In this document: piece by piece, positions 1 through 64,000 of the stretch
Numbering within the stretch: the stretch's first letter is position 1
How the letters are laid out: the number at the start of each line of letters is the position of its first letter
NCBI GenBank assembly: GCA_964534795.1
Contig: CAZHQK010000022.1
Location: 384 to 64,383, forward strand
DNA: 64,000 nucleotides
Source: an uncultured Acidobacteriota bacterium
Lineage (GTDB): Bacteria; Acidobacteriota; UBA6911
Reading direction: 5' to 3'
The notes under the pieces: model-generated
Told to the model about the DNA's origin: nothing
Seen by the model: the letters and a program-made list of their open reading frames with translations, nothing else
Databases searched by the model: none
Translations under genes and position numbers: made by a program

Positions 1-27
1 TGCACCCCGCGGCTTCCGGGACCCGAT

Positions 28-56
28 TTGACAGCTCCCCGGGGCGGGAATATAGT
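28..56 (+). promoter_or_regulatory. sigma70-type promoter upstream of mrp
   Basis: TTGACA(28-33)-17 nt-TATAGT(51-56). Confidence 0.65.
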
Positions 57-92
57 TCGCTTGACTGGCCGCTTTCGGCAGATGGAGGAGAC

Positions 93-1160
93 ATGGAACC
101 CTTGGAGCAGACGGTTCTCGACGCGCTGCGCAGCGTTCAGGATCCCGACCTTCACAAAGACATCGTCGCACTTCACTTCGTCAAAAACCTCCGGGTGGTG
201 GACGGCAAAGCCTCCTTCGTTCTGGAGCTGACCACCCCGGCATGTCCGGTCAAGCAGGAGATGGAACGCTGGGCGCGCGAGGCCGTCCTGAAGGTCCCCG
301 GCATCCGCGAGGTGGAGATCCAGATGAGTTCCGCGGTTCCCGCAGGAAACCGCGACGCCGATCTCGAAGCGCTGGCCGGCGTGCGCAACATGGTCGCCGT
401 CGGCAGCGGCAAGGGCGGCGTCGGCAAGAGCACGGTCACGGTGAACCTGGCCGTGGCGCTGGCCCAGACGGGCGCGAAGGTCGGCCTGCTCGACGCCGAC
501 ATCTGGGGGCCCAACATCCCGCTGATGATGGGAATCGACGGCCAGCCGCGCGCGCGCAACAACCGGATCCAGCCGCTCTCGAACCACGGCGTCAGCGTCA
601 TGTCGATGGGATTTCTCACCACGCCGGACACGCCTATCATCTGGCGCGGGCCCATGCTGCACAACGTGATGCAGCAGTTCCTGCGCCAGGTCGAGTGGGG
701 CGAACTGGATTATCTCTTCGTGGATCTGCCGCCGGGCACGGGGGATGTCCAGCTGACTCTGACCCAGACGGTCCCGCTCACGGGTGCCGTGGTGGTGAGC
801 ACCCCCCAGGACGTCGCCCTGCAGGACGCGCGCAAGGCGATCATGATGTTCCGGCAGGTCAACGTCGACGTGCTGGGCATCGTGGAGAACATGTCCTATT
901 TCCAGTGTCCCAAGTGCGGCGCGCGCACCGACATCTTCGACCATGGAGGCTGCGAGGTCACCGCGGCGCGCTTCGACGTGCCATATCTCGGCGAGGTTCC
1001 GCTCGACACGGCCGTGCGCGTGGGCGGCGACCTGGGCAGGCCGATCGTGATCGCCGATCCCGCATCGCCGGTCGCCCGGGCATTCATGAGCATCGCGCAG
1101 CGGACGGCGGCGCAGATCAGCGTGGCGAACAACCGCAAGCAGGCGGTGATCATCGAGTAG
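93..1160 (+). CDS. apbC: Mrp/NBP35 (ApbC) Fe-S cluster carrier ATPase
   Basis: N-terminal VQDPDL...LTTPACP domain, deviant Walker A GKGGVGKS, DLPPGTGD, CPKC; GGAG RBS. Confidence 0.95.
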   Translation: MEPLEQTVLDALRSVQDPDLHKDIVALHFVKNLRVVDGKASFVLELTTPACPVKQEMERWAREAVLKVPGIREVEIQMSSAVPAGNRDADLEALAGVRNMVAVGSGKGGVGKSTVTVNLAVALAQTGAKVGLLDADIWGPNIPLMMGIDGQPRARNNRIQPLSNHGVSVMSMGFLTTPDTPIIWRGPMLHNVMQQFLRQVEWGELDYLFVDLPPGTGDVQLTLTQTVPLTGAVVVSTPQDVALQDARKAIMMFRQVNVDVLGIVENMSYFQCPKCGARTDIFDHGGCEVTAARFDVPYLGEVPLDTAVRVGGDLGRPIVIADPASPVARAFMSIAQRTAAQISVANNRKQAVIIE

Positions 1161-1162
1161 GG

Positions 1163-2170
1163 GTGAGAATCCTCGTACTGCATCCCGGGGCCCTGGGCGA
1201 TGTGATCCTTTCCCTGCCGGCCCTGAATGAGCTGCGCCGCAGCAGCCCGGGGACGCGGCTGACGGTGGCGGGCAACCTCGATTACCTGGACGCATGCGCG
1301 CGCGGTCATGCCGACGAGGTCGTCTCGCTCTCGGCGCTTCCCCTGCACCGGCTCTTCACGGCGGAGCCCCTGCCGCCGGCCGAGGTTTCCTTCTGGCGCT
1401 CATTTGACCGCATCCTGTCGTGGTTCGGGGCGCACGAACCGGCCTTCGCACGCCGCCTGAGCGGGATCCATCCCGACGTTCTCATCGCCGATTGGAAGCC
1501 CCGGCCGGGCGAGAGCCGGCACGTATCGAGGATCTTTATCGACGGCCTGGCGCCCTGGCTGGCATCGCCGCGACCTCCGGCCCCTGTGCGCATTGACCCG
1601 GACCCCGCGGCGCGCGTTGAATGTCTTGCCTGGATGAAAGCACAAGGGCTCGCCCTGAACGTCCCCGTCTTCGCGGTGCATCCCGGCGCCGGCAGCACCG
1701 AGAAGCGCTGGCCGCTCGGCAGATTCCGCATGCTTTCGACAGGACTCCTTGCCCGCCGGAAGGCGCAGCTGCTGGTGTTCGAGGGACCCGCCGAGCAGGG
1801 ATTGGGCAGGGAGCTGGCAGGCGGGCTGGGCGGTGCGGCGGCGGCCGTGGCATCGTCGCTTCCTCTGCCGCTGGCGGCGGCGGCCCTGACCCGCTGCCGC
1901 CTGTTCGTGGGCAACGATTCGGGAATGGCGCATCTGGCCGCGGCGCTAGGGATTCCTACGGTCGTGCTGTTCGGGCCGACGGAGCCTGCGCACTGGGCAC
2001 CCTTGGGGGCACATGTCGCCGCGCTGCGAAACAACGGCGCTTGCCCTGCCTGCCGGGAGGGCCGTGCGGCGGGCCATACCTGCATGGAGGGCATTCCCGC
2101 ACGCGCCGTGCTCGAGCGCAGCCTCGCGATCCTGCGACGGCGTGGCCCCCTGCACGATCCCGGCGTATAA
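1163..2170 (+). CDS. Glycosyltransferase family 9 (heptosyltransferase-like)
   Basis: GTG start gives MRILVLHPGALGDVILSLPAL; HPGAG..KRWP and GNDSG..HLAAALG.PTVVLFGPT motifs. Confidence 0.9.
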   Translation: MRILVLHPGALGDVILSLPALNELRRSSPGTRLTVAGNLDYLDACARGHADEVVSLSALPLHRLFTAEPLPPAEVSFWRSFDRILSWFGAHEPAFARRLSGIHPDVLIADWKPRPGESRHVSRIFIDGLAPWLASPRPPAPVRIDPDPAARVECLAWMKAQGLALNVPVFAVHPGAGSTEKRWPLGRFRMLSTGLLARRKAQLLVFEGPAEQGLGRELAGGLGGAAAAVASSLPLPLAAAALTRCRLFVGNDSGMAHLAAALGIPTVVLFGPTEPAHWAPLGAHVAALRNNGACPACREGRAAGHTCMEGIPARAVLERSLAILRRRGPLHDPGV

Positions 2171-2218
2171 TGGCCCGAAACGATCGCGGCCTGCTTTCCC
2201 CGCGTAGCGGAGGTGCTC

Positions 2219-2775
2219 ATGAATCCCGCCGGTTCCCGCCCAACCGTCCTTTATGCCTTTCTGTCGCTCGCTCTCACGGCCGCCGACTCGGCGGCGCAGG
2301 AGCCGGAAAGACTGAGCGCGCGCAATGCCAACTACACCATCGAGGTCCGGCTGGACCCGAAGCTCAAGACGCTGGAAGGCAGGCAGGTCGTCGAGTGGCG
2401 CAACGACACCGAAGTCCCCGCCCGCGAGCTCTGGTTCCATCTCTACTGGAATGCCTGGAAGAACGACCGCAGCACCTGGATGCGCGAGGCCGCCCTGCGC
2501 GGCCGGGGCCGGCGCGGCGAGGATATCCGCGACGAGGACTGGTCCTATTGCAGGATCCGATCGATCAAAGTGCTGCCCACGGGCGGGTTCACCGGCGCCG
2601 TGCTGACGGAATCCCTGCGCTTTGCCTCGCCCGACGACGGCAACCCGGACGACCGGACGGTGGCGGTGGTGCCCCTGCTGCAGCCCGTCGGGCCGCACGA
2701 AACCGTTCAGGTGGAAATAAGCTGGCAATCCAAGATCCCGCGCACGTTCTCGCGCACCGGCTTCCGCGGGAACCT
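2219..2775 (+). pseudogene. N-terminal fragment of secreted M1-family metallopeptidase, truncated by IS110
   Basis: Signal peptide, NANYTIEVRLDP, ELWFHLYWNAW, RTFSRTGFRGN, then reads into the IS left end; no HEXXH domain follows. Confidence 0.75.
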
Positions 2776-2782
2776 TATAGCT

Positions 2783-3010
2783 ATCCTGCAGCGCTTTTTG
2801 CTGCAGGATTTATAATCAGCCCCATTCGAGATTTTATGGAGACGCAAAAAAAATCGTGAGCACGCATCGTCCCGCTACGAATACGCGGGACCAACCGTTC
2901 GACGGTTTTGGGTAGACGCTCGAGCGGGACGATGCGCTTTGGTCCGACAACGAATACTCAGATGTCGTCCCTTCGAGGACTCTACTATAAGGCATTCGCA
3001 GGACCAAAGC
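2783..3010 (+). ncRNA. Putative IS110 bridge RNA (5' hairpin, target-binding loop, donor-binding loop); 5' end approximate
   Basis: Hairpin 2783-2809; 14-bp stem 2863-2876/2923-2936 enclosing target guides; 10-bp stem 2936-2945/3001-3010 enclosing CTCAGATGTC (= right end) and CTATAAG (= reverse complement of left end CTTATAG). Confidence 0.85.
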
Positions 3011-3046
3011 CAGCGTGTTCCCACAACCCCAAAGGAGCGCAATACC

Positions 3047-4309
3047 ATGCAAAACGAAAAAGTCCAATACGCCGCATGGATCGGTATCGATTGGGGAAGC
3101 GACCAACACGCCGTCTGCCTCCAGCCTGCCGAGCCTGCCCCCATGCACCATTACACCCTCGAACAAACCCCCGAGGCATTGCACGACTGGTTCGCCCGCG
3201 TCCGCGAACGCTTCGCCGGCCGCCCCGTGGCCGTGGCCATCGAGCAAAGCAAGGGAGCCGTCATCAATTTCCTCCTGGGCCTGGATTTCGTCCATATCTT
3301 CCGCATCCACCCCAAGAGCCTCAAAAACTACCGCGACGCCCTGCACCCCAGCGGCGCCAAGGACGATCCCACCGACGCCCAGTTGCTCGTCAGCTTTGCC
3401 CGGTGCCATCAGGACCGCATCCAGCGCTGGGTCCCGGAGCCGCCCCAGCAGCGCCTGCTGCTGCGTTTGGTCGAGCTGCGCCGCAAGACCGTCAACAAGC
3501 GCGTCCGTCTCACCAACGAACTTACCCAGCTGCTCAAAGAGCACTTTCCCCAGGCCCTCGCCTGGGCGGGACCGCTGCATAAGGTCATGGCCTGCGACTT
3601 CCTGTCCCGCTGGCCCACCCTGCAAAAGCTGCAGCGAAGCAAACCGCCCGTCGTGCGCAAGTTCTATCACGAGCACGGCTCCCGCAACCGGGCGTTGCTC
3701 CAGGAGCGCCTCGAGCAGATGCGCGCGGCTTCCCCGCTGACGACCGACCCGGCAGTCATCGCATCGTCGGTCCTGGCCGTGCGCAGCATCGTCGGCCAAC
3801 TGCGCAGCTTGATCGCCACCATCGAGGAGCTCGATCACGCCATCGAGGAAATCTGGCGCCGGCAACCCGACGCCGAGATCTTCACCAGCTTCCCCGGCGC
3901 CGGGCCCGCGCTGGCACCGCGCCTGCAGGCCGTCATGGGATCCGACCGCAACCGCTTCGATTCCTCCCAGCAGGTCGCCGAGTACTCGGGGATCGCCCCA
4001 GTCACCGAGCGCAGCGGCCACAAGCAATGGGTCCACCGGCGCCTGGCCTGCGCCCACTTCGTCAAACAGAGCTTCCACGAGTATGCCGCCCAGTCGCTCG
4101 GCCACTGCCCCTGGGCCTATGCCTATTACCGATACAAGCGCGCCGCCGGCATGCGCCATCACGCCGCCGTACGCGCGCTGGCCTACAAGTGGATCCGCAT
4201 CATCTTTCGCTGCTGGAAGGACCGCGTCCCCTATGACGAACGAAAGTACCTCGAGGCGCTCAACCGCCGAGCGCCCGCTTGGCTGAAAGCATCCGCAGCG
4301 GCAGCGTAG
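3047..4309 (+). CDS. IS110 family transposase/recombinase
   Basis: GIDWG, AIEQ and KDDPTDA (DEDD RuvC-like); FPGAGP and GIAPVTERSG (Tnp20 catalytic Ser); AAGGAG RBS. Confidence 0.95.
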   Translation: MQNEKVQYAAWIGIDWGSDQHAVCLQPAEPAPMHHYTLEQTPEALHDWFARVRERFAGRPVAVAIEQSKGAVINFLLGLDFVHIFRIHPKSLKNYRDALHPSGAKDDPTDAQLLVSFARCHQDRIQRWVPEPPQQRLLLRLVELRRKTVNKRVRLTNELTQLLKEHFPQALAWAGPLHKVMACDFLSRWPTLQKLQRSKPPVVRKFYHEHGSRNRALLQERLEQMRAASPLTTDPAVIASSVLAVRSIVGQLRSLIATIEELDHAIEEIWRRQPDAEIFTSFPGAGPALAPRLQAVMGSDRNRFDSSQQVAEYSGIAPVTERSGHKQWVHRRLACAHFVKQSFHEYAAQSLGHCPWAYAYYRYKRAAGMRHHAAVRALAYKWIRIIFRCWKDRVPYDERKYLEALNRRAPAWLKASAAAA

Positions 4310-4495
4310 GGTGAAACAAAATGCTTGATAGAATACCTCAGATGTCTGCCCGCGGGATCTGCCTGCCTTCGATCGGCTCACCTCCGGCTGCCGGCAGCTG
4401 AATCGCAGGTTGCCGTCCCGTCCCGACCGGCGGGCTTTTCCCCATCGGCCTCCCCGTTGCTCCCGCGGCCTTACCGAGCGGCGCAATCCGATCGC

Positions 4496-7228
4496 TCACT
4501 CGAGCGTGACCCCGACGGCGTTCCCGCAGTAGATTCCGTTGAACAGGAACTTGAACGTTCCGTGCGGATGGGCGCGGAAGGCGATGAGCGGCCCGAAAAG
4601 GAACAGCTTCCCCCGGCCCACGGTTGCCTCCACTACGGCAGCGGCTCCCTGGAGATTCTGCTGGCCCCAGGCCCAGCCGCTGCGCAGCGGGCGCGGGTCG
4701 TCGAACCAGGCTGCCCTGCGGACCGTGTCGGCGCCTCCGATGCGAAAGAGCGGATTGTTGTTGTAGAAGACGTCGAGGTTTTCCGGCAATCCGTATGCCA
4801 GCGGACTTGCCGTGTCGACACGCACCCGCAGGAGGGCCCCGGGAATGTAGAAGCTCTCCGCGGGAAGCGCCCTGCCGGTTTTTTCGTCCACCAGCGCGCT
4901 CGCGACCGGCAGGCCGAGCATGCGCGCGAGGGCCGTGGAGGAGCCGATCGCCAGGATGGTTCCGCCCTCGGCGAGAAAACGGCGCAGCTGCGGCACGGTC
5001 TTTTCCTCGGTGATCGCACCCAGCTTGTGCCGGTGCTCGGCCGGGATGCTTTCGGGGTCGGGCCCGGAGGGCTCGCGCGCCTGCCCGGCGCCGCGAATGA
5101 TTCCGTCCTCGAAAATGAGAACGTCGAACTTGCCCGCCAAGTCGCCGGCGTCGAGAGTCTGCGGATAGACGACCTCATAGGGGAAGCCGTATTGGCCGCA
5201 GATCCATTGAACCCAGCCCGAGGGAATGGAGCCGCCGTAGACATCGGCGATGCCCAGCCGCTGCCGCTTCAGGCGCAAGGCACGGCCGGCGGCCTTCCTT
5301 TCCAGGGCCGTGAAATCCAGCCCGACCTCCGCGGCCAGGCTGCGCACCATGCCGGCAGCCGCCGGGCCCGGAGGAATGTACATGGTGCCTGCAGGGAACG
5401 TGCGCCCCCCGGCTGCGACGGGCTCCTCCAGCCAGTAGACCTCCGCGCCCGCCCCGAGCAGGCGATTGACGGCGACGAAGGCGTCGTTGAGCGCGTGACT
5501 CAGCAGGTACCCCGCCTTGCCTTCTCCCGCGATTTTGCCCGCCGGCGGCCTAACCTGATCCTCTAGCTTTTCGAAAGGCCCGTCGAGGTTTTCGAGCACG
5601 CGGTCGAAGCGGATGCCCATCTGGTAGGCGAGCGTGTAGCCCGTCACGTCGTACGGCCGCACCGGAGGCCCGCCGGGATAGGCGAAATCGTCGGGGTAAT
5701 CCTGCGGCTCGAAGGCATCGACGATGTGCGGGCGGAAGGCCTGCGCCGTCTTGATCACGTAGGACCCGGCGGGGTAGGTCCTGGCGCCCGCCTGGAAGGC
5801 ACGCGCGGCGCGCAGCACGGTGCAGCCGTTCTTGATCAGGCTGTTGACGAACTTGGTCGCCGTCAGGAAGTCGGGCTGGTCGGCGGGCAGGATGTAGGCG
5901 CGCGCGTCGCGCGCCGTCGGGTCGCGCAGCAGATCGAAGTACTTGGGCGGGTAGCCCCCGCGCCCCCGCGGCACCTTGTCCCGGACGAGAGCTTCCTCGA
6001 CGGCGGCCGCCTTGCGCGCCGAGATCGTCCAGTGGTCGCGGCTCCCCCTCTCGATCGAATTCCTGCCCATGCGGTAGATGTTGTACAGGAAGCTTTCGCG
6101 GTGCTCGGCGGCGATGCTCAGGATGGCGCGGTTTGCGGTCAGCAGGTATTCGATCGCCTGGCGGAAATGCCAGGTCTGGGGCTGAACGGGGAAGGGGTTG
6201 TCGTTGCTCGCCACCAGGTTCCGGGGGACGAAGGAGATTTCGGTCGGGGTCGGGCTTCCGGTGATTTCCGACAGGATGCCGATCTGGTTGTGGAAGCAGG
6301 CCGTGCTGCGCACGCCGCCGTTCCACCAGTTCTGGTAGCTCGCGAAGGAGCGGCACACGGCGCCCGGCTTGCCCTCGGCCACGAAGCGCGAATGGATGGC
6401 CGCGCTCACCAGCTCCGTGCTCGGCGCCAGCAGCGGGTCGAGGTTGGGATTGGAGGGATCGCGCATGTGCCCGATGAAAAGAACCGTACCCGGAGGCCCG
6501 GACTGGTGCTGGTTGAACATGATCTGGGGAAACCACTCGCGATACAGGACGCGGGCGATGGCCTGCGATTCCGGCATGTTGCACAGCAGGGACTCGCGGT
6601 TGTTGTCGTGGCCGATGTATTTCTGATAGAGCACCGGCAGGTTTGCCAGCGAGCGGCGGGCTGGGTCCTTCTCGCGCATGTACCAGTCGGCGACCAGCTC
6701 GAGGCCGTCGGGATTGGAGAATGCGGCCAGGAAGATCACGTCGTCGAGTATGCGCAGCGTCTCGGCGTCGTTGCGCGCGGCCATCTGGTAGACCATCTCG
6801 GTGAGGGCCTGCGCGTTGGCCGTCTCGGTGGCGTGCAGTCCCGCGTCGATCCAGACGACGGCCTTGCCTTCGCCGGCCAGGGCGCGCGCCTGCTCGTCGC
6901 TCAGGTCTTCCGCGAGAGCCAGGCGCCTGGAGATTTCCTTGTATCGCTCGAGCTTGCGGTGATTCGCCGGGCTCGTGATCACGGCCATCAGCATCGGGCG
7001 GCCTTCGGAGGTCCGACCGTATTCCACCACGTCGATCCGGTCGGACTCGCGTGCCAGCTTGCGCCAGTAATTCGAAAGCCGGGTGTAATCGGCGAGGTGA
7101 TAATCATCGCCGATGTCGAATCCCAGCTCCGCCTTCGGTGCGGTGACGGCGCGGCTCTGCGCGCGCTCGCCCGCGGGGAAGAGCGCCGGCAGCGCCAGCG
7201 CCGCCAGCAAAAGCGACAATTTCCTCAT
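4496..7228 (-). CDS. Secreted M14 family zinc carboxypeptidase-like protein
   Basis: Signal peptide; GLHATE, NPDG, GHDNNR motifs; C-terminal GATase-like domain. Confidence 0.9.
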   Translation of the reverse strand: MRKLSLLLAALALPALFPAGERAQSRAVTAPKAELGFDIGDDYHLADYTRLSNYWRKLARESDRIDVVEYGRTSEGRPMLMAVITSPANHRKLERYKEISRRLALAEDLSDEQARALAGEGKAVVWIDAGLHATETANAQALTEMVYQMAARNDAETLRILDDVIFLAAFSNPDGLELVADWYMREKDPARRSLANLPVLYQKYIGHDNNRESLLCNMPESQAIARVLYREWFPQIMFNQHQSGPPGTVLFIGHMRDPSNPNLDPLLAPSTELVSAAIHSRFVAEGKPGAVCRSFASYQNWWNGGVRSTACFHNQIGILSEITGSPTPTEISFVPRNLVASNDNPFPVQPQTWHFRQAIEYLLTANRAILSIAAEHRESFLYNIYRMGRNSIERGSRDHWTISARKAAAVEEALVRDKVPRGRGGYPPKYFDLLRDPTARDARAYILPADQPDFLTATKFVNSLIKNGCTVLRAARAFQAGARTYPAGSYVIKTAQAFRPHIVDAFEPQDYPDDFAYPGGPPVRPYDVTGYTLAYQMGIRFDRVLENLDGPFEKLEDQVRPPAGKIAGEGKAGYLLSHALNDAFVAVNRLLGAGAEVYWLEEPVAAGGRTFPAGTMYIPPGPAAAGMVRSLAAEVGLDFTALERKAAGRALRLKRQRLGIADVYGGSIPSGWVQWICGQYGFPYEVVYPQTLDAGDLAGKFDVLIFEDGIIRGAGQAREPSGPDPESIPAEHRHKLGAITEEKTVPQLRRFLAEGGTILAIGSSTALARMLGLPVASALVDEKTGRALPAESFYIPGALLRVRVDTASPLAYGLPENLDVFYNNNPLFRIGGADTVRRAAWFDDPRPLRSGWAWGQQNLQGAAAVVEATVGRGKLFLFGPLIAFRAHPHGTFKFLFNGIYCGNAVGVTLE

Positions 7229-7239
7229 TTGCGCCTCCC

Positions 7240-7336
7240 AGTTTCGGTGACAGGCTACTCAACCCCGAAACTATGCCTTCGGAGAGGGGGACGGCGCTCG
7301 GGGAGTTTGGGGGTTGAGTAGCCTGTCACCGAAACT
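7240..7336. repeat. Family A inverted-repeat doublet (miniature derivative of RAYT element ends)
   Basis: Arms 7240-7272 and 7304-7336 (1 mismatch) with core TTTCGGTGACAGGCTACTCAACCCCGAAA, identical to the repeats flanking the RAYT at 45805-46595. Confidence 0.9.
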
Positions 7337-8726
7337 CGCAGATGCCGAGGCCGTCGCGGAAGACGATCCTGGTGCCGTACTGCTCGGACATCTTGGCCAG
7401 GCGCGCGATGATCTTCGCGGCCATGTCGCCCTGGGCGAGCCGGGGAGTTCCCTGGCGCGAGCGCGGCATGCGGAAGCCCATGTCGACGGGGTACAGTTTG
7501 ATTTCCACCACCTGCTTCCCCCTGAAGACGGGAACGGCCAGGACGCTTTCCCAGATATCCGCCTGGGCGGGATAGTAGGACGTCGGCAGGCCCGTCTTGG
7601 GATCGGGCCGCGAGCGTGCATCGTAGAAATCGGCGGCCAGGGCGTCGCTGCTCAGGCCGAAGCGCTCGTACATGTCGTCCGGCATCGGCTCGATGGTCTC
7701 GTTCTGCATGAAGAAATTTCCCAGGCTGTAGAAGATCGGCTTCCCCTTGTATATCTCGATCCCCCGGAGGCGGTGCGGGCCGGAGACGGCGAAGACGTCG
7801 GCGCCTGCGTCGATGCACTTCTTGACGAACTCCCGCAGATGGGCGGGCGCGGGCGCCGTCTCCCCCGGACCGGCCATGTCGTGCGAGTGCGAATGCACGA
7901 TGACGTAATCGGCCTGGCGGGCGGCGTTGCGGATCGAGCGCAGGATGCGATCCTGATCCCGTTCGTTGAGCACCGACACCACCCGGCTCTCGGGTCCCGC
8001 GACGAAGGTAGCGCCGCCGAAGGATACCGGCGCGCTCGGCGACTCCGGGACGCGCCCGCCGGCCTCCTGCACCAGCTTGCGCAGCGCGGCCATCTGCGGG
8101 GGCGCAAGCTGGACGGTCGTGGTGATGCGCAGCGCATTGACGCCCGGCCGCCCTTTCATGTCGGGCCGCGCTTCGCCGGCGCGCGACATCGGGGTGAAGG
8201 AGGTCGCCATGCCGATCAGGGCGAAGCGGCCCTTGGCGGTTTCGAAATATTTGGCCTGCGCCGCCTCGCCGGCGTTCATCCCGGTGCCTGCATAGACCAG
8301 GTTGAGCGACTCGAGAACCTTCCAGGTTGCCATCATCCCCTCGACGCCGTAATCCGTGGTGTGATTGTTGGCGTGATTGAAAAGGTCGAAGCCCATCCAC
8401 GCCAGATCCGCGGCCACTTCCGGGGGAGCCACTTCGTAATTGCCGCCGTTTTCCGCCTGCGGGTATCCGGGGAAATCCCATAAACGGAAGAGATTGAGTT
8501 CGAGGTTGATGGCGGCCGCGTCGGCTTCGCGGATCGCCTTTACGAGCGCCATGAAGGCCGGATCGTTCTCGAGGCTGCGCACCTGGCGGGTCATGATGGC
8601 ATCGCCGGCGGCGGCGACCGACCATACGGTTTCTCCGCTCGGCGGAGCCTGCGGGAATGAGAGGGAAAGCCCCGCCAGAATGAATGCCAGAGCAGAAATG
8701 GTCCATACCAAGGCGCGTCGTTTCAT
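7326..8726 (-). CDS. CapA family (PGA_cap) metallophosphatase-fold protein
   Basis: AAGD, INLE, ANNHTTDYG, HSHSH, GPHRLRGIEIY.GKPIFYSLGNF. Confidence 0.9.
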   Translation of the reverse strand: MKRRALVWTISALAFILAGLSLSFPQAPPSGETVWSVAAAGDAIMTRQVRSLENDPAFMALVKAIREADAAAINLELNLFRLWDFPGYPQAENGGNYEVAPPEVAADLAWMGFDLFNHANNHTTDYGVEGMMATWKVLESLNLVYAGTGMNAGEAAQAKYFETAKGRFALIGMATSFTPMSRAGEARPDMKGRPGVNALRITTTVQLAPPQMAALRKLVQEAGGRVPESPSAPVSFGGATFVAGPESRVVSVLNERDQDRILRSIRNAARQADYVIVHSHSHDMAGPGETAPAPAHLREFVKKCIDAGADVFAVSGPHRLRGIEIYKGKPIFYSLGNFFMQNETIEPMPDDMYERFGLSSDALAADFYDARSRPDPKTGLPTSYYPAQADIWESVLAVPVFRGKQVVEIKLYPVDMGFRMPRSRQGTPRLAQGDMAAKIIARLAKMSEQYGTRIVFRDGLGICEFR

Positions 8727-8891
8727 GGTGACAACCTCTCCGAAGAATGTGCCCGGCCGCCGGGCGGCCGCGAAAGCGATGGGAGAAACCTCACGCGCTT
8801 GAATGTATTCCGATTTCCCCGGCGAGGGCAAGCACAAACGGCGGGGCGCTTTCGTCGGACGCCGGGCGCGATGCCGCTCGCCGGCCCGAAC

Positions 8892-9506
8892 CTAATACGG
8901 CGGCGCGCTCCGGCGGCGACAGGGGAAGCGGTGACCGTGGGCGGCCTCGTAGGCTTCGTCGACCGCGAGGTCGGGCGCGTTGGCGGCGGCGCGCGCGAGC
9001 TCGTCGCAGCGCTCGTTTTCCCTGTGGCCGGCATGGCCGCGCAGCCAGCGGAACTTCACGTCGTGGGGCTCGCACGCGCGCAGCAGCCGCTCCCAGAGAT
9101 CGGGGTTGAGCGCCTTCTCATTCCGGTTGCGCATCCAGCCGCGGGCGCGCCAGCGGCGCGCCCAGCCGAGCTCGACGGCATTGACCAGGTATTGGGAGTC
9201 GCTGTAGACGGTGACCCGGCACGGGCGGCGCAGCGCCTCGAGGCCGGCGATGGCGGCCATGATCTCCATGCGGTTGTTGGTGGTCCGGCGAAAGCCGGCG
9301 GACAGCTCCTTGCGGTGCCTGCCGGACACCAGGACGACCCCGTAACCGCCGCGCCCGGGATTCACGATGCAGCCGCCGTCGGTGTAGATCGTCACCTCCG
9401 GGCGCGGGTCGCGGACCTCGCCGGCGACCGGCTCGGCCGCGCCCTCCGAACCGGCGACTTTCCTTTTTTTGTTCTTGCGCCGCCTCGACACGATGCCCCC
9501 GCTCAT
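8892..9506 (-). CDS. rnhA: Ribonuclease HI
   Basis: IYTDGGC..NPG.GGYG, TTNNRME, YSDSQY, NPDLW, W.RGHAGH.ENERCD; ATGA overlap with upstream gene. Confidence 0.95.
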
Positions 9507-12115
9507 CGGGCGGCGGCGACCACGGTGCGGGCCCAGTCCCAGCCCGTCAGGCCGCGCCGGTCGACCGCCTTGACCGCGACGTGCAGCGCCTCGCCGCCTT
9601 TCGCCTTCAGTCCCGCGAGGCGCGCCCGCGGCTCCTTGACGGTCAGCGTGTGCGCCATCGGGTCCGCGGCCGTGCCGTAGGCGACCAGGTACGATGTGAC
9701 CCCCTTTTCCGGGCTCGGCGCCCAGGAAACCTCGACGGTGTCCCCGTTGCGGCGCGCGGCTCGGAGGTCCTTGATCCGCGCCGGACTGGACGCCAGCAGC
9801 ATGATCGAGGCGATATTGGCCTTGGTTGCTTCGACGAGCAGCTGCTGGTTGACGTTTTCCAGCAGGTCCGTGGGCTGGTGGTAGTAAGGGCTGGCGACCA
9901 CGGGATGCGAGCCGATGCCGCCGACGATATCGCCGTAGGCTTCGTAGTAGGCCGCGGCGTCGGTCGCGCGGAAGTAGCGCGAGTCGTAGGTGATCATTTT
10001 CGAGAAGAGAATCGCGGCGGCGTGCTGCAGATCGCGGATGCCGGCGTTGGAGTAGCGGATCGTGTTGTCCAGCCGGTAGTCGTTGGTCCAGCCGATCATG
10101 TCGTTGTTCAGGGCTCCGGCGAGCTGCATCTTGCTCTCGACCGCGCGCCGCACGAACTCGCGGCTGCCGAGCAGGCCGGCCTCCTCGCCGGTGAAAGCCG
10201 CAAAGATCACGGTGGCGGGCAGGGGCTTGCCGGCAAGCAGGCGCGCCGTTTCGAGCAGCACTGCGACCGCCGAACTGTTGTCGTCGGCGCCCGGCCCGCG
10301 CTGGTTGGAATCGTAGTGGCTGCTGAGGACGTACACGATGTCGGGATTCTCGCTCCCGGTCAACGTCGCCAGGATGTTGGCCGTACGGATATCCCGCGAT
10401 GTGAACCACTGGTACTCGGGTTGATAGCCGAACGACTGGAAGAGCCGGAAAATGTAATCGCCGGCGGCCTTGTTGCCCGGCTGGGTGATGTGCTTGGAAT
10501 CGAAATCGAAGAGTGCCTCCTGGTACTCGTACAGGCGGCGGATGGAAACCTGCTCGGTCAGCGCGCGCACCCTGTCGGCGATCGGGCGGAACATCGCCTC
10601 GCCGCGCGCCCGCAGATCGCGCTCTGCGGCGAGGTTTGCCGTCAGGCGCGCCTCGAGGTCCTCCCGCGTGATCCTGCGCGTCAGGTCGAGCAGGTAGATG
10701 CCGCGCTCGGGCGAGATCGTGTCGCCGTCGCGGTCGGCCTGGATGAGCAACTGCGTGCCTGCGGGACTGGCCGCCCATTCGTACTCGGGCGCGATCGTGC
10801 GCACGGTGTTGTTGTGGAAAAGCTTCACGCCCGCGAGCGTCCGCAGGTCGTAGAGATACGAGCGGCTGTGGCGCGGCTCGCCCTTGACGGCGAGAATGGC
10901 GTCCGGCGTCAGGAAGCGCGGCAGGCGGTCGTTCTGGATCTCGCGCGTCACCCTGCGCTCCTCGGAACCGTCGCTCTTGATACAGAAGATCTCCTGGTTT
11001 CGTCTGTATACCATATCGTATACAGCAAGTCTGCCGTCCGGGGAAAGGGCGACCGAGGAGATGCGCTCGGTGGATTTCTTGATGGTCGCGGGCTGGAGGG
11101 TGCCCTCGAGCCTGAGGTACTGGATGGCGGTCTCGTCGCCGCTCTGCGTGAGGAAAGCCAGGGCGGAGCCGTCGGCCGAGATCGCAGGCGACGAGCCGGT
11201 GAATGTCTGGACCTTGCCGTCGGCCAGGTTCAGGACGGCGAACTGCCGCGACGCTTGGGGAATGCCGCCCGGGCGCCCCGCCGCCTCGGCGGTCGCGCCG
11301 CGCGGGAAGGGGGACTGGGGCGAAATCTGGTAGACGAGGTAGCGGCCGCCGGGGACTGCGACCGGGGCGATCTTGAATCCCGGGCCGGAAGTGAGCGGCC
11401 GCGGCCGCCCGGAATCGCCGGCGCAGTAGATGTCGCTGGCTGCGTTCTCTTCGGGCGGCGCGCCCACGAAGCAGACCTCGCGCCCGTCGGCGCTGAAGGT
11501 CAGGGTTCCCTTGAGCAGGCCGCCGTCGTCGAGCCGGCGCTCTTCACCCGATTTCAGATCGCGCACGAGGATCTGTGCGGCCTCGGCCTCGAGGCGGCTC
11601 AGGCGGCGCTGTCTTTCCGCGAACGCCTGGCGGTCGGGGGCCGGCTGGGCGCTCATCTCGTCGATCTCGCGCCGCAAGGTCGTGAGTTCCGCATTCTCCC
11701 GGAATCCGAGATAGGCCGCGCGGTCGTGCGCGGGCGAAAAGACGAGGTTGACGCCCGGAATGTCCGCCACAGTGCGCGGCAGCGTGCCGATTTCAATGAT
11801 GCGGGTGGCCGGCGCGGTGCGCGTGCCCGTGTCGAAGGCGGCGTATCGGCCGGAGGGACTGAACCTGGGCGAGCGGCCGTCGCGCGCGATCTCGGTCACC
11901 TGGTAGAGCTCGCCGGTGGTCAGGGCGATGCGCTCGAAGTAGCGGTCGGCCTCCGGGCCCTTCATGATGGCCTGGAATTCCTCGAGGGCGGCGATGTAGT
12001 CGCCGCAGCCCCAGGCATCGAGTGCCCGCTCGAAGCGCGCCTCGGTCGCTTCCTGCTGGGCGCTCAGGGAAGCGCAGGCGGCGAGTAAAAGGATCGCGAA
12101 AAATTTTCGTTTCAT
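9503..12115 (-). CDS. Secreted M28 peptidase with TolB/PD40-like propeller and C-terminal FN3-like domain
   Basis: Signal peptide MKRKFF; repeated FSP.G/SPDG motifs; [35 protein letters not shown]. Confidence 0.88.
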
Positions 12116-12346
12116 CGGGAAGCCTCGCGGCAAAATCGATAGAATAACCGTGCTGGAACGGCGCCGAACATCCGGGCGCATAACGGCTGAAATTAACATG
12201 CAGGCCCGGCAAGTTCCACAATATTCCCGTCGCGGCACCTCGGGGATCCGGCCGCTCCGGCGACGGAAGGCGGCGGGCTGTGCGCGCCGGCGGCCCTGGG
12301 CGGGGGTATTGCCCGATGATGGGGACAAGCTGCAAGGGGAGCGGAC

Positions 12347-13324
12347 ATGGAAACGCGGAGGCTGGGTAACACGGACATGGAGATCACCCCCATCGGCTTG
12401 GGGGCCTGGGCCATGGGAGGGGGCGGCTGGGCGTATGCCTGGGGCCCGCAGGACGACGGCGAGTCGATCGCGGCGATCCACCGGGCGGTCGATCTCGGGA
12501 TCAACTGGATCGATACGGCCGCCGCATACGGCCTGGGGCACGCCGAGGAGATCGTGGCGCGTGCGCTTGCCGCGCTGCCGCGGTCGCGCAGGCCGCTGGT
12601 CTTCACCAAGTGCAGCCTTTTGTGGAACGAACGGGGAGATATCTATCATCGCCTGGAGCCGGACTCGATCCGCCGCGAGTGCGAACAGAGCCTGCGGCGT
12701 TTGGCCGTCGAAAGCATCGATCTCTACCAGATCCACTGGGCAACCCTTACGGGCGATCCGGCGGCGCCGGGAATCGAGGAGGCCTGGGAAACGCTCGCCG
12801 AGCTCCGCCAATCCGGGAAAGTCCGCTGGATCGGCGTCAGCAACTTCAGTGTCGCCCAGCTCGAGCGCATCCGCAGGATCGCGCCCGTCAGCTCTCTGCA
12901 GCCGCCCTATTCCATGATCAAGCGCGAGATCGAAGCCGAGGTGCTGCCTTATTGCGCGGCTCACGGCATCGGCGTGATCGTCTACTCGCCGATGGCTTCG
13001 GGGCTGCTCAGCGGCGCCATGACGCGGGAGCGCATCGCCGCGCTCCCGCCGGACGACTGGCGCCGCACGAAGAGCAGGGAATTCCAGGAACCGCGGCTCT
13101 CGCGCAATCTGCGCCTGGTCGAGCGGCTGCGCGCGATCGGCGCGCGTCACGGGCGCTCGCCCGGCGAGGTGGCGATCGCCTGGACTCTGCGCCGGCCGGA
13201 AGTCACGGGCGCCATCGTCGGGGCGCGCCGGCCCGAGCAGGTGGACGGCTTCATCGGCGCGGCCGATTTCCGGCTGCAGGAGGCGGAGCTGGCTGAGATC
13301 GAGGCGGCTCTGGCGGAAGCCTGA
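12347..13324 (+). CDS. Aldo/keto reductase
   Basis: IGLGAW, IDTAAAYG, IDLYQIHW, IGVSNF, YSPMASGLL. Confidence 0.95.
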   Translation: METRRLGNTDMEITPIGLGAWAMGGGGWAYAWGPQDDGESIAAIHRAVDLGINWIDTAAAYGLGHAEEIVARALAALPRSRRPLVFTKCSLLWNERGDIYHRLEPDSIRRECEQSLRRLAVESIDLYQIHWATLTGDPAAPGIEEAWETLAELRQSGKVRWIGVSNFSVAQLERIRRIAPVSSLQPPYSMIKREIEAEVLPYCAAHGIGVIVYSPMASGLLSGAMTRERIAALPPDDWRRTKSREFQEPRLSRNLRLVERLRAIGARHGRSPGEVAIAWTLRRPEVTGAIVGARRPEQVDGFIGAADFRLQEAELAEIEAALAEA

Positions 13325-13356
13325 ACCGCGCGTGCTTGCGATCAGGAGATCTCGCG

Positions 13357-14766
13357 ATGGAAGTCCGGCACTTCGATGTCGTGATACTCGGCGGGGGCCC
13401 GGCCGGGGAGCGTGCCGCCGTCCAGGCGGCGCGCGCCGGCAAGCGCGCGGCCATAGTGGAGCGCGAGCACGTGGTCGGCGGGACCTGCATCAACTGGGGG
13501 ACCATTCCCAGCAAGACGCTGCGCGAAAGCGCGATCTTCGTGCTCGGCCTGACCACGCGCAAGATCGAGGGGATCCGCTGCGAGGTGGGCGCGCGCATCA
13601 CCATGGCCGATTTCATGCACCACGAGCGCATGGTGGTGCAGCGCGAGCTGGAGCTGGTCAACCGCACGCTGGACAAGTATCGGATCGAGGTCGTCGAGGG
13701 GCACGGCCGTTTCGTCGATCCGCACACCGTCGCGGTCGCCGGCAAGGACGGGCGCGAGCGCTGCCGCTTGGTCGCCGACGTGATCGTGATCGCGACCGGA
13801 TCGAGCCCCAACCGGCCCGCGGACATCGACTTCGACGGCCGCACGGTTTTCGACAGCGGCACGATCCTTCACCTCGACGGGCCTATGCCCGGTTCGATGA
13901 TCGTCCTGGGAGCGGGAGTCATCGGGGTGGAGTACGCCTGCATTTTCGCCGCGCTCGGCGTCCGCGTGACGCTTGTGGACACGCGCGATCGCCTTCTGCC
14001 GTACCTCGACCGCGAGATCGTGGACATCTTCCAGCGGGCCATGAGCGGGCTCGGAATAGTCCTTGTAAGCGGCGATCACTACAGCAGGATCGAGAAGGCC
14101 GGCGGCGATCGCCCGTCCGTGATCTGCCGCCTGCGCAGCGGTACCACGCTCTCCGCCGACATCCTGCTTTACTGCGTGGGGCGCGACGGCAACACGCGCG
14201 ACCTCGGGCTCGAGCGTATCGGCATCCGCACTACCGAACGAGGCCTGCTCGAGGTCAACCGCAATTACCAGACGGTGCACCCGCACATCTATGCCGTGGG
14301 CGACGTCATCGGTTATCCGGCGCTCGCCAGCACATCCGCCGAGCAGGGCCGCCAGGCGATACGCCATGCCTTCGGCATTCCCGGACCGCAGGGTAAAACC
14401 GAGCTGCTGCCCTTTGCCGTCTACACCATACCGGAAATCAGCTACATCGGGCCCACCGAAGAGGAACTGGCGCGGGCCGGGGAGCAATACGTGATTGGGC
14501 GCGGGCGCTACGCCATGAACCCGCGCGGCCAGATACTCGAGGACACCGACGGCATGCTGAAGCTCCTGTTCGATGCCGGAAGCCTGCGCCTGCGGGCGGC
14601 GCACGTCATCGGGACGAACGCCAGCGAACTCGTCCACATCGGGCAGGCGTTCCTGCGCAACTCGGCCGATGCGTGGCAGATCGCCGAAACCCTTTATAAT
14701 TATCCGACGCTGTCGGACCTGTACCGGCATGCCGCCCTGGAAGCCATCGGAAACCAGCGAAAATAG
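13357..14766 (+). CDS. sthA: Soluble pyridine nucleotide transhydrogenase (SthA-like)
   Basis: GGGPAG, GGTCINWGTIPSKTLRE (lacks second Cys), GAGVIG.EYA, NYPTL. Confidence 0.85.
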   Translation: MEVRHFDVVILGGGPAGERAAVQAARAGKRAAIVEREHVVGGTCINWGTIPSKTLRESAIFVLGLTTRKIEGIRCEVGARITMADFMHHERMVVQRELELVNRTLDKYRIEVVEGHGRFVDPHTVAVAGKDGRERCRLVADVIVIATGSSPNRPADIDFDGRTVFDSGTILHLDGPMPGSMIVLGAGVIGVEYACIFAALGVRVTLVDTRDRLLPYLDREIVDIFQRAMSGLGIVLVSGDHYSRIEKAGGDRPSVICRLRSGTTLSADILLYCVGRDGNTRDLGLERIGIRTTERGLLEVNRNYQTVHPHIYAVGDVIGYPALASTSAEQGRQAIRHAFGIPGPQGKTELLPFAVYTIPEISYIGPTEEELARAGEQYVIGRGRYAMNPRGQILEDTDGMLKLLFDAGSLRLRAAHVIGTNASELVHIGQAFLRNSADAWQIAETLYNYPTLSDLYRHAALEAIGNQRK

Positions 14767-14835
14767 GGACGCTCACCGTTTATAGCTGCGGGTAGGAGAC
14801 GGGTCTTGTGCCGAAAAATGGTGAGCGTCCCTATT
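14762..14835. repeat. Family B inverted-repeat doublet (GGGACGCTCACC)
   Basis: AATAGGGACGCTCACCGTTT ... AAATGGTGAGCGTCCCTATT (19/20 inverted match). Confidence 0.85.
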
Positions 14836-14846
14836 AAGGAGGGTGC

Positions 14847-16280
14847 ATGAGAGACCGAGATGAAAGGGTTCTTGTTGGCGTTATGCTGCTTTGCCTGCTG
14901 GCACTGAGTGAACCGCTCGGCGCACAGCAGAAACCGCAGGTGATTCCGCCCGAATCGCCTCAAATGACGGCGCTGCGCAAGGAGCTCGACGCCGGGGTCG
15001 ATGCCCTGGCCGCGCGGCTGATCGAAATGAGCGACTGGATGTATCACCATCCGGAGCCGGGTTACCTGGAGTTCCAGGCCGCGGCCATGCTGACCAAGGA
15101 ATTGGAGCGTCACGGGTTTCAGGTGGAGATGGGCGTGCCCGGGCTCGATCCGGGATTCGACCGGCTGAAGATCGTAGGCGGGCTGCCGGCCGACTACTCG
15201 GGCCCCCCTGGAATGCCGACCGCTTTCAAGGCGAAATACAAGGGCAGGACGCAACACCCGGTGATCGGCATCGCCGTCGAATACGACGCCCTGCGCGGCC
15301 ATCCGCCGTTTCACGGCTGCCAGCACAATATGCAGGGTCCGACCGGGGTCGGGGCCGCGGTCGCTCTGGCCAAGCTCATGGAGGCGCACGGCATCGCCGG
15401 CAGCGTGTGGGTGATCGGCACGCCCGCCGAAGAGGTCGGGCCGCCGGCCAAGGCGGCCCAGGCGCGGGCGGGCTATTACGACGGCATCGACTTCATGTTG
15501 CGCAGCCATGGAACCGCCCGGGAGACGCTGCGCTACCCCGGGGGCTTCTCGGCGCGGCACATCCGCCAGATGAAATACACCTTTCACGGCAAGTCCGCCC
15601 ACGCGCAGAGCGCCTGGCAGGGGCGGAGTGCGCTCGACGCCGTGCTCCTGCTTTTCCATTCGGTGGACATGATGCGCGAGCACTCGGAACCGCAATTCCG
15701 CTTCCACGGCGTCATCACCGAAGGGGGCGTGGCGCCCAACATCGTACCCGAGCGGGCGTCGGCGCTGATGTGGATCCGGCACATCATCGACGAAACTCCG
15801 GTGGGATCGATAAGCCCCAAAAAGGCCGGCGAGCTGATGGCCGCCAAAGTCGCCGAGCTGGATGCCATGGCCAAGGCGGCGGCCATGGCGACGGGCACCA
15901 CGGTCGAAATCGACCATTACGGCGAGTATGTCCCGGGGGTGTCGGTCGGTGCCTTCAACGACGTGGCCTTCCAGTATGCCGTCGACTATGGGGGCGTCGG
16001 CATCGGCGAAAGAGCGGTGCCCGACCAGTGGGAGGAAACCGGCTTCGCGACCCTGCTCGTGCCCGGGGTCCACATTCGCATCGGCACCGCCGACATCCCG
16101 GAAGCGCCCGGCCATTCGCAGGCGAACGCGGATATCACGATCAGCCCGGCAGGTCATCGCTCGCTGATCCTGACGGCAAAGGTCATGGCAGCGACCGCAT
16201 TGAGGCTGCTCATGGACGAAGACCTGCGCAAGCGCATCCGCGCGGAGCACGACGAGCAGGTCCAGCGCTATCGCAAGTGA
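14847..16280 (+). CDS. Secreted M20 family amidohydrolase (AbgB-like)
   Basis: Signal peptide; HPEPG..E, EYDAL, HGCQHN, GTPAEE, FHGKSAHA, GGVAPNIVP. Confidence 0.88.
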   Translation: MRDRDERVLVGVMLLCLLALSEPLGAQQKPQVIPPESPQMTALRKELDAGVDALAARLIEMSDWMYHHPEPGYLEFQAAAMLTKELERHGFQVEMGVPGLDPGFDRLKIVGGLPADYSGPPGMPTAFKAKYKGRTQHPVIGIAVEYDALRGHPPFHGCQHNMQGPTGVGAAVALAKLMEAHGIAGSVWVIGTPAEEVGPPAKAAQARAGYYDGIDFMLRSHGTARETLRYPGGFSARHIRQMKYTFHGKSAHAQSAWQGRSALDAVLLLFHSVDMMREHSEPQFRFHGVITEGGVAPNIVPERASALMWIRHIIDETPVGSISPKKAGELMAAKVAELDAMAKAAAMATGTTVEIDHYGEYVPGVSVGAFNDVAFQYAVDYGGVGIGERAVPDQWEETGFATLLVPGVHIRIGTADIPEAPGHSQANADITISPAGHRSLILTAKVMAATALRLLMDEDLRKRIRAEHDEQVQRYRK

Positions 16281-16640
16281 GCGCGCGCCTGCGGGTTTTG
16301 CGGGAGCCCGCTTCAACTCAGTGGGACGGGGAGCGGCGCCGAGGTACTGCTCGAGCTCGTTGACTTGGTCGATCAGGATGCGGATCTTGCGCGGGCCGGG
16401 AACGATGCCGCGGTGGACGACCTCGTTGCGCAGCACCCTGAGCCGCCGCCGGCATGCCTTGCGCATCGCAGCGGCTGGGTAGATGGCGGCGTGCGCATGG
16501 AACTCGAGGGCGATTATCGTTGAAGCCGCTGCCGGAAGGCAAGCATGGGGTACGGCTTCATGCGGGCGGCGGTTTTCCGGCGTTATCGGCGCGACAATAG
16601 CTCGGCTCGGAGATGAGTTTAAAAAAAGCGAATTTTTCAC

Positions 16641-16668
16641 TTGACATGCAGAAAGTCAAAAGATAAGA
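16641..16668 (+). promoter_or_regulatory. sigma70 promoter with overlapping palindromic operator
   Basis: TTGACA-16 nt-TAAGAT; TTGAC-N9-GTCAA inverted repeat at 16641-16659. Confidence 0.65.
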
Positions 16669-16742
16669 TCATGCCATTATCGATTGGCCGGGAAGAAATC
16701 GGCCGCTCGGGTGTAGGTTGGTGCGGGGATGGCTCGCAGGCT

Positions 16743-17144
16743 ATGGTTTCCACAACCGGAAAATATGCGTTGCGCATACTCGGCTGCCTCGTAGGCCATC
16801 CCGACAAAATCATGCTGGCCAAGGAGATCGCCGCGGAAACGGGCGTTCCGGCCAACTATTCGTCCAAGATATTGAATCAGTTGCGCAAAAAGGGACTGGT
16901 GCGCAGCCGCAAGGGCTGGGGCGGCGGATTCATGATCGAGCCGCAGGCCCTCTCTGCCCGCATTTCGCAAGTCCTCGAGCTTTTCGAGGGACAAAGCAAG
17001 GAGACCGTTTGCGCGCTCGGGCTCGCTCCGTGCGGCAGCGAAAAGCCGTGCCCGATGCACGGCCACTGGCAGCGGATCTGCAACGAGTATCGTGAGATGC
17101 TCGACGAGGTTTCCATCGGAGACTTACCGACCCGGGCGGCATGA
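16743..17144 (+). CDS. Rrf2 family transcriptional regulator
   Basis: YALR, KILNQL, VRS.KG.GGGF, C-x6-C-x5-CPMH. Confidence 0.92.
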   Translation: MVSTTGKYALRILGCLVGHPDKIMLAKEIAAETGVPANYSSKILNQLRKKGLVRSRKGWGGGFMIEPQALSARISQVLELFEGQSKETVCALGLAPCGSEKPCPMHGHWQRICNEYREMLDEVSIGDLPTRAA

Positions 17145-17256
17145 ATCCTGCCGCGTCGCCCGGCGCGCCGAATCCCGCAGAGCGCGGTTGTGAAACGGCC
17201 GGATGCGATCCTCCGGACCGGAGTCACTGGGCCCGTCCGGAGACGGAAGGAGAACC

Positions 17257-17817
17257 ATGAGCACTGCCATAGAAGCGCTGATGCATGAGCATCGGATAAT
17301 CGAAAAGGTCCTCGAGGCGCTGGAAAGGTTCTCCGATGCGGTCGCCAAAGGGGACAAGGTCGAGCGGGCCCGCATTCGCGAATTCGCAGATTTCTTCAGG
17401 AATTTCGCCGACCGGTGCCATCACGGCAAGGAAGAGGATCGGCTTTTTGCCGCCATGATCGAGCACGGCTTCGCCCGGGACCGGGGCCCGATCGCCGTCA
17501 TGCTGGAGGAACACCGCACAGGCCGCGAACATGTGGGCGCTCTGGCGCGCATCGGCGAAAGCGACGGGCCGCTGACCGAAGACGAGCGCCGCCGGCTGTG
17601 CAGCCATGCACTGGCGTACGCGGCGCTGCTCAAGGCCCATATCCAGAAGGAGGACAACATCCTCTACCCCATGGCCCTCGGCGCCCTGCCCGCACAGGTC
17701 ATGGTCCGCCTGAAGAAGGAATTCGATGAATTCGAAAAGCAGGTCATGGGCGAAGGCACCCACGAGCGCTACCACGAACTCGCCCGGCGGCTCGCCGATG
17801 CCTTCCAAGATGCCTGA
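17257..17817 (+). CDS. Hemerythrin domain protein
   Basis: LMHEH, CHHGKEE, MLEEH, HIQKEDNILYPMA. Confidence 0.92.
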   Translation: MSTAIEALMHEHRIIEKVLEALERFSDAVAKGDKVERARIREFADFFRNFADRCHHGKEEDRLFAAMIEHGFARDRGPIAVMLEEHRTGREHVGALARIGESDGPLTEDERRRLCSHALAYAALLKAHIQKEDNILYPMALGALPAQVMVRLKKEFDEFEKQVMGEGTHERYHELARRLADAFQDA

Positions 17818-17859
17818 TCGGTTTTTTTCACGCGTGAATCATTTTCCGGGAGTCGAGTT

Positions 17860-18414
17860 ATGGATGTTCTGGATATCCTGTCCAACGAGCACGGTTTGAT
17901 ACGGCGCTATCTCGAAGAAGTCAGCCTGGCCGCGGAAAAAATGGAAAGCGGCGCGCGCCCGCCGCGCGAGTTTTTCGACAAGGCCATCGAATTCGCGCGC
18001 GCCTTCGCCGATCGCTACCACCATTTCAAGGAAGAGTACCTCATGTTCGTGCGCATGGCGCAGAAGCGCAAGGGTGAAATCGACGCTCAGCTCGAGGCGC
18101 TGCGCCACCAGCACGAGAGAGGGCGCAACCTGATTGCGGCCATGGCCGAGCGCTTGGACGAATATGCGAAGGGCAATGCGACCGCCGCCGCCGAGCTCCT
18201 GGAAAACCTGGCCGCCTATGCCGCTATGCTCAAGCATCACATCCATATCGAGGACCACGTCTTCTATCCCATGGCCAGGCGGGAACTCGACACCCAGGAC
18301 ATGGCGCAGCTCCTCGACGAGTTCGAGAGCGACCGCAGCCGGGCGGGGGAGCGGACGTTCGAAAACTCCCACAAGCTCGTCGTCGACATGGGCTCGATTC
18401 TCGCCCACATGTGA
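17860..18414 (+). CDS. Hemerythrin domain protein
   Basis: LSNEH, HHFKEE, HQHERGR, HIHIEDHVFYPMA. Confidence 0.92.
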   Translation: MDVLDILSNEHGLIRRYLEEVSLAAEKMESGARPPREFFDKAIEFARAFADRYHHFKEEYLMFVRMAQKRKGEIDAQLEALRHQHERGRNLIAAMAERLDEYAKGNATAAAELLENLAAYAAMLKHHIHIEDHVFYPMARRELDTQDMAQLLDEFESDRSRAGERTFENSHKLVVDMGSILAHM

Positions 18415-18488
18415 CGTGGCGGGCCGGCGCGCCCCGGTACCTATAATGGAGCTTGCGTGCGGGCGGCGGGCAAGGTAAGGTTACGGCC

Positions 18489-18716
18489 ATGAAGCGCGTG
18501 CAAGTGATGATCGACGAACCGCTGTTGCGCCTGCTGGACGAGGACGAAGAGGTCCGGGCGCTGGGGCGCTCCGCCGTGCTGCGGCGCGCGGCACTCGAGT
18601 ACCTGAAACGGACGCGCGGTCGTCGGATCGCCCAGAGATACCGCCGCCTGCATGCCGAAAGCCAGGTCCAAGGGGACAAACCCGAGGCCTGGGAAGAAGA
18701 GGAAGTACCCGAATAG
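18489..18716 (+). CDS. CopG/ribbon-helix-helix protein (antitoxin-like)
   Basis: MKRVQVMIDEPLL...RSAVLRRAALEYL with acidic W-containing tail; TATAAT at 18442 and AAGG RBS upstream. Confidence 0.75.
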   Translation: MKRVQVMIDEPLLRLLDEDEEVRALGRSAVLRRAALEYLKRTRGRRIAQRYRRLHAESQVQGDKPEAWEEEEVPE

Positions 18717-18763
18717 GCGCCGAACGCCCGTCCGGCTCGGCCGGCCGGAAGAGGCCGCGCACC

Positions 18764-18961
18764 TCAGCACTCGTACAGTTGCCTTCTGGCAAAGCCGTCG
18801 CAGCTGCACCATCCTTTGGGCCGACGGCTGTCCCATTGCATGCAGCCGAAAGCTTCGTGGTGCTCGTAGCGATAATGGCCGCAGCGGCACTTTTCCATGT
18901 AATCGATCTTCGGCTGCCTGACCGGAAGAGGTACTGCACGGATCCTGACCGGACTTGCCAT
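18764..18961 (-). CDS. Small Cys/His-rich putative zinc-binding protein (65 aa)
   Basis: CRCGH...EH...GC...CSC..F pattern; GGGGG RBS-like run; sigma54 motif upstream. Confidence 0.6.
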   Translation of the reverse strand: MASPVRIRAVPLPVRQPKIDYMEKCRCGHYRYEHHEAFGCMQWDSRRPKGWCSCDGFARRQLYEC

Positions 18962-19088
18962 GAAAACACCCCCCAACTTCGGTCTCGGACGGAGCGAGTC
19001 GCGGCCCCGACGTCTCGCGGAGCCTCGTTCCCGCTCCCTTTACTGCAGAGGAGCACCCGCGAACACAAAGGCGCTCGTTCAATGAATA

Positions 19089-19104
19089 AGCAAAGGTTGT
19101 GCCA
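19089..19104 (-). promoter_or_regulatory. sigma54 (-24/-12) promoter
   Basis: Minus strand TGGCAC-AACCT-TTGCT matches TGGCAC-N5-TTGCW exactly. Confidence 0.75.
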
Positions 19105-19206
19105 GGCCTCGCGGATGTGAGGGATGCAGGTTTTCCTGGGGATTTTGCTGCATCCGGCGCGTGCGCGTGCGCCGGCAGGTGGCGGATTCGGGGAAAAATT
19201 CCATTA

Positions 19207-20022
19207 TCAGGGACGGCGCAGCACGACGTCGCGCGCGATGAAGTAGCCCAGCGCCGCCCCGGCGAAAACATCCGATACGAAGTGCGTCTCCAGCGACACG
19301 CGCGAGAAGCCGACGACTCCCGCCAGGCCGTAAGCCGCCCAGCGGCGCCATGCCGGGTGCGGATAGCGCCGCGCGTAGACGGTCGCCACCGAGAACGCGG
19401 CTATCGTGTGGCCGGAAGGAAAGCTGCCGATGCCCCGGATCCAGCTGCCGTTCTTCTTGCGGAACCATGTGGCCGAAAAGTCCCCTCCCGGCGGCACCAG
19501 CCCCGGGTTCAGCCGGCGCGTGACGTCCTTCATCACCGACGTGAGTATTTCCGAGTCGAGGACGGCTTCGGCCGCGAGCACGTAAGTCTGCTGCGCGTAG
19601 ACATCCTTTTGCAGCAGGCCGACGGCATAGAGCGCGGTCGGGAAAAGGATCATGCCGCGTGCCGTGTTGTAGCCGCTGAAGACCCTGTTGAACCCCCCGA
19701 AGGAATCCGTCCGCTGGAAATACTTCCCGCCGTAGGGGTCCAGGGCGACGAGCGCGGCCGTGGTCCCGGCGACGGCCAGCGCAGGCGTCAGGTGGCGTCC
19801 GCGCGCGGCCGCCGCCGGGAAAAGCCATATGCGCTTCTGATCGCGCAAGAGGTTGGGAGCCAGCTTTTTCCAGCCTTCCAGGTAGAATCCCCTGGTCGGC
19901 TGGCCGGGGGTACCTCCTTGAGAAGCCGCCGCCCCGGCGGCCTCGGCCTGCTCCGGCGGATCCTGTGCGGTGCAGTTAATCGAAACAAAAAGAAGCGCCG
20001 CCAGCGACAGCGTTGCTTTCAT
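19207..20022 (-). CDS. PAP2 family phosphatase
   Basis: K..TRR..P, SFPSGH, SRV....HFVSDV. Confidence 0.9.
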   Translation of the reverse strand: MKATLSLAALLFVSINCTAQDPPEQAEAAGAAASQGGTPGQPTRGFYLEGWKKLAPNLLRDQKRIWLFPAAAARGRHLTPALAVAGTTAALVALDPYGGKYFQRTDSFGGFNRVFSGYNTARGMILFPTALYAVGLLQKDVYAQQTYVLAAEAVLDSEILTSVMKDVTRRLNPGLVPPGGDFSATWFRKKNGSWIRGIGSFPSGHTIAAFSVATVYARRYPHPAWRRWAAYGLAGVVGFSRVSLETHFVSDVFAGAALGYFIARDVVLRRP

Positions 20023-20038
20023 CGGCCTCTCCGGCACG

Positions 20039-20536
20039 CTACAGTTCGTACAGGGAATCGTCGACGGCCGGCGGCCGCAGTTTGCGGCGCAGGGCCTTGA
20101 TGCCCCCCGAGCCGCCCGTGAGGAAGGGAGCTTCGTCGTCGAGCAGGTCTCCCATCTCCTCGTCGATCTTCTCCGGATCCTCCCCGGCTTCCATCCTGCG
20201 GATGGCCTCCTCGACGCCCGGGCCGAGCTTCATGCCCGAGGCGTCGTAGAGCTTCCGCATCAGGCGGGCCATCTGCCGGGGATTCTCCTCGTCGAGGTTT
20301 TCGGCATCCTCCCCGAGTTCGGCCATCACGCGCTCCATCTTGGACTCGTCGATGTCCGGCAGGCCGTCCTCGGCCGGCTCCTGGAGATTGCGCGAGATGG
20401 CGAAAGACGAGACCTTGCGCTGCAACTTCGGCCTTCCGCATTTGGGGCAGGAAGGCTGCTTGCTGGTATTGACGGTCCTGGAGAGGAAGTTATAGATGCG
20501 GTGGCAGTCGGGACAGTAGAACTCGTATATCGGCAT
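20039..20536 (-). CDS. FmdB family zinc-ribbon protein
   Basis: MPIYEFYCPDC...CPKCG; acidic helical C-terminal region. Confidence 0.9.
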   Translation of the reverse strand: MPIYEFYCPDCHRIYNFLSRTVNTSKQPSCPKCGRPKLQRKVSSFAISRNLQEPAEDGLPDIDESKMERVMAELGEDAENLDEENPRQMARLMRKLYDASGMKLGPGVEEAIRRMEAGEDPEKIDEEMGDLLDDEAPFLTGGSGGIKALRRKLRPPAVDDSLYEL

Positions 20537-20553
20537 CTCTCACCCTCCATTTA

Positions 20554-20582
20554 TTTCGGTGACAGGCTACTCAACCCCGAAA
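20554..20582 (+). repeat. Solo family A repeat
   Basis: Exact TTTCGGTGACAGGCTACTCAACCCCGAAA. Confidence 0.9.
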
Positions 20583-20592
20583 CCCAGGCGCC

Positions 20593-21984
20593 CTACAGGG
20601 TCAAAAACGACCATTCCTTGGATGTCGGGACACTGCTCATGAGCACTCCCTTGTCGGCCGTCACGAGCAGGTTGTCGGAGGGATTGTAGCCGTACCCTCC
20701 CTTGGGATTGTACAGCCCGGGTTCGACCGAGAACATCATCCCTTCCTCGAGCACCGTGTCGTCGCCCAGCGCGATATAGGGGGCCTGGTGGCCCTCCATC
20801 CCCGCGCCGTGGGCGGGCCGGTGATATATGTAATCGGCCATTCCCATCTTGACCTGGTAGTCATGGATGACCTTGGCGACGTCGCGGCAGCGCACGCCGG
20901 CCTTGGACTCCCTTGCCTGGATGAGGATGCATTCGTTTTGCACCTCCCACATTTTTTCCTGCTCGGGCGTCCAGGGGGCGATCTGGTAGGCGCGGTACAG
21001 CTCGCCGCCGTAACCGCCGACGCGCACGACCCCGGAGACCTGCAGGGCGTCCCCCTTCCGGATCCGGCTGTGGTGGAACTGGTTGGGATGGGGATATGCG
21101 GTTCCCGCGCCGGTGCGGCAGGAGACGTTGACGGTGATGCCGACGGCGTTGTGCGGCCGGCCGTCGCGCTTGATGTCCTTCATGATGAGGTCCGTGCCCC
21201 ACTTGGCGGCCGCCATGGCCACGTCGAAGTCGGTGGCGTCGGTGCCGTGCTCCAGTATGTAATCGCGCGCGAAGGCGTGGATTCTGCTGAAGTAGTTCAT
21301 GGCGCGCTGCGTGAGCGCGATCTCCTCGGCGGTCTTGACCATGCGCATCTTGAGGCACAGGTCGGCGACCGGCTCGAAGCGCGCCCGGGGAAGGACCTCG
21401 GTCATGCGCTTCATGGTGGCGACCGACGGTTCGTGGTCGAGCGCGATTTTCCTGGAGCCGTAGCCCAGCCTTTCGATCCCCTTGAGCATCCATTCGAGCA
21501 GATCGACCTTGTCGCCCGTGACCACCCGGCCCTTGTTGGGGAAGGCGTCCGGTGCATGCTGGAAATCGAAGTAATATTCCGCCGTGGTCTTCCACCAGGA
21601 GTCGACCAGGTCGCGGTCCAGGCCCGGGTGGAACCAGTGGACTTCCAGAGCGCCCGCAGGGATGAAGCAGGCGAAGGGGCGCTCCGTCCCCGAATGGAAG
21701 AGACCCGTGAAATAGATGATGTTCCAGCGGTCCTTGATGAAAATGCCGTCCAGGCCGCGTTCGGCGAGCTTCTGCTGGAGTCGGCTCACGGTTTTCTGGT
21801 ACCACTCGAGCGGCAGCCGGTCGAGAGTGGCGGGCTCGGGGTGGTCGGGATTCTTGACGAGCAGTGGAACGGAGCGGCTTGCGGCGGCCTCCTTTTCGCC
21901 CGGTTTGGGCGCGCACGCGGATGCGGCGGCCAGGCCGAGGGCGGCCGCGGCGCCGGCCTTGAGAAAGTCGCGACGATCGTTCAT
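20593..21984 (-). CDS. Tat-exported M24 (Xaa-Pro peptidase/creatinase) family protein
   Basis: RRDFLK Tat motif with lipobox-like ASAC; HRPAHGAG, SVEPGLY. Confidence 0.88.
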   Translation of the reverse strand: MNDRRDFLKAGAAAALGLAAASACAPKPGEKEAAASRSVPLLVKNPDHPEPATLDRLPLEWYQKTVSRLQQKLAERGLDGIFIKDRWNIIYFTGLFHSGTERPFACFIPAGALEVHWFHPGLDRDLVDSWWKTTAEYYFDFQHAPDAFPNKGRVVTGDKVDLLEWMLKGIERLGYGSRKIALDHEPSVATMKRMTEVLPRARFEPVADLCLKMRMVKTAEEIALTQRAMNYFSRIHAFARDYILEHGTDATDFDVAMAAAKWGTDLIMKDIKRDGRPHNAVGITVNVSCRTGAGTAYPHPNQFHHSRIRKGDALQVSGVVRVGGYGGELYRAYQIAPWTPEQEKMWEVQNECILIQARESKAGVRCRDVAKVIHDYQVKMGMADYIYHRPAHGAGMEGHQAPYIALGDDTVLEEGMMFSVEPGLYNPKGGYGYNPSDNLLVTADKGVLMSSVPTSKEWSFLTL

Positions 21985-22117
21985 GGCGTCACCTCGATAT
22001 GGTCGGATGGATGGAATTGCCTCTGCATCTGTTCACGCACTGGCGCCTATTGTACGGAGGCGGCGCGCGGATGTCACCTGTTTGCCGCGGTCGAGCAGAG
22101 GCCGCGGGCGGGGGCGT

Positions 22118-22654
22118 TCAGGGCCGCGCAATGTACGTCGCGTGCTTTCCGGGAGGGTCTTCGACGGAATGGACTTCGAGGCCGCTCTTGCGCATGGTTT
22201 CGATCAGCGGGTCGGGGCGGAAGGAGGTCACCAGCAGCACGGTCCCGCCCGGGTCGAGGCGGGCGACGCACTCGCGCACCTTGCCGATCGGGTGAATACC
22301 GCGCTCGAGCATTTCGTCGCCGTCGATGCGGAAGCGGACTTCCTTTTGCCGGATGCTTTCGGGAATGCCGGCGGGTTCTCGCGCTTCCGGTTCGGGATCC
22401 TGGATTTCGCCCGCCGGCAGGCCGGCGGCTTCCCGCAGCCGGCGCACCAGGTCGCGCACCGGTATGCCTCCGATGCGCGCCGCCTGCTCCAGGGTGGCGA
22501 TCCGCGCGACCGTCCGGCGCAGCATGGGGTTCTTGAGCTTGGCGAAGGCGGGCGCCATGGCGACCAGGACGGCTTCCAGATCCGGGTATGCCTCGAGCAA
22601 GCTGCCCACTTTGGTTTCCGGAGTGATCGGGACTTTCATGGCGCGCACCTTCAT
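22118..22654 (-). CDS. DUF1858-domain protein
   Basis: ITPETKV..LL.AYP...F.KL.NP.LR.TVA..ATLEQAA; C-terminal F.P.PL SirA/DUF2249-like part; ATGA-coupled to upstream gene. Confidence 0.8.
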   Translation of the reverse strand: MKVRAMKVPITPETKVGSLLEAYPDLEAVLVAMAPAFAKLKNPMLRRTVARIATLEQAARIGGIPVRDLVRRLREAAGLPAGEIQDPEPEAREPAGIPESIRQKEVRFRIDGDEMLERGIHPIGKVRECVARLDPGGTVLLVTSFRPDPLIETMRKSGLEVHSVEDPPGKHATYIARP

Positions 22655-23895
22655 GCCTGCGGGACGCTGTCGTACTGCAGCAGCCGGCGCTCGCCCTGCA
22701 GCGTCCGAAGCCGGGTCAGGTCCTGCGTCACCTCCAGGGTGCCGAGGTACCGGCCCTGAGGGTCGCGCACGGCGAAATAGCGGATATGCACGAAACGCCC
22801 GCGCAGGTCGATCCAGAATTCGGCGACGTTCTGGCGCCCCGCGCGGAAGTCGGCAAGGATGCGCTCGACGACGTCGACGCTCTTGGGCGGATGGCAGTGC
22901 TGCACCTTGCGTCCCAGGATGGCCCTGCTGCGCGAGAATATGCGGTCCGGGCCCTCGGAGAAGAAGCAGACGCGGTCTTCGTCGTCGACGAAGGTCAGAT
23001 CCACCGGCAGCGTCGAAAAGATGCCGAGCAGTTGTTCCAGGGTGAGCGTCCCCGTCGGCAGCTCGACGGCCTTGCCGGAAGGCAGCCGGACCGCCTCGCG
23101 CAAGACCGCCTCCGGCGGCCGGTAGCCTTCTTTCGGCTCGACCAGGCACCAGCCGTAACGCGGCGATGCGGCCCAGATCTCCGCCCATTCATCCTCGGTG
23201 AAGGTGTCCAGGCACAGGGGAAGCAGGATGTTTTCTTCCTTGTAGATCATTTCTTCCACGGCATCCAGGGCCGCCTTGCCCAGCGTGGCCGCTACGAGCT
23301 TCCATTCGCCCGCATCGGCCCCCTGTTCCCGGAGTGCCGCCCCCATTTCCTTGAGGAAGTGCCGCACCTCGTCGTCCTTGGCCCACATCACCTTCGGGGG
23401 GCCGGTGATGCCGTGACGCTCGAGGTAGGAGAAGAAGACGTGCTCCTTGCGCTGGTAATGTTTTTCGACGTCCATCAGCTCGTTGGCGGCCTGCCGCCAG
23501 GCGAGCAGGAGCCGCCCGGGATCCGCCTCGTCGGGTAGAGCCTGCAGTTCCGCCAGCGTCTGCCGCAGCCGCGCGGTCACGCCGCGCAGGGCCTCGTTTT
23601 CCCGGCGGAAAGTATCCGCCGGGTGACCCGGCGGGACCTCTCGAGGGGCCAGTTGCACGAGAACTTCCCGGGTCACCTGGGAATGCAGGTCGCACATGCT
23701 CTGGATTTCCTCGACCGGCATGCCTTCGGCCATCAATTCCTGCTCCATGGCCACGATCTCGGAATAGTCCGTTTCGCGCACCAGCTCTTTCAGCCGCTCC
23801 TTGACATGCTCGGGGGGCTCGCCGGCGTGCAACTCGCGGATGATGCCCTTGAGGGTGCGCAGTCGGTGCGCACGGTTGTCGATCAACTCGCTCAT
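22651..23895 (-). CDS. DUF438 / hemerythrin / PAS_10 domain protein
   Basis: EI.AMEQELM, MCDLH, GHP..TF..EN, HYQRKE, VMWAKDDE, LPVDLTFVD, CHPPKS. Confidence 0.88.
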   Translation of the reverse strand: MSELIDNRAHRLRTLKGIIRELHAGEPPEHVKERLKELVRETDYSEIVAMEQELMAEGMPVEEIQSMCDLHSQVTREVLVQLAPREVPPGHPADTFRRENEALRGVTARLRQTLAELQALPDEADPGRLLLAWRQAANELMDVEKHYQRKEHVFFSYLERHGITGPPKVMWAKDDEVRHFLKEMGAALREQGADAGEWKLVAATLGKAALDAVEEMIYKEENILLPLCLDTFTEDEWAEIWAASPRYGWCLVEPKEGYRPPEAVLREAVRLPSGKAVELPTGTLTLEQLLGIFSTLPVDLTFVDDEDRVCFFSEGPDRIFSRSRAILGRKVQHCHPPKSVDVVERILADFRAGRQNVAEFWIDLRGRFVHIRYFAVRDPQGRYLGTLEVTQDLTRLRTLQGERRLLQYDSVPQA

Positions 23896-24118
23896 GGCGT
23901 TCTCCCCGTCACGGAATCCTGATGTGATTTCCCGGCGGCCGACCCGAACCGGCCGCGCACGCGGAATTGTAACCTGCGGTCGCCCGGGCGGCAATGCCGA
24001 TGTGATGCCTCGCACCTTCGGGCGGGTCGGAGCCGTTGCGGCGGGGGCTGCGGGACTTCGGGATTCCCTTGCCGGTACGCTCGTTGGCGGCGGCGAGCGG
24101 CAGCGGCCGCCGTGCGGC

Positions 24119-24937
24119 TTACGGGATCTTTCTCTGTTTCACGTTCTCGTACTGCTCGTCGAGAACGGCCCAGTATTTCAGCGTGCTTTCCGGGATGACA
24201 TGCCGGCGCACCCCTTCGTATCCTTCGCGCTGCCGGACCATGCCGTATAGAAGCGTTCTCTCGAGTTCCGAGGGGCGCACCTCGCGATAATCATCGGGGA
24301 CGGCAAATAGCGCCGGATCCGGTTCTTCCCTTCTGATGATCGCCGGTTTTTCCTCGAAGATGTTGGTGACCACACCGTTTGCATCGCGCATATATGCGAC
24401 GTGCTGAATCTTGTGGCACCCTAAGCCGGGTGCGAACCAGTAATGGGATTCTTGATAACCGGCCGCACCCGGTACGGGCTTGCGAACGTAATGATGGGCG
24501 CGATAGCCGAGGATCGTATCATCCCCGATGTATGTAAACTCGTTCCCGGGCGGGTAACAGTCGGCGCCGTACTCGATGCGGCGAGGCGTCACGGGGTAGG
24601 CACGGAAGTCATAAGTGGACTTCAGCCTGTAAGCGTCGGATATCCGGACTTGGACTTTTTGCACGGGATCGATGACTGTCCGCCTGCGCGGATAAATGCC
24701 CGCGAGCCCGTAAGATCTCGCCCCGTCGCCGCGCTCGGCCCAAAACATTTCGAGCGCGAAACTCGTGCCCCTCTGGACGTTCGTCATCGTCTGGACATAT
24801 TCCATCGTGAAGGCGGTTCGCTCGTAGTGGGGCCTGGAGCGCGAACGGTCGCCTGCACCGCATAGGAACGCGGCGGCGGTCAGGCATGCCGCCATGGATT
24901 TTCCAATCCGTGCTGTGCGATCTTTCCACACTTTCAT
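24119..24937 (-). CDS. Secreted hypothetical protein (possible DUF4412/LolA-like beta fold)
   Basis: AAGGAG RBS, signal-like N-terminus, WFAP.LGC and EPDPALF.VP.DY motifs. Confidence 0.7.
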   Translation of the reverse strand: MKVWKDRTARIGKSMAACLTAAAFLCGAGDRSRSRPHYERTAFTMEYVQTMTNVQRGTSFALEMFWAERGDGARSYGLAGIYPRRRTVIDPVQKVQVRISDAYRLKSTYDFRAYPVTPRRIEYGADCYPPGNEFTYIGDDTILGYRAHHYVRKPVPGAAGYQESHYWFAPGLGCHKIQHVAYMRDANGVVTNIFEEKPAIIRREEPDPALFAVPDDYREVRPSELERTLLYGMVRQREGYEGVRRHVIPESTLKYWAVLDEQYENVKQRKIP

Positions 24938-24961
24938 GTGTCCTCCTTGCCGGACGGAGGG

Positions 24962-25345
24962 CTATTCAACAAAGATGCATTGCCACCACTCCGAGCAGGG
25001 GCACTGAAGTTGCTCTTGATCCCACGGAATGCATTGGATGACCGCCTCCGGCTGGCAACCCTGCGCGCAAGAAGCCGCAAAATATCCAGACAGGGTGCAC
25101 CACTGGCGCCCGCAAACGAGATATGGCGGTCCCGGTTCCTGACAAGGATAGATAGTGCAAAACGAGCAGGAGTCCCATTTCTCCAGTTCTGTCCAGGGAT
25201 ACTTGCACGCGCCGCAAAAACCTTGCGGGCACGGTTCGTCGGCTCCGGCCGGAGCCAAAAGAATCACCAGGACCGCCGTGGCTGCAAAGCCTGCAATTGC
25301 TTTTACGTGCCCGCTGGATTGCGGGAGCCTTCGAACAGGTTCCGT
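24962..25345 (-). CDS. Secreted cysteine-rich small protein (14 Cys); start uncertain (ACG at 25345 or GTG at 25267)
   Basis: GGAGG 5 nt before an in-frame ACG gives a full signal peptide ending AGA-DE; 14 Cys in the mature part. Confidence 0.65.
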   Translation of the reverse strand, partial: TEPVRRLPQSSGHVKAIAGFAATAVLVILLAPAGADEPCPQGFCGACKYPWTELEKWDSCSFCTIYPCQEPGPPYLVCGRQWCTLSGYFAASCAQGCQPEAVIQCIPWDQEQLQCPCSEWWQCIFVE

Positions 25346-25558
25346 GGCTGCCTCCCGAAGTGGGAAATGTCAAATCTCTTTGTTCTCCAGATAGCACCAA
25401 AAGAAAAACCGCCGTCAAGAAGAAATCGGAACTCGTCTCCGGCGGGGTGTATTGCGCGATCGGGGCGCGCAACCCATACAAGCATGTAAGCCGGCTGCCA
25501 TGGCGGAGGGATTTGGCGCCGGCGGAAGCCTGGTACAATCCGCCCGAGGTGAACGACC

Positions 25559-26023
25559 ATGATCCAGCCCGAGTTTTTCGATACCGTCAATTATGCGCTC
25601 TGCCGGGCGGTCGACGATTTCCTCGGGGACCGCGCCGAGGAATTCTTCCGTCGTCTGGGGGAGTACCATCTCGAGGAGGCCGCCGCCAAGGGCCTGCTCG
25701 GCCTGCGCGATGACGATGCGCCTCTCGACGCCCTGGTGCGGATCGCCCGGTACCTGGAGGCGAGCGGCTACATGGAGAAGATCGAGATCGCCAGGCTGAG
25801 CGACCGGGAGGCGGTCGTGGAAATGCACGGGGTCACCGTCACCGCGTCCTCCGCCAAACTGCTGCGCGAGGGGCGCCGGCCGTCGCACTTCATGACCAAT
25901 CTCATGTTCGCGGCGCTCGGGAAGCGTTCCGTGCGGGCGGAGTTGCGCGACATGGAGTACGACGAGCGGGAACGCCGCTTCAAGGAATACTGGAAGATCC
26001 TGGAAGCGGGCAGCGGCTCCTGA
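25559..26023 (+). CDS. Hypothetical protein (possible V4R/HNOX-like fold)
   Basis: Clean ORF with GAGGTG RBS and TACAAT upstream; fold guess from pattern only. Confidence 0.7.
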   Translation: MIQPEFFDTVNYALCRAVDDFLGDRAEEFFRRLGEYHLEEAAAKGLLGLRDDDAPLDALVRIARYLEASGYMEKIEIARLSDREAVVEMHGVTVTASSAKLLREGRRPSHFMTNLMFAALGKRSVRAELRDMEYDERERRFKEYWKILEAGSGS

Positions 26024-26050
26024 GGCCGAAGCCGGGGGGCGGTCCCGGCG

Positions 26051-26938
26051 TTACTTGCAGGTGCCCGGTCTTGCCAGTTCGGCCTCGGCGGCGATGAAGC
26101 CGAAGGAGTTCCACACGGAATCGTCGGCGACGAGCTTGCGGAACAGTTCGCACGCCCGGGCTCGGTCACCCCGGATCAGGGCGAAATTGGCGATCGGGTA
26201 GGCGAGCGCCGCCATGCTCGATCCCGCAAGTTTCGCCTCTGCCAGGGCACTCTCGATGCGTTCGCCCTTGTAATACAGCAGCGCCTGGAGGTAGGCGATG
26301 TTTTCTTTGACCGCCATGTCCGGGCGCACGCCCTCGAGCAGCCGGCGCGCCCGGTCATCCCGCCCGGCGCGCCGCAGTGCGGCGTAATGCCAGTTCATCA
26401 TGGCGACACGCGAGTCGTCGTCGAGCGCGGTGCAGCTGCGCCACTCCGCGGGCATCCTGCCGCTTGCCGGCCCGCGATAGTCCAGGCAGCGGCCGTAGGC
26501 GTCGGCCGCGGCGCCGAAACGCCCCTCGAGGTAGTACGCCAGCCCGAGATGATAGAGCACGTCGAAGCTGTCCGGCGCGATGCGCTCGGCCTTCTCGAGA
26601 TCCGCCGCCGCCTGCGCGAACTTGCGCGTCGAGATGTAGCGGTGCCCCCGGTAGCGGTAGGCGCGCACGTCGTCGGGCAGCAGTCCGATCACGCGGGTAT
26701 AAAGCGGGATCGAGCGGCTGAACTGCAGAACCCGGTCGTAGGCGCGCGCGGCCGCAATCATGCGCTCCGGGTCGTCCGGCTTTTCGGAGAGCGCCTTTTC
26801 CGCGGCGCGCACATCGTCGTCGGCGGGGTTTGCGTAGTAGGGCTTGCCGAGGAGCGACACGACCTCGGGTGGGCGCGCCTCCTGGCCCCAAGCGAGCGGC
26901 AACCAGCAACAGAGAAGAAGAAGCGATCGGGTTTTCAT
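26051..26938 (-). CDS. Secreted tetratricopeptide repeat protein
   Basis: Signal peptide; TPR patterns (AYRYRGHRYI, YHLGLAYY). Confidence 0.85.
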   Translation of the reverse strand: MKTRSLLLLCCWLPLAWGQEARPPEVVSLLGKPYYANPADDDVRAAEKALSEKPDDPERMIAAARAYDRVLQFSRSIPLYTRVIGLLPDDVRAYRYRGHRYISTRKFAQAAADLEKAERIAPDSFDVLYHLGLAYYLEGRFGAAADAYGRCLDYRGPASGRMPAEWRSCTALDDDSRVAMMNWHYAALRRAGRDDRARRLLEGVRPDMAVKENIAYLQALLYYKGERIESALAEAKLAGSSMAALAYPIANFALIRGDRARACELFRKLVADDSVWNSFGFIAAEAELARPGTCK

Positions 26939-27879
26939 GCCTCATTTGTACCACGCTTTTCGCCCCGGTGCGGCGAAAAATCCTGCGAATCGGGCTCGGG
27001 CGGCGGGGAAGGGTCTTGCCGCCCCGGGAGACCGCGCCGGCGCGGAAGAGCCGGCACGACGTGCCCCTTGCGGTGCGCCCGGCGCAGGAGGGAGAGTGCT
27101 GCGGCCAGGCATACGGCGACGGCGATCGGGGAGGCTTCGGCGCCGAACTCCCCGCCGCAGAGCGCCGCCGGTCCTGAAAGCTCTCCCTGCAACAGGCCGC
27201 GCACCGCGTGCCCCGAGACCGGCAAGCCGAAGACCGCCCCCTGGACGAAGTTCCAGGCGAAATGGATGCCGACGGCAAACCACAGCCTGCGGGTAAGCAT
27301 GAAAGCGGCGGCAAGCAGGACTCCCGCCTCGAGCATGATGGCGAGCGTGCTCGACCAGGTCGCGTGCGGATTGCCCAGGTGCGCCAGCCCGAAAAGCGCC
27401 GCCGAGGCCGCAAGCGCCGGCCACGAGCCCAGCCACTCCTCGGCGATACGGAAAAGAGCCCCGCGCATGGCCAGCTCCTCCACATATCCCGATGCGGCGG
27501 CGGCCGGCAGCGCGGCGGCGGGCGCGATCCAGCCGCCCGCTCCCGCGACGCGGTAGCATCCCGCGAGCGCAAGGAATCCCACCGTCACAGCGAACAGGGA
27601 AGCTCCCAGTACCGCTCCTGCGCACAGCTCGCCGCCGGCGGCGCGCAGGCCGATTTCGACGGCGGAGCGCTTTTCGATCCAGCGCACAAAGAGCCGATAC
27701 CACAGGTCGGCGAGCAGCATGGTGGCGGCGGCGGCGGCGAATGCGGCGGCGGTTGCGCCGGCTGCAAGGCGCGCTCGCACGAAGGCCTCGACTCCGGGCC
27801 CGGCGAACACGGCCGCGGCGGCGATGGGGACGAACGCTATGACGATCCGCGACAGGGGGAAGGCGGCGATTTTGCGCAT
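26935..27879 (-). CDS. CPBP (CAAX/Abi) family intramembrane protease
   Basis: EELAMRG, FGLAH, GIHFAWN; start could be 27903. Confidence 0.9.
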   Translation of the reverse strand: MRKIAAFPLSRIVIAFVPIAAAAVFAGPGVEAFVRARLAAGATAAAFAAAAATMLLADLWYRLFVRWIEKRSAVEIGLRAAGGELCAGAVLGASLFAVTVGFLALAGCYRVAGAGGWIAPAAALPAAAASGYVEELAMRGALFRIAEEWLGSWPALAASAALFGLAHLGNPHATWSSTLAIMLEAGVLLAAAFMLTRRLWFAVGIHFAWNFVQGAVFGLPVSGHAVRGLLQGELSGPAALCGGEFGAEASPIAVAVCLAAALSLLRRAHRKGHVVPALPRRRGLPGRQDPSPPPEPDSQDFSPHRGEKRGTNEA

Positions 27880-28031
27880 GCAGGCGAGCGCCGTCGAGTG
27901 CATGGCCGGCAATAATACCAGAGGTCGGCGTCGCCGCGAGGCTTGTCTCATGCGGGCGGGAGGGAATTCCCCGATTGCGCGCGATGCGAGCGCTACTGTA
28001 GCATTATGCTCAATTGCAGGAGGAAATTCCC

Positions 28032-28493
28032 ATGGCGCTCAATCTGAGAAGTCCGGCGTTTGCCGAGGGAGGCGACATACCCCGGAAGTTCACCTGCGAC
28101 GGCCCCGATGTTTCGCCCGAGCTGGCATGGGATCCGGGCCCGTCGGGGACCCAGAGCTATACCCTGATCATGGACGATCCCGACGCTCCGGCAGGCACGT
28201 GGGTGCACTGGGTCTATTACAACATCCCGGCATCGGCCGGAGGCGTGCCGGAAAACGTGCCCAAGGTCGCAGAGGTCAAGGGCGGCGGGATACAGGGCCG
28301 CAACGACTTCGGCCGGCCGGGGTACGGCGGGCCGTGCCCGCCGCGCGGCCCGGCGCACCGCTACTTCTTCAAGCTCTATGCCCTGGATGCCAAACTGGCG
28401 CTCAAGCCGGGCGCCACGAAGGCGGACGTCGAGAAGGCGATGAAGGGGCATATCCTGGCCGAGGCACAGCTCATGGGCCGCTACCGGAGGTGA
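28032..28493 (+). CDS. YbhB/YbcL family (PEBP) protein
   Basis: TCDG.DVSP.L.W, DDPDAP..TWVHW, GPCPP..HRY. Confidence 0.95.
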   Translation: MALNLRSPAFAEGGDIPRKFTCDGPDVSPELAWDPGPSGTQSYTLIMDDPDAPAGTWVHWVYYNIPASAGGVPENVPKVAEVKGGGIQGRNDFGRPGYGGPCPPRGPAHRYFFKLYALDAKLALKPGATKADVEKAMKGHILAEAQLMGRYRR

Positions 28494-28550
28494 CGGCGGC
28501 GCGCGCCGTCGTGTTCCGCGGGCAGCTGTTCGGGAGGCAGAGCCGACGCG

Positions 28551-29318
28551 GTGATCATCGCCACCTGGAACGTCAACTCGATCCGCATGAGGCTCGAGCG
28601 CCTGCTCGAGTGGCTGCAGCGCCGCGCTCCCGATATCGTGTGCCTGCAGGAGACCAAGGTCGTCGACGAGGACTTCCCGGCGGATCCCATACGCGGCCTG
28701 GGATACCACTGCGTTTACCGCGGAGAAAAAAGTTACAACGGCGTCGCCGTGCTGGCGCGCTCTGCGATCCTCGATCCGGTACTGAGCCTTCCGGGCGACC
28801 CGGGCGACGCCGAGTGCCGTTTCATCGACTGCACGATCGGGGGAATCCGCGTCATGAACCTTTATGCGCCAAACGGCGGCGAGGTGGGCTCGCCCAAGTA
28901 CGACTACAAGCTGCGCTGGTTCCGCCGCCTGCGGGATTACCTCGACGCCGGGCTGGATCCTGCAGGCGAGGTCGTGCTGTGCGGGGATTTCAACGTCGCA
29001 CCCGACGACCGCGATGTCTGGGACCCCGAGCTATGGCGGGGACAGATTCTCTTTTCCGAGCCCGAGAAGGAGGCGCTGCGCGGCCTGCTCGAATGGGGGT
29101 TGGAAGACGCCCTGCGCCTGCATCACTCCGAGGGAGGGCTGTATACCTGGTGGGACTACCGTGGCGGCGCCTTCCATCGCGGCTGGGGCGTGCGCATCGA
29201 TCACATCCTGCTGAGCCGCCCGCTGGCGAAAAGGTGTACCGCGGTCGAAATCGACCGCAACGAGCGCAAGGGCAAGAAGCCCTCCGATCACGCGCCGGTG
29301 CTCGCGACCATCGAGTAA
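28551..29318 (+). CDS. xth: Exodeoxyribonuclease III
   Basis: ATWNVNS, CLQETK, YNGVA, GDFNVAP, TWWDYR, RIDH, SDHAP. Confidence 0.95.
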   Translation: MIIATWNVNSIRMRLERLLEWLQRRAPDIVCLQETKVVDEDFPADPIRGLGYHCVYRGEKSYNGVAVLARSAILDPVLSLPGDPGDAECRFIDCTIGGIRVMNLYAPNGGEVGSPKYDYKLRWFRRLRDYLDAGLDPAGEVVLCGDFNVAPDDRDVWDPELWRGQILFSEPEKEALRGLLEWGLEDALRLHHSEGGLYTWWDYRGGAFHRGWGVRIDHILLSRPLAKRCTAVEIDRNERKGKKPSDHAPVLATIE

Positions 29319-29416
29319 TCCCCCGGCGGCGGCCTGTGCTGCCACAGCCCGACCCGGTCGCGCCGGAGCCGATGCAGGTTCATTTCCGCCCGGTGGTACT
29401 GTTCCAGCGCGTATGT

Positions 29417-29512
29417 GCCATCAGCTATCAGCCTTCAGCTGTCAGCCGTCAGTTTTCGTTCAACCTCCGAAGGGCTGATCGCTGACAGCTGACAGCTGAC
29501 AGCTGAAAACTG
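29417..29512. repeat. Inverted heptamer tandem arrays (TCAGCNN)n ... (GCTGACA)n
   Basis: About 5 units per arm between convergent genes; arms are complementary. Confidence 0.85.
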
Positions 29513-30190
29513 CTAGATGCCGCGGATCTTCCAGGGAAGGCTCAGAATCCAGAAGATCGCAAGCGCCACGAACTCGAGCGACACGATGTACCAGGGCCAG
29601 GGCCCCAGCCAGTCGAGCAGGGATGGTTGAGCCGGAGGGCGCATCAGATAGCCGTAGTTCCAGCCGAAAGCCAGATCGAGGCCGCCGACGAAGACGAGGT
29701 AGAAATTGGCGGCAGCCATCATGCGCACGATGCTGCCCGGCCGTGGGCGGAAGCCGCGGACCGCAATCAGGTAGGCGATCGCCAGCAGGATCGAGCCGTG
29801 CGCCCAGTAGAACAGCACGAAATCCCATGATGGGAAACCCAGCGGCAGGTCGGGTGTCAGAACGGCCTGCAACGTGCCCCCCAGCCCCCAGAAATAGGCG
29901 ATCTCGGCCGCGAGCTGCCGGCGCAGAATCAGGGCCGCCACGCAGGCCGCCAGGACCCAGTGGCACAGCTCCAGCGGGAGCGAGTATTCCCAGGTGAATC
30001 CGCCCTGATGGGCGAGGCGCGCGTAATTTGCCGCGGCCGAGCCGATCAAGACCGCCGCCAGCAGGCGGCCGATCCACGCGCACACGCGGGGGCTCCCCCG
30101 CCTCCCCGCCCGGATGATCGCCGCGCCGAGCACGGCCAGCACAAGAAGCGCGGCGAGGTGATCCTGGCCGAAGATGCGAAACTCGCGCAT
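29513..30190 (-). CDS. YwaF/TIGR02206 family membrane protein
   Basis: LPLELC, QAVLTPDL, NYGYL...P...SLLD.LGPWPWY; start could be 30211. Confidence 0.88.
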   Translation of the reverse strand: MREFRIFGQDHLAALLVLAVLGAAIIRAGRRGSPRVCAWIGRLLAAVLIGSAAANYARLAHQGGFTWEYSLPLELCHWVLAACVAALILRRQLAAEIAYFWGLGGTLQAVLTPDLPLGFPSWDFVLFYWAHGSILLAIAYLIAVRGFRPRPGSIVRMMAAANFYLVFVGGLDLAFGWNYGYLMRPPAQPSLLDWLGPWPWYIVSLEFVALAIFWILSLPWKIRGI

Positions 30191-30229
30191 GCCGCCCGAC
30201 CCTTGTCCCATGGTTTATCATTCAGCCGG

Positions 30230-30901
30230 ATGCAAAGCTATCGTCAGTCACTGGAAGCCCTGGATCGCTGGTTCTCTTCCATTGTGAACGCCTACCCGGG
30301 CCGGATGCAATGCCGGCTCGGCTGCGCCTCCTGCTGCTACGGGCTGTGGGACGTCTCGCTGCCCGACGCCTTCCTGGCAGCCGAGGGGATTCGCCGGCTG
30401 CCGCCGGCCGTGCTCGATGCGGTGCGCGCACGGGCGTCGGAGATTCAACGGACGATCCGGCGGCTGGCGCCGGAATTGACCTCGCCATATTTTCTTGACG
30501 CGCTCGGCGAAGAAGGGATCGATCGCATCGTCGAGGCCGCAGGCAGCCCCGGGTGTCCTTTCCTGGGGAACGGGGACAGGTGCCTCATTTATGAATACAG
30601 ACCGCTTGCCTGCCGCCTCGAGGGAGTGCCCATGGTGGATCTCGGCGACGGGCCTTTCGGAGACTGGTGCGAGCTGAACTTCACTGACGGGATTCCGGAC
30701 GACGCGCGTCGCGATCTGGCTCTCGACTATGCCGGGCTGCAGGAGATGGAGGACAGCCTGGGCGAGCGGATCGCCGTCGAAGTGCTCGGCAGGCAGGGCG
30801 CGGGCATCACGATCTTTCTGCCCTCGGTGGCGGCGGAGTTCGAAAGCTTCTGGCGAATGCACCTGGGGCGAGCTCTCGAGATTTTGCAAGGGGAGCCGTG
30901 A
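30230..30901 (+). CDS. YkgJ family CxxCxxCC Fe-S/zinc cluster protein
   Basis: CRLGCASCC, CPFL....CLIYEYRPLACR. Confidence 0.88.
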   Translation: MQSYRQSLEALDRWFSSIVNAYPGRMQCRLGCASCCYGLWDVSLPDAFLAAEGIRRLPPAVLDAVRARASEIQRTIRRLAPELTSPYFLDALGEEGIDRIVEAAGSPGCPFLGNGDRCLIYEYRPLACRLEGVPMVDLGDGPFGDWCELNFTDGIPDDARRDLALDYAGLQEMEDSLGERIAVEVLGRQGAGITIFLPSVAAEFESFWRMHLGRALEILQGEP

Positions 30902-31085
30902 TCCTGCGCGATCGAGGCTCGTTCAACGCGGCGCGGCTATTTCCCGGTTGACGATTTCTGTGCCGACCTTTCAGGGCTCGCCGGGCCCATTCGCCGGCCA
31001 GGCCCTGCATGGGTCGGCCCAATGGATGCGAGATGATCGTCCGGGCGGAAAACGCAGGTCCCGCAGGAGGCGCTACAGGCGCAAA

Positions 31086-31278
31086 GGTCTGCCGGCCCTC
31101 CGGGGCTTGACTGATCGATACGCTCCTTTCCGGGGGTTCGCCTGCGGCTCACCCCCGGCTACCGGCTCAGGGCCCCTGCCGGGGCCTTATGGTCGCCCCG
31201 AACCGCATCGCCGCGATTTCCGACGCTTGGCCTTCGGCTCACCCCCGGCTACCGGCTCAGGGCCCCTGCCGGGGCCGG
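31086..31278 (+). repeat. Family C ~100-bp REP/MITE-like element plus partial tandem copy
   Basis: 31086-31186 full unit (GCCGGCCCTCCGGGGC...CCGGGGGTTCGCCTGCGGCTCACCCCCGGCTA...GGCCCCTGCCGGGGCC); 3' half repeated at 31230-31278. Confidence 0.9.
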
Positions 31279-31474
31279 TGATCGCGATCCCGCGCGGGGT
31301 CCGCGGGTGCGGACGGCGCGCTGCGCTGTCGCATGAGCGTCCTGCCCGATGGCCGCGACGCGTGCTTTTGGGCACGAAATGAGGCTCCGCAGAAGCCGGT
31401 ACGGGAAAGCCCGAGGCGCAAGCTCCGGGAACGCGGCGGTAACCACAATGAGCCCTGAAAGGGCGGCACAGGAC

Positions 31475-32428
31475 TCAGAAGGGCAGCGCGGTCCCGAGCT
31501 TGGCCTTGCGCGCAGCCTGGTAGATCCTGCCGGCGAAAGCCACGTCTTCCAGCGCTATCCCTCCCGATGCGAAAAGTGTGATCTCGGAATCGTCCTCGCG
31601 GCCGGGGAAATCGCCGATGACGACCAGCCCGAGTTCGCGCGCGTCCTCCCAATAGAATGCCTCGGCCTCCACGGCGCGCGCCAGGTCGCCCTTTTCCATC
31701 TTCGCCTGCTCGAGTGAATCGACGACGACGCAGGCGCTGCGGCGCACGGCTTCCACGTCGATCTCCTGCCGGGAGAGGGAATTGGCGCCTATCGCGTTGA
31801 CGTGCGTTCCCTTGGCGAGCCACTCGCCGCAGAGCACCGGCTCGCGCGCCGTGGTCGCCGTGACGACGATGTCCATGTCGCGCACCGCTTCCTCCGGTGC
31901 GGAAGCAGGCGTCACCGTCAGCCCGAGCGCTTCGCTCATTTCCCTGCAGAAGCGCTCGCGCCTTTCATGGTCGCGCCCGTAGGCGACGATCTGCCGGATG
32001 GGCCGGACGGCGCAGATGGCCTCGAGCTGCGCGCGCGCCTGAAATCCGGTTCCGATGATTCCCAGGCGGGTGACCTCGGGGCGCGCCATGTACTTGGTCG
32101 CCACGGCGCTGGCCGCGCCCGTGCGCAGCTGGCCCAGGCGGTTGGCCTCCATGACGGCGAGCAGCCGGCCGTCCTGGGCGTCGTATAGATGGACGAGAAA
32201 GCGCGCGCCGTCCTCCGTCGAGGTGTAGCATTTCAGGCCGGCCAGGCCCAGCGTGGGCAGCGAAGCGCTCATGACGTGCAGCAGGCCGTTCTGCAGCCGG
32301 CAGCGCCGCCGGGGCGCGAGCTCGGTTTTACCTTCGCCCTGCAGGCGGAAGGCCTCCTCGACCGCCTCGAGCGCCATGGCCATGGTGGCCAGCTTCTCGA
32401 CCTGGGCCTCGCTCAGAAAAATAGCCAT
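31475..32428 (-). CDS. Ornithine cyclodeaminase / mu-crystallin family protein
   Basis: LRTGAAS, GIIGTG.QA, TATTA, HVNAIG, SGGIALED. Confidence 0.92.
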   Translation of the reverse strand: MAIFLSEAQVEKLATMAMALEAVEEAFRLQGEGKTELAPRRRCRLQNGLLHVMSASLPTLGLAGLKCYTSTEDGARFLVHLYDAQDGRLLAVMEANRLGQLRTGAASAVATKYMARPEVTRLGIIGTGFQARAQLEAICAVRPIRQIVAYGRDHERRERFCREMSEALGLTVTPASAPEEAVRDMDIVVTATTAREPVLCGEWLAKGTHVNAIGANSLSRQEIDVEAVRRSACVVVDSLEQAKMEKGDLARAVEAEAFYWEDARELGLVVIGDFPGREDDSEITLFASGGIALEDVAFAGRIYQAARKAKLGTALPF

Positions 32429-32640
32429 ACGTTCCTCCGCTCTCCCGTCAGAATGACATGGATCTGCGATCCCATGTGCGTTTTCACTATACTGGAAGCG
32501 CGCTTCCTGCGCCAAGCAGAGTTTTCGCGAACCGGCGGGCCGGGCACGATGCCGCCGGCAGTGGCATTCCGCTGCGGCGCGTGGTATACATGGAAGCCCA
32601 GACTGGTCGCAAGTCCAAAAACCCACAGGAGCGAGCCATC

Positions 32641-33963
32641 ATGATTATCACGGAAACACGAACCGGGCTTTTCGCCGACCGGATCCATCGAATCGGCACG
32701 GAGAATGCCTTCAAGATCGGACCGCACATCACGAAAGTCGAGAGCGCCGGGCACAAGGTCGTGCGCTTGAACCTCGGCGAGCCTGATTTCGACATCCCGC
32801 CTTTCGTCAGGGACGAGGTGAAGCGCCAGCTCGATCTCGGCAACACGCATTACACCGACCCCAAGGGCATCCTGTCCTTGCGCAAGGCGATCGCGAACCA
32901 GATGAAGGAGACGCGCGGGCTGGATGTCTCTCCCGAGCAGGTGGTGATATTCCCGGGAGGCAAGCCCTCGATCGGATTCACCCAGCAGGCGTACTGCAAC
33001 CCGGGCGACGAGGTCATCTATCCCAGCCCCGGCTTCCCCATCTACGAGTCGTTCCCGGCTTACCTGGGGGCGGTGCCGGTGCCGCTGCATCTTTCCGAGG
33101 AGCGCGATTTCACCTTTTCCGCCGAGCAGCTCGAGACGCTGATCACTTCCAAGACCCGGGTGATCATCCTCAACTTCCCGTCGAATCCGACCGGCGGCGT
33201 GGCCACGCCCGAGCAGCTGCGCAGCATCGCCGACGTGATCCTCAGAAAGTGCGGCCCGAACGTGCGCGTCTACTCTGACGAGATCTACGAGTACATCGTT
33301 TTCGACGGGCGCAAGCATTTCTCGATCGCTTCCATTCCGGGGATGCGGGAGCGGACGATCATCAGCAGCGGCTGCTCCAAGACCTTCGCCTGGACCGGCG
33401 GCCGCATCGGCTATGCCGTGTTCCCGACGGAGGAGGAGGCGAATGTCTTCAAGAATCTCAATATCAATTACTTTTCCTGCATCCCCCCGTTCACTCAGGA
33501 AGGGGCGCGGGTGGCGTTCGAGCATCCGGAAAGCAAGGCCGCGATCGCGCGCATGGTCGCCACCTTCCAGCAGCGGCGCGACGTCATCGTCAAGAAGGTG
33601 AACGAAATCGACGGAATACGCTGCAAGACCCCCGGCGGAGCGTTCTATCTCTTCCCCAATATCGCCGGGGTGTGCGAGAAGCTGGGCGCCATCGAGGCGC
33701 ACCACCGGCTGCCCGATGAGTTGCGCCGGCGATCCTCGCCGTCGACGCTGTTCCAGATGTTCCTGCTCTATCACCATCACGTGGCGACGCTCGACCGCAA
33801 CTCCTTCGGCCGGATCGGTGCGGAAGGGCAGCACTATCTGAGGATTTCGATCGCTTCGGAGCTCGGCGAGCTGGAGGAGGGCGTGCGGCGGCTGGCGGCG
33901 GCCGCAGCCGACAAGGCGGGATTCGAGAAGTTCATGAACACGCTGGCCCTGGAGGTGATCTGA
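32641..33963 (+). CDS. Class I/II PLP aminotransferase (aspartate aminotransferase-like)
   Basis: LGEPDF, NFPSNPTG, SDEIY, SKTFAWTGGRIG, PGGAFY. Confidence 0.92.
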   Translation: MIITETRTGLFADRIHRIGTENAFKIGPHITKVESAGHKVVRLNLGEPDFDIPPFVRDEVKRQLDLGNTHYTDPKGILSLRKAIANQMKETRGLDVSPEQVVIFPGGKPSIGFTQQAYCNPGDEVIYPSPGFPIYESFPAYLGAVPVPLHLSEERDFTFSAEQLETLITSKTRVIILNFPSNPTGGVATPEQLRSIADVILRKCGPNVRVYSDEIYEYIVFDGRKHFSIASIPGMRERTIISSGCSKTFAWTGGRIGYAVFPTEEEANVFKNLNINYFSCIPPFTQEGARVAFEHPESKAAIARMVATFQQRRDVIVKKVNEIDGIRCKTPGGAFYLFPNIAGVCEKLGAIEAHHRLPDELRRRSSPSTLFQMFLLYHHHVATLDRNSFGRIGAEGQHYLRISIASELGELEEGVRRLAAAAADKAGFEKFMNTLALEVI

Positions 33964-33997
33964 AGCCGGACGCCGCCGGGCATGAAGCGGCGGCGCG

Positions 33998-35716
33998 TCA
34001 GTCGCGACCCGGGCGCTCGTAGACGACCTTGCCCCCGAGGATCGTGACGTCGGCGCGCACGCGGCGCAGCTCGGCGGGCTCGACGGCGAAAATGTCGGCG
34101 TCGAGCAGCACCATGTCGGCGAGCTTTCCCGGCGCGATCGTGCCCTTTTCGCGTTCCTGGAACTCCGCGTAGGCGGCTCCGGCGGTGAAGGCGGCGATCG
34201 CCTCCTCGAGGCCGATTTTCTGTTCGGGCACCCAGCCGGCGGGATGCCTGCCGTCCAGTGTGGCGCGCGTGACCGCGGCGTAAAGCCCCTGCAAGGGGTC
34301 GAGCGGCGCCACCGGCCAGTCGGAGCCGAAGGCCAGCCGCACTTTGTGCTCCAGGAAGGTGCGGAACGCGTAGGTGGTCTTGATGCGCTCCGGCCCGATG
34401 CGCCTTTCGGCCCAGCGCCCGTCGTCGATGGCGTGGTAGGGCTGCATGGAGGCGATCACGTCGAGGTCGGCGAAACGGCGGAAGTCCCTGGGGGCGACGT
34501 GCTGGGCGTGTTCGATGCGCCAGCGCCGGTCGGCGGGACCGTTCGCCTTGCGGATCTCCTCGAAGAGGTCGAGCACGATCGAAATGGCCTGGTCGCCGAT
34601 GGCGTGAATGCACAGCTGCAACCCCGCCCGATCGCCTTGAGTCAGGCGGTCGCGCATGGCGTCCAGGGGAAGCATCTCGTCCGCGAGCAGGCCGCGGCTC
34701 GAGGGATCGTCGGCGTACGGCTCGAAGAAGTACGCCGTGGTGGAGCCGAGCGACCCGTCCGCGAAGCCCTTCAGGCCGCCCAGGCGCAGATAGGAGGATC
34801 CGAAGGCGCGCCGGATGCCGATCCGGGCCTGGTCCTGCCACTCGGTTTCCATGGGCACCGCGTAGATGCGCGTCGTCAATTCCCCGCGCTCCGCCAGCTC
34901 CATGTAGAGGCGGATATCGGAGTATGTGGGATTCATGTCCTGGACGCTGGTGACGCCGTGGGAAGCCGCATACTCCATGGCGCGGCGGGCGGCGCGCAGC
35001 CGGCGCTGCGGCGACGGCGCGGGGATGACCTTGTTGACGTACGACATGGCGGCGTCCTTGAGCAGGCCGGTGGGATTGCCCTGCGCATCCCTCACGATCA
35101 CCCCGCCGGGCGGGTCGGCCGTGCGCGCCGTGATGCCGGCGAGCTTCAGGGCCGCGGAGTTGGCTAGCGCCATGTGGCCGTCGTAACGGTCGACGAACAC
35201 GGGCGTCTCCCCCGTAAGCGGGTCGATCAACTCCCTGGAGGGCAGCACCGGAGGAGACCATGCCTGCTCGTCCCAATTGCCTCCCAGAACCCATTCGCCG
35301 GGGGCGGAGCGCGCCCGCTCGGCGATGCGCCGGGCGAATTCTTCCGGGCCGGAGGTCGTGCGCAGGTCCACGTTGTCGAGCTGCATTCCGCCCGGGATGA
35401 AGTGCACGTGCGCGTCGTTGAATCCGGGCAGGAGCGAGCGGCCGCGGGCGTCGATGGTGCGCGTCTGCGGGCCGCGCCAGGAGTCGATCTCGGCGGCCGC
35501 GCCCACGGCGACGATGCGCTCGCCGAGGACGGCCACGGCTTCGGCCCGCGGCCGCGCCGGGTCCACGGTCCATACCCTGGCGTTGGTAACGATCAGATCG
35601 GCGGCCGGCTTGGTGGCGGCCGAACGGCAGGCGTCGGTCATGATGGCCATCCCCAATAGCGACAAGGGCAACGCCGCGCGCGGCCCCAGAAGGAATCGAA
35701 GCATCCAAGGACTCAT
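33998..35716 (-). CDS. Amidohydrolase 3 (YtcJ-like)
   Basis: PGFNDAHVH, K.FADGSLGS, HAIGD, RIEHAQ, FGSDWP, GKLAD. Confidence 0.92.
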   Translation of the reverse strand: MSPWMLRFLLGPRAALPLSLLGMAIMTDACRSAATKPAADLIVTNARVWTVDPARPRAEAVAVLGERIVAVGAAAEIDSWRGPQTRTIDARGRSLLPGFNDAHVHFIPGGMQLDNVDLRTTSGPEEFARRIAERARSAPGEWVLGGNWDEQAWSPPVLPSRELIDPLTGETPVFVDRYDGHMALANSAALKLAGITARTADPPGGVIVRDAQGNPTGLLKDAAMSYVNKVIPAPSPQRRLRAARRAMEYAASHGVTSVQDMNPTYSDIRLYMELAERGELTTRIYAVPMETEWQDQARIGIRRAFGSSYLRLGGLKGFADGSLGSTTAYFFEPYADDPSSRGLLADEMLPLDAMRDRLTQGDRAGLQLCIHAIGDQAISIVLDLFEEIRKANGPADRRWRIEHAQHVAPRDFRRFADLDVIASMQPYHAIDDGRWAERRIGPERIKTTYAFRTFLEHKVRLAFGSDWPVAPLDPLQGLYAAVTRATLDGRHPAGWVPEQKIGLEEAIAAFTAGAAYAEFQEREKGTIAPGKLADMVLLDADIFAVEPAELRRVRADVTILGGKVVYERPGRD

Positions 35717-36234
35717 GATGCACTCCCGGACAGGCGCTTCACCATGAACACGGTCTCGATTTCGTACCGGTCGATTCGGAATGCGTGACGGCCGCGGGCC
35801 TCGTAGCCGCTGCGCGCGTAGAAACCCGAGGCCGAAGGGGAAGCGTAGACGAAGATCTCGCGGAAGAACGCCGGCGGAACCATGGCCTCCAAGTGCTGCA
35901 GCATGAGACTCCCGATGCCGCGGCGCTGGAGATCCGGGGCCACGCACAGCATGCGGATCTCGTTCCAGTCGATCGCGCCCACGCCGGCAGGCCGCCCTTC
36001 CATTGCGCATACGGCGACGTAATAGAGGCGGGCGCGCTCCAGCATGGTTTCCGGCCGCTCGCCTTGCGCCGCCGCGACGCGCAACGCGGCCGGCAGGACA
36101 GGGTCGCGCTCGATGCAGGCGCGCACGAGTGCGGAGCACGCCGCGGCCTCCGCGGGCCGCAGCGGGCGCACCGCGGGCGCCCGGGCCGGGATCGGACGGG
36201 CGTCTTGCGCCTCATGGAACGTAGGCGATCGCAT
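35713..36234 (-). CDS. GNAT family N-acetyltransferase (start uncertain)
   Basis: V.PDLQRRGIG..M, A.GFYA..GY. Confidence 0.8.
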   Translation of the reverse strand: MRSPTFHEAQDARPIPARAPAVRPLRPAEAAACSALVRACIERDPVLPAALRVAAAQGERPETMLERARLYYVAVCAMEGRPAGVGAIDWNEIRMLCVAPDLQRRGIGSLMLQHLEAMVPPAFFREIFVYASPSASGFYARSGYEARGRHAFRIDRYEIETVFMVKRLSGSAS

Positions 36235-36616
36235 CGATCTCCACGCGCAGTCCCGGCCGCGGCAGCGCCCGGACCTCGACCGTGGTGCGCGCCGGCCGGT
36301 TGCTGCCGAACATGCGCTCGTAGACGCGGTTCATGCGGGAAAATTCCGTGATGTCGGTCAGGTAGACGCCGCAGCGCAGCACATGGTCGAGGCTCGAACC
36401 GGCGGCCTGCAGAATGGCCGCGATGTTCTTGAGCACCTGCTCGGTCTGACTCTCGATATCCGGGCCGGCCAGATCTCCGGTCGCCGGATCGACGGCTCCC
36501 TGCCCGGAGACGAAGATCAGGCGGTCGAAAGCGACCGCCGGCGAATAGGGGCCCGCCGGTTTGGGCAGGCCTTCGGATCGGATGAAACGGTGGTTTTCGC
36601 TTTCGGGCATCGGCAC
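36212..36616 (-). CDS. RidA/YjgF family protein
   Basis: GPYSPAV, FVSGQ, PARTTVEV..LP...VEIDAIA. Confidence 0.93.
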   Translation of the reverse strand: MPMPESENHRFIRSEGLPKPAGPYSPAVAFDRLIFVSGQGAVDPATGDLAGPDIESQTEQVLKNIAAILQAAGSSLDHVLRCGVYLTDITEFSRMNRVYERMFGSNRPARTTVEVRALPRPGLRVEIDAIAYVP

Positions 36617-36752
36617 GCTCCGCGAGTTTTGCCAACGCCTCCCACGTTATGCGATCGTCCCGCGCGAATCAAGCTTTCCCGACTGGATCTTACCCTGCAA
36701 TGCCGGGCTTGGTATACTTGGAGGCGCCCGACGGCACGAGGAGCATACGCCC

Positions 36753-37271
36753 ATGCACAACCGACCCGGGATAACCGCCCTGCTGCTCGCCCTGACCCTG
36801 CCGGCGCTTTCGAACTGCGGCGGCCGCGGGCCGAAGGGTGTGGCCGAAATCGGCGCGCCCGCGCCCCTGTTCGAGCTCGAAGACCTGAGCGGCCGCAATG
36901 TCGCGCTCGAGAGCTATCGCGGCAAGGTGGTCCTGCTGGATTTCTGGGCGACCTGGTGCACGCCCTGCCGGCGCACCATGCCCGTCCTCGAGAGGCTGCA
37001 GAAGGAATTCGCCGGCGATCTCGTGCTGCTCGCGATCAATCTGCAGGAGCCCGCCGAAGAGGTGCGCGACTACGTCATCCGGCGCGGCATCGAATCGACG
37101 GTCCTGCTGGACCTCGACGGCCGGGTCGGCTACGCCTACCGGGCGCAGGCCATTCCGATGCAGGTTCTGATCGACCGCCAGGGGGTCGTCTACGATATCC
37201 TTGTGGGCCTCAGCCCCACATTGGAGCGCGACCTGCGCGCCGAAATCCAGAAGCTGATCGCGGCCGACTAG
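36753..37271 (+). CDS. TlpA/ResA thioredoxin-like lipoprotein
   Basis: LSNC lipobox-like; DFWATWCTPC. Confidence 0.9.
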   Translation: MHNRPGITALLLALTLPALSNCGGRGPKGVAEIGAPAPLFELEDLSGRNVALESYRGKVVLLDFWATWCTPCRRTMPVLERLQKEFAGDLVLLAINLQEPAEEVRDYVIRRGIESTVLLDLDGRVGYAYRAQAIPMQVLIDRQGVVYDILVGLSPTLERDLRAEIQKLIAAD

Positions 37272-37272
37272 G

Positions 37273-37358
37273 AAAATAGGGACGCTCACCGTTTTCGATG
37301 AGCATGCCCCGCGGGCAATGAATCTCGTCGTCGCGAAAAATAGGTGAGCGTCCCTGAT
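37273..37358. repeat. Family B inverted-repeat doublet
   Basis: AAAATAGGGACGCTCACCGTTTT ... GGTGAGCGTCCCT between convergent genes. Confidence 0.85.
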
Positions 37359-40088
37359 TCATTCGCGCGCTATGCGGTCGGCGTCGACGCACTCGACGGG
37401 CCCGAGCGCGAGCGCGGTCAGGCCGGCTTCGATGCTTCGGCGGTCGCCGACGGCGACCACCACCATTTCCCCGGGCCTCAGGTGCTTTTCGGCCGCGCGC
37501 CGGACATCCTGCGCGCCGACCGCGTCAATCTGCGCGGGCAGGTCGCGGTAGTACTCGCGCGGCAGGTTGTGGACGAAGAGCCGGCCCACGCTCGCGGCTG
37601 CGTCGGCGGTGGTCTCGAACATTCCGGGGAGCGAGCGCGCCAGGGAATCCTTGGCCCTGGAGAGTTCATCCGCGGTCGGCTCGCCGTTTCTCATGCCCTC
37701 GATCTCGCGGAAGATTTCGGCGACCGCGGCCGCCGTGGCGTCCGTGCGCACGCCGGTGGCGACCATGAAGGGTCCCGGGCCGCGGCGGAAGGCGAACGAC
37801 GACGAGGCGCCGTAGGTGAAGCCGTGGCGCTCGCGCAGGTTCATGTTGATGCGGCTGGTGAACAGTCCGCCGAGCGTGCTGTTCATCACCTCGATCGGGA
37901 CATAGTCCGGGTCGGAGCGCGCCGCCCCGGCGTGCCCGATGCGCAGCGCCGTTTGCGGCGCGCCCGGCTTGTCGACGATCAGCACACGGCGCGCCGCTGC
38001 GACCTTCGGAGGGGCCGCGGGCGCCGCATGCCCTTCGGCCCGCCACTCGCGCAGGAACCTCTCCGCCATGCGGCGCAGCTCTTCGGCGGTGACGTCGCCC
38101 GCGACCACCAGGGCGGCGTTCGCCGGGACATAACCGCTCCGCCAGAAGCTCCGGATCTCCTCCGGCGTCATCGCGCGCAGCGAGCGCTCCGTCCCCAACT
38201 CGGTGTAACCATAAGGATGGGCGTCGCCGTAGACCGCCCTGACGAAGGCCCGGTTGGCCAGCGCGGCGGGATTTTCCCTCTGCCTCAGGATCTCGGTGAG
38301 GCGGTCCTGGCGGATGCGTTCGATTTCCCGCTCGGGGAAAGCCGGGTGCAGGAGCAGGTCGGCGGCCAGTTCGAGCACCGCCTCCATGTTCCTGCGGAGG
38401 GAGCGGAAGGCCACGAAGGAGTAATCCATCGAGGAGCCGGTCGAGAGCTGCGCGCCCAGCCTGTCGGCTTCTTCTGCGATCTGCATGGCGTTCCTGGTCT
38501 CGGTGCCCTCGTCGAGCATTTCCGCCGCGAAGGAAGCCAGCCCCGGCCGATGCGGCGGATTGCGGTCGCCGCCGCCCAGGACGATCAGGTTGGCCGAGAC
38601 GACGGGGAGCGTGTGCTGCTCGAGGAGGAAAACGGTCAGGCCGTTGTCGAGCCGGAAAACCTCGGGCGCCGGCAGCCGCATGGGGGCTGCAGGCGCTGCG
38701 GCAGGGGGGCGGCTGCGCCACTCCTGCCCCGGCAATTCGCCCGCGACCGGCACTTCCGTTTCCGGCTCGGGCGGGCTCTTGGGGGGATCGTCGATGATCT
38801 TGCTTCCCGGAACCCCATGGACCACCACGCGCGCGCCCGGCTCCAGGTAGCGCCGGGCGGCGGCGCGCAGCGACTCGGGCGAAGCTTTGCGGTAGCGCTC
38901 GAGGTCGCGCGCCAAGTAGCCGGGATCGCCCAGGAAATGCTGGTACAGGTTCAGCCGGTCCGCGACCCCGCCGAACCCGCCCAGGCTTTCCAGCCCGTGG
39001 ATGATGGCGGCTTCGTAGGTGTTGCGCGCGGCTTCCGTTTCCTTCTCCGAGGGCCCGGCCTCGCGCAAGGCCTCGAGTTCTTCGTCGATCGCCCTTTCCA
39101 GCGTCTCCGGATCCACGCCCGGCTTGGCGGTCGCTTCGATGGCGAACACCGACCCGAGCGCGAGCGAGGTCTGGGAAGCGCTCACGTCCTGCGCCAGGCG
39201 CTTTTCGTAGACCAGGCTGCGGTAGAGCCGGCTGGACTTGCCCCTTCCGAGGATCTTGCCGATCAGGTCGCATTCCGCGTCGCCCGGCTGGAAGATGGGC
39301 GGCGTGATCCACGCCATGTAGACCCGCGGCAGCTCGACCTGGTCGGTGACGACGGCGCGCCGCTCGGCCGTGATCGCCGGGGTCTCGACGCGCATCCTCT
39401 GGATCGGGGGACCGGGAGGAATGGGGCCGAAGTACTTCTCGACCAGCTTCATGGTGTGCTCGGGATCGATGTCGCCGACGATGGCGAGGCTGGCGTTGTT
39501 GGGCGCGTAGTACAGCCTGAAGAACTCGCGCACGTCCGGCAGCCGGGCGGCCTCGATGTCGGCGTGCGATCCGATCACGGAAGCGTAATAGGGGTGATTC
39601 TCGGGGAACAGCAGGTGGAAGACCGCTTCCTGGACGAGGCCGTAGGGGACATTCTCGACGCTCTGGCGGCGCTCGTTGCGCACCACGTCGCGCTGGTTTT
39701 CGAGCTTGCGCGCGTCCAGCCGCTCCAGCAGGAAGCCCATGCGGTCGCTCTCGAGCCAGAGGGCGAGCTCCAGCCGGTCGGCAGGCAGGGTCTCGAAGTA
39801 GTTGGTGCGGTCGAAGTCGGTGGTGCCGTTGATTTCGCTGGCACCTGCGGCCTCGAGCAGCATGAAGTGCGCTTCGGGCTCCACGTGGGCGGATCCCTCG
39901 AACATCATGTGCTCGAAGAGGTGCGCGAAACCGGTGCGGCCGGGCCGCTCGTCGGCCGGGCCGACGTGGTACCAGACATTGACCGCCACCAGCGGCAGCC
40001 GGTGATCCTCGCTCAGAATGACGGTCAGGCCGTTGGCCAGACGGTGGCGCTCGAACTTGATTTCGGGTGTCTTGTATTCTGCAGTCAC
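37359..40088 (-). CDS. M16 family zinc peptidase (PqqL-like, two-lobed)
   Basis: GFAHLFEHMMFEGS (HXXEH), second lobe with LRE..G.TYG. Confidence 0.93.
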   Translation of the reverse strand: MTAEYKTPEIKFERHRLANGLTVILSEDHRLPLVAVNVWYHVGPADERPGRTGFAHLFEHMMFEGSAHVEPEAHFMLLEAAGASEINGTTDFDRTNYFETLPADRLELALWLESDRMGFLLERLDARKLENQRDVVRNERRQSVENVPYGLVQEAVFHLLFPENHPYYASVIGSHADIEAARLPDVREFFRLYYAPNNASLAIVGDIDPEHTMKLVEKYFGPIPPGPPIQRMRVETPAITAERRAVVTDQVELPRVYMAWITPPIFQPGDAECDLIGKILGRGKSSRLYRSLVYEKRLAQDVSASQTSLALGSVFAIEATAKPGVDPETLERAIDEELEALREAGPSEKETEAARNTYEAAIIHGLESLGGFGGVADRLNLYQHFLGDPGYLARDLERYRKASPESLRAAARRYLEPGARVVVHGVPGSKIIDDPPKSPPEPETEVPVAGELPGQEWRSRPPAAAPAAPMRLPAPEVFRLDNGLTVFLLEQHTLPVVSANLIVLGGGDRNPPHRPGLASFAAEMLDEGTETRNAMQIAEEADRLGAQLSTGSSMDYSFVAFRSLRRNMEAVLELAADLLLHPAFPEREIERIRQDRLTEILRQRENPAALANRAFVRAVYGDAHPYGYTELGTERSLRAMTPEEIRSFWRSGYVPANAALVVAGDVTAEELRRMAERFLREWRAEGHAAPAAPPKVAAARRVLIVDKPGAPQTALRIGHAGAARSDPDYVPIEVMNSTLGGLFTSRINMNLRERHGFTYGASSSFAFRRGPGPFMVATGVRTDATAAAVAEIFREIEGMRNGEPTADELSRAKDSLARSLPGMFETTADAAASVGRLFVHNLPREYYRDLPAQIDAVGAQDVRRAAEKHLRPGEMVVVAVGDRRSIEAGLTALALGPVECVDADRIARE

Positions 40089-40175
40089 GTTCTCTCCTGA
40101 CGATCGTGTGGGATTTGCGCTCGGCGCGAGCCGGAAGCAGAAAGATTACCACATCGGCTGCCGCAGGCTCAGCCT

Positions 40176-40204
40176 TTGACTCTCCTGCCTCTCTTGCATA
40201 ACAT
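40176..40204 (+). promoter_or_regulatory. sigma70-type promoter
   Basis: TTGACT-17 nt-TAACAT. Confidence 0.55.
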
Positions 40205-40299
40205 GGCGGGTCTGAGGAACACGCCCGGAGCCGGGGGACGGGGCCGGCGGCACGGACTTGCCCCGGTGCGCCCGGGTCGAAACAGAGGGGAGCCGACCC

Positions 40300-41673
40300 A
40301 TGAAGACCGCTTATGCTTGCATCGCGTCACTGGCGCTTGCGGCCTGGGCTTTCGCCCGCCAGGCGGAAAGCCCGGCCAGGCCGCCGCAGGGGCTGGATCC
40401 GGCGATACAGAAGATCGTCGCGGAAATCTCCGAGGAACGCATCGTCGCGATTCTGAAGAAGCTGGAGAGCTTCGGGACGCGCCACACGCTTTCCGATCCC
40501 GGCCAGCCGAACCGCGGCGTGGGGGCGGCCAGGCAGTGGATTTTCGACGAGTTCCGCAGTTACAGCCCGCGCCTGGAAGTGAGCTTCGATACCTACCAGG
40601 TGCCCAGGGGCGGGCGCGTGTTCAAGGACGTCGAGGTGCGCAACGTCATGGCCGTGCTTCCCGGCAAGTCCGACAGGGAACGCTGGGTCATGATCGGCGG
40701 GCATTACGATTCGCTCAATCTGCGGGTGCCCGCGGAGCTGCGTTCCGATCCCGCCAAGGCCGCCGAGATCGACGCGCCCGGTGTGACGGACAACGCCAGC
40801 GGCACCGCCTGCGTCATGGAATGCGCGCGCGTCATGAGCCGCTACGAGTTCGACGCCACCCTGGTTTTCGTGGCCTTCGTGGGCGAGGAGCAGGGGCTGA
40901 TCGGTGCGCGCCATCTCGCGCGCCGGCTGCGCGAGCGCAATCAGACCGTGGAGGCGCTGCTCAACAACGACATCATCGGCAGCGTGGTCGCCGGCAATGG
41001 CGCCATGGAAAACCGGCGCGTCCTGGTTTTCTCCGAGGACCCCGCCGACTCGCCCTCGCGCCAGCTCGCCCGCTTCATCCGCCTGATCGGCGCGCGCTAC
41101 CATCCGGAGTTCGCGGCCGACCTCATTTTCCGCAGCGACCGCTTCGGCCGCGGCGGCGACCACACGCCCTTCAACGAGGAAGGTTACGCCGCCGTGCGCT
41201 TCACCACGCCCAGCGAGAACTATGCGAACCAGCACAGCCCGACGGACAACTTCGCCAACACCTCGCCCGGATACATCGTGCAGGTGACCCGCCTGAACGC
41301 CGCGGCCGCCGCGGCCATGGCCCTGGCGCCCCGGCCGCCGATCACCGTCGCGGAAGGCGAGGCCGAGGCGGGCGCGGCGGCAGCCGGCCGGACGCGCGGC
41401 GCCCGGGCGGGCCTCGGGCGCGGGGAGGGTTACGATGCGGTGCTGCGCTGGGATTATGCGGGGCCGGAAGACGACCTGGCGGGTTTCATCGTCGTCGTGC
41501 GGGCGACGACGGCGCCCGACTGGGAGCGGGAGATCTGGGTGGGCAACGTGCGCGAGTTCACCATGAAAAACACCCCGATCGATCAGCTCGTCTTCGGCGT
41601 CAAGGCAGTTGACCGCGACGGCCACGAGAGCCCGGTGTCGGCATACTACACTCCGTTGCGGCGTGCGCGCTGA
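40300..41673 (+). CDS. Secreted M28 family peptidase
   Basis: Signal peptide; GGHYDS, DNASG, GEEQGL, NNDIIG, GGDH. Confidence 0.9.
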   Translation: MKTAYACIASLALAAWAFARQAESPARPPQGLDPAIQKIVAEISEERIVAILKKLESFGTRHTLSDPGQPNRGVGAARQWIFDEFRSYSPRLEVSFDTYQVPRGGRVFKDVEVRNVMAVLPGKSDRERWVMIGGHYDSLNLRVPAELRSDPAKAAEIDAPGVTDNASGTACVMECARVMSRYEFDATLVFVAFVGEEQGLIGARHLARRLRERNQTVEALLNNDIIGSVVAGNGAMENRRVLVFSEDPADSPSRQLARFIRLIGARYHPEFAADLIFRSDRFGRGGDHTPFNEEGYAAVRFTTPSENYANQHSPTDNFANTSPGYIVQVTRLNAAAAAAMALAPRPPITVAEGEAEAGAAAAGRTRGARAGLGRGEGYDAVLRWDYAGPEDDLAGFIVVVRATTAPDWEREIWVGNVREFTMKNTPIDQLVFGVKAVDRDGHESPVSAYYTPLRRAR

Positions 41674-41735
41674 ACTGTGGGCTTGGAACAATAAGCTTAC
41701 GGTCCGGCACGGCGTGCCGGAACTACCTGCGATCC

Positions 41736-41838
41736 GGCCCCGGCAGGGGCCCTGAGCGGGTAGCCGGGGGTGAGCCGCAGGCGAACCCCCGGAAAGGAGC
41801 GTATCGATAAGCCGAGCCCCGGAGGGCCGGCAGACCTT
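41736..41838 (-). repeat. Family C element (inverted orientation)
   Basis: Reverse complement of 31086-31186 with few mismatches. Confidence 0.9.
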
Positions 41839-42085
41839 CGTACCCGTGCCGGCCCTAGCAGCGCCTCAGGGCGGTGAGGATCCCGCAAGGGGTCCGACAG
41901 GAATGCCCGGAGCGCAAGCTCCGGCCCGGGCTCGAAAAGCGCACGTTTGCGGTTGTCTCGCGGGGCCCGATACACTATGCTAGGGTCCGGCCGGCGTGCG
42001 GGCTGTGCCTTGCTTGATGTTTTGCAGTGGTGCCGGCCAGCCGTATAAGGTAATCCGTTCGACACGACTACTTAGGGAGTTCGTT

Positions 42086-43396
42086 ATGGCGAAACTGAAA
42101 GAGATACTGCGCGAGAAGATCGAAGCCTGGCGGCCGCGGACGGCGCGCCTGGTGAAGGAATACGGCAACGTCAAGGTGGGCGAGGTGACCATCGGCCAGG
42201 TCATCGGCGGCGCCCGGGACGTGCGCTGCCTGGTCACCGACATATCGTACCTGGACCCCAACGAGGGGATCCGCTTCCGCGGCATGACGATTCCGGAAGT
42301 CCTGGAAAAGCTGCCCAAGGTCCCCGGGAGCGAGATGCCCTTCGTGGAAGGACACCTGTGGCTTCTGCTGACGGGCGACATTCCCACGCTGGAAGAGGCC
42401 AAGAGCCTGACCGAAGAGTTCAACCGGCGCCAGCAGATCCCGCAATACGTCATCGACGTCCTGCGGGCCATGCCGCGCGACACCCACCCGATGACGATGC
42501 TGTCGGCCGCGATCGTGGCGATGCAGCGGGAGTCCATCTTCGTGCAGCGGTACAACCAGGGGATGCACCGCAACGACTACTGGGATCCCACATATGAAGA
42601 TTCGATGAACCTGCTCGCCAAGCTGCCCGGTATCGCGGCTTACATTTACCGCATGAAGTACCGCAGCGACACGATCATTCCCCCCGACCCTGACCTGGAC
42701 TTCGGAGGCAACTTCGCCCACATGATGGGCATCCCGAAGCCATACGACGATGTCTCCAGGCTCTACTTCATCCTGCACAGCGACCATGAAAGCGGCAACG
42801 TGAGCGCCCACGCCGGGCATCTGATCGCGAGCGCGCTTTCGGACGTCTACTACGCCATTTCCGGGATGGTCGACGGCCTGGCGGGGCCGCTGCACGGCCT
42901 GGCCAACCAGGAAGTGCTGCGCTGGATCCAGGGCGTGATGGATAAGATGGGCGGCCGGGTCCCGACCGACGAGGAGATGCGCCAGTTCGTCTGGGATACC
43001 CTCAAGGCGGGGCAGGTGATCCCCGGTTACGGGCATGCCGTGCTGCGCAAGACCGACCCGCGCTACATGGCGCAGCGCGAGTTCTGCCTGAAGCACATGC
43101 CGGACGATCCGCTCTTCAAGTACGTGGACATTCTCTTCCGCGTGGTGCCGCCCGTGCTCCTGGAGCAGGGCAAGGCGAAGGATCCCTGGCCCAACGTCGA
43201 CGCGCAGTCGGGCGTCATTCAGTGGTACTACGGCGTCAAGGAGTACGACTTCTATACGGTGCTCTTCGCCGTCGGCCGCGCGCTCGGCGTGACCTCGAAC
43301 ATCATCTGGGACCGCGGGCTGGGATATCCGATCGAGCGGCCCAAGTCCGTGACCACGGAAATGCTGGAAAAACTCGCGGCCGAGTCGAAGAAGTAG
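42086..43396 (+). CDS. gltA: Citrate (Si)-synthase, eukaryotic-like type
   Basis: HSDHESGNVSAH, GLAGPLHGLANQE, PGYGHAVLRKTDPR, WPNVDA, IERPKS. Confidence 0.93.
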   Translation: MAKLKEILREKIEAWRPRTARLVKEYGNVKVGEVTIGQVIGGARDVRCLVTDISYLDPNEGIRFRGMTIPEVLEKLPKVPGSEMPFVEGHLWLLLTGDIPTLEEAKSLTEEFNRRQQIPQYVIDVLRAMPRDTHPMTMLSAAIVAMQRESIFVQRYNQGMHRNDYWDPTYEDSMNLLAKLPGIAAYIYRMKYRSDTIIPPDPDLDFGGNFAHMMGIPKPYDDVSRLYFILHSDHESGNVSAHAGHLIASALSDVYYAISGMVDGLAGPLHGLANQEVLRWIQGVMDKMGGRVPTDEEMRQFVWDTLKAGQVIPGYGHAVLRKTDPRYMAQREFCLKHMPDDPLFKYVDILFRVVPPVLLEQGKAKDPWPNVDAQSGVIQWYYGVKEYDFYTVLFAVGRALGVTSNIIWDRGLGYPIERPKSVTTEMLEKLAAESKK

Positions 43397-43483
43397 CCGG
43401 TCGGCGCAAGCGTGAGGCAAGGGATGCCCGGGCATCCCTTGCCCTCACACCGCGCGCCCCGCAGCGGTGCGCGGCCGGACGCC

Positions 43484-44467
43484 ATGTTCGAGGATTTCGC
43501 CTCGGTACTGTTTCCCGTTTCCGGTGTCCGGGTTTCCATGTTCGTGCCCCCGCTGGTCGCTTTTGCGATCTCGGCCGTCACTTCCACGGCCGGGGTCTCG
43601 GGGGCGTTTCTCATTCTGCCCTTCCAGGTCAGCTGGCTGCGCTATACCGCCCCCTCGGTGAGCGCGACCAACTTTGTATACAACCTGGTGGCGATTCCGG
43701 GCGGCGTGTATCGCTATATCCGCGAAGGCCGCATGGCCTGGCCGCTGACCTGGGTTGTGACCGCAGGGACGCTGCCGGGGGTGTTTTTCGGCTACTGGCT
43801 GCGCGTTCGCTACCTGCTCGATCCGCGCAATTTCAAGGCCTTCGTCGGCTGCGTGCTGCTGTATCTCGGGCTGCGCCTCCTGGCCGACGTCGCCGGCCGG
43901 GCCCACAGGCCGGCGACGCAGACGGCGGCGCTCGAGGAGAAATTCCGGCGCCATGCGGAAGAGGCGGCACGCGGGCGGGGGGCGCCCCTGGCGGCCGGTT
44001 TGCCTCCGGCGGCCGTGGTGCGAACGAAATCCGTCACGCTTGAAAGGGTTGTCTACGAATTCTGGGGCCAGGAGTTTTCCTTCAGTACCCCCGCGATGTT
44101 CGCGCTGGCCCTGATCGTCGGGGTGATCGGCGGAGCCTACGGCATCGGCGGCGGCGCCATGATCGCGCCGATCTGCGTGGCTCTCTTCCGGCTGCCGGTC
44201 TATACCGTCGCGGGCGCCGCGCTCATGGGGACCTTTCTCACCTCGGCCGCCGGCGTGATCTTCTACAGCCTCGTCCCGCTGCAGGCCGGCGTTTCCCATG
44301 CGCCCGACTGGCTGCTGGGAATCCTGTTCGGCCTCGGCGGCATCCCGGGGATGTATTGCGGCGCCCGGCTGCAGAAATTCCTCCCGCAGAAGTACCTCAA
44401 GCTCGTGCTCGGCTGCCTGATTACCTTTCTGGCAGTGAATTACCTGCGGCAGTATTTCCAGCACTGA
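43484..44467 (+). CDS. TauE/SafE (TSUP) family transporter
   Basis: GVSGAF.ILP and YGIGGG..IAP repeats; multi-TM. Confidence 0.9.
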   Translation: MFEDFASVLFPVSGVRVSMFVPPLVAFAISAVTSTAGVSGAFLILPFQVSWLRYTAPSVSATNFVYNLVAIPGGVYRYIREGRMAWPLTWVVTAGTLPGVFFGYWLRVRYLLDPRNFKAFVGCVLLYLGLRLLADVAGRAHRPATQTAALEEKFRRHAEEAARGRGAPLAAGLPPAAVVRTKSVTLERVVYEFWGQEFSFSTPAMFALALIVGVIGGAYGIGGGAMIAPICVALFRLPVYTVAGAALMGTFLTSAAGVIFYSLVPLQAGVSHAPDWLLGILFGLGGIPGMYCGARLQKFLPQKYLKLVLGCLITFLAVNYLRQYFQH

Positions 44468-44509
44468 GACTTCTTCCGATCCGCAGCCCGCAGCGGCGCG
44501 ACTTTGCCG

Positions 44510-44538
44510 TTGCATCCTCGCCCGCGACTGCATATCTT
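44510..44538 (+). promoter_or_regulatory. sigma70-type promoter upstream of pfk
   Basis: TTGCAT-17 nt-TATCTT. Confidence 0.5.
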
Positions 44539-44608
44539 GTAGCATTTTTGCAGAGCGGTTATGATGATTCAGCCTGCATCGGGCGGAAATCGTCAACGGA
44601 GTGTCATT

Positions 44609-45805
44609 ATGAACCGATCGAAAAAAGGCATTATCGCGATTCTTACCGGCGGCGGCGACGTGCCCGGCCTCAACCCGGCGATCCGCGCCATCACCATCCG
44701 CGCCCTGCGCGAGGGATACGAAGTCATAGGCATCCGGCGCGGGTGGGCGGGACTGATCGAGATCGTCCCGGACAAGGACGCCGACAACCGCGACCGCTAC
44801 CAGGTCCTCACGGAAGAGATAGTCAACAAAGCCGGCAGGACCGGCGGCACCTTCCTGCACACCTCGCGCACACGGCCGAGCCACGTCGGCCGGAAGGATG
44901 TTCCGGATCATCTGCGGGACGAGTACAAGGACGACATCAACGACCTGACCCCCGACGTGCTGAAGAATCTCGATTTTCTCAAGGTGGACTACCTCATCCC
45001 CATCGGGGGCGACGACACGCTGAGCTACGGCGTGCGCCTGCATCAGGAAGGGGTCAAGGTCATCGCCATTCCCAAGACGATGGACAACGATGTGCCGGGA
45101 ACCGACTACTGCATCGGCTTCAGCACTTGCGTCACGCGCACCATCGAGATGACGCACAAGCTGCGCACCTCGGCGGGGTCGCACGAGCGCTTTCTTGTAA
45201 TCGAGGTGTTCGGGCGCTATGCCGGATTCACCGCGCTGCTGCCGACCATGGCCGGGGCGGCCAACCGCTGCGTCATACCCGAATACAAGTTCAACATCGA
45301 GCGCCTGACCGAGCTGCTGGCCGAAGACCGTTACACCAATCCGAGCAAGTATTCGGTCGTGATCGTCTCCGAAGGCGCGACCTTCGAAGGCAGCGAAATG
45401 GTCTTCGCCAGCCACGAGCAGGACGCGTACGGCCACAAGAAGCTGGGCGGCATCGGCGATCTGGTTTCCGAGCGCCTCAAGGAGCTGTCGCCGAAATTCA
45501 CCGGCGGCAAGCGCATCGACGTCATCAACCAGCGGCTGGGCTACCTGGTGCGCTGCGGCGACCCGGACGCGATCGATTCGATCGTGCCGATGGCGTTCGG
45601 CAACCTGGCTCTGGATCTCATCCTGCAGAACGTCCACGGCAGGCTCGTGATCCTGAAGGACGGCAAGTATCACAACGCGCCCATCGAGGTGGTCACGAGC
45701 TCGAAGAAGGTCGTCAACGTCGAGAAGTATTACAATACCGAGCGCCTGCGCCCCCACTACAAGAGCTTCGAGGCCAAGCCCCTTTTCATCATGGCCAGCG
45801 ATTAA
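44609..45805 (+). CDS. pfkA: 6-phosphofructokinase, likely PPi-dependent signature
   Basis: TGGGDVPGLN, GGT.L.TSR, GGDDT, PKTMDND, E.FGR.AG. Confidence 0.9.
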   Translation: MNRSKKGIIAILTGGGDVPGLNPAIRAITIRALREGYEVIGIRRGWAGLIEIVPDKDADNRDRYQVLTEEIVNKAGRTGGTFLHTSRTRPSHVGRKDVPDHLRDEYKDDINDLTPDVLKNLDFLKVDYLIPIGGDDTLSYGVRLHQEGVKVIAIPKTMDNDVPGTDYCIGFSTCVTRTIEMTHKLRTSAGSHERFLVIEVFGRYAGFTALLPTMAGAANRCVIPEYKFNIERLTELLAEDRYTNPSKYSVVIVSEGATFEGSEMVFASHEQDAYGHKKLGGIGDLVSERLKELSPKFTGGKRIDVINQRLGYLVRCGDPDAIDSIVPMAFGNLALDLILQNVHGRLVILKDGKYHNAPIEVVTSSKKVVNVEKYYNTERLRPHYKSFEAKPLFIMASD

Positions 45806-45838
45806 TTTCGGTGACAGGCTACTCAACCCCGAAACTCC
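45805..45838 (+). repeat. Family A repeat, left of RAYT
   Basis: ATTTCGGTGACAGGCTACTCAACCCCGAAACTCC. Confidence 0.92.
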
Positions 45839-46524
45839 GTCGCGAGCGGGCTGCGATTCCGCGGTGGCGGGCCCCGTTTTTTCGGCCGGAGCAACCTCCC
45901 GGTGAGCTCTTCCAGCTTGTCGATGAAGCTGTTGCTTCCATAAGGGCGGCCGGTTCTGGTTGCCAGACGAAGGGGCTCATGGTCGCAAGGGCTGTCTATG
46001 CCCCCTTGGAGAAAGATCTTCCATCGGGACGGATCGAAACCGCTTTTCCAGCATTCCATGTCGAGCCATCCCGTGTCGTCGATACCGTTCGCGTGGGCAT
46101 AGGCACTGGACCACGGCCAGTCCCATGGGTACCGGACCAGACGGGCGCGCACGGGATTGAGTTCGATGTAACGCAGCGCTTCCCAGAAGTGCTGCTCGTC
46201 GAGGGGGCAGGAGAAAAACCGATTCTGCCATAGGTGACCGGTCAGGTTGCGCTCGATTTGCTGCCACCGCGCGAAGTCGTTGTGCAACCGGCCGACCCCC
46301 TTGGCCAGCGACGTCGGGCGCCCGGGTATCAACAGATAGTGAACGTGGTTGGGCATGAGCACATAGCCAACCACCCGGATCTGATACAGAGCGAAGTACT
46401 TCCTAGCGAGCGCGAGATAGAGGATCCGCTCGTCGTCGGTGAAAAAGACAGTTTGCCGGTGGTTGCCGCGTTGGGTGACATGGTGCGGGCAACCGGGGAT
46501 CACGATACGTGCAAAACGTGTCAT
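45823..46524 (-). CDS. REP-associated tyrosine transposase (RAYT, IS200-like Y1)
   Basis: HHVTQRGN, LMPNHVH (HUH), HLWQNRF, YIELNPVRA, W.WSS. Confidence 0.92.
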   Translation of the reverse strand: MTRFARIVIPGCPHHVTQRGNHRQTVFFTDDERILYLALARKYFALYQIRVVGYVLMPNHVHYLLIPGRPTSLAKGVGRLHNDFARWQQIERNLTGHLWQNRFFSCPLDEQHFWEALRYIELNPVRARLVRYPWDWPWSSAYAHANGIDDTGWLDMECWKSGFDPSRWKIFLQGGIDSPCDHEPLRLATRTGRPYGSNSFIDKLEELTGRLLRPKKRGPPPRNRSPLATEFRG

Positions 46525-46561
46525 CACCGTTATTGTTTGCCGACCCCATCGATTCTTTCAG

Positions 46562-46595
46562 GGAGTTTCGGGGTTGAGTAGCCTGTCACCGAAAT
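46562..46595 (-). repeat. Family A repeat, right of RAYT
   Basis: GGAGTTTCGGGGTTGAGTAGCCTGTCACCGAAAT, exact reverse complement of the left copy. Confidence 0.92.
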
Positions 46596-46597
46596 AT

Positions 46598-47980
46598 ATG
46601 GCGGAGGGGGAGGGGCCGCTGCTGCAATTCCTCCTGGGCGCGCTCCCGGGGTGGAAGCGCGCGACCGTCAAGGAGCGCCTGCGGCGCGGGGCCGTGCGCG
46701 TGAACGGCGTTGCGGTCACGCGCCACGACCATGCGCTCAAGGCCGGGGATGTCGTCGAAGTCCTGCCCGGGCGCATGGCACCCGGCGGCGAGGACCGCCG
46801 CGCGCGCATCCGCCTCCTTTACGATGACCGCGATCTCGTCGCCATCGACAAGCCCGCCGGGTTGCTTTCCGTGGCCACCGAAAGGGAGCACGAACGCACC
46901 GCCATGCGCCTGACGCGCCGCCTGCTGCAGGAGCGCGGAGCGCGCCGCTCGCAGCGCCTGTGGGCGGTGCACCGCCTGGATCGGGAGACTTCGGGGGTAC
47001 TGCTGTTCGCCAAGTCGCGCGCCGTGCAGCAGCAGCTGCGCGCGAACTGGAAAGATGTCGAAAAGACCTACCTGGCGATCGTGCGCGGCGTACCCGCGCG
47101 GGTGTCGGGAAGGATCGCGGCGCGCCTGCGCCAGGGCAGGGACCTGCGGGTGTACGCCGAGCCGGGCGCCAGGGATGCGAAGCCGGCGGCGACGCGCTAT
47201 AGGGTTCTCGCAACGCTGCGCGATTACGCAATGCTGGAGATTGCGCCCGAAACCGGCAGGAAGCACCAAATCCGCGTCCACCTGGCTGCAGCAGGCCATG
47301 CCGTGGCAGGGGATCCGCTATACGGCGCGGGCGACGATCCTGTCGGGCGCCTGGCCCTGCATGCCCACCGTCTGTGCTTCACTCACCCCCGCACCGGCGA
47401 GAGGATCTCGCTCACAAGCCCGCTGCCCGGGGCGATGGCGGAATTCGTGAGCCGCCGCCGGAAGCCGCCGGATGCAGGCGGCGGTAGACTTGTCTACCTC
47501 GGGCTGGGTTCCAACCATGATGCCGTGCGCAAGCTGCGGTCCGCGGTACGGCTCCTGCGCGAAAAGACCGGCCTGCTCGCGCTGTCGCCCGTCTACCGGA
47601 CGGAAGCCTTCGGTGATGCGGGGGGCAGGGATTATCTCAATGCGGTGGCCGTGATCGAAACCGGGCTCGACCTTTCCCGGCTGAAAAGCGGCGTGCTCGA
47701 GCCGATCGAGAAGCTTCTGGGACGCGTGCGCGACGATCCCGCGCGCGTCGCGATCGACCTCGATCCCCTTCTGATCGTATCGCGGGAAACGGGGCGCGAA
47801 GAATGGGTGTGCGACCCCCGGCGTCTCGACCGGCCGTATGTGCTGGTGCCGCTGGCCGACGTGGCCGCCGGCACCCGTCACCCCCTCACGGGCGAGCCGA
47901 TCGGCAGGGTCGCCGCCCGTGTCCGGAAAGAACGCGGCATGCGCCCGGTGCCGGATGTCTTGCCCGAGCCGGGCCGCTAG
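46598..47980 (+). CDS. RluA-family pseudouridine synthase fused to FolK (HPPK)-like domain
   Basis: S4 domain, KPAGL, HRLDRETSG, TGRKHQIRVH, GD..YG, LHA; then YLGLGSN, SPVY.TE, YLNAV, IDLD, VLVPLADV. Confidence 0.85.
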   Translation: MAEGEGPLLQFLLGALPGWKRATVKERLRRGAVRVNGVAVTRHDHALKAGDVVEVLPGRMAPGGEDRRARIRLLYDDRDLVAIDKPAGLLSVATEREHERTAMRLTRRLLQERGARRSQRLWAVHRLDRETSGVLLFAKSRAVQQQLRANWKDVEKTYLAIVRGVPARVSGRIAARLRQGRDLRVYAEPGARDAKPAATRYRVLATLRDYAMLEIAPETGRKHQIRVHLAAAGHAVAGDPLYGAGDDPVGRLALHAHRLCFTHPRTGERISLTSPLPGAMAEFVSRRRKPPDAGGGRLVYLGLGSNHDAVRKLRSAVRLLREKTGLLALSPVYRTEAFGDAGGRDYLNAVAVIETGLDLSRLKSGVLEPIEKLLGRVRDDPARVAIDLDPLLIVSRETGREEWVCDPRRLDRPYVLVPLADVAAGTRHPLTGEPIGRVAARVRKERGMRPVPDVLPEPGR

Positions 47981-48489
47981 GGCGCGAGATAACGCTCCTG
48001 CAGCATCCGGATGTGGTGCCGCTCGTGGCCCGCGATGATGCAGCCGAGCGCCAGCACGCTGAGCTCCACCTGGTTGGCCACACCCTTGCGCGCGAGCATC
48101 TCCGGCGTGAAGCTCGCGAACAGGTCGACGGTCGAGGCGCGCAGGCGCGCCATTTCCCCGGCCAGGCGGGCGATGGAGCGCGCTGCCGCATTGGACTCGG
48201 GCACGTAGAGGTCCTGGTCGTAGCCGGGAAGCGGCGCCGGGTCGTTGCGTGCGAAGCGGAGCGCGCGGCAGCCGAAGATGCGCTCGCCGTCCATGAGATG
48301 GCACAGTACCTCGGCGATGCTCCACTTCCCGTCGGCATAACGAAAGGCGGCCTTTTCCTCCGGGATTGCGGACACGACCGACTGCGCGTGCGCGCCCGAG
48401 GCCTTCAGGGCTTCGAGGACATCGCCTTCCGTTACCAGGCGGACATAGTTTCTGTAAAACGGCGGTACGCTGTCGATATCCACCAGCAT
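47977..48489 (-). CDS. DinB/YfiT family protein
   Basis: YADGKWS..EV..H..D.E, LPGYDQD, AGHERHH; GGGAGG RBS. Confidence 0.9.
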   Translation of the reverse strand: MLVDIDSVPPFYRNYVRLVTEGDVLEALKASGAHAQSVVSAIPEEKAAFRYADGKWSIAEVLCHLMDGERIFGCRALRFARNDPAPLPGYDQDLYVPESNAAARSIARLAGEMARLRASTVDLFASFTPEMLARKGVANQVELSVLALGCIIAGHERHHIRMLQERYLAP

Positions 48490-48672
48490 TGCGGTTGCCT
48501 CCCGGCGGGAGCCCGTCGAATCCTCCCGCCGCACGATTATGCCCTGCCGCATGACGCTTTCCAACCCTCTCGTGTCGCCGGAAGCGCAAAAATCGTTTTA
48601 CATCCCGGCCCGCGCGCATCATGATCGTGGGGGCGACTTCATTGCAGCGTTCGCCGAGGTGCGGCAAAGGCC

Positions 48673-48948
48673 ATGAAGGTCGGATTGATCGGTTGCGGGG
48701 CGATCGGAACCACCGTGGCGCTGGCGATCGCCGAGGGGCGGATCCCCGGCGTCGAGCTGCTGGGCATCGCCGATCCGGCGGCGGCGCGCAACGTCCACGA
48801 AATATTCGTGCGCGGAGCCTTCGGCGAAGCGGCCGTCCGCCTCGCGAACCTGCCGAACCCGGCCAATCCCAGATCCAGCTATCTGGCAGGGCTTTCCGTG
48901 ATCGCGACGCTGCGGGAGCTGGGCGGGACCCTGCACATCGGAACCTGA
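48673..48948 (+). pseudogene. nadX: L-aspartate dehydrogenase with large in-frame internal deletion
   Basis: N-terminal MKVGLIGCGAIG joined at IADP to C-terminal RNVHEI.V.G.FG...N.P.P.NP.SS.LA..S...L.IGT. Confidence 0.8.
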
Positions 48949-48965
48949 GGCCGAGGAGCGGCGCT

Positions 48966-50078
48966 TCAGCGGGCGAGCAGGGCGGCGGCGCAGATTCCCA
49001 GGATGATGCCGACAAAAACGGCGAGCAGGAGAATAGCCTTCCAGTTGCCGAAATTGATCGTGTAGCCGATGCCGAAGCGCCGCTCGACCAGGATCGAGGG
49101 ATCCTCGGGGTCCACGTAAAACATCCCCAGAATCCACTTGCGGTTGTCGGCCAGCCCGTCGGTGAGCGGCGTGTCGGCCCGCGCCCTCTCGATGCGCGCG
49201 CCGCCCTGCCCGTAGCGGAATGCGAGGTAGCCCACCCCGCCCAGGACATAGACGAGCAGCACGATCGCGAGCGCCATGACGCCCGGCGGCAGCCCCGGCC
49301 TGCGCTCCAGGCCCACCTGGATCGAGGTTACGGCCATCAGCGCCAGCATGGTCGTGGCGAGTATGGAGACTCCGCTGAGAAAGTTGGTCATGGCGGCGCG
49401 GAAGCGCATCTGCGCCTCGAGCGAGGCGCCCTGGTCCCGGAGGCGGATGGCGCGTTTCGCCCTGGCGGTGAGCCACGCGAACCCGCTCAGGCCGACGCCC
49501 ATGCTCAGCGTCATCAGCGGGAGCAGCATCACCGTGGAAAGCGACTTCGGCTTCCAGGCGTCCGGCCTCCCGGAAGGCCCGAAGTGCGTCGGGACCCGGG
49601 CCGGCAGGTCCGGGTAGTGCAGCCAGGCATATCCCATCACCCAGAGGCCGAGACAGGCTCCGAAGACAAGCGCCGCCTTCGGCAGAACCGTGCCCGGGGC
49701 CGGCACGACCGTCAGCGGCGCCGCCGCCGGGGGCGTCCCGGCCGGAGCGAGCGCGCGCGCCCGCCGGTAGGCGCGCAGGTAGAGCGCGACGAAGGCGATC
49801 AGCTGCAGCACGACCGGCGCCAGCGCGGCCACAGGGAGGGGAAGGGCCGCGAGGCCGGCCAGGCCCGACGCAAGGCTGAGCACGATCGCCCCGATCATCC
49901 AGGCGTACCAGGAGCGCGTGATCCGCCGGGCGGCGTCGCTCTCGCACGCACCCTCGCCGACATACACGCCGAAAAGCAGCCCCTTGCGCACAATGAGGGG
50001 ATACAGGAGAAACATCCCCCCGGTCACGAGGACCTCGAATACCACCAGGGCGGTAACGGCGGACCTGGCCTCCATCAC
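48966..50078 (-). CDS. DUF1648/DUF5808 (SdpI-like) membrane protein
   Basis: LLFGVYV, YPDLPARVPTHFG..G.PD.W, W..GMFYVDP.DP...VERRFGIGYTINFG. Confidence 0.85.
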   Translation of the reverse strand: MMEARSAVTALVVFEVLVTGGMFLLYPLIVRKGLLFGVYVGEGACESDAARRITRSWYAWMIGAIVLSLASGLAGLAALPLPVAALAPVVLQLIAFVALYLRAYRRARALAPAGTPPAAAPLTVVPAPGTVLPKAALVFGACLGLWVMGYAWLHYPDLPARVPTHFGPSGRPDAWKPKSLSTVMLLPLMTLSMGVGLSGFAWLTARAKRAIRLRDQGASLEAQMRFRAAMTNFLSGVSILATTMLALMAVTSIQVGLERRPGLPPGVMALAIVLLVYVLGGVGYLAFRYGQGGARIERARADTPLTDGLADNRKWILGMFYVDPEDPSILVERRFGIGYTINFGNWKAILLLAVFVGIILGICAAALLAR

Positions 50079-50503
50079 ACCCTCCGGCGGGCGGAGCGTA
50101 CCGGGGCATCGTGAATGGCGTCGAGCTCGCGCCCGATCATGGCCCGCAGTTCCTCCGGGGCCGCCCCGGCCTGGCGCATGCGGGCCAACAGCGCACGCAA
50201 CGCCCCGAGCAGGCGCGACATTTCCTCGGCGTCGGCCTTCGCGGCGGGCGGCACGACCTGGACGCCCTCGCGGTCGCGGATGCGCACGAAGCCCTCATTT
50301 TCCAGGAGCCGGTAGGCGCGCGCCACCGTGTTGGGGTTGCAGCCCAGGTCGGATGCCAGAACGCGCACCGGAGGCAGGGGCGTCCCCGCGGGCAGCTCGC
50401 CCGCCGCGATGCGCATGCGGATCTGCCGGGCGATCTGCTCGTAGACCGGCTCCTCCGCCGTCCGGTCGACCACAACGATTATCGGAACCTTCCCAGCAGT
50501 CAT
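50075..50503 (-). CDS. GntR (YtrA-like) transcriptional regulator
   Basis: PVYEQI, LPPVR.LA..LG.NPNTVARAY..LE.EG. Confidence 0.92.
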   Translation of the reverse strand: MTAGKVPIIVVVDRTAEEPVYEQIARQIRMRIAAGELPAGTPLPPVRVLASDLGCNPNTVARAYRLLENEGFVRIRDREGVQVVPPAAKADAEEMSRLLGALRALLARMRQAGAAPEELRAMIGRELDAIHDAPVRSARRRV

Positions 50504-50544
50504 TGTCTACCAAATAGTATACAGAAATTCAGCGTTCAAGTCCA
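50504..50544 (-). promoter_or_regulatory. Promoter and palindromic GntR operator
   Basis: TGGACT-17 nt-TATACT on minus strand; TGTCTAC-N6-GTATACA palindrome 50504-50523 abutting the ATG. Confidence 0.65.
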
Positions 50545-50556
50545 GAGGCGAGGCGC

Positions 50557-51189
50557 CTATTTCAGTTTCCTGGTGACGCTCAGGCCGGGTCCGGGGGAGG
50601 CGACGAGTTCGGTACGCAGGCGCGCGTCGCCGGTCACGAGCGCGATGAACTCGGCCATCTCCGCGCGCCGTTCCCTGACATGGTAGGCGACGATGAAGCC
50701 TCCGGGCCGGACCTTGGGAAGAATCGCCTTCAGGAGTGCGGCGCACGCCCGCGGCTGCGTGCCCAGGAAGACCAGATCGAACGGGCCGGCGAGCGCGGGC
50801 GCGACGGCGGCGGCTTCACCGGGCCGCAGTTCGACATGCGCGGACAGGCCGGCGCGCTCGAGGTCGGCGCGCACCCCGCGAGCCGCGCTCGCGTCTCGTT
50901 CCAACGCGATCAGCCTCCCGCCGGTCCGGCCGAAAGCCGCCGCGAGCCAGAAGGCGGCGCAGCCGCATGACGGGCCGAGGGCGACTCCGGCCTCGAGGCG
51001 GTGTCGCAGGACGAGTTCGTAGATGTAGCGGCCGTCGTGCGCGGCAATATCCGGCTGCGCCCGGCCGGAGCAGAGTCCGGCGAGAACGGTTGCGCTGCGC
51101 GGGTCGGCAAGGCCGGCGAAAGGATCGGGGGCCTGCCGGGCGCCGATGAGAGCGCCGCACAGGCCGGCGGCCATAAGCGCGCGGCGCAC
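50557..51189 (-). CDS. O-methyltransferase-like (class I SAM) protein
   Basis: Degenerate motif I, LIALE.D, GPFDLVF, .RPGG.IVA. Confidence 0.75.
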   Translation of the reverse strand: MRRALMAAGLCGALIGARQAPDPFAGLADPRSATVLAGLCSGRAQPDIAAHDGRYIYELVLRHRLEAGVALGPSCGCAAFWLAAAFGRTGGRLIALERDASAARGVRADLERAGLSAHVELRPGEAAAVAPALAGPFDLVFLGTQPRACAALLKAILPKVRPGGFIVAYHVRERRAEMAEFIALVTGDARLRTELVASPGPGLSVTRKLK

Positions 51190-51876
51190 CTACCTCGCGC
51201 CTCCCTGGGGCGGCTTGGCTGCTGGCTGACCCTCGGGCGGGTCGGCGGGCGCCGGGCCCACGCGCTCCACGACGACCCTGCGGATCGTCACCGGCTTGTT
51301 GGGGCGGTCGTCCTGGTCCCTGGGAACGCGGGCGATCGCCCTGATCACCTGCAGGTCGCCGCATTGGCCGAAGATCGTGTGCTTGTCGTTCAAGTAAGGC
51401 AGGGGAACTTCGGTAATGAAGAACTGGCTCCCGTTGGTGTTCGGGCCCGAGTTGGCCATGGCCAGCCTGCCGGGCACGTCGAAACGCAGCGCGGGCACGA
51501 ACTCGTCCTGGAAGGGGAAGCCCGGCCCCTCGGGGCCGCCATATCCCGTCCCCAGCGGATCGCCGCCCTGGATCATGAACTGCGGGATCACGCGGTGAAA
51601 AATCAGGCCGTCGTAGAACCTCTTGTCGCGGACTTCCTTCCTCGTCTGCGGATCCACGTACGACAGCCGGCCGGTGGCCAGACCGACGATCCTGCGCACC
51701 GTGACGGGCGTCTCCTTTTCGAACAGCTTGCAGCGGATGCTGCCCAGGTCGGTTTCGAATGTCATGTAGAGCCCCTGCTCCTGGCTGCCGGCCTGGCGGC
51801 CGGAGCTCCTTTCCGGAATGAGCACGAGGGCGGCGATGAGAGCTGATCCGACAACGATCGGACAGGTCGAGCGCAT
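51190..51876 (-). CDS. Cyclophilin-type peptidyl-prolyl isomerase
   Basis: FYDGLIFHRVIP.FMIQGGDP, LAMANSGPNTNGSQFFIT, HTIFG. Confidence 0.95.
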   Translation of the reverse strand: MRSTCPIVVGSALIAALVLIPERSSGRQAGSQEQGLYMTFETDLGSIRCKLFEKETPVTVRRIVGLATGRLSYVDPQTRKEVRDKRFYDGLIFHRVIPQFMIQGGDPLGTGYGGPEGPGFPFQDEFVPALRFDVPGRLAMANSGPNTNGSQFFITEVPLPYLNDKHTIFGQCGDLQVIRAIARVPRDQDDRPNKPVTIRRVVVERVGPAPADPPEGQPAAKPPQGGAR

Positions 51877-51892
51877 CGTATTTCCTCCCGAT

Positions 51893-51967
51893 AATAGGGA
51901 CGCTCACCTTTCGCTCGCGCACCATGCGTTGCGGCGCGGCTTGAAGACATAGATGAGCGCGCCCATT
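51893..51967. repeat. Family B repeat with degenerate second arm
   Basis: AATAGGGACGCTCACC at 51893; GATGAGCGCGCCCATT at 51952-51967. Confidence 0.65.
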
Positions 51968-52046
51968 GTATCAAGCGGGCCGAACGGGGTGCGAGCCAAA
52001 TGCGCCGGCGGGTCCCGCCGGGCGGCCGTGCTATAGTAGCGGCACG

Positions 52047-53057
52047 ATGGATTGCAGAAGCCGGTTCCGGGCGCTGGTCAGCGGCGATCGCGTGGACCGC
52101 ATTCCCCTGTTCGAGGAGGAAATCCGCCCGGAGGTGCTGGAGTGCTGGTACCGGCAGGGCTTGAGCCGCGACATCGACGGCAACCGATACCGGGATTACT
52201 TCGGCGCGGATCGCTGGGAGTACATCTATATATGGCTGGAGCCCCGCCCGGGCCCCTTTTCCCGGCCGTGCGACTTCACGCGGATCATGGAGGGCTATCG
52301 GCACGATGTGCCGGAATTCCTGCAGCCCCGGTACTGGGAGAACAAGGCGCGGGAATACGAAAACAGGGACTTTCCTCTGGGTCTGATGGGGTGGCGCGGA
52401 ATCCTGCTGCCCCTCTTATCGCGCGAACGGGAGTGGGAAAGCTTCCAGGAAGTGATGTGGGCGCTTTACGACTATCCCGAACTGGTCAAGAGCGTCCTCT
52501 GTTCGGCCAGGGATTGTTTCATGGAGGTCGTGCGCCTGGCCAGCCGGTTCCTTGCATTCGACTTCGGAATCATCGCCGAGCCGATCGCCGCGCCCGCCGG
52601 GCCGGTCATCTCGCCTTCCATGTTCCGCGAGTTTGCCCTGCCCCACCATCGCGACATCGCGGCCTGCTTCCGCGAGCACGGGATCGGCACGGTCATTTTC
52701 CGATCATTCGAAAATGTCGGGCCGCTCCTTCCGGCGGTCGCCGAGTCGGGCGCCGACGGCCTATGGATCAACCAGTGCGGCAGCGCCATCGACTATGTGC
52801 AGGTGCGGCGGCAATATCCCGACTTTTTGCTGATCGGGGGAATCAATGCGCGGGTGTTGTTGCGCGACGAGTCGGCGATCGAGCGGGAAGTGATGCGCGT
52901 CGTGCCGCCGCTTCTGCAGGCAGGCCGTTATCTGCCCGGCCTGGACGACCGGCCGCGCGAGAATGTGCCCTTCCACAACTACGCTTACTACCGCCGGCTC
53001 TTGCAGGAAGCGGCCGGCACCGCCCCGCTCCAGGCCCGATATCGGGACGCTCACTGA
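52047..53057 (+). CDS. Uroporphyrinogen decarboxylase (MtaA/CmuA-like) family protein
   Basis: GP.ISP.MFREF..P, L.GGI, GRY.PG.D. Confidence 0.8.
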   Translation: MDCRSRFRALVSGDRVDRIPLFEEEIRPEVLECWYRQGLSRDIDGNRYRDYFGADRWEYIYIWLEPRPGPFSRPCDFTRIMEGYRHDVPEFLQPRYWENKAREYENRDFPLGLMGWRGILLPLLSREREWESFQEVMWALYDYPELVKSVLCSARDCFMEVVRLASRFLAFDFGIIAEPIAAPAGPVISPSMFREFALPHHRDIAACFREHGIGTVIFRSFENVGPLLPAVAESGADGLWINQCGSAIDYVQVRRQYPDFLLIGGINARVLLRDESAIEREVMRVVPPLLQAGRYLPGLDDRPRENVPFHNYAYYRRLLQEAAGTAPLQARYRDAH

Positions 53058-53118
53058 TTTCGCTCCCGCATCGTGCGCTGCGGCTCTTCTTGGAGAAACA
53101 GGTGAGCGTCCCCATTTT
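53041..53118. repeat. Family B inverted-repeat doublet
   Basis: GGGACGCTCAC(53044) ... GGTGAGCGTCCCC(53101). Confidence 0.8.
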
Positions 53119-53147
53119 TTAGGATCACCGGGCGGGGAATGAAAGGG

Positions 53148-53176
53148 TTTACATTCCTCCCTTCGGACATTATGAT
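53148..53176 (+). promoter_or_regulatory. sigma70-type promoter
   Basis: TTTACA-17 nt-TATGAT; AGGAG RBS follows. Confidence 0.6.
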
Positions 53177-53206
53177 CGCGCCGGATCTTCACAGGAGTGT
53201 CCGACC

Positions 53207-56194
53207 ATGTCCAAAGCAGCTCTCTTTCGCCGCATTCTTACGATCGCCTGCCTGCTGTGGTGCGTGCCCGCGCTGCCGGCGCGGCTTTGCGCGCAATCGC
53301 CGCCCACGCCGGAATCCGTTCTGGGTCACAGGCCGGGCGACGACTTCTATCTGGCCAGCTACGACGAAGCGCTGGCGTACTTCCAGAAGCTGGCCGCCGC
53401 CACCGACAAGCTGCGGCTCGTGCATGTCGGCAAGACTTCCGAGGGCCGCGACTGGTACATCGCGATCATCTCTTCCGCGGAAAACCTGAAGAACGTCGAG
53501 CGCTACCGCGAGATCGCCCGGCGCGTCGCGCTGGTCGAGGGGCTGACGGACGATCAGGCGCGCGCCCTGGCGCGCGAAGGCAAGGTGATCGTGCACGTCG
53601 ACGGCGGGCTGCACTCGACCGAGGTGGCCGGGCACCAGCACACCATCCAGCTGGCCTACAACCTGGTGGCGGGAGAGCGCGATCCCGAGATCCGGCGCAT
53701 CCTCGACAATGTCGTGCTCGTGCTCTGGTTCTCGCTGAATCCCGACGGCCAGAACATGGTGTCGCAATGGTACCGCCGCAACCTGGGCACCCCCTACGAG
53801 GTGAGCCCGATGCCGTGGCTCTACCAGAAATACGTGGGGCACGACAACAACCGCGACGGTTACATGAACAACACCAACGAGCAGCAGATCGTCACGCGCG
53901 TCACCGTGCGCGAGTGGCATCCGATGGTTTTCTACAACCATCACCAGACGGCGCCCTTCCCGGCGCGCATCTGGATCCCGCCTTTCGCCGAGCCGATCTC
54001 GAGCAACGTGCACCCGCTGATCTGGCGCTGGACCAACGTCTTCGGTACGGCCATGGCCTCCTACCTCGACCAGCACGACATGCCGGGCTCGATCCACCGC
54101 ACCCATTTCGACGACTGGTATCCCGGATTCATCGACGGCGTCAACAACTACCGCAACGTCGTTTCGTTCCTCACCGAGACGGCGCTCTACCAGTATGCGA
54201 CGCCGCGCTTTTACACGCTCCAGGACTTTCCCAAGGAGTTCCAGGACCTGCGCCAGCAGGTTTTCTACGCCAGCCCCTGGAAGGGCGGCTGGTGGCGGCT
54301 GGGCGACGCCGTGCGCTACATGATCGGGGCCTCGATGGCGGTGCTCGACACGGCCGCCAAGTTCAAGGAAGAGCTGATCTACAACCGCTACCAGGCCGGG
54401 CGCGACGTCGTGCGGCGCTTCTCCCAGGAGCCGCCCTTCGCCTTCGTGATCCCGCAGCGCCAGCGCGACCCGCAGACCGCGGCGCTGCTCGTCGAAAAGC
54501 TGCAGTATAACGGCATCCGGATCAGCCAGGCCGTGCGCCCGCTGCGCGTCAACGGGCGCGAATATCCGGAAGGCACCTGGGTCATTTTGATGGATCAGCC
54601 TTTCGCGCTTCTGGCCAAGGAGCTGCTGGAGATCCAGAACTATCCGGACCTGCGCGAAGGCCCGGGCGGGCCCCCGGACCTGCCGTACGACGTCGCGGGC
54701 TGGACCCTGCCGCTGCAGATGGGGGTCGAGGTCGCCGCCGTCAGCTCGCCCCTGTCGCAGGAGTTCCGCGCCTCACTGCGCGCGCTCGACAAGGTCGTTC
54801 CTCCGCCGGGGAGGCTCGAGGGGTCGGGCACGGCCTTCTACTTCGATCACCGCAGCAATGCTTCCTTCCGCGCCCTGAACCGGATCTTCAAGGAAGGCGG
54901 TTCGGTGGCGCTCCTCAAGAAGGAGACCAGGCTGGGGGATGCTGTAATGGAGGCCGGGTCTTTCGTCGCCTCCGGGATTACCCAGCAGAAGATGCAGGCG
55001 ATCGCCGAGGATCTGAGCCTGCGGGTATACGCCGGCAGGAGCCCGGGCGATGCGGCGACGCCGCTCAAGAATCCGCGCATCGGGCTGTACCATTCCTGGG
55101 TCGCCAACATCGACGAGGGCTGGACGAGCTGGCTGCTCGACCAGTTCGAGTTCGCCTACCGCGAGGTGCGCAACGACGAGATCCGCGCCGGGCATCTGAA
55201 CGATGCCTACGATGTGCTGGTGTTCGCCGAAATGAACACCAACGCCATCATGGAGGGCCGCCAGCCGGGCACGGTCCCGCCCGAGTACGCCGGCGGCATC
55301 GGCGAAATCGGCCTCGAGAAGCTGCGCGAGTTCGTGCAGCAGGGCGGGACACTCTTGACCCTGGGCAACGCCTCGCTTTTCGCCGTCGAGAAACTGAGGC
55401 TGCCGGTCAAGAACGTGCTCCAGGGTCTGAAAAACGAGGAATTCTTCTGCGCCGGCTCGATCCTGCGCACCGAGGTCAAGGCCGCCGGCCATCCCCTGGC
55501 CTACGGGCTGCCGCCGGCTCCCGCCGTCTTTTTCGCCCGCAACGGCGCGTTCGATACCGCCGGCGACTTCAAGGGCACGGTGCTGCTCGCCTTCCCGAAG
55601 GAGGAAAACCCGCTGCTGAGCGGCTACATCCTGCATCCGGAGAAGATCCAGGGCAAAGCGGCGGCGCTCGATGTGGTCCACGGCAAGGGCCGCGTGATTC
55701 TCACCGGCTTCCGCCCGCAGTGGCGCGGCCAGACGCACGTCATGTTCAAGCTGCTCTTCAATGCCCTCTACCACTTCGGCGAAGCCGCCGCCGTGCCCGA
55801 GGCCGCAGCCGGCCCCGGCCCGGGCGAGGCGCGGGCGGAGTGGGAGAGGCTGGCGAAGGCGATCCGCGCCGACCTGGAGAAGGCGTTCGCGCAGAACGAA
55901 AAGGTCGCGGCGGCACGCGGCGCCCAGGCACTCGAGGAAAGCAAGCGCTTCGACGCCGTCGTCGAGCAGTTCCAGAGCGCGCACTTTCCGGCGATCGACA
56001 GGCTGAAGTCGCAGCCGGGCGCCGCGGCGGCCGGGCGCAAGCTCGAGGAGTACAAGACGCAGCTCAAGGCGGCGCTCGTCGACATGCGCGGCAAGGACTA
56101 CGCCGCGGTCAAGTTCACCCTGAACGATCTCATGCTCCAGTTCCGCCTGCCCTCGCTGCAGCAGGAAATCGCGGATCTGCTGCGCGGCCCGTAA
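53207..56194 (+). CDS. Secreted M14 family carboxypeptidase-like protein with C-terminal helical extension
   Basis: GLHSTE, NPDG, GHDNNRD, HHQ; paralogous to 4496-7228. Confidence 0.9.
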   Translation: MSKAALFRRILTIACLLWCVPALPARLCAQSPPTPESVLGHRPGDDFYLASYDEALAYFQKLAAATDKLRLVHVGKTSEGRDWYIAIISSAENLKNVERYREIARRVALVEGLTDDQARALAREGKVIVHVDGGLHSTEVAGHQHTIQLAYNLVAGERDPEIRRILDNVVLVLWFSLNPDGQNMVSQWYRRNLGTPYEVSPMPWLYQKYVGHDNNRDGYMNNTNEQQIVTRVTVREWHPMVFYNHHQTAPFPARIWIPPFAEPISSNVHPLIWRWTNVFGTAMASYLDQHDMPGSIHRTHFDDWYPGFIDGVNNYRNVVSFLTETALYQYATPRFYTLQDFPKEFQDLRQQVFYASPWKGGWWRLGDAVRYMIGASMAVLDTAAKFKEELIYNRYQAGRDVVRRFSQEPPFAFVIPQRQRDPQTAALLVEKLQYNGIRISQAVRPLRVNGREYPEGTWVILMDQPFALLAKELLEIQNYPDLREGPGGPPDLPYDVAGWTLPLQMGVEVAAVSSPLSQEFRASLRALDKVVPPPGRLEGSGTAFYFDHRSNASFRALNRIFKEGGSVALLKKETRLGDAVMEAGSFVASGITQQKMQAIAEDLSLRVYAGRSPGDAATPLKNPRIGLYHSWVANIDEGWTSWLLDQFEFAYREVRNDEIRAGHLNDAYDVLVFAEMNTNAIMEGRQPGTVPPEYAGGIGEIGLEKLREFVQQGGTLLTLGNASLFAVEKLRLPVKNVLQGLKNEEFFCAGSILRTEVKAAGHPLAYGLPPAPAVFFARNGAFDTAGDFKGTVLLAFPKEENPLLSGYILHPEKIQGKAAALDVVHGKGRVILTGFRPQWRGQTHVMFKLLFNALYHFGEAAAVPEAAAGPGPGEARAEWERLAKAIRADLEKAFAQNEKVAAARGAQALEESKRFDAVVEQFQSAHFPAIDRLKSQPGAAAAGRKLEEYKTQLKAALVDMRGKDYAAVKFTLNDLMLQFRLPSLQQEIADLLRGP

Positions 56195-56356
56195 GGCCCG
56201 GCGCGCCGCGCCGGGCCGGTCGCTCCGGGAGCAAGCCGCGGGACGCGTCGCGGGCCTGCCCGGGACTTTGCGCGGCTGCGGCCGTTCGCGCCCGTTGCAA
56301 ATCGCCCGATGATTCAATAGACTCGCGCTGATATCCGCACAGCGAAAGGAGGGAGA

Positions 56357-56946
56357 GTGCGCAGCCAAACCTCCTGCTTTTCGAGACGGGATTTCCTTTC
56401 GGCGGCCGCGATCGGCGTATCCTCTGGGCCATGGGAACGCACCCCGTCAAATGCACCGGCATGGGCGGCCGTGCGGCGCGCACCGACCCAATGTTCGGCA
56501 ACGTCTACGACCACTTCGCCGTCGAGTTCGAATACCCGAACGGCGCGCGCGTCATGAGCATGTGCCGGCAGACGGAAGGTGCCGCGGAGAATGTGTCGGA
56601 ACGCGTCGTCGGGACCAGGGGCTTTGCCTACACCGATGCCGCGGACGGCTACATCAAAGGAGAAAGGCCTTACACCGTGGACAAGCCTTCGCCCAACCCG
56701 TACGTTCAGGAACACGTGGACCTCATCGCGAGCATCCGGGCAGGCAGACCGCTCAACGAGGGGCGACAGGTGGCGGAAAGCACGCTCACGGCCATCATGG
56801 GCCGGATGAGCGCCTACACGGGCCGGGCCGTCAGTTGGGATTGGGTCATGAACTCGTCGAAGCTCGATCTGTCGCCTCCCTACCTTTCGTTCGGAGATCT
56901 GCCGCCCCTCGAAGTGGCCGTGCCGGGGAAAACAAATCTGATCTGA
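56357..56946 (+). pseudogene. Tat-exported Gfo/Idh/MocA oxidoreductase with internal deletion and frameshift
   Basis: SRRDFL Tat leader joined out of frame near 56420 to a C-terminal part (GMGGR...YDHFAVEFEY..G...MCRQ...GRMSAYTG). Confidence 0.75.
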
Positions 56947-56974
56947 GTTCGATTGCGGCCGGCGAAGTTTTTGA

Positions 56975-57317
56975 AGGACTGCCGGCCTTGCGGGGCTTTC
57001 TGCCGGCCCTCCGGGGCTCGCCTGATCGATACGCTCCTTTCCGGGGGTTCGCCTGCGGCTCACCCCCGGCTACCGGCTCAGGGCCCCTGCCGGGGCCGTA
57101 TCCGTCCCGGAGGGACGGAAGCGGGTAGCTCCAGGTGAGCGAAGCGAACCTGGAGAAAAGGGAGCGGCATGCGACAAGCCCCGAAGGGCCGGCAGAGGGA
57201 TAATCAGAAACGTCGGTCTGCCGGCCCTCCGGGGCTCGCCTGATCGATACGCTCCTTTCCGGGGGTTCGCCTGCGGCTCACCCCCGGCCACCATCTCAGG
57301 GCCCCTGCCGGGGCCGG
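56975..57317. repeat. Family C mosaic cluster (BIME-like)
   Basis: Full copies at 56999-57098 and 57215-57317 flank an inverted variant (57103-57196); extra hairpin at 56979. Confidence 0.88.
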
Positions 57318-57409
57318 CGCAGCAAAACCCGGAGCTCGAACTCCGGGGAAGGGCGCCGCAGGCTCGGAGATCAAGCCTGTTCTTGAAACGCCCTCCCCGG
57401 CCTGGTGCA

Positions 57410-58348
57410 TCAACTCCTGCGCGCCACGATCGTTATGATGCCCGGCCGACCGGAGAGACGCTCGATCAGGGCGAGGGCAAAGAGGGCCGGCTTGAGCGTG
57501 TAATAAAGCGCCCGCCCGCCCGGGCGCGGCCCGCAGCGATTCAGCAGGCTGTGCTTGAGGCAGTGGAAATCGACGCGGCGCGAGAAGGCCAGGCAGCGGC
57601 GCACATCGAATCCGGCTTCGGCGAGGAGCAGCTCCAGGGACCGCCGGGAGAAATGATACAGGTGGCGCGGGACGTCGTCGAAGGCGTACCAGTCGGCGCG
57701 GAAGATGCGCGCCTGCAGGCTTTGCAGGTTGGGAAGAGAAACGATCAGCATGCCCCCGCTTTTCAAGAGGGCGGCGGCGCGCCGCAGGACCCGCCGCGTG
57801 TCGGGCATGTGCTCGAGCGCGTGCCAGAAGGTGAGGGCGTCGAAGGTTCCTTCGGCCAGCGGAGCGGCGTGGAGGTCGCCGGCAACGAGAACCAGATCCG
57901 GCATGCGGCTGCGGACGATCTCGAGGGCGGGCGCGGCAGGATCGATCCCCGCCCTTTCGTATCGTGCCGGATCGAGCGCCAGGAGAAATCTGGCGTCGCC
58001 GCAGCCGACATCCAAGATCCTGCCCGCGGGGACGAAGCGCTCGAGCAACCGCGCTTTTTCCATCTCGCCGCGCCAGGACCGCGTGCGCTGGAGTCGGCCC
58101 GCGAGGAAATGGTCGAGCATGCTCTCCGTGTCGCCGAGATAACCGGGCGGATAGAGCGCGCCGATATCTTCGGGTGCCGGCATGGGATCGGTCCAGCCGA
58201 AACCGCAGCGGCGGCAGCGCCGGATGCGCCAGGTTTCTCCCGCGCGGCGGCGCACGCGGTCGCCGACCTCGCAGTAGTCTTCGATTCCGTGACCGCGGCA
58301 AACGAGGCAGATCCCGTCCTGGAAGCCTTCAGCCGTGACATTCGCCAT
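57410..58348 (-). CDS. Class I SAM-dependent methyltransferase with zinc ribbon
   Basis: CLVC...CRRC, LDVGCG.A, HALEH, DVPRHLYHF. Confidence 0.88.
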   Translation of the reverse strand: MANVTAEGFQDGICLVCRGHGIEDYCEVGDRVRRRAGETWRIRRCRRCGFGWTDPMPAPEDIGALYPPGYLGDTESMLDHFLAGRLQRTRSWRGEMEKARLLERFVPAGRILDVGCGDARFLLALDPARYERAGIDPAAPALEIVRSRMPDLVLVAGDLHAAPLAEGTFDALTFWHALEHMPDTRRVLRRAAALLKSGGMLIVSLPNLQSLQARIFRADWYAFDDVPRHLYHFSRRSLELLLAEAGFDVRRCLAFSRRVDFHCLKHSLLNRCGPRPGGRALYYTLKPALFALALIERLSGRPGIITIVARRS

Positions 58349-58692
58349 CGAGCTCATCGACCGCCGCCGCCGTAGATACTTACCACGGGCACGGCGACCG
58401 GAACAGCGCAATCGCGACGCGCCGTCGTCGCCGGTATTGTGCCCGGCAGGGGAATGCTGTAGCATGATCCCGGCGGCACGAAGGTGAAGCGATTCCCGGC
58501 GGAACGGGCGCCGCGGCGGATGCCGATCCACTCCCAGAAGGCCCGCTCGCCGCGGATGTCGCTTGTGCGCCACTGAGAGGCTGCCCTGAAGAGCATCCTC
58601 CGTTCCGGCATGCTCCCTGGCACTGCCGGCAGTTTCGTGAACCTGCTTTCATGTCGAATTCCGCCTGGACACAGGCGTGGGAGAAAATGCTT

Positions 58693-61689
58693 ATGCGCGA
58701 GAGAAAATGGATCCCGTTGATCGCGATCTTCGCCGGCTTGCTCCTGCTGCCGGCGATGGCTGCGGCCCAGACCGCGGGCTCGGTCAACGGCAGAGTCTAT
58801 GACCCATCCAAGGCTGCGATACCGGGAGCCACCATCACGGCAGTGAATGTCGCCACCGGCGAAAGCCGGGTCGTGGCCAGCGATCAGTCCGGCTATTACA
58901 TATTTCCCTCGTTGCCGGTCGGCACCTATGACCTCTCGGCCGAGGCGCAGGGCTTCCGCAAGCAGGTGACCAGGGGCCTGGTGGTCAACGTCGCCGCCGC
59001 CCTCGTGGTCGACTTCAACCTGTCGCTGGGCGAGATGAGCCAGCTGATCGAGGTCGTCTCGGAGGCGCCGGTCATCGAAACCCGGAGCGCCGCCACCGGC
59101 GGCATCATGGAGAACCGCCAGCTCACCGAACTGCCGATCAACGGCAGGGACTACGCGCGCTTCAGCCTGCTGATCCCGGGCGCGCTGGCGCGCAGCAATT
59201 ACATCGCCGACCTCAGCTTCAACGGCCAGCACACGGTCCACAACCAGTTCTCGATCGACGGCATCGACGCCTCGCGCGTCGACCAGCCTTACATGGCCAA
59301 CGGATTCGAGCGCGGCGCGCGCCTGCTGACCGGGAGCCTCGACACGATCTCCGAGTTCCGCGTCCAGACCAATTCCTACGGCGCGCAGTACGGGCGCTCC
59401 GCGGGCAGCTTCGTCAATATCGCCAGCAAGAGCGGCACCAACGAGTTCCACGGCACGGCCTTCAACTTCTTCCGCAACGACCTGCTCGACGCGAAGAACT
59501 TCTTCGCCAAGAGCAAGCCGAAGTTCCGCTTCAACGACTTCGGCGGGAACATCGGCGGGCCGATACGCAAGGACAAGACCTTCTTCTTCGTCAACTACGA
59601 AGGCTCGCGCCAGCGCGTGGGCATCGTGGGCACGGGCACCGTTCCGAGCGCGGCGCTGCGCGCCCAGGTGCTCGCCAAGTCGCCGGCCATGAAGCCCATC
59701 CTCGACAACTACCCGCTCGGCACCTCGCCGACCTCCAATCCCCTGATCGACAGCTACACGACCTCGGCGGTCTCGCAGATCCGCGAGGATACCGGGAGCA
59801 TCCGCATCGACAACAACTTCAGCAGCAGCAACTCGATGTTCGTGCGCGTCAACGTCAACGACTCGCACGTCTTCGGGCCGCTGTTCGGCGTGATCGCGAG
59901 TGCCCTCGGCGTCAACGATTTCCAGAACGTTCCGGTGCGCACGAGCAACGTTGCCATCAACGACAACCACATCTTCAGCCCGCGGCTGATCAACCAGGTG
60001 CTCATCGGCATGCAGCGCTGGGGCAGCCGCATCATCTCCAACACGCCGATCCCGCAGACTTCGGTGACCGGCCTGACCGTCGTGCCCGGGGACCGCGGCT
60101 GGACGCTGAGCAACAACACGAGCTACCAGGCCGGGGACCACGTTTCCTACGTCCGGGGACGCCACAGCATCAAGTTCGGCGGCACCGTCTACCGGGTGTT
60201 CATCAACCGGCGCAGCCTGACGCGCACGGCGATGTCCTACACCTCGATCGATGACTTCATCAACAACAGCATCGCCACGGCCAGCGTGACCGTGGGCGAC
60301 CCGGGGCACTCGACGCGCGCCACTCAGGTCGGGCTCTATATCCAGGACACCTTCCAGGTCCGGCCGGGTCTGACGCTCGATTACGGGCTCCGCTGGGACG
60401 GCGCCACCCCGCCGCACGACGCCTATGACGCGACGCAGACTTTCGACACGCGTACGAATACGCTCGCTCCCCCGGGAACGCCGTACTTCAAAGCCAACTG
60501 GAGGAACTTCGCGCCGCGCTTCGCCTTCGCCTGGTCGGCCACGCAATCGCTGGTCGTGCGCGGCGGATTCGGCGTCTTCTACCAGGCCTATCCCGTAGGC
60601 TTCGGCGCCTACAGCGTGCCGCTCAACAACATCCCCGGCAATACCACGCTGTTGAGGCAGACGATTCCCGACCTGTCCTATCCCTTCGACCGCTTCGTCG
60701 GCCAGGGGACCAGGCCCCTGCCGACGGTCGCAGGCTTCGCCTGGGAGAAGCCCGATATCTACTCGAACCAGTGGAACCTGAGCGTGGGCTACCAGATGAC
60801 CGAGAGCACCGGCATACTGGCGGCTTACGTCGGGAACCACGGCCTCAATCTGCGGCGCAACATGAACATCAACTTCTTCGAGCCGGCGCTCGGCAAGCGG
60901 CCCATCGACGGCTTCGCCGACGTCAACATCGAGACCGCGACCGGCCAGAACATCTACCACGGCGCCCAGTTCTCCTTCATCCGGCGCTTCGCCCGGGGGG
61001 TCTCCTACAACATCCAATACACGCTGGCGCACGCCATCGACGACGTGCAGGACCAAGGCCTGTACTCCGCGCAGCCTCAGGACAACCGCAACTGGAAGGC
61101 CGAGCGCGGCAACAGCTCCGGCGACATCCGGCAGAACCTGGCGTTCAACGTGCTCTACGACCTGCCGTTCGGCCAGGGGCGCCGCTTCGCCTCGTCGGCC
61201 AACAAGTACGTGAACCACGTGATCGGCGGCTGGCAGATCGCGGCCTTGGGGATCGTCCGTTCGGGGATCGCCAACACGGTCTACATCGGCACGAACACGT
61301 ACGGCAACGGCAACCTGACCAACCAGCGGCCCAACTGGAAGGGCGGCGCGCCGCTTTACCCGGAAAAGCAGACCGTCGACAAGTTCCTGAATTCCGAGCC
61401 TTACGAGATGCCGGCGAAAGGAACCTTCGGCAACCTGGGCCGCAACACCGTCAGGGGGCCGGGATTCGCCCAGATCGACGTTTCATTCCTGAAGGTCTTC
61501 AAACTGGGCGAAGGCAAGAACCTGCAGTACCGCTGCGAGATCTTCAACCTGCCCAACCACCCCAACTTCGACCAGCCCAACACGACGTTCGGGACGGCGA
61601 ATTTCGGCAAGATCTTCAACACCTTCGGGCGCACGATCGGGATCGGCACGTCGCGGCAGATCCAGATGGCGCTCAAGCTCAACTTCTAG
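58693..61689 (+). CDS. TonB-dependent receptor (carboxypeptidase regulatory-like N-domain, Acidobacteria type)
   Basis: G.V.DPS.A.IPGA, LPINGR, EF.VQT, KSGTN.FHG, N.FN..NH.NF, C-terminal RQIQMALKLNF. Confidence 0.93.
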   Translation: MRERKWIPLIAIFAGLLLLPAMAAAQTAGSVNGRVYDPSKAAIPGATITAVNVATGESRVVASDQSGYYIFPSLPVGTYDLSAEAQGFRKQVTRGLVVNVAAALVVDFNLSLGEMSQLIEVVSEAPVIETRSAATGGIMENRQLTELPINGRDYARFSLLIPGALARSNYIADLSFNGQHTVHNQFSIDGIDASRVDQPYMANGFERGARLLTGSLDTISEFRVQTNSYGAQYGRSAGSFVNIASKSGTNEFHGTAFNFFRNDLLDAKNFFAKSKPKFRFNDFGGNIGGPIRKDKTFFFVNYEGSRQRVGIVGTGTVPSAALRAQVLAKSPAMKPILDNYPLGTSPTSNPLIDSYTTSAVSQIREDTGSIRIDNNFSSSNSMFVRVNVNDSHVFGPLFGVIASALGVNDFQNVPVRTSNVAINDNHIFSPRLINQVLIGMQRWGSRIISNTPIPQTSVTGLTVVPGDRGWTLSNNTSYQAGDHVSYVRGRHSIKFGGTVYRVFINRRSLTRTAMSYTSIDDFINNSIATASVTVGDPGHSTRATQVGLYIQDTFQVRPGLTLDYGLRWDGATPPHDAYDATQTFDTRTNTLAPPGTPYFKANWRNFAPRFAFAWSATQSLVVRGGFGVFYQAYPVGFGAYSVPLNNIPGNTTLLRQTIPDLSYPFDRFVGQGTRPLPTVAGFAWEKPDIYSNQWNLSVGYQMTESTGILAAYVGNHGLNLRRNMNINFFEPALGKRPIDGFADVNIETATGQNIYHGAQFSFIRRFARGVSYNIQYTLAHAIDDVQDQGLYSAQPQDNRNWKAERGNSSGDIRQNLAFNVLYDLPFGQGRRFASSANKYVNHVIGGWQIAALGIVRSGIANTVYIGTNTYGNGNLTNQRPNWKGGAPLYPEKQTVDKFLNSEPYEMPAKGTFGNLGRNTVRGPGFAQIDVSFLKVFKLGEGKNLQYRCEIFNLPNHPNFDQPNTTFGTANFGKIFNTFGRTIGIGTSRQIQMALKLNF

Positions 61690-61698
61690 CCTTTCGGC

Positions 61699-61730
61699 GG
61701 GAGCCCCGGCATCCCGGGGCTCCCCGCTTG
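61699..61730 (+). terminator. Hairpin after TonB receptor gene
   Basis: 11-bp stem GGGAGCCCCGG/CCGGGGCTCCC, weak U tract. Confidence 0.5.
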
Positions 61731-62028
61731 TTGCAGGCAAACGAAGCCCTCGAACCGAGGCAGGCGCTTGCGTGCTCCGGGGGGAGATTGCGAGGAGCCG
61801 CTGCGCCCCGGCTCACCGGCCGGCGCGGGTCGGCGGTGCAGAACAAGCCCCCTCGGCTTGGACATGCGTTGCGCGCGACACGGATTGCGCCCGCTCCACG
61901 GTTGACCGACGCACGCGCCTTCGTTCTCGGCGCCGTTACCGTCAAAAATTCTGAAGGCTCGGGGAGCGCCTGATTTATGGTTGGCGCGGAATCCGCACGT
62001 CCGACGGACCGTCAACGCAGGAGGATAT

Positions 62029-62265
62029 ATGACCAGGAATGCAACCCGGAGAGAATCCGGAAAACCACCGGAGCTTATGCGTGGTCCGTTGTCTAAAGGA
62101 GGCTTCGTGACCGTGGATTCTTCCCGGCGACGACTCACGCGGCGCCGGTTCCTGGCCGCGTCCGCCGCGGCTCTCGCCGCTCCGGCAATCGGCGGGCGGG
62201 CCGGCTTCAGGCCTCCGGCGGAGCGAGCACGACCAGGGTGGCGCCGCGGTCCGGGGCGTCGCTGA
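62029..62265 (+). pseudogene. Orphan Tat signal-peptide remnant
   Basis: AGGAGG RBSs before ATG 62029 and GTG 62107; TRRRFLAASAAALAAP leader with no mature domain; runs into the convergent smr gene. Confidence 0.55.
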
Positions 62266-62476
62266 AGGAAATCACCCCGGGGTGGCGCTTCAGTATCGAG
62301 CGCACGATCTCGCGCTGCACGCCCGTGCCGCGGCCGTGGATGATGCGCACCCGGCGGAATCCGCGCAGGCGCGCCTGATAAAGATACTCCTCCACGAGGT
62401 CGGCCACCTCACGCGGCCGGAACGTATGCAGGTCGATCCAATCTTCGATCGGGACTCTTACGGGATCGTCTTCCAC
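62207..62476 (-). CDS. Smr/MutS2 domain protein
   Basis: IDLH.F, VRIIHGRGTG, GATLV. Confidence 0.9.
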   Translation of the reverse strand: MEDDPVRVPIEDWIDLHTFRPREVADLVEEYLYQARLRGFRRVRIIHGRGTGVQREIVRSILKRHPGVISFSDAPDRGATLVVLAPPEA

Positions 62477-62507
62477 CGGCCCGCCTCCGCGCGCGCTCGC
62501 AACCCCG

Positions 62508-63473
62508 TCAAATGCGCGTGCGCTCGTATTCGATGATGCCGGCCAGCATGGCGTCGAGGTTCCAGGTGTTGCGGTAGCCGACGAGCTTTCTCACCTTGGT
62601 CAGGTCCGGGACGCGGCGCTCCATGTCCTCGAAACCCTCCTCGTAGGCCTCCTCGATGGGGATATGGACCAGCGGGGAGGAGCTCCCGGTCAGCCTCTTG
62701 ATGCGCGCGGCGAGCTCGTTGATCGAGATCTCCTCGTCGCCGCCGATGTTGAAGATTTCACCCGCGGCCGCCGGCTCGTCGACCAGCGCCATGATTCCGC
62801 GCACCAGATCCTCGACATAGGTGAAAGTGCGCGTCTGGTTGCCGTCGCCGTAGATCGTGAGCGGCTGGCCGCGCAGCGCCTGGCCGACGAAGCGCGGCAC
62901 CACCATGCCGTAGCGCCCGGTCTGGCGCGGCCCGATGGTGTTGAAGAAGCGCCCGATGACCACCGGCAATTGCTTGTTGCGGAAGTAAGCGAGCGCCAGA
63001 AACTCGTCCATCGCCTTGGTGGCGGCGTAGCTCCAGCGCACCACGGCCGTCGAGCCGTAGATGCGGGCGTCATCCTCGGCGAGCGGCACCTTCGGATTCC
63101 TGCCGTAGACCTCCGAGGTCGAGGCGAGGAAGACCTTCTTGCGGAATTTGTTGGCCAGCTCGAGCACGATCTCCGTGCCGGCGATATTGGTGTGGATCGA
63201 CTTGAGCGGCTCGTCGATGATCAGCTTGACGCCGACCGCCGCCGCAAGATGGACGACGACGTCGCAGATGCCGGTGAGCTCGAGCAGGGTCTCGCGGTTC
63301 AGGATCGTGTCGTTGACGAAATGGAAGAGCGGGTTTCCGAGCAGATGCCCGATATTGTCCCGGCTGCCCGTCGAGAGATCGTCTATGACATAGACCTCTT
63401 CGCCGCGTCCGAGGTATGCCTCGGCAAGATGGGAGCCGATGAATCCAGCCCCTCCCGTGATCAGGACTTTCAC
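62508..63473 (-). CDS. NAD-dependent nucleotide-sugar epimerase/dehydratase
   Basis: ITGGAGFIGS, HLAAAVG, STSEVYG, Y...K, RFFNT.GPRQ; GGGAGG RBS. Confidence 0.93.
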   Translation of the reverse strand: MKVLITGGAGFIGSHLAEAYLGRGEEVYVIDDLSTGSRDNIGHLLGNPLFHFVNDTILNRETLLELTGICDVVVHLAAAVGVKLIIDEPLKSIHTNIAGTEIVLELANKFRKKVFLASTSEVYGRNPKVPLAEDDARIYGSTAVVRWSYAATKAMDEFLALAYFRNKQLPVVIGRFFNTIGPRQTGRYGMVVPRFVGQALRGQPLTIYGDGNQTRTFTYVEDLVRGIMALVDEPAAAGEIFNIGGDEEISINELAARIKRLTGSSSPLVHIPIEEAYEEGFEDMERRVPDLTKVRKLVGYRNTWNLDAMLAGIIEYERTRI

Positions 63474-63587
63474 CGCGTTCCTCCCGCGTCCGCGCCGCTC
63501 AGGCGCGGGCCCTGAGGATACCACGGGGCGAGACGACGCGACAGCGACAATCGCTCCGCTCGCAGGAGAAGGTGCCGCCGGCGAGCC

Positions 63588-64000
63588 TCAGTTATTCAAG
63601 AGGTACTGGAGCGCACCGATCATGAGCAGCTGGCACTCGGCGCTGCGCCCGATCCACATATTCCCCTCGGAGCATACGGGCCAGCCCCTTTCCTGTGCGA
63701 ACCCTGAGGATTCCAGCTCCTTGTATACGATGTACTCGGGCGCGAAGGCGAAATAGACGACCAGGCCCTTGGCCTGGCGCGTGGAAATGATCGCCGGCGA
63801 CGTGGCTTTCCATTCGGGATTCTCGATCTGCAGGAAGCCGAGAACATTCGGGTGCTGCTCCGGCCGCTGGACGAGAATGTTGCCCTCGCCGCCGTAATGC
63901 AGGATGTCGTCCGTCAGCTTTCCTTTGAGCAGGGCCGTGGGCCCTTCGTAACGGGTGATCCTCACGTCCACGCCCGGATCGATCCACCATGTGCTGAAGA
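63588..64000 (-). CDS. Hypothetical protein, 5' end outside window
   Basis: Protein-like frame ending ...LQYLLNN-stop. Confidence 0.6.
   Translation of the reverse strand, partial: FSTWWIDPGVDVRITRYEGPTALLKGKLTDDILHYGGEGNILVQRPEQHPNVLGFLQIENPEWKATSPAIISTRQAKGLVVYFAFAPEYIVYKELESSGFAQERGWPVCSEGNMWIGRSAECQLLMIGALQYLLNN

Follow-up and report, generated by a model that had tools for sequence, protein, structure and literature searches.

An IS110-group insertion sequence with a readable bridge RNA and REP-like targets in an uncultured Acidobacteriota genome

Bridge recombinases, which rearrange DNA under the direction of a programmable RNA, form a new class of enzymes, and few of their orthologues have been bench-tested. 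In the Escherichia coli element IS621, as described by Durrant 2024 (PMC11208160) and Hiraizumi 2024 (PMC11208158), a protein with a DEDD and serine catalytic set is combined with a CT core, a long left end that encodes an RNA in which the target loop precedes the donor loop, 2-nt handshake guides, and natural targets of the REP type. In the geometry given for IS621, the left target and the right end are matched in the same sense by the 5' guides, while the right target and the left end are paired by complementary 3' guides, with the core included (Durrant 2024, PMC11208160). IS622/ISCro4 from Citrobacter rodentium (PDB 9t56), which has the same architecture and is 88% identical to IS621, was picked from a screen of 72 orthologues (10.1101/2025.05.14.653916). 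ISPpu10 from Pseudomonas putida is described as targeting a conserved intergenic repeat with a GC-rich stem-loop 5' of the target (10.64898/2026.03.19.712850). Elements of the IS1111 group (seekRNA elements) share the DEDD and serine protein family, and are reported to have their long non-coding end on the right, with longer subterminal inverted repeats there (Durrant 2024, PMC11208160).

Here we describe an element with all of the features listed above for IS621, located near the start of a 64-kb window (the whole stretch of 64,000 nucleotides that was analysed). We conclude, with a probability of about 0.9, that positions 2774-4347 hold an intact and probably recently active IS110-group insertion sequence (IS), consisting of a DEDD/serine bridge recombinase and a bispecific bridge RNA in the left end. 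The reading is carried by the anatomy of the element, the matches of its guides to ends and flanks, the covariation among orthologues, the catalytic residues and the multiple identical copies, all of which are directly observed. The element joins a known, recently described class and leaves the picture of the family unchanged, and text searches of the literature, covering main texts rather than the supplementary ortholog lists of large screens, returned nothing on it. Its interest lies in belonging to a branch distant from both IS621 and IS622 and in being cleanly readable: guides, handshake bases, natural target and a likely junction promoter can all be assigned.

Anatomy of the element and its recombinase

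The element is composed of the following parts.

2774-4347, + strand: complete IS110-group element, 1574 bp, with the CT core at 2774-2775 and 4346-4347
2774-3046, + strand: left end, non-coding, 273 nt, with the right-donor half CT+TATAG at 2774-2780
3047-4309, + strand: recombinase gene, 420 aa, start ATG at 3047, with GGAG upstream at 3034-3037
4310-4347, + strand: right end, 38 nt, with the left-donor half TCAGATGT+CT at 4338-4347

The same CT core is present at both ends of this copy and at every other junction, and there are no long terminal inverted repeats. The single subterminal inverted repeat seen is a putative one of 5 nt, read by eye (GATAG at 4327-4331 against CTATC at 2781-2785). 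The left end, estimated at ~270 nt in a preliminary description of the locus, measures 273 nt, and since the long end lies on the left and the right end is 38 nt, the element is assigned to the IS110 group rather than to IS1111, following the criterion of Durrant 2024 (PMC11208160).

The recombinase contains the Pfam domains DEDD_Tnp_IS110 (PF01548, E 1.7e-22, residues 12-168) and Transposase_20 (PF02371, E 2e-13), the latter being the C-terminal Tnp domain. The catalytic residues D15, E66, D107, D110 and S323-G324 are invariant in an alignment of 21 sequences and align with D11, E60, D102, D105 and S241 of IS621 (S323-G324 corresponding to S241-G242). A single-sequence phmmer search of PDB with the recombinase returned nothing at E <=0.01, and at E <=10 yielded a weak IS110-like chain, 9mty, alone (E 0.27). 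Because this search gave no solid match, an alignment profile was needed; the profile of the 21 sequences matched IS621 (8wt6, E 1.2e-14), to which the protein is related at this level only, and ISCro4 (9t56, E 2.7e-14), the second solved relative, which is as distant from the present recombinase as IS621 is. At 420 aa the protein is longer than that of IS621, given as 326 residues (PMC11208158) or 328 in PDB chain 8wt6_A, and the extra length is located between the two catalytic domains. Orthologues share 39-69% identity with it, and the records bearing them are metagenome-assembled genomes labelled Acidobacteriota (Bryobacteraceae, Solibacteraceae, Sulfotelmatobacter), Planctomycetaceae and others. 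Pfam domains, catalytic residues and the IS621-type geometry of the left end all agree with the initial identification of the locus as an IS110 element.

The left-end RNA and its guides

The features assigned within the left-end RNA are as follows.

2780-2809, + strand: 5' hairpin, ATCCTGCAGC...GCTGCAGGAT, upstream of both loops in the MFE structure
2864-3010, + strand: bridge RNA within the left end, target loop then donor loop
2864-2935, + strand: target-binding module, outer stem 2864-2876/2923-2935, closing CGA/TCG 2878-80/2920-22
2884-2893, + strand: left target guide, in which CGCGGGACC at 2884-2892 equals the left target plus first core base, with A at the second core position unpaired
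2894-2906, + strand: inner hairpin of the target loop, ACCGT-TCG-ACGGT, from fold and orthologue alignment
2910-2915, + strand: right target guide GGGTAG, complementary to CT+ACCC
2916-2917, + strand: target-loop handshake guide AC, pairing with T7 and G6 of the donor ...ATGT|CT
2936-3010, + strand: donor-binding module, outer stem 2936-2945/3001-3010, closing CGA/TCG 2951-53/2996-98
2958-2966, + strand: left donor guide TCAGATGTC, equal to the right end at 4338-4346, followed there by T at 4347
2985-2991, + strand: right donor guide CTATAAG, reverse complement of the left end CTTATAG at 2774-2780
2992-2993, + strand: donor-loop handshake guide GC, its G pairing with target position 7 (C) and its C unpaired with position 6 (A)

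The MFE fold of the left end consists of two stem/internal-loop/hairpin modules, and the energy of 2776-3048 is -103.9 kcal/mol, compared with -73.8 +/- 4.5 kcal/mol for 200 shuffles (z -6.75), none of which was as good. CGAATAC is found in both modules (2878-2884 and 2951-2957), and in both of them 4 nt separate a right guide ending in AG from TCG. The two-module layout with a shared order of parts, as first proposed, is borne out in every motif and coordinate, and the fold agrees with it. The RNA differs from that of IS621 in having an extra 5' portion (2780-2863) ahead of the target loop.

Folding and aligning the homologous left ends, a check suggested in the preliminary description, showed that the fold is kept and that guides covary with flanks. 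Compensatory changes are found in 19 of 40 pairs of the orthologue RNA alignment, including 8 of 16 in helix 1 of the target module and 5 of 9 in helix 3 of the donor module, and 94.4% of cells are paired; no shuffle out of 500 reaches the observed level of covariation, and slid controls are 26-47% paired. The target loop is variable among orthologues while the donor loop is conserved. As a rigid regular expression for the donor loop recovered just 3 of 15 new loci, we built a covariance model of the left-end RNA, which gave 32 matches in orthologous loci with scores of 71.9-161.9 bits.

Both donor guides match the ends of the element itself, as had been claimed, and within the 64-kb window these motifs are restricted to guide and end: TCAGATGTC occurs just twice on the two strands (0.26 expected per window), and CTTATAG is found at 2774(+) and 2985(-) alone (0.76 expected). 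The second core base, opposite T, is left unpaired by both left guides (A2893 and G2967), which in this element pair with the first core base only, a further difference from IS621. The handshake guides, along with the REP-hairpin character of the target, had been missed at first reading. Using the rule of Hiraizumi 2024 (PMC11208158), A2916 is placed opposite donor T7 and G2992 opposite target C7, and the second handshake base pairs in the target loop only. Across the orthologues the first handshake base of the target loop varies with donor position 7, being A opposite T and U opposite A, with L017 as the sole exception. The predicted handshake guides follow the IS621 rule.

Natural targets, further copies and possible traces of activity

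At all three of the other left junctions in the genome (contigs C71, C78 and C187) the flank reads ...CGCGGGAC|CT, a contiguous match of 9/9 to 2884-2892, and CGCGGGAC|CT is also found at the metagenome left junctions X2 and X3. The two other right junctions in the genome read CT|ACCGG (C156) and CT|ACCTC (C168), and three more from metagenome contigs read CT|ACC or CT|GCCC. At the first position of the right target, C156, C168 and X2 have A, and G is found in the window copy and two X4 junctions, where CT|GCCC would form a G-U pair with the right target guide. From the junctions of the other copies we therefore derive CGCGGGAC-CT-RCC, and not GCGGGANC, as the natural target; by its sequence it corresponds to the 3' arm of a GC-rich REP-like hairpin, of which there are dozens of copies. 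The initial reading had relied on the window copy, where the match of GCGGGACCA (2885-2893) to the left flank at 7 of 9 positions and the single G-U pair with CTGCCC were read correctly; in the preferred target derived from them the R at the first right base holds (A or G across junctions), and the left part has to be corrected to GCGGGAC without the extra N. The flanks of other genomic copies, proposed as a check, thus fit the target guides on the left (3/3) and on the right (2/2), and they do so better than those of the window copy. This is one more IS110 element homing to REP-like hairpins. By published description it resembles ISPpu10 in this respect, the left target being formed here by the 3' arm of the GC-rich hairpin of a repeat family.

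The correspondence between guides and flanks extends to the orthologues. A run of at least 7 nt is common to the left guide and the left flank of the same element in 15 of 18 pairs, compared with 1 of 290 mismatched pairings, and an uninterrupted match of at least 3 bases beyond the core is seen for the right guide in 13 of 19, compared with 8 of 332, although these permutation figures overstate independence because the orthologues are interrelated. The left-guide score is the longest shared run; a fixed-register score was dropped because the register of the extracted guide strings shifts by 1-2 nt from one subgroup to another. Misses number 3 among the 18 left comparisons and 6 among the 19 right ones. 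Among the right-guide misses, two have G-U at the first base (the window copy and L033), one is a pseudogene with 7 stops (L046), and the end assignment is doubtful in L008, L034 and L047.

Several observations bear on activity. Over 129-138 nt, the ends of the window copy recur with 100% identity in four junction fragments at contig ends elsewhere in the genome. Near-identical copies are present in two hot-spring metagenome runs (X1, from which this DNA may come, and X2). At ~98.7% identity, variants that share the bridge RNA region occupy further sites in one hot-spring run (X3) and one sediment run (X4). This occurrence could make the element a candidate for ortholog screening. X1 contigs also contain IS junctions at 2932 and 3199 that are absent from the assembly. 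In contig C13 a 9-bp right-end footprint lies inside an otherwise empty canonical target and uses an inner CT 9 nt within the right end, which suggests past excision. Truncated pieces are found in C187 (left end 1-103 with a 1-nt deletion) and C150 (an 88-91-nt internal fragment). No circle (RE-LE) junction was seen among the metagenome contigs, where rare forms drop out.

Two hexamers, both picked out by eye, may form a promoter across the RE-LE junction.

2776-2781, + strand: TATAGC, -10-like hexamer that does not end in the usual T
4325-4330, + strand: TTGATA, -35-like hexamer in the right end

In the circular form TTGATA would lie 17 nt before TATAGC, and orthologues keep TTGAC[GA]-17-TATAGT. 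A scan of the linear region 2650-4500 gave no promoter-like (no sigma-70-like) and no terminator-like sites. The putative arrangement would resemble the promoter described as split across the RE-LE junction of IS621 (PMC11208160, PMC11208158). By analogy with IS621, the right end would be joined to the left end at the shared CT upon circularisation, which would set TTGATA ahead of TATAGC and create the promoter. The left-end RNA, once transcribed, would fold into the target loop (2864-2935) and the donor loop (2936-3010) and be bound by the recombinase; the donor loop would pair with the RE-LE junction, TCAGATGT-CT-TATAG, and the target loop with CGCGGGAC-CT-RCC in the hairpin arm. The recombinase would then catalyse strand exchange at CT, aided by the 2-nt handshake guides.

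Two other explanations of the element were weighed against the reading as an intact bridge-RNA element. The left-end structure could be a mere mRNA leader or terminal structure, with the matches to ends and flanks being coincidental or resulting from terminal repeats. That an Rfam scan of 2500-4600 (E up to 1) found no family for the left end would fit this view, as would the invariant pairs that RNAalifold additionally draws between portions of the donor guides (helices 4 and 5). It is nevertheless very hard to reconcile with guides that covary with flanks across orthologues with different targets, with a strand logic identical to that of IS621, with handshake covariation, and with a variable target loop next to a conserved donor loop, and we regard it as extremely improbable. 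It could also be that the element is canonical by sequence and now inactive, its copies being relics or assembly repeats. The truncated pieces, the imperfect -10-like hexamer and the lack of a circle junction among metagenome contigs point in this direction; the open reading frame with all catalytic residues, the junction fragments identical to the window copy, the ~98.7% identical variants that share the bridge RNA region and occupy additional sites in other samples, and the excision suggested by the C13 footprint argue against it, which leaves inactivity unlikely.

The flanks of the window copy and a deletion junction

The window copy is flanked by sequences of different nature.

2213-2773, + strand: left flank, codons 1-187 of an M1-like peptidase gene, ending exactly at the IS (from orthologous frames)
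4348-4495, + strand: right flank, REP-like repeat DNA GCCCGCGGGATCTGCC..., before a convergent gene at 4496-7228, with similar modules in C121, C175 and C25

The peptidase gene is expected to have ~700 codons (orthologous open frames are 675-800 aa) and is intact in related metagenome contigs, with X3 and X4 contigs continuing it past the window breakpoint. The rest of the gene is absent from the assembly in a tblastn search, the sole match being a distant paralogue in C19 with 22.6% identity. There is no hairpin on the left of the window copy, and its left flank GCGGGAAC, which nearly matches the left guide but carries an additional A, fits with a one-base bulge or at 4/7 ungapped; the right flank is a normal REP-type right target. 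Since the left flank is the interior of a peptidase gene and the right flank is REP-like, the window copy marks a deletion junction. The two flanks were not originally neighbours, and a target motif taken from the window copy alone is therefore misleading.

How the deletion arose can be explained in two ways. At somewhat under even odds, it was made by the recombinase and bridge RNA, either because recombination took place between a copy already residing in the downstream REP site and a pseudo-target within the peptidase gene that matches in its left half only, or because a second, off-target copy was inserted in the peptidase gene and the two copies then recombined, removing the intervening DNA. 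This would account for gene homology stopping exactly at the IS end (2773|2774), where related contigs read ...GGGAAC|TTCTTTTTTGTGG... and continue the protein as the orthologue does, for the resemblance of the breakpoint flank GCGGGAAC to the left target GCGGGAC, and for the right flank CT|GCCC, which serves as the right target at two further junctions, both in X4. Half-match recombination has been reported for IS621 (10.64898/2026.08.31.748434), and in the relative G018 both flanking genes are present, convergent and ~5 kb apart. Recombination at this point is made harder by the intact gene having TT instead of CT at the core position, by the right side of its site, CTTTT, which mismatches the right guide, and by the bulge that the left match requires. 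The other explanation, to which we give the standing of a serious minority view, is that microhomology between the gene's CGCGGGAAC and the CGCGGGAC of the REP element first mediated a deletion, after which the IS inserted normally at the new target-like site. The guide-like similarity of 8-9 nt would double as microhomology between the deletion endpoints, and the reconstructed empty site GCGGGAAC-CT-GCCC is a near-cognate target; against this, two independent events are required at one point, and no IS-free junction is found in the assembly or the metagenome contigs.

The window copy may be a natural example of an off-target or half-match rearrangement. The specific form of this proposal, a bridge-RNA-guided deletion at the peptidase pseudo-target GCGGGAAC that removed ~480 codons and downstream DNA, is doubtful; the pseudo-target would in this case have one bulged base, a TT core and no right-half match, and its partner would be the element or a second copy. 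If true, the deletion and the inner-CT footprint in C13 would be field evidence that half-match and alternative-core IS110 recombination reshapes genomes. As for the peptidase family itself, a search of the genome with Pfam M1 turned up two further genes, one in C19 and one in C212.

Element class and bridge RNA anatomy

The insertion sequence at window positions 2774-4347 (1574 bp) carries every feature of its family that can be judged from sequence and is predicted, from these features, to operate as IS621 and IS622 do. Its recombinase matches the Pfam domains DEDD_Tnp_IS110 (residues 12-168, E 1.7e-22) and Transposase_20 (residues 277-362, E 2e-13), and all 21 aligned relatives (39-93% identity) have D15, E66, D107, D110 and S323-G324 unchanged. 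A single-sequence search against solved structures came back empty at E up to 0.01, and at E up to 10 gave one weak IS110-like chain and nothing else. The profile built from the 21-sequence alignment matched IS621 (8wt6, E 1.2e-14) and ISCro4 (9t56, E 2.7e-14), and in this profile search the invariant residues aligned with D11, E60, D102, D105 and S241 of IS621, the residues named by Hiraizumi 2024 (PMC11208158). Compared with these solved enzymes, the window recombinase is distant and about 90 residues longer. The non-coding ends measure 273 nt on the left and 38 nt on the right, which by the criterion of Durrant 2024 (PMC11208160) is the layout of the IS110 group and not of IS1111. The IS110 assignment made in the preliminary description therefore holds, on the strength of both Pfam domains, the aligned catalytic residues and the long-left, short-right ends. 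Reading of positions 2400-4700 also recovered all of its motifs at the coordinates that it had assigned to them. The features read in the sequence are as follows.

2878-2884 and 2951-2957, + strand: CGAATAC
2885-2893, + strand: GCGGGACCA, left part of the target loop
2910-2915, + strand: GGGTAG, right target guide
2958-2966 and again 4338-4346 (followed by T4347), + strand: TCAGATGTC
2985-2991, + strand: CTATAAG, reverse complement of CTTATAG at 2774-2780
3034-3037, + strand: GGAG upstream of the recombinase ORF
3047-4309, + strand: recombinase ORF, 420 aa, the only long + strand ORF within the element

The bridge RNA has its target loop (2864-2935) before its donor loop (2936-3010), and both this order and the arrangement of the guides are those of IS621. 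CGA...TCG closes both modules, with 4 bases separating the AG-ending right guide from TCG. On both strands of the 64-kb window TCAGATGTC is confined to 2958-2966 and 4338-4346 (expected 0.26) and CTTATAG to 2774(+) and 2985(-) (expected 0.76), which upholds the proposed match between the donor-loop motifs and the element's own ends. The region 2776-3048 is predicted to fold into a 5' hairpin and two stem/internal-loop/hairpin modules at -103.9 kcal/mol, as against -73.8 +/- 4.5 kcal/mol in 200 shuffles (z -6.75, with no shuffle equal), in agreement with the two-module left end described previously. An Rfam scan gave no matching family for the left end. In IS621 the core dinucleotide lies within all four guides (Durrant 2024, PMC11208160); the window element departs from this textbook picture in that the second core base, T, is left unpaired by either left guide (A2893, G2967).

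Hiraizumi 2024 (PMC11208158) gives the name handshake guide to the dinucleotide directly 3' of a right guide; its two bases pair with the non-cognate DNA at positions 7 and 6. In the target loop A2916 and C2917 both pair, because they stand opposite donor T and G (...ATGT-CT, the hyphen here and below marking the element boundary or core). In the donor loop G2992 pairs with target C7, and C2993, opposite target A6, does not pair. This pairing covaries among orthologues: loci with T at donor position 7 begin the target-loop handshake guide with A, and loci with A at that position begin it with U, one locus (L017) alone deviating. In a circular form of the element TTGATA (4325-4330) would precede TATAGC (2776-2781) by 17 nt, and orthologues retain TTGAC[GA]-17-TATAGT; a candidate promoter would thus span the junction of right and left ends. 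A promoter scan of the linear form gave 0 promoter-like sites.

Orthologues and covariation of guides with flanks

The protein database contains one relative at 93% identity, followed by many at 63-70% (7537 matches among 8000 scored). Species-representative genomes yielded 24 loci at 35-78% identity over the best segment (39-45% for full-length matches), in MAGs labelled Acidobacteriota, Planctomycetaceae, Gammaproteobacteria and others. Of the 51 genomes in the window's taxonomic order, 12 (that of the window among them) gave matches with E no higher than 1e-60, at best 69% identical. Recombinase relatives at 42-44% identity were also matched in 906 plasmid records from Klebsiella, E. coli, Yersinia, Cupriavidus and other hosts, and are labelled merely 'IS110 family transposase' wherever the feature is annotated.

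The bridge RNA architecture is common to the upstream regions of the orthologues. Thirteen of these were aligned (mean column identity 73%), and their consensus fold has 40 pairs, 19 of which show compensatory changes; 94.4% of cells are paired, versus 82.2% in shuffles and 26-47% with slid partners, and the observed covariation was reached by none of 500 shuffles. The alignment with homologous left ends that had been proposed as a check therefore supports the fold. A covariance model search gave 46 matches (E up to 0.01, 46 sources): 32 are full-length (71.9-161.9 bits), and the remaining 14 are weak antisense or partial matches (39 bits or less).

Guides of the 32 full-length matches were taken by alignment column, and element ends were placed from the donor guides only. 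Rows without a determinable end were left out and identical pairs were counted once, leaving 18 left and 19 right pairs. In 15/18 pairs the left guide and its own flank are identical over a run of at least 7 nt, versus 1/290 mismatched pairings, and the right guide has at least 3 contiguous matches past the core in 13/19 versus 8/332, counts that overstate independence because the orthologues are kin. Despite this kinship, different guides are paired with different targets across the orthologues, the guide/flank covariation for which the preliminary description had suggested looking. Shorter shared runs on the left, counted as misses, occur in L034 (2 nt), L044 (6) and L020 (6). Among the right misses, the window and L033 have G-U at the first base, L046 is a pseudogene with 7 stops, and the end assignment of L008, L047 and L034 is doubtful. 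For four loci (L010, L012, L039 and L040) the match between left guide and flank stops just short of the core. A fixed-register left-guide score was discarded because the guide strings shift register between subgroups.

In one relative's genome (G025) bridge-RNA matches occur in pairs about 1.3-1.5 kb apart within a locus (1314-1469 and 2776-2934 in L034; 91-249 and 1340-1496 in L045/L047), with one gene containing a stop and another split; these are possibly decayed elements, arranged in tandem or nested. In L022 unrelated sequence replaces the 5' half of the target loop (~1285-1345), and in L018 a right-end segment occurs twice, at 2811 and 3041, 230 nt apart.

The natural target and the junction of the window copy

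The genome surrounding the window is a draft of 223 contigs. Besides the complete copy, the left end adjoins three flanks (the ends of contigs C71 and C78, and an internal 103-nt fragment in C187) and the right end two further flanks (the ends of C156 and C168), all of these junction copies being 99-100% identical to the window copy. The left flanks all end in ...GCGCGCGGGAC-CT (3/3), and the right flanks read CT-ACCGG and CT-ACCTC (n=2). The left guide 2884-2892 (CGCGGGACC) is identical, at 9/9 positions, to this left target extended by the first core base, and the complement of 2910-2915 (CTACCC) agrees with the CT-ACC right junctions. In the window copy the left flank carries one additional A (GCGGGAAC) and the right flank is CT-GCCC, with one G-U pair, so the guides suit the other copies better. 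The matching of guides to flanks in the preliminary description thus stands, with 3/3 left and 2/2 right flanks of other copies fitting the target guides, but its target motif, drawn from the window copy, includes the aberrant left flank. Contigs from two hot spring metagenome runs (X2 and X3) have left junctions with the ...GCGCGCGGGAC flank, as in the genome; right junctions read CT-ACCGGCACC in an X2 contig and CT-GCCCGCG... twice in contigs of a sediment run (X4).

Within a composite REP-like repeat, the left target forms the 3' arm of a GC-rich hairpin, and it resembles the stem-loop-flanked target reported for ISPpu10 (10.64898/2026.03.19.712850). Loose patterns match the target hairpin 90 times and its companion hairpin 163 times on both strands of the genome. 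As for unoccupied sites in the assembly, there are none with the exact 12-mer GCGGGACCTACC and six with GCGGGACCT[AG]CC. The composite repeats, two GC-rich hairpins with a conserved spacer between them (...CTTATTGCTTCAAGTCACC...), lie on many contigs, and in this genome several further repeated modules come after the hairpin pairs.

Judged by its flanks, the window copy sits at a deletion junction. The left-flank ORF (2213-2773), which by itself has no Pfam match, is the first 187 codons of an M1-like peptidase gene of about 700 codons, and matches the N-terminus of 675-800-aa open frames in 6/50 other genomes of the order. The 703-aa frame at locus L050 goes on ...RTGFRGNYYFIAQWFPK..., with an HExxH-type metallopeptidase motif recognised by eye. 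The rest of the gene was not found in the window's genome, where the L050 frame matches at residues 40-226 only and the sole further match is a distant paralogue in contig C19. X3 and X4 contigs span 2602/2611-2773 with 4 differences and then proceed into TTCTTTTTTGTGGCGCAATGGTTCCCCAAA, which in frame reads FFFVAQWFPK, so the peptidase gene is intact there. Since the gene continues in these contigs and in the orthologues, the window gene ends exactly at the IS boundary. The right flank (4348-4495) is REP-like (cf. contigs C121, C175, C25) and leads into a convergent gene (4496-7228). The counterparts of both flanking genes in one relative (G018) converge, with about 5 kb between them.

Three histories fit this arrangement. 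A resident copy may have undergone recombinase-mediated recombination with a pseudo-target in the peptidase gene, or an off-target insertion may have been followed by recombination between two copies; alternatively, a microhomology deletion (CGCGGGAAC vs CGCGGGAC) may have made a near-cognate target that the IS later used. The intact peptidase gene has TT at the core position, not CT, and its right half is unlike the right guide; half-matching substrates of the IS621 bridge RNA are able to recombine, according to a preprint (10.64898/2026.08.31.748434). Bridge RNAs have been predicted for thousands of IS110 elements (Durrant 2024, PMC11208160) and 72 orthologues were screened in a 2025 preprint (10.1101/2025.05.14.653916); a full-text literature search found no paper on the window element. 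It is well worth annotating, and its wider interest is modest, save as a possible natural record of off-target rearrangement.

Further traces of activity

Contig C13 (~17601-17630, + strand) has only the terminal 9 bp of the right end, CAGATGTCT, between the ...GCGCGCGGGAC-CT left target and ACCGG. A deletion from the CT of the left junction to the inner CT at 4337-4338 would leave this remnant, which looks like the footprint of an excision that used the inner CT, 9 nt inside the right end. The C187 fragment (22271-22372, - strand) is an isolated left end (1-103) with a 1-nt deletion in an A-run, which breaks just past ...CCCGCT and joins REP-associated DNA. C150 (173-263, - strand) holds an isolated internal piece of the recombinase gene (88 nt exact, 91 nt by BLAST) that begins at CT.

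Summed contig depth in a third hot spring run (X1) is 17.6 for the flanks, 91 for the element body and 154-218 for 2792-3199, depths that are not copy numbers but hint at several element copies in the sample. Depth across 2772-3199, covering the left end and 150 nt of the start of the gene, is about twice that of the remaining IS, and contigs depart from the element at 2932 and 3199, which suggests extra truncated left ends, some presumably retaining the whole bridge RNA; left ends truncated at these breaks were not found in the assembly. In one X4 contig the window sequence starts at 2766, preceded by unrelated DNA (...CAGAAGTGAA), and a second X4 contig departs from it at 2799. The joint at 2766, a short match with 10% mismatch allowed, may represent a related element with a GCGGGAAC-like left flank.

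Follow-up and report, generated by a model that had tools for sequence, protein, structure and literature searches.

The gene and its terminal repeats

The window, meaning the whole 64-kb stretch of DNA that was analyzed, comes from an uncultured acidobacterium and carries a gene for a RAYT-like HUH/Y1 protein between a phosphofructokinase gene and an rluA-folK fusion gene, bracketed by inverted copies of a repeat that we designate TIR-1. The features of the locus are:

44561..45805, forward strand: phosphofructokinase gene (pfk), flanking gene
45805..45838, forward strand: left terminal inverted repeat (TIR-1 unit)
45823..46527, reverse strand: RAYT-like HUH/Y1 gene, putatively of TIRYT / subclass 2.1 / Group 1 type, sole ORF between the arms
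46562..46595, reverse strand: right terminal inverted repeat (TIR-1 unit)
46598..47980, forward strand: flanking gene (ATG 46598-46600) for an RluA-family pseudouridine synthase fused to HPPK (folK)

The flanking arms (45798-45838 and 46562-46602) are 41 nt long and 93% complementary, and the perfect inverted repeat within them (45805-45838 and 46562-46595) covers 34/34 bp. The first-pass annotation had described a HUH/Y1 gene tightly enclosed by exact inverted repeats, with its stop codon inside the repeat, and both statements stand: the arms surround an intact gene whose product is 234 aa from a GTG start at 46527, or 233 aa from an ATG at 46524, and the TGA stop (45823-45825), together with the last four sense codons, lies within the left unit. 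The outer end of this unit (TTTCGGTGACAG...) faces pfk, whose TAA stop (45803-45805) adjoins the repeat, and its inner end (...CCGAAACTCC) faces the enzyme gene. In the right unit, the inner end lies 34 nt 5' of the GTG start, and 2 nt separate the outer end from the ATG of rluA-folK. A promoter scan of 45600-46800 returned no sigma-70-like site, and a terminator scan of the same interval returned a single terminator-like site (45858-45871, forward strand), with no excess over shuffles.

A dispersed family of units and doublets

The 29-nt core of the repeat occurs five times in the window (positions 7242, 7306, 20554, 45806, and 46566), four times exactly and once with 1 mismatch, as the first-pass annotation had counted; 0.00 copies are expected by chance (100 shuffles). 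The copies away from the gene are:

7242..7334: REPIN-like TIR-1 doublet, units 7242-7270 (forward strand) and 7306-7334 (reverse strand, with a G26-to-C variant), convergent, 35-nt spacer
20554..20582, forward strand: solitary TIR-1 unit

A count over the 4.3-Mb genome, which that annotation had proposed, yields 75 exact copies of the core, 96 at ≤1 mismatch, and 107 at ≤5 mismatches, and the copies are spread over ~65 different unique contexts. The unit measures ~35 nt and consists of a W-R dinucleotide, TTTCGGTGACAGGCTACTCAACCCCGAAA, and CTCC, in that order; its outer end reads GGTGACAG and its central block is the 13-nt CAGGCTACTCAA. A 21-nt pattern has 94 matches in this genome and at most 11 in any other species' genome (185,579 species genomes, counted by eye), and a 14-nt pattern has 100 matches here versus 7, 8, 20, 0, and 2 in five relatives. 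The assembly comprises 223 contigs and unitigs break at the repeat, as might be seen were the repeat collapsed or chimeric, but a reading of the family as chance or an assembly artifact is refuted and retains virtually no probability: besides the shuffled expectation and the many unique contexts, contigs of four separate studies (four runs) contain the same units and spacers, and dozens of other assemblies have related units.

Genome-wide, the units fall into 42 pairs, every one of them convergent (42/42), and 23 singles; 40 of the pairs are close doublets, and the spacer is 33-37 nt long in 27/42 pairs. Close doublets can form hairpins of ~33 bp, the predicted single-stranded DNA hairpin of the doublet at 7242..7334 having an energy of -39 kcal/mol (z -9). 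Folding of the single arm, with a stem of 6 bp (TTTCGG/CCGAAA) closing a loop of 17 nt, gives -4.2 kcal/mol (z -1.1), a value reached by 23/200 shuffles. The earlier description of each arm as a hairpin is thus literally right as to the stem, but the structure is weak and thermodynamically marginal. The GTAG REP found in this genome has a folding energy of -13.3 kcal/mol (z -2.5). In a third of the doublets, one arm has a single mismatch at position 26 of the core, a recurrent variant that disrupts the 6-bp stem without a compensating change. When 73 related units from other genomes were folded, the median z was 0.1 and the minimum-energy fold enclosed the central block in 33/73; on this basis we do not accept the single-arm hairpin as a thermodynamically supported feature of the family. 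Short GGGG/CCCC-type stems recur among these 73 units. The GTAG reported inside the loop is indeed there, on the strand complementary to the core; it sits in the TIR-1 central block, not at the foot of the stem, and no GT[AG]G foot is found on a stable stem.

Two pairs of doublets (on contigs C98 and C128) are 95% identical over 95-98 nt, spacer included, with unrelated 400-nt flanks, which shows that the whole doublet was copied. The doublet as the copied unit holds for these two events only, because most of the remaining spacers look unrelated when judged by eye from the spacer list. Such spacers fit poorly with simple doublet copying, unless the doublets are very old. A 12-mer look-up of the spacers gave chance matches everywhere and was uninformative; at 15 nt, 10/35 spacers match elsewhere. 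Six spacers recur with a few changes in contigs of related strains (2-4% diverged), in which the arms still match; the arms are strongly constrained and the spacers drift. In acidobacterial assemblies, many breaks between contigs and many hairpins between genes are explained by the family. One convergent pair, on contig C51, encloses a YaiO-family ORF, and two singles on contig C5 enclose methyltransferase genes; these genes are probably chance neighbors and not cargo.

The enzyme, its homologs, and known systems

The enzyme matches Pfam Y1_Tnp (E 1.2e-10), and its HUH, W, and Y motifs are NHVH, WQ, and YIELNP, the last of these being the class-2 Y---NP signature; NHVH and YIELNP are kept in an alignment of 33 homologs. 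Against NCBIfam NF047646 (REP_Tyr_transpos) it scores 72.5 bits, under the 80-bit cut-off, and a paralog in the same genome scores 68.5 bits. Among solved structures, E. coli TnpA-REP (PDB 4ER8; Messing et al. 2012, PMC3479197) is the closest; it was matched by phmmer at E 0.011 with the HUH and tyrosine residues aligned, and by the enzyme model (pLDDT 92) in Foldseek (E 4.9e-9) and VIA-align (Z 16.9, rmsd 2.3 Å, 157/165 residues). The enzyme has a RAYT-like fold and keeps its catalytic motifs intact. While its fold is the same as that of TnpA-REP, the two proteins are only 18-20% identical, ~45 extra C-terminal residues are present here, and the DNA partner of the enzyme lacks a GTAG foot. 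Five TnpA-REP residues have been linked to GTAG recognition (Quentin et al. 2018, PMC6006769), and E100, H101, and R104 of this set align here to Ser, Cys, and a gap. With 3/5 of these residues not conserved, and with no stable stem that has GT[AG]G at its foot, the description of TIR-1 as a non-canonical REP is borne out. The C-terminal extension is conserved in 33/33 aligned homologs, is helical, and ends in a basic KRGP-type tail; it matched nothing in Pfam even at E 10, and a model of this domain by itself was poor (pLDDT 68, pTM 0.29).

Group 1, or subclass 2.1, is the largest RAYT group. Subclass 2.1 is defined in Table 1 of Quentin et al. (2018, PMC6006769) by NHVH or NH[YF]H, W[EQ], and YIELNP or Y[IV]HLNP motifs and a median length of 238 aa, and its C-terminal domain is described there as having helix-turn-helix likeness (Bac_DnaA_C, HTH_23, HTH_28; PMC6006769). 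The enzyme, with NHVH, WQ, YIELNP, 234 aa, and a conserved C-terminal extension, appears to fit this subclass and hence Group 1 of Bertels, the placement being made by motifs and length. Its low copy number and the presence of low-identity paralogs in the genome are further likenesses (PMC6006769, PMC5581495). In these papers, no REP-like sequences are reported for subclass 2.1 (PMC6006769; Bertels et al. 2017, PMC5581495) and the flanking 16-mers of Group 1 have a mean of only 12 occurrences, whereas the flanking repeat here has ~100 copies and forms REPIN-like doublets. Our literature search turned up no biochemical study of an enzyme from subclass 2.1.

Only three Y1 genes are present in the genome. 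The gene at the pfk-rluA locus is single-copy, its next-best match being a 42% identical paralog flanked by a different 22-nt TIR, which has 68 copies at ≤3 mismatches versus 0 for the control; the third Y1 gene is embedded in GTAG-type repeats. Among homologs in relatives, a flanking inverted repeat of at least 18 nt was found at 14/18 loci, with a fifteenth (in genome G006) located further out, and every homolog repeat found has GGKGAC(A/G)(G/C) at its outer end. The exact sequence GGGGACAG occurs in the repeats of homologs in G007, G024, G011, G033, and G006. The CAGGCTACT block, by comparison, is common to the repeats of the three closest homologs only; the GTAG within it is conserved in this sub-lineage alone, and GTAG as the key to recognition is not supported, GGKGAC(A/G)(G/C) being more widely shared. 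The linkage of gene and repeat is specific and is repeated in the paralog and in relatives. The RAYT-repeat partnership proposed in the first-pass annotation is therefore upheld: a single-copy gene is flanked by a unit dispersed ~100 times, the paralog and relatives have repeats of their own, and the repeat is neither absent elsewhere nor unlinked to RAYT homologs.

This arrangement is that of TIRtrons, in which a RAYT-like gene (TIRYT) is flanked by terminal inverted repeats rather than GTAG REPs (Di Nocera, De Gregorio and Rocco 2013, PMC3733652). Shared features include a repeat that overlaps the 3' end of the gene, a dispersed repeat family consisting largely of dimers, the possibility of several genes with different repeats in one genome, and Acidobacteria as a named host group (PMC3733652). 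The GGGGWSAS motif, present in the majority of TIRYT repeats but not all (PMC3733652), has a counterpart here in GGTGACAG, with one mismatch, and relatives carry the exact GGGGACAG. The differences are that a family with the CAGGCTACTCAA central block is not named in the available text of that paper, and that ~100 copies and 40 close doublets compare with families there called "moderately abundant" (PMC3733652). The TIR-1 system is not a new class, as the TIRtron/TIRYT layout was already known, though such gene-and-repeat partnerships have been little studied. The suggestion that its recognition scheme is unlike the characterized ones accordingly survives in part: TIR-1 is not a canonical REP, but the arrangement had been described (PMC3733652).

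The doublets also invite comparison with REPIN-RAYT systems of Pseudomonas and Enterobacteria (Bertels and Rainey 2011, PMC3116915). As in those systems, inverted doublets give a long hairpin, the arms are conserved around a less conserved spacer whose length is fixed, singlets are fewer than doublets, the enzyme is encoded by a single-copy gene with that repeat on either side, and there is evidence for the doublet as the copied unit (PMC3116915). Unlike them, the enzyme is of apparent Group 1 type rather than Group 2 or 3 with GTAG/GTGG REPs, the TIR-1 unit has neither a 5' GT[AG]G foot nor a stable hairpin of its own, and the spacers look unrelated, beyond being merely less conserved. By analogy, TIR-1 doublets may be regarded as functional analogues of REPINs.

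Mobility of the gene and copying of the repeat

With perfect terminal inverted repeats tight around a gene wedged between two others, the locus has the layout of an insertion sequence, and one might suppose that gene and 34-bp repeats move autonomously and that the doublets are MITE-like deletion derivatives. The doublets do share the outer-to-inner polarity of the gene-flanking arms, and homologs in relatives lie elsewhere, 0/19 of their loci having pfk or rluA. We consider this reading very improbable. The gene is single-copy in the genome, the doublet interiors have nothing in common with the gene-proximal sequence beyond CTCC, and related strains that are 2-4% diverged keep a 781-nt gene unitig ending in both arms beside the pfk and rluA unitigs. 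IS200/IS605 elements (IS608, ISDra2), which often carry tnpB, have the HUH/Y1 fold (Foldseek E ~1e-5) and presumably the same single-strand chemistry, but they are multi-copy. Their transposases have Y---Q where the enzyme has the Y---NP of RAYT class 2 (PMC6006769), and they carry direct-orientation subterminal hairpins, without terminal inverted repeats (PMC6006769), in place of the perfect terminal inverted repeats seen here.

No empty site was found: none of 29 same-family pfk loci (5 true orthologs, 76-82% identity) has rluA-folK or a RAYT within 1.5 kb, and pfk-rluA synteny is not conserved among the relatives examined. In contigs of four metagenome runs covering 37000-56900, none joins pfk directly to rluA, and no excision or insertion polymorphism was seen in these contig-level data, in which rare variants are invisible. 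Joints of 45836 to 46562 in metagenome contigs were rejected as excisions, as they carry 26-34 other letters and represent other doublets. The description of the system as recently active is not shown to hold, since the gene and at least six doublets (by their spacers) persist in related strains and the two detectable doublet copies are already ~5% diverged.

Taken with the gene-repeat linkage and the copied doublets, the locus is probably a TIRtron, consisting of a single-copy TIRYT-type HUH/Y1 single-stranded DNA nuclease-ligase and its cognate repeat family of ~100 copies. To recognize its own unit, the enzyme would rely on two elements, the conserved GGKGACAG motif at the outer end and the central block of 13 nt, possibly with the help of the C-terminal extension; at the boundaries of the unit, its tyrosine would cleave single-stranded DNA and rejoin it. 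Whole doublets would thereby be copied into AT-rich sites, often directly after stop codons, and the enzyme gene itself would stay put. We infer the cleavage, the single-stranded substrate, and the choice of target.

The positions of the units bear on whether the doublets serve the host. The boundary W-R dinucleotide often coincides with a stop codon, 16/98 units directly adjoin the stop codon of a long ORF whose third-position GC is high, and for 28/98 such a codon is no more than 30 nt away. A domesticated system, in which the doublet hairpins serve at transcript ends, in mRNA stability, or in protein binding, and the enzyme merely maintains them or has another cellular role with transposition rare or extinct, would be consistent with this placement, with near-invariant arms (75/107 exact) and drifting spacers, and with the stability of doublets and gene across strains; Group 1 RAYTs have also been seen as co-opted single-copy genes (Bertels and Rainey, 10.1101/2021.07.10.451892). 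We regard domestication as unlikely, though not as exclusive of the TIRtron explanation, with which it is compatible. The gene-proximal arms showed no T-run terminator signature, the two whole-doublet copies show that copying happened, and a five- to fifteen-fold expansion over relatives looks like proliferation.

A bolder extension of the TIRtron explanation, which we hold only tentatively and think has a minority chance of being right, is that in Acidobacteriota a REPIN-type replicator is run by Group 1 / subclass 2.1 RAYTs, whose recognition logic is a different one. RAYT-REPIN systems are a leading example of long-lived, vertically inherited replicators in bacterial genomes. A preprint (10.1101/2021.07.10.451892) states that REPIN association is confined to Groups 2 and 3, and this genome, with a Group 1-type enzyme, ~100 copies of the enzyme's own terminal repeat, and 40 hairpin-forming doublets, provides a clean counter-example. 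If so, the enzyme would read the outer GGKGACAG and the 13 nt of the central block, which are unpaired in a lone unit, using no GTAG guide at a hairpin foot; the reading may occur in the 33-bp doublet hairpin or in duplex DNA, by means of the C-terminal extension with its basic tail. A spacer fixed in length but free in sequence, the position-26 mismatch, and the boundary W-R would then be functional parts and not drift, and doublets might even arise when single units insert in pairs. With two pairs of paralog and repeat, this one cell offers a ready-made specificity experiment.

The enzyme gene and its terminal repeats

In the source genome, G000 (4.33 Mb, 65.7% G+C, 223 contigs), the RAYT-like gene of the window lies between two copies of a repeat unit, TIR-1, in the following arrangement.

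45805-45838: left TIR-1 arm
45823-46527, minus strand: RAYT-like enzyme ORF, 234 aa, the sole ORF between the arms
46562-46595: right TIR-1 arm
46598-47980: RluA-HPPK (folK) fusion gene, one 460-aa frame with an RluA-family pseudouridine synthase and HPPK

A second check confirmed the first-pass annotation of a gene enclosed by perfect 34-bp inverted repeats, the arms being complementary at 34/34 nt, and a repeat finder could extend them to 41 nt at 93%. The stop codon indeed lies inside the repeat: the left arm encodes the TGA and the last four sense codons of the enzyme ORF, which starts 34 nt inward of the right arm. The TAA stop codon of the phosphofructokinase gene pfk (45803-45805) adjoins the left repeat, and the ATG of the RluA-HPPK gene is only 2 nt past the right repeat, leaving no space for a ribosome-binding site outside it. 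The five window copies of the 29-nt TIR-1 core reported earlier with at most one mismatch were recovered as four exact copies and one with a single mismatch, against a chance expectation of 0.00.

The enzyme matches Pfam Y1_Tnp (E 1.2e-10) and scores 72.5 bits against NCBIfam REP_Tyr_transpos, under the 80-bit cut-off. E. coli TnpA-REP (4ER8) is the only solved structure matching by sequence (E 0.011), with the HUH motif and tyrosine aligned, and is also the best structural match (Foldseek E 4.9e-9) of a model built from 33 homologs (pLDDT 92, pTM 0.86); VIA-align gave Z 16.9 and an rmsd of 2.3 Å over 157/165 residues, and the next matches are IS200/IS605 transposases. Motifs and fold are those of a chemistry-competent enzyme. 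The enzyme has 234 aa and the key motifs NHVH, WQ, and YIELNP, a combination that Quentin et al. 2018 (PMC6006769, Table 1) assign to subclass 2.1, there equated with Bertels' Group 1. The same paper ties five E. coli residues to GTAG recognition (W94, Q95, E100, H101, and R104); in our alignment W94 and Q95 are retained, whereas the positions of E100, H101, and R104 are Ser, Cys, and a gap. The motif around these positions, RF-x-SCPLDE, is conserved within the enzyme's family. A C-terminal extension with the pattern TGRPLG...LE...TGR...KRGPKP is kept in 33/33 aligned sequences and has no match in Pfam; a helix-turn-helix likeness is described for this part of subclass 2.1 proteins (Quentin et al. 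2018), and the predicted model of the extension by itself is of poor quality. The family is large, with at least 7,619 proteins at E <=1e-20 among 8,000 scored, annotated at source just as "transposase".

Organization and folding of the TIR-1 family

Across the genome, 75 exact copies of the core are present, rising to 96 at <=1 mismatch and 107 at <=5 mismatches. The conserved unit exceeds 29 nt: in the 98 copies compared, CTCC comes next after the core, position -2 is A in 72 and T in 26, and position -1 is G in 55, A in 42, and T in 1, in a genome of 66% G+C. This W-R dinucleotide at the boundary often belongs to a stop codon. Among 98 units, 16 directly adjoin the stop codon of a long ORF whose third codon positions are rich in GC (for example at window 45803-45805, G000:C18:18900, and C54:13639); ten of these begin right after TAA or TAG while six overlap TGA.

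Neighboring pairs, 42 in number, account for 84/107 units, and 23 units are single. All 42 pairs are convergent, with TTTCGG outside and CTCC inside; 40 are close, REPIN-like doublets and one consists of the arms around the enzyme gene. The core-to-core spacer is 33-37 nt in 27/42 pairs, and despite this fixed length the doublet spacers seem unrelated by eye, two copied pairs excepted. A convergent pair at G000:C51:5616-6772 (L118:417-1573; 1,099 nt between cores), with the polarity of the arms around the enzyme gene, brackets one ORF of 280 aa, which carries a beta-barrel domain of the YaiO type (E 2.3e-15); the arrangement may be due to chance.

Folded as single-stranded DNA, a doublet yields a stem of ~33 bp, at -39.1 kcal/mol (z -9) for one strand and -38.6 kcal/mol (z -10) for the other. 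A unit on its own gives a weak fold, at -4.2 and -4.5 kcal/mol (z ~ -1), and 23/200 and 34/200 shuffles fold equally well. The description of the repeat as non-canonical holds. By contrast, the abundant GTAG-tagged REP of the same genome forms a stable hairpin (-13.3 kcal/mol, z -2.5) with GTAG immediately 5' of its stem. The sole variable core position is 26, where G is replaced by C or T in 19/107 units. This change disrupts the short single-unit stem and has no compensating change; 18/19 variants lie within close doublets, mostly in a single arm (14/40 doublets), so that a lone mismatch recurs in the long doublet hairpin.

Linkage of enzyme and repeat in the genome and its relatives

G000 has three Y1 genes, and that of the window is single-copy. 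A paralog (42% identical; G000:C69:15512-16195) lies between different perfect inverted repeats of 22 nt, with 68 copies at <=3 mismatches, 11 of them exact (control 0). This 22-nt family is more diverged than TIR-1, and four of its copies are in the window.

14761-14782, plus strand: 22-nt paralog repeat
14815-14836, minus strand: 22-nt paralog repeat
37274-37295, plus strand: 22-nt paralog repeat
53096-53117, minus strand: 22-nt paralog repeat

Homologs of the enzyme are present in 34/41 related genomes, G000 included; the best are 62% identical, and none of these genomes is of the same genus. Among 18 homolog loci, 14 proved to be flanked by an inverted repeat of >=18 nt, including one in the unpublished genome G034 whose repeat type recurs in G040. 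At the four loci initially lacking a repeat, two are cut by contig ends and a third (G006) has arms further out. All flanking repeats found share the outer end GGKGAC(A/G)(G/C). The proposed RAYT-repeat partnership is thus upheld: a single-copy gene is flanked by a dispersed repeat, its paralog has a family of its own, and homologs carry related repeats, so that pairing is specific. The emphasis placed on GTAG was mistaken. GTAG is part, on the other strand, of a CAGGCTACT block of TIR-1. The three homologs closest to the enzyme (62, 62, and 52% identity) have this block in their repeats too; GTAG is missing from the repeats of more distant homologs.

When one genome from each of 185,579 species was scanned for a degenerate 21-nt pattern, 62 stretches held 73 matches, almost all from Acidobacteriota MAGs, the exceptions being one record labelled Anaerolineales and one Planctomycetota. 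By eye, the maximum was 11 per assembly, versus 94 in G000; a 14-nt pattern gave 100 matches in G000 versus 7, 8, 20, 0, and 2 in five relatives. The family is old and widespread, yet strongly expanded in G000.

Relation to known systems, proposed mechanism, and history

The arrangement, at first taken as undescribed, matches one reported by Di Nocera et al. 2013 (PMC3733652), who introduced "TIRtron" for a RAYT-like gene with terminal inverted repeats and "TIRYT" for its enzyme. As described there, TIRtrons share a GGGGWSAS motif and have repeats that overlap the gene ends; the repeat families are moderately abundant and organized as dimers, several such genes occur per genome, and acidobacterial members form a sharply defined group. 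Because this arrangement was already described, the window system is a TIRtron whose motif, GGTGACAG, differs from GGGGWSAS by one mismatch, and not a new recognition class. The account of Quentin et al. 2018 places TIRYTs in subclass 2.1 and states that REP-like sequences were not found beside such genes, Bertels et al. 2017 (PMC5581495) give a mean of only 12 occurrences for Group 1 flanking 16-mers, and a preprint (10.1101/2021.07.10.451892) describes REPIN association as confined to Groups 2 and 3. Full-text literature searches for TIRYTs and for acidobacterial RAYTs returned no additional work on this type.

We consider it likely that the enzyme is a RAYT-type single-strand nuclease-ligase that would recognize its own terminal-repeat unit and would, at least formerly, have copied doublets while its own gene stayed single-copy; cleavage, the form of the substrate, and the choice of target are what we infer here. 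Doublets have been duplicated: between the copies at C98:4956 and 12318 identity is 94.7%, and between those at C128:149455 and 156392 it is 94.9%, over 95-98 nt that take in the spacer. No similarity is seen in the flanking 400 nt on each side, so whole doublets were copied, each to a site ~7 kb away. That the locus is an autonomous IS with MITEs seems very improbable.

Recent activity, as first suggested, is not favored by comparison with contigs of three further metagenome runs from three other studies, 2-4% diverged. These contain a 781-nt unitig of the enzyme gene ending in both arms, as well as pfk and rluA unitigs that end in the arms, and in none of them is pfk joined to rluA. Judged by eye, six doublet spacers reappear in these contigs and differ by ~4-12%; the arms are thus nearly constant and under constraint, while the spacers diverge as much as coding sequence or more. 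The locus is older than the strain splits, as are at least those doublets. A mainly host-serving, domesticated system is unlikely, although it would be compatible with the nuclease-ligase reading.

The third Y1 gene (contig C181, L001:310-777, 155 aa) has the motifs DHVH, WQ, and Y---Q--HH, which Quentin et al. 2018 (Table 1) list for subclass 1.2, described without REPs. A 23-nt hairpin repeat stands on either side of it in inverted orientation (L001:232-254 and 786-808; 16-mers 84-113 times genome-wide), and it also lies amid GTAG-tagged REPs with 16-mers found up to 234 times. No RAYT of subclass 2.2, 2.4, or 2.5 type was found in G000, leaving this gene as the sole candidate partner of those abundant repeats. 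A cluster of GTAG-tagged REPs is also present at window ~41736-41836, where many contigs end and two runs show a ~100-fold rise in summed contig depth.
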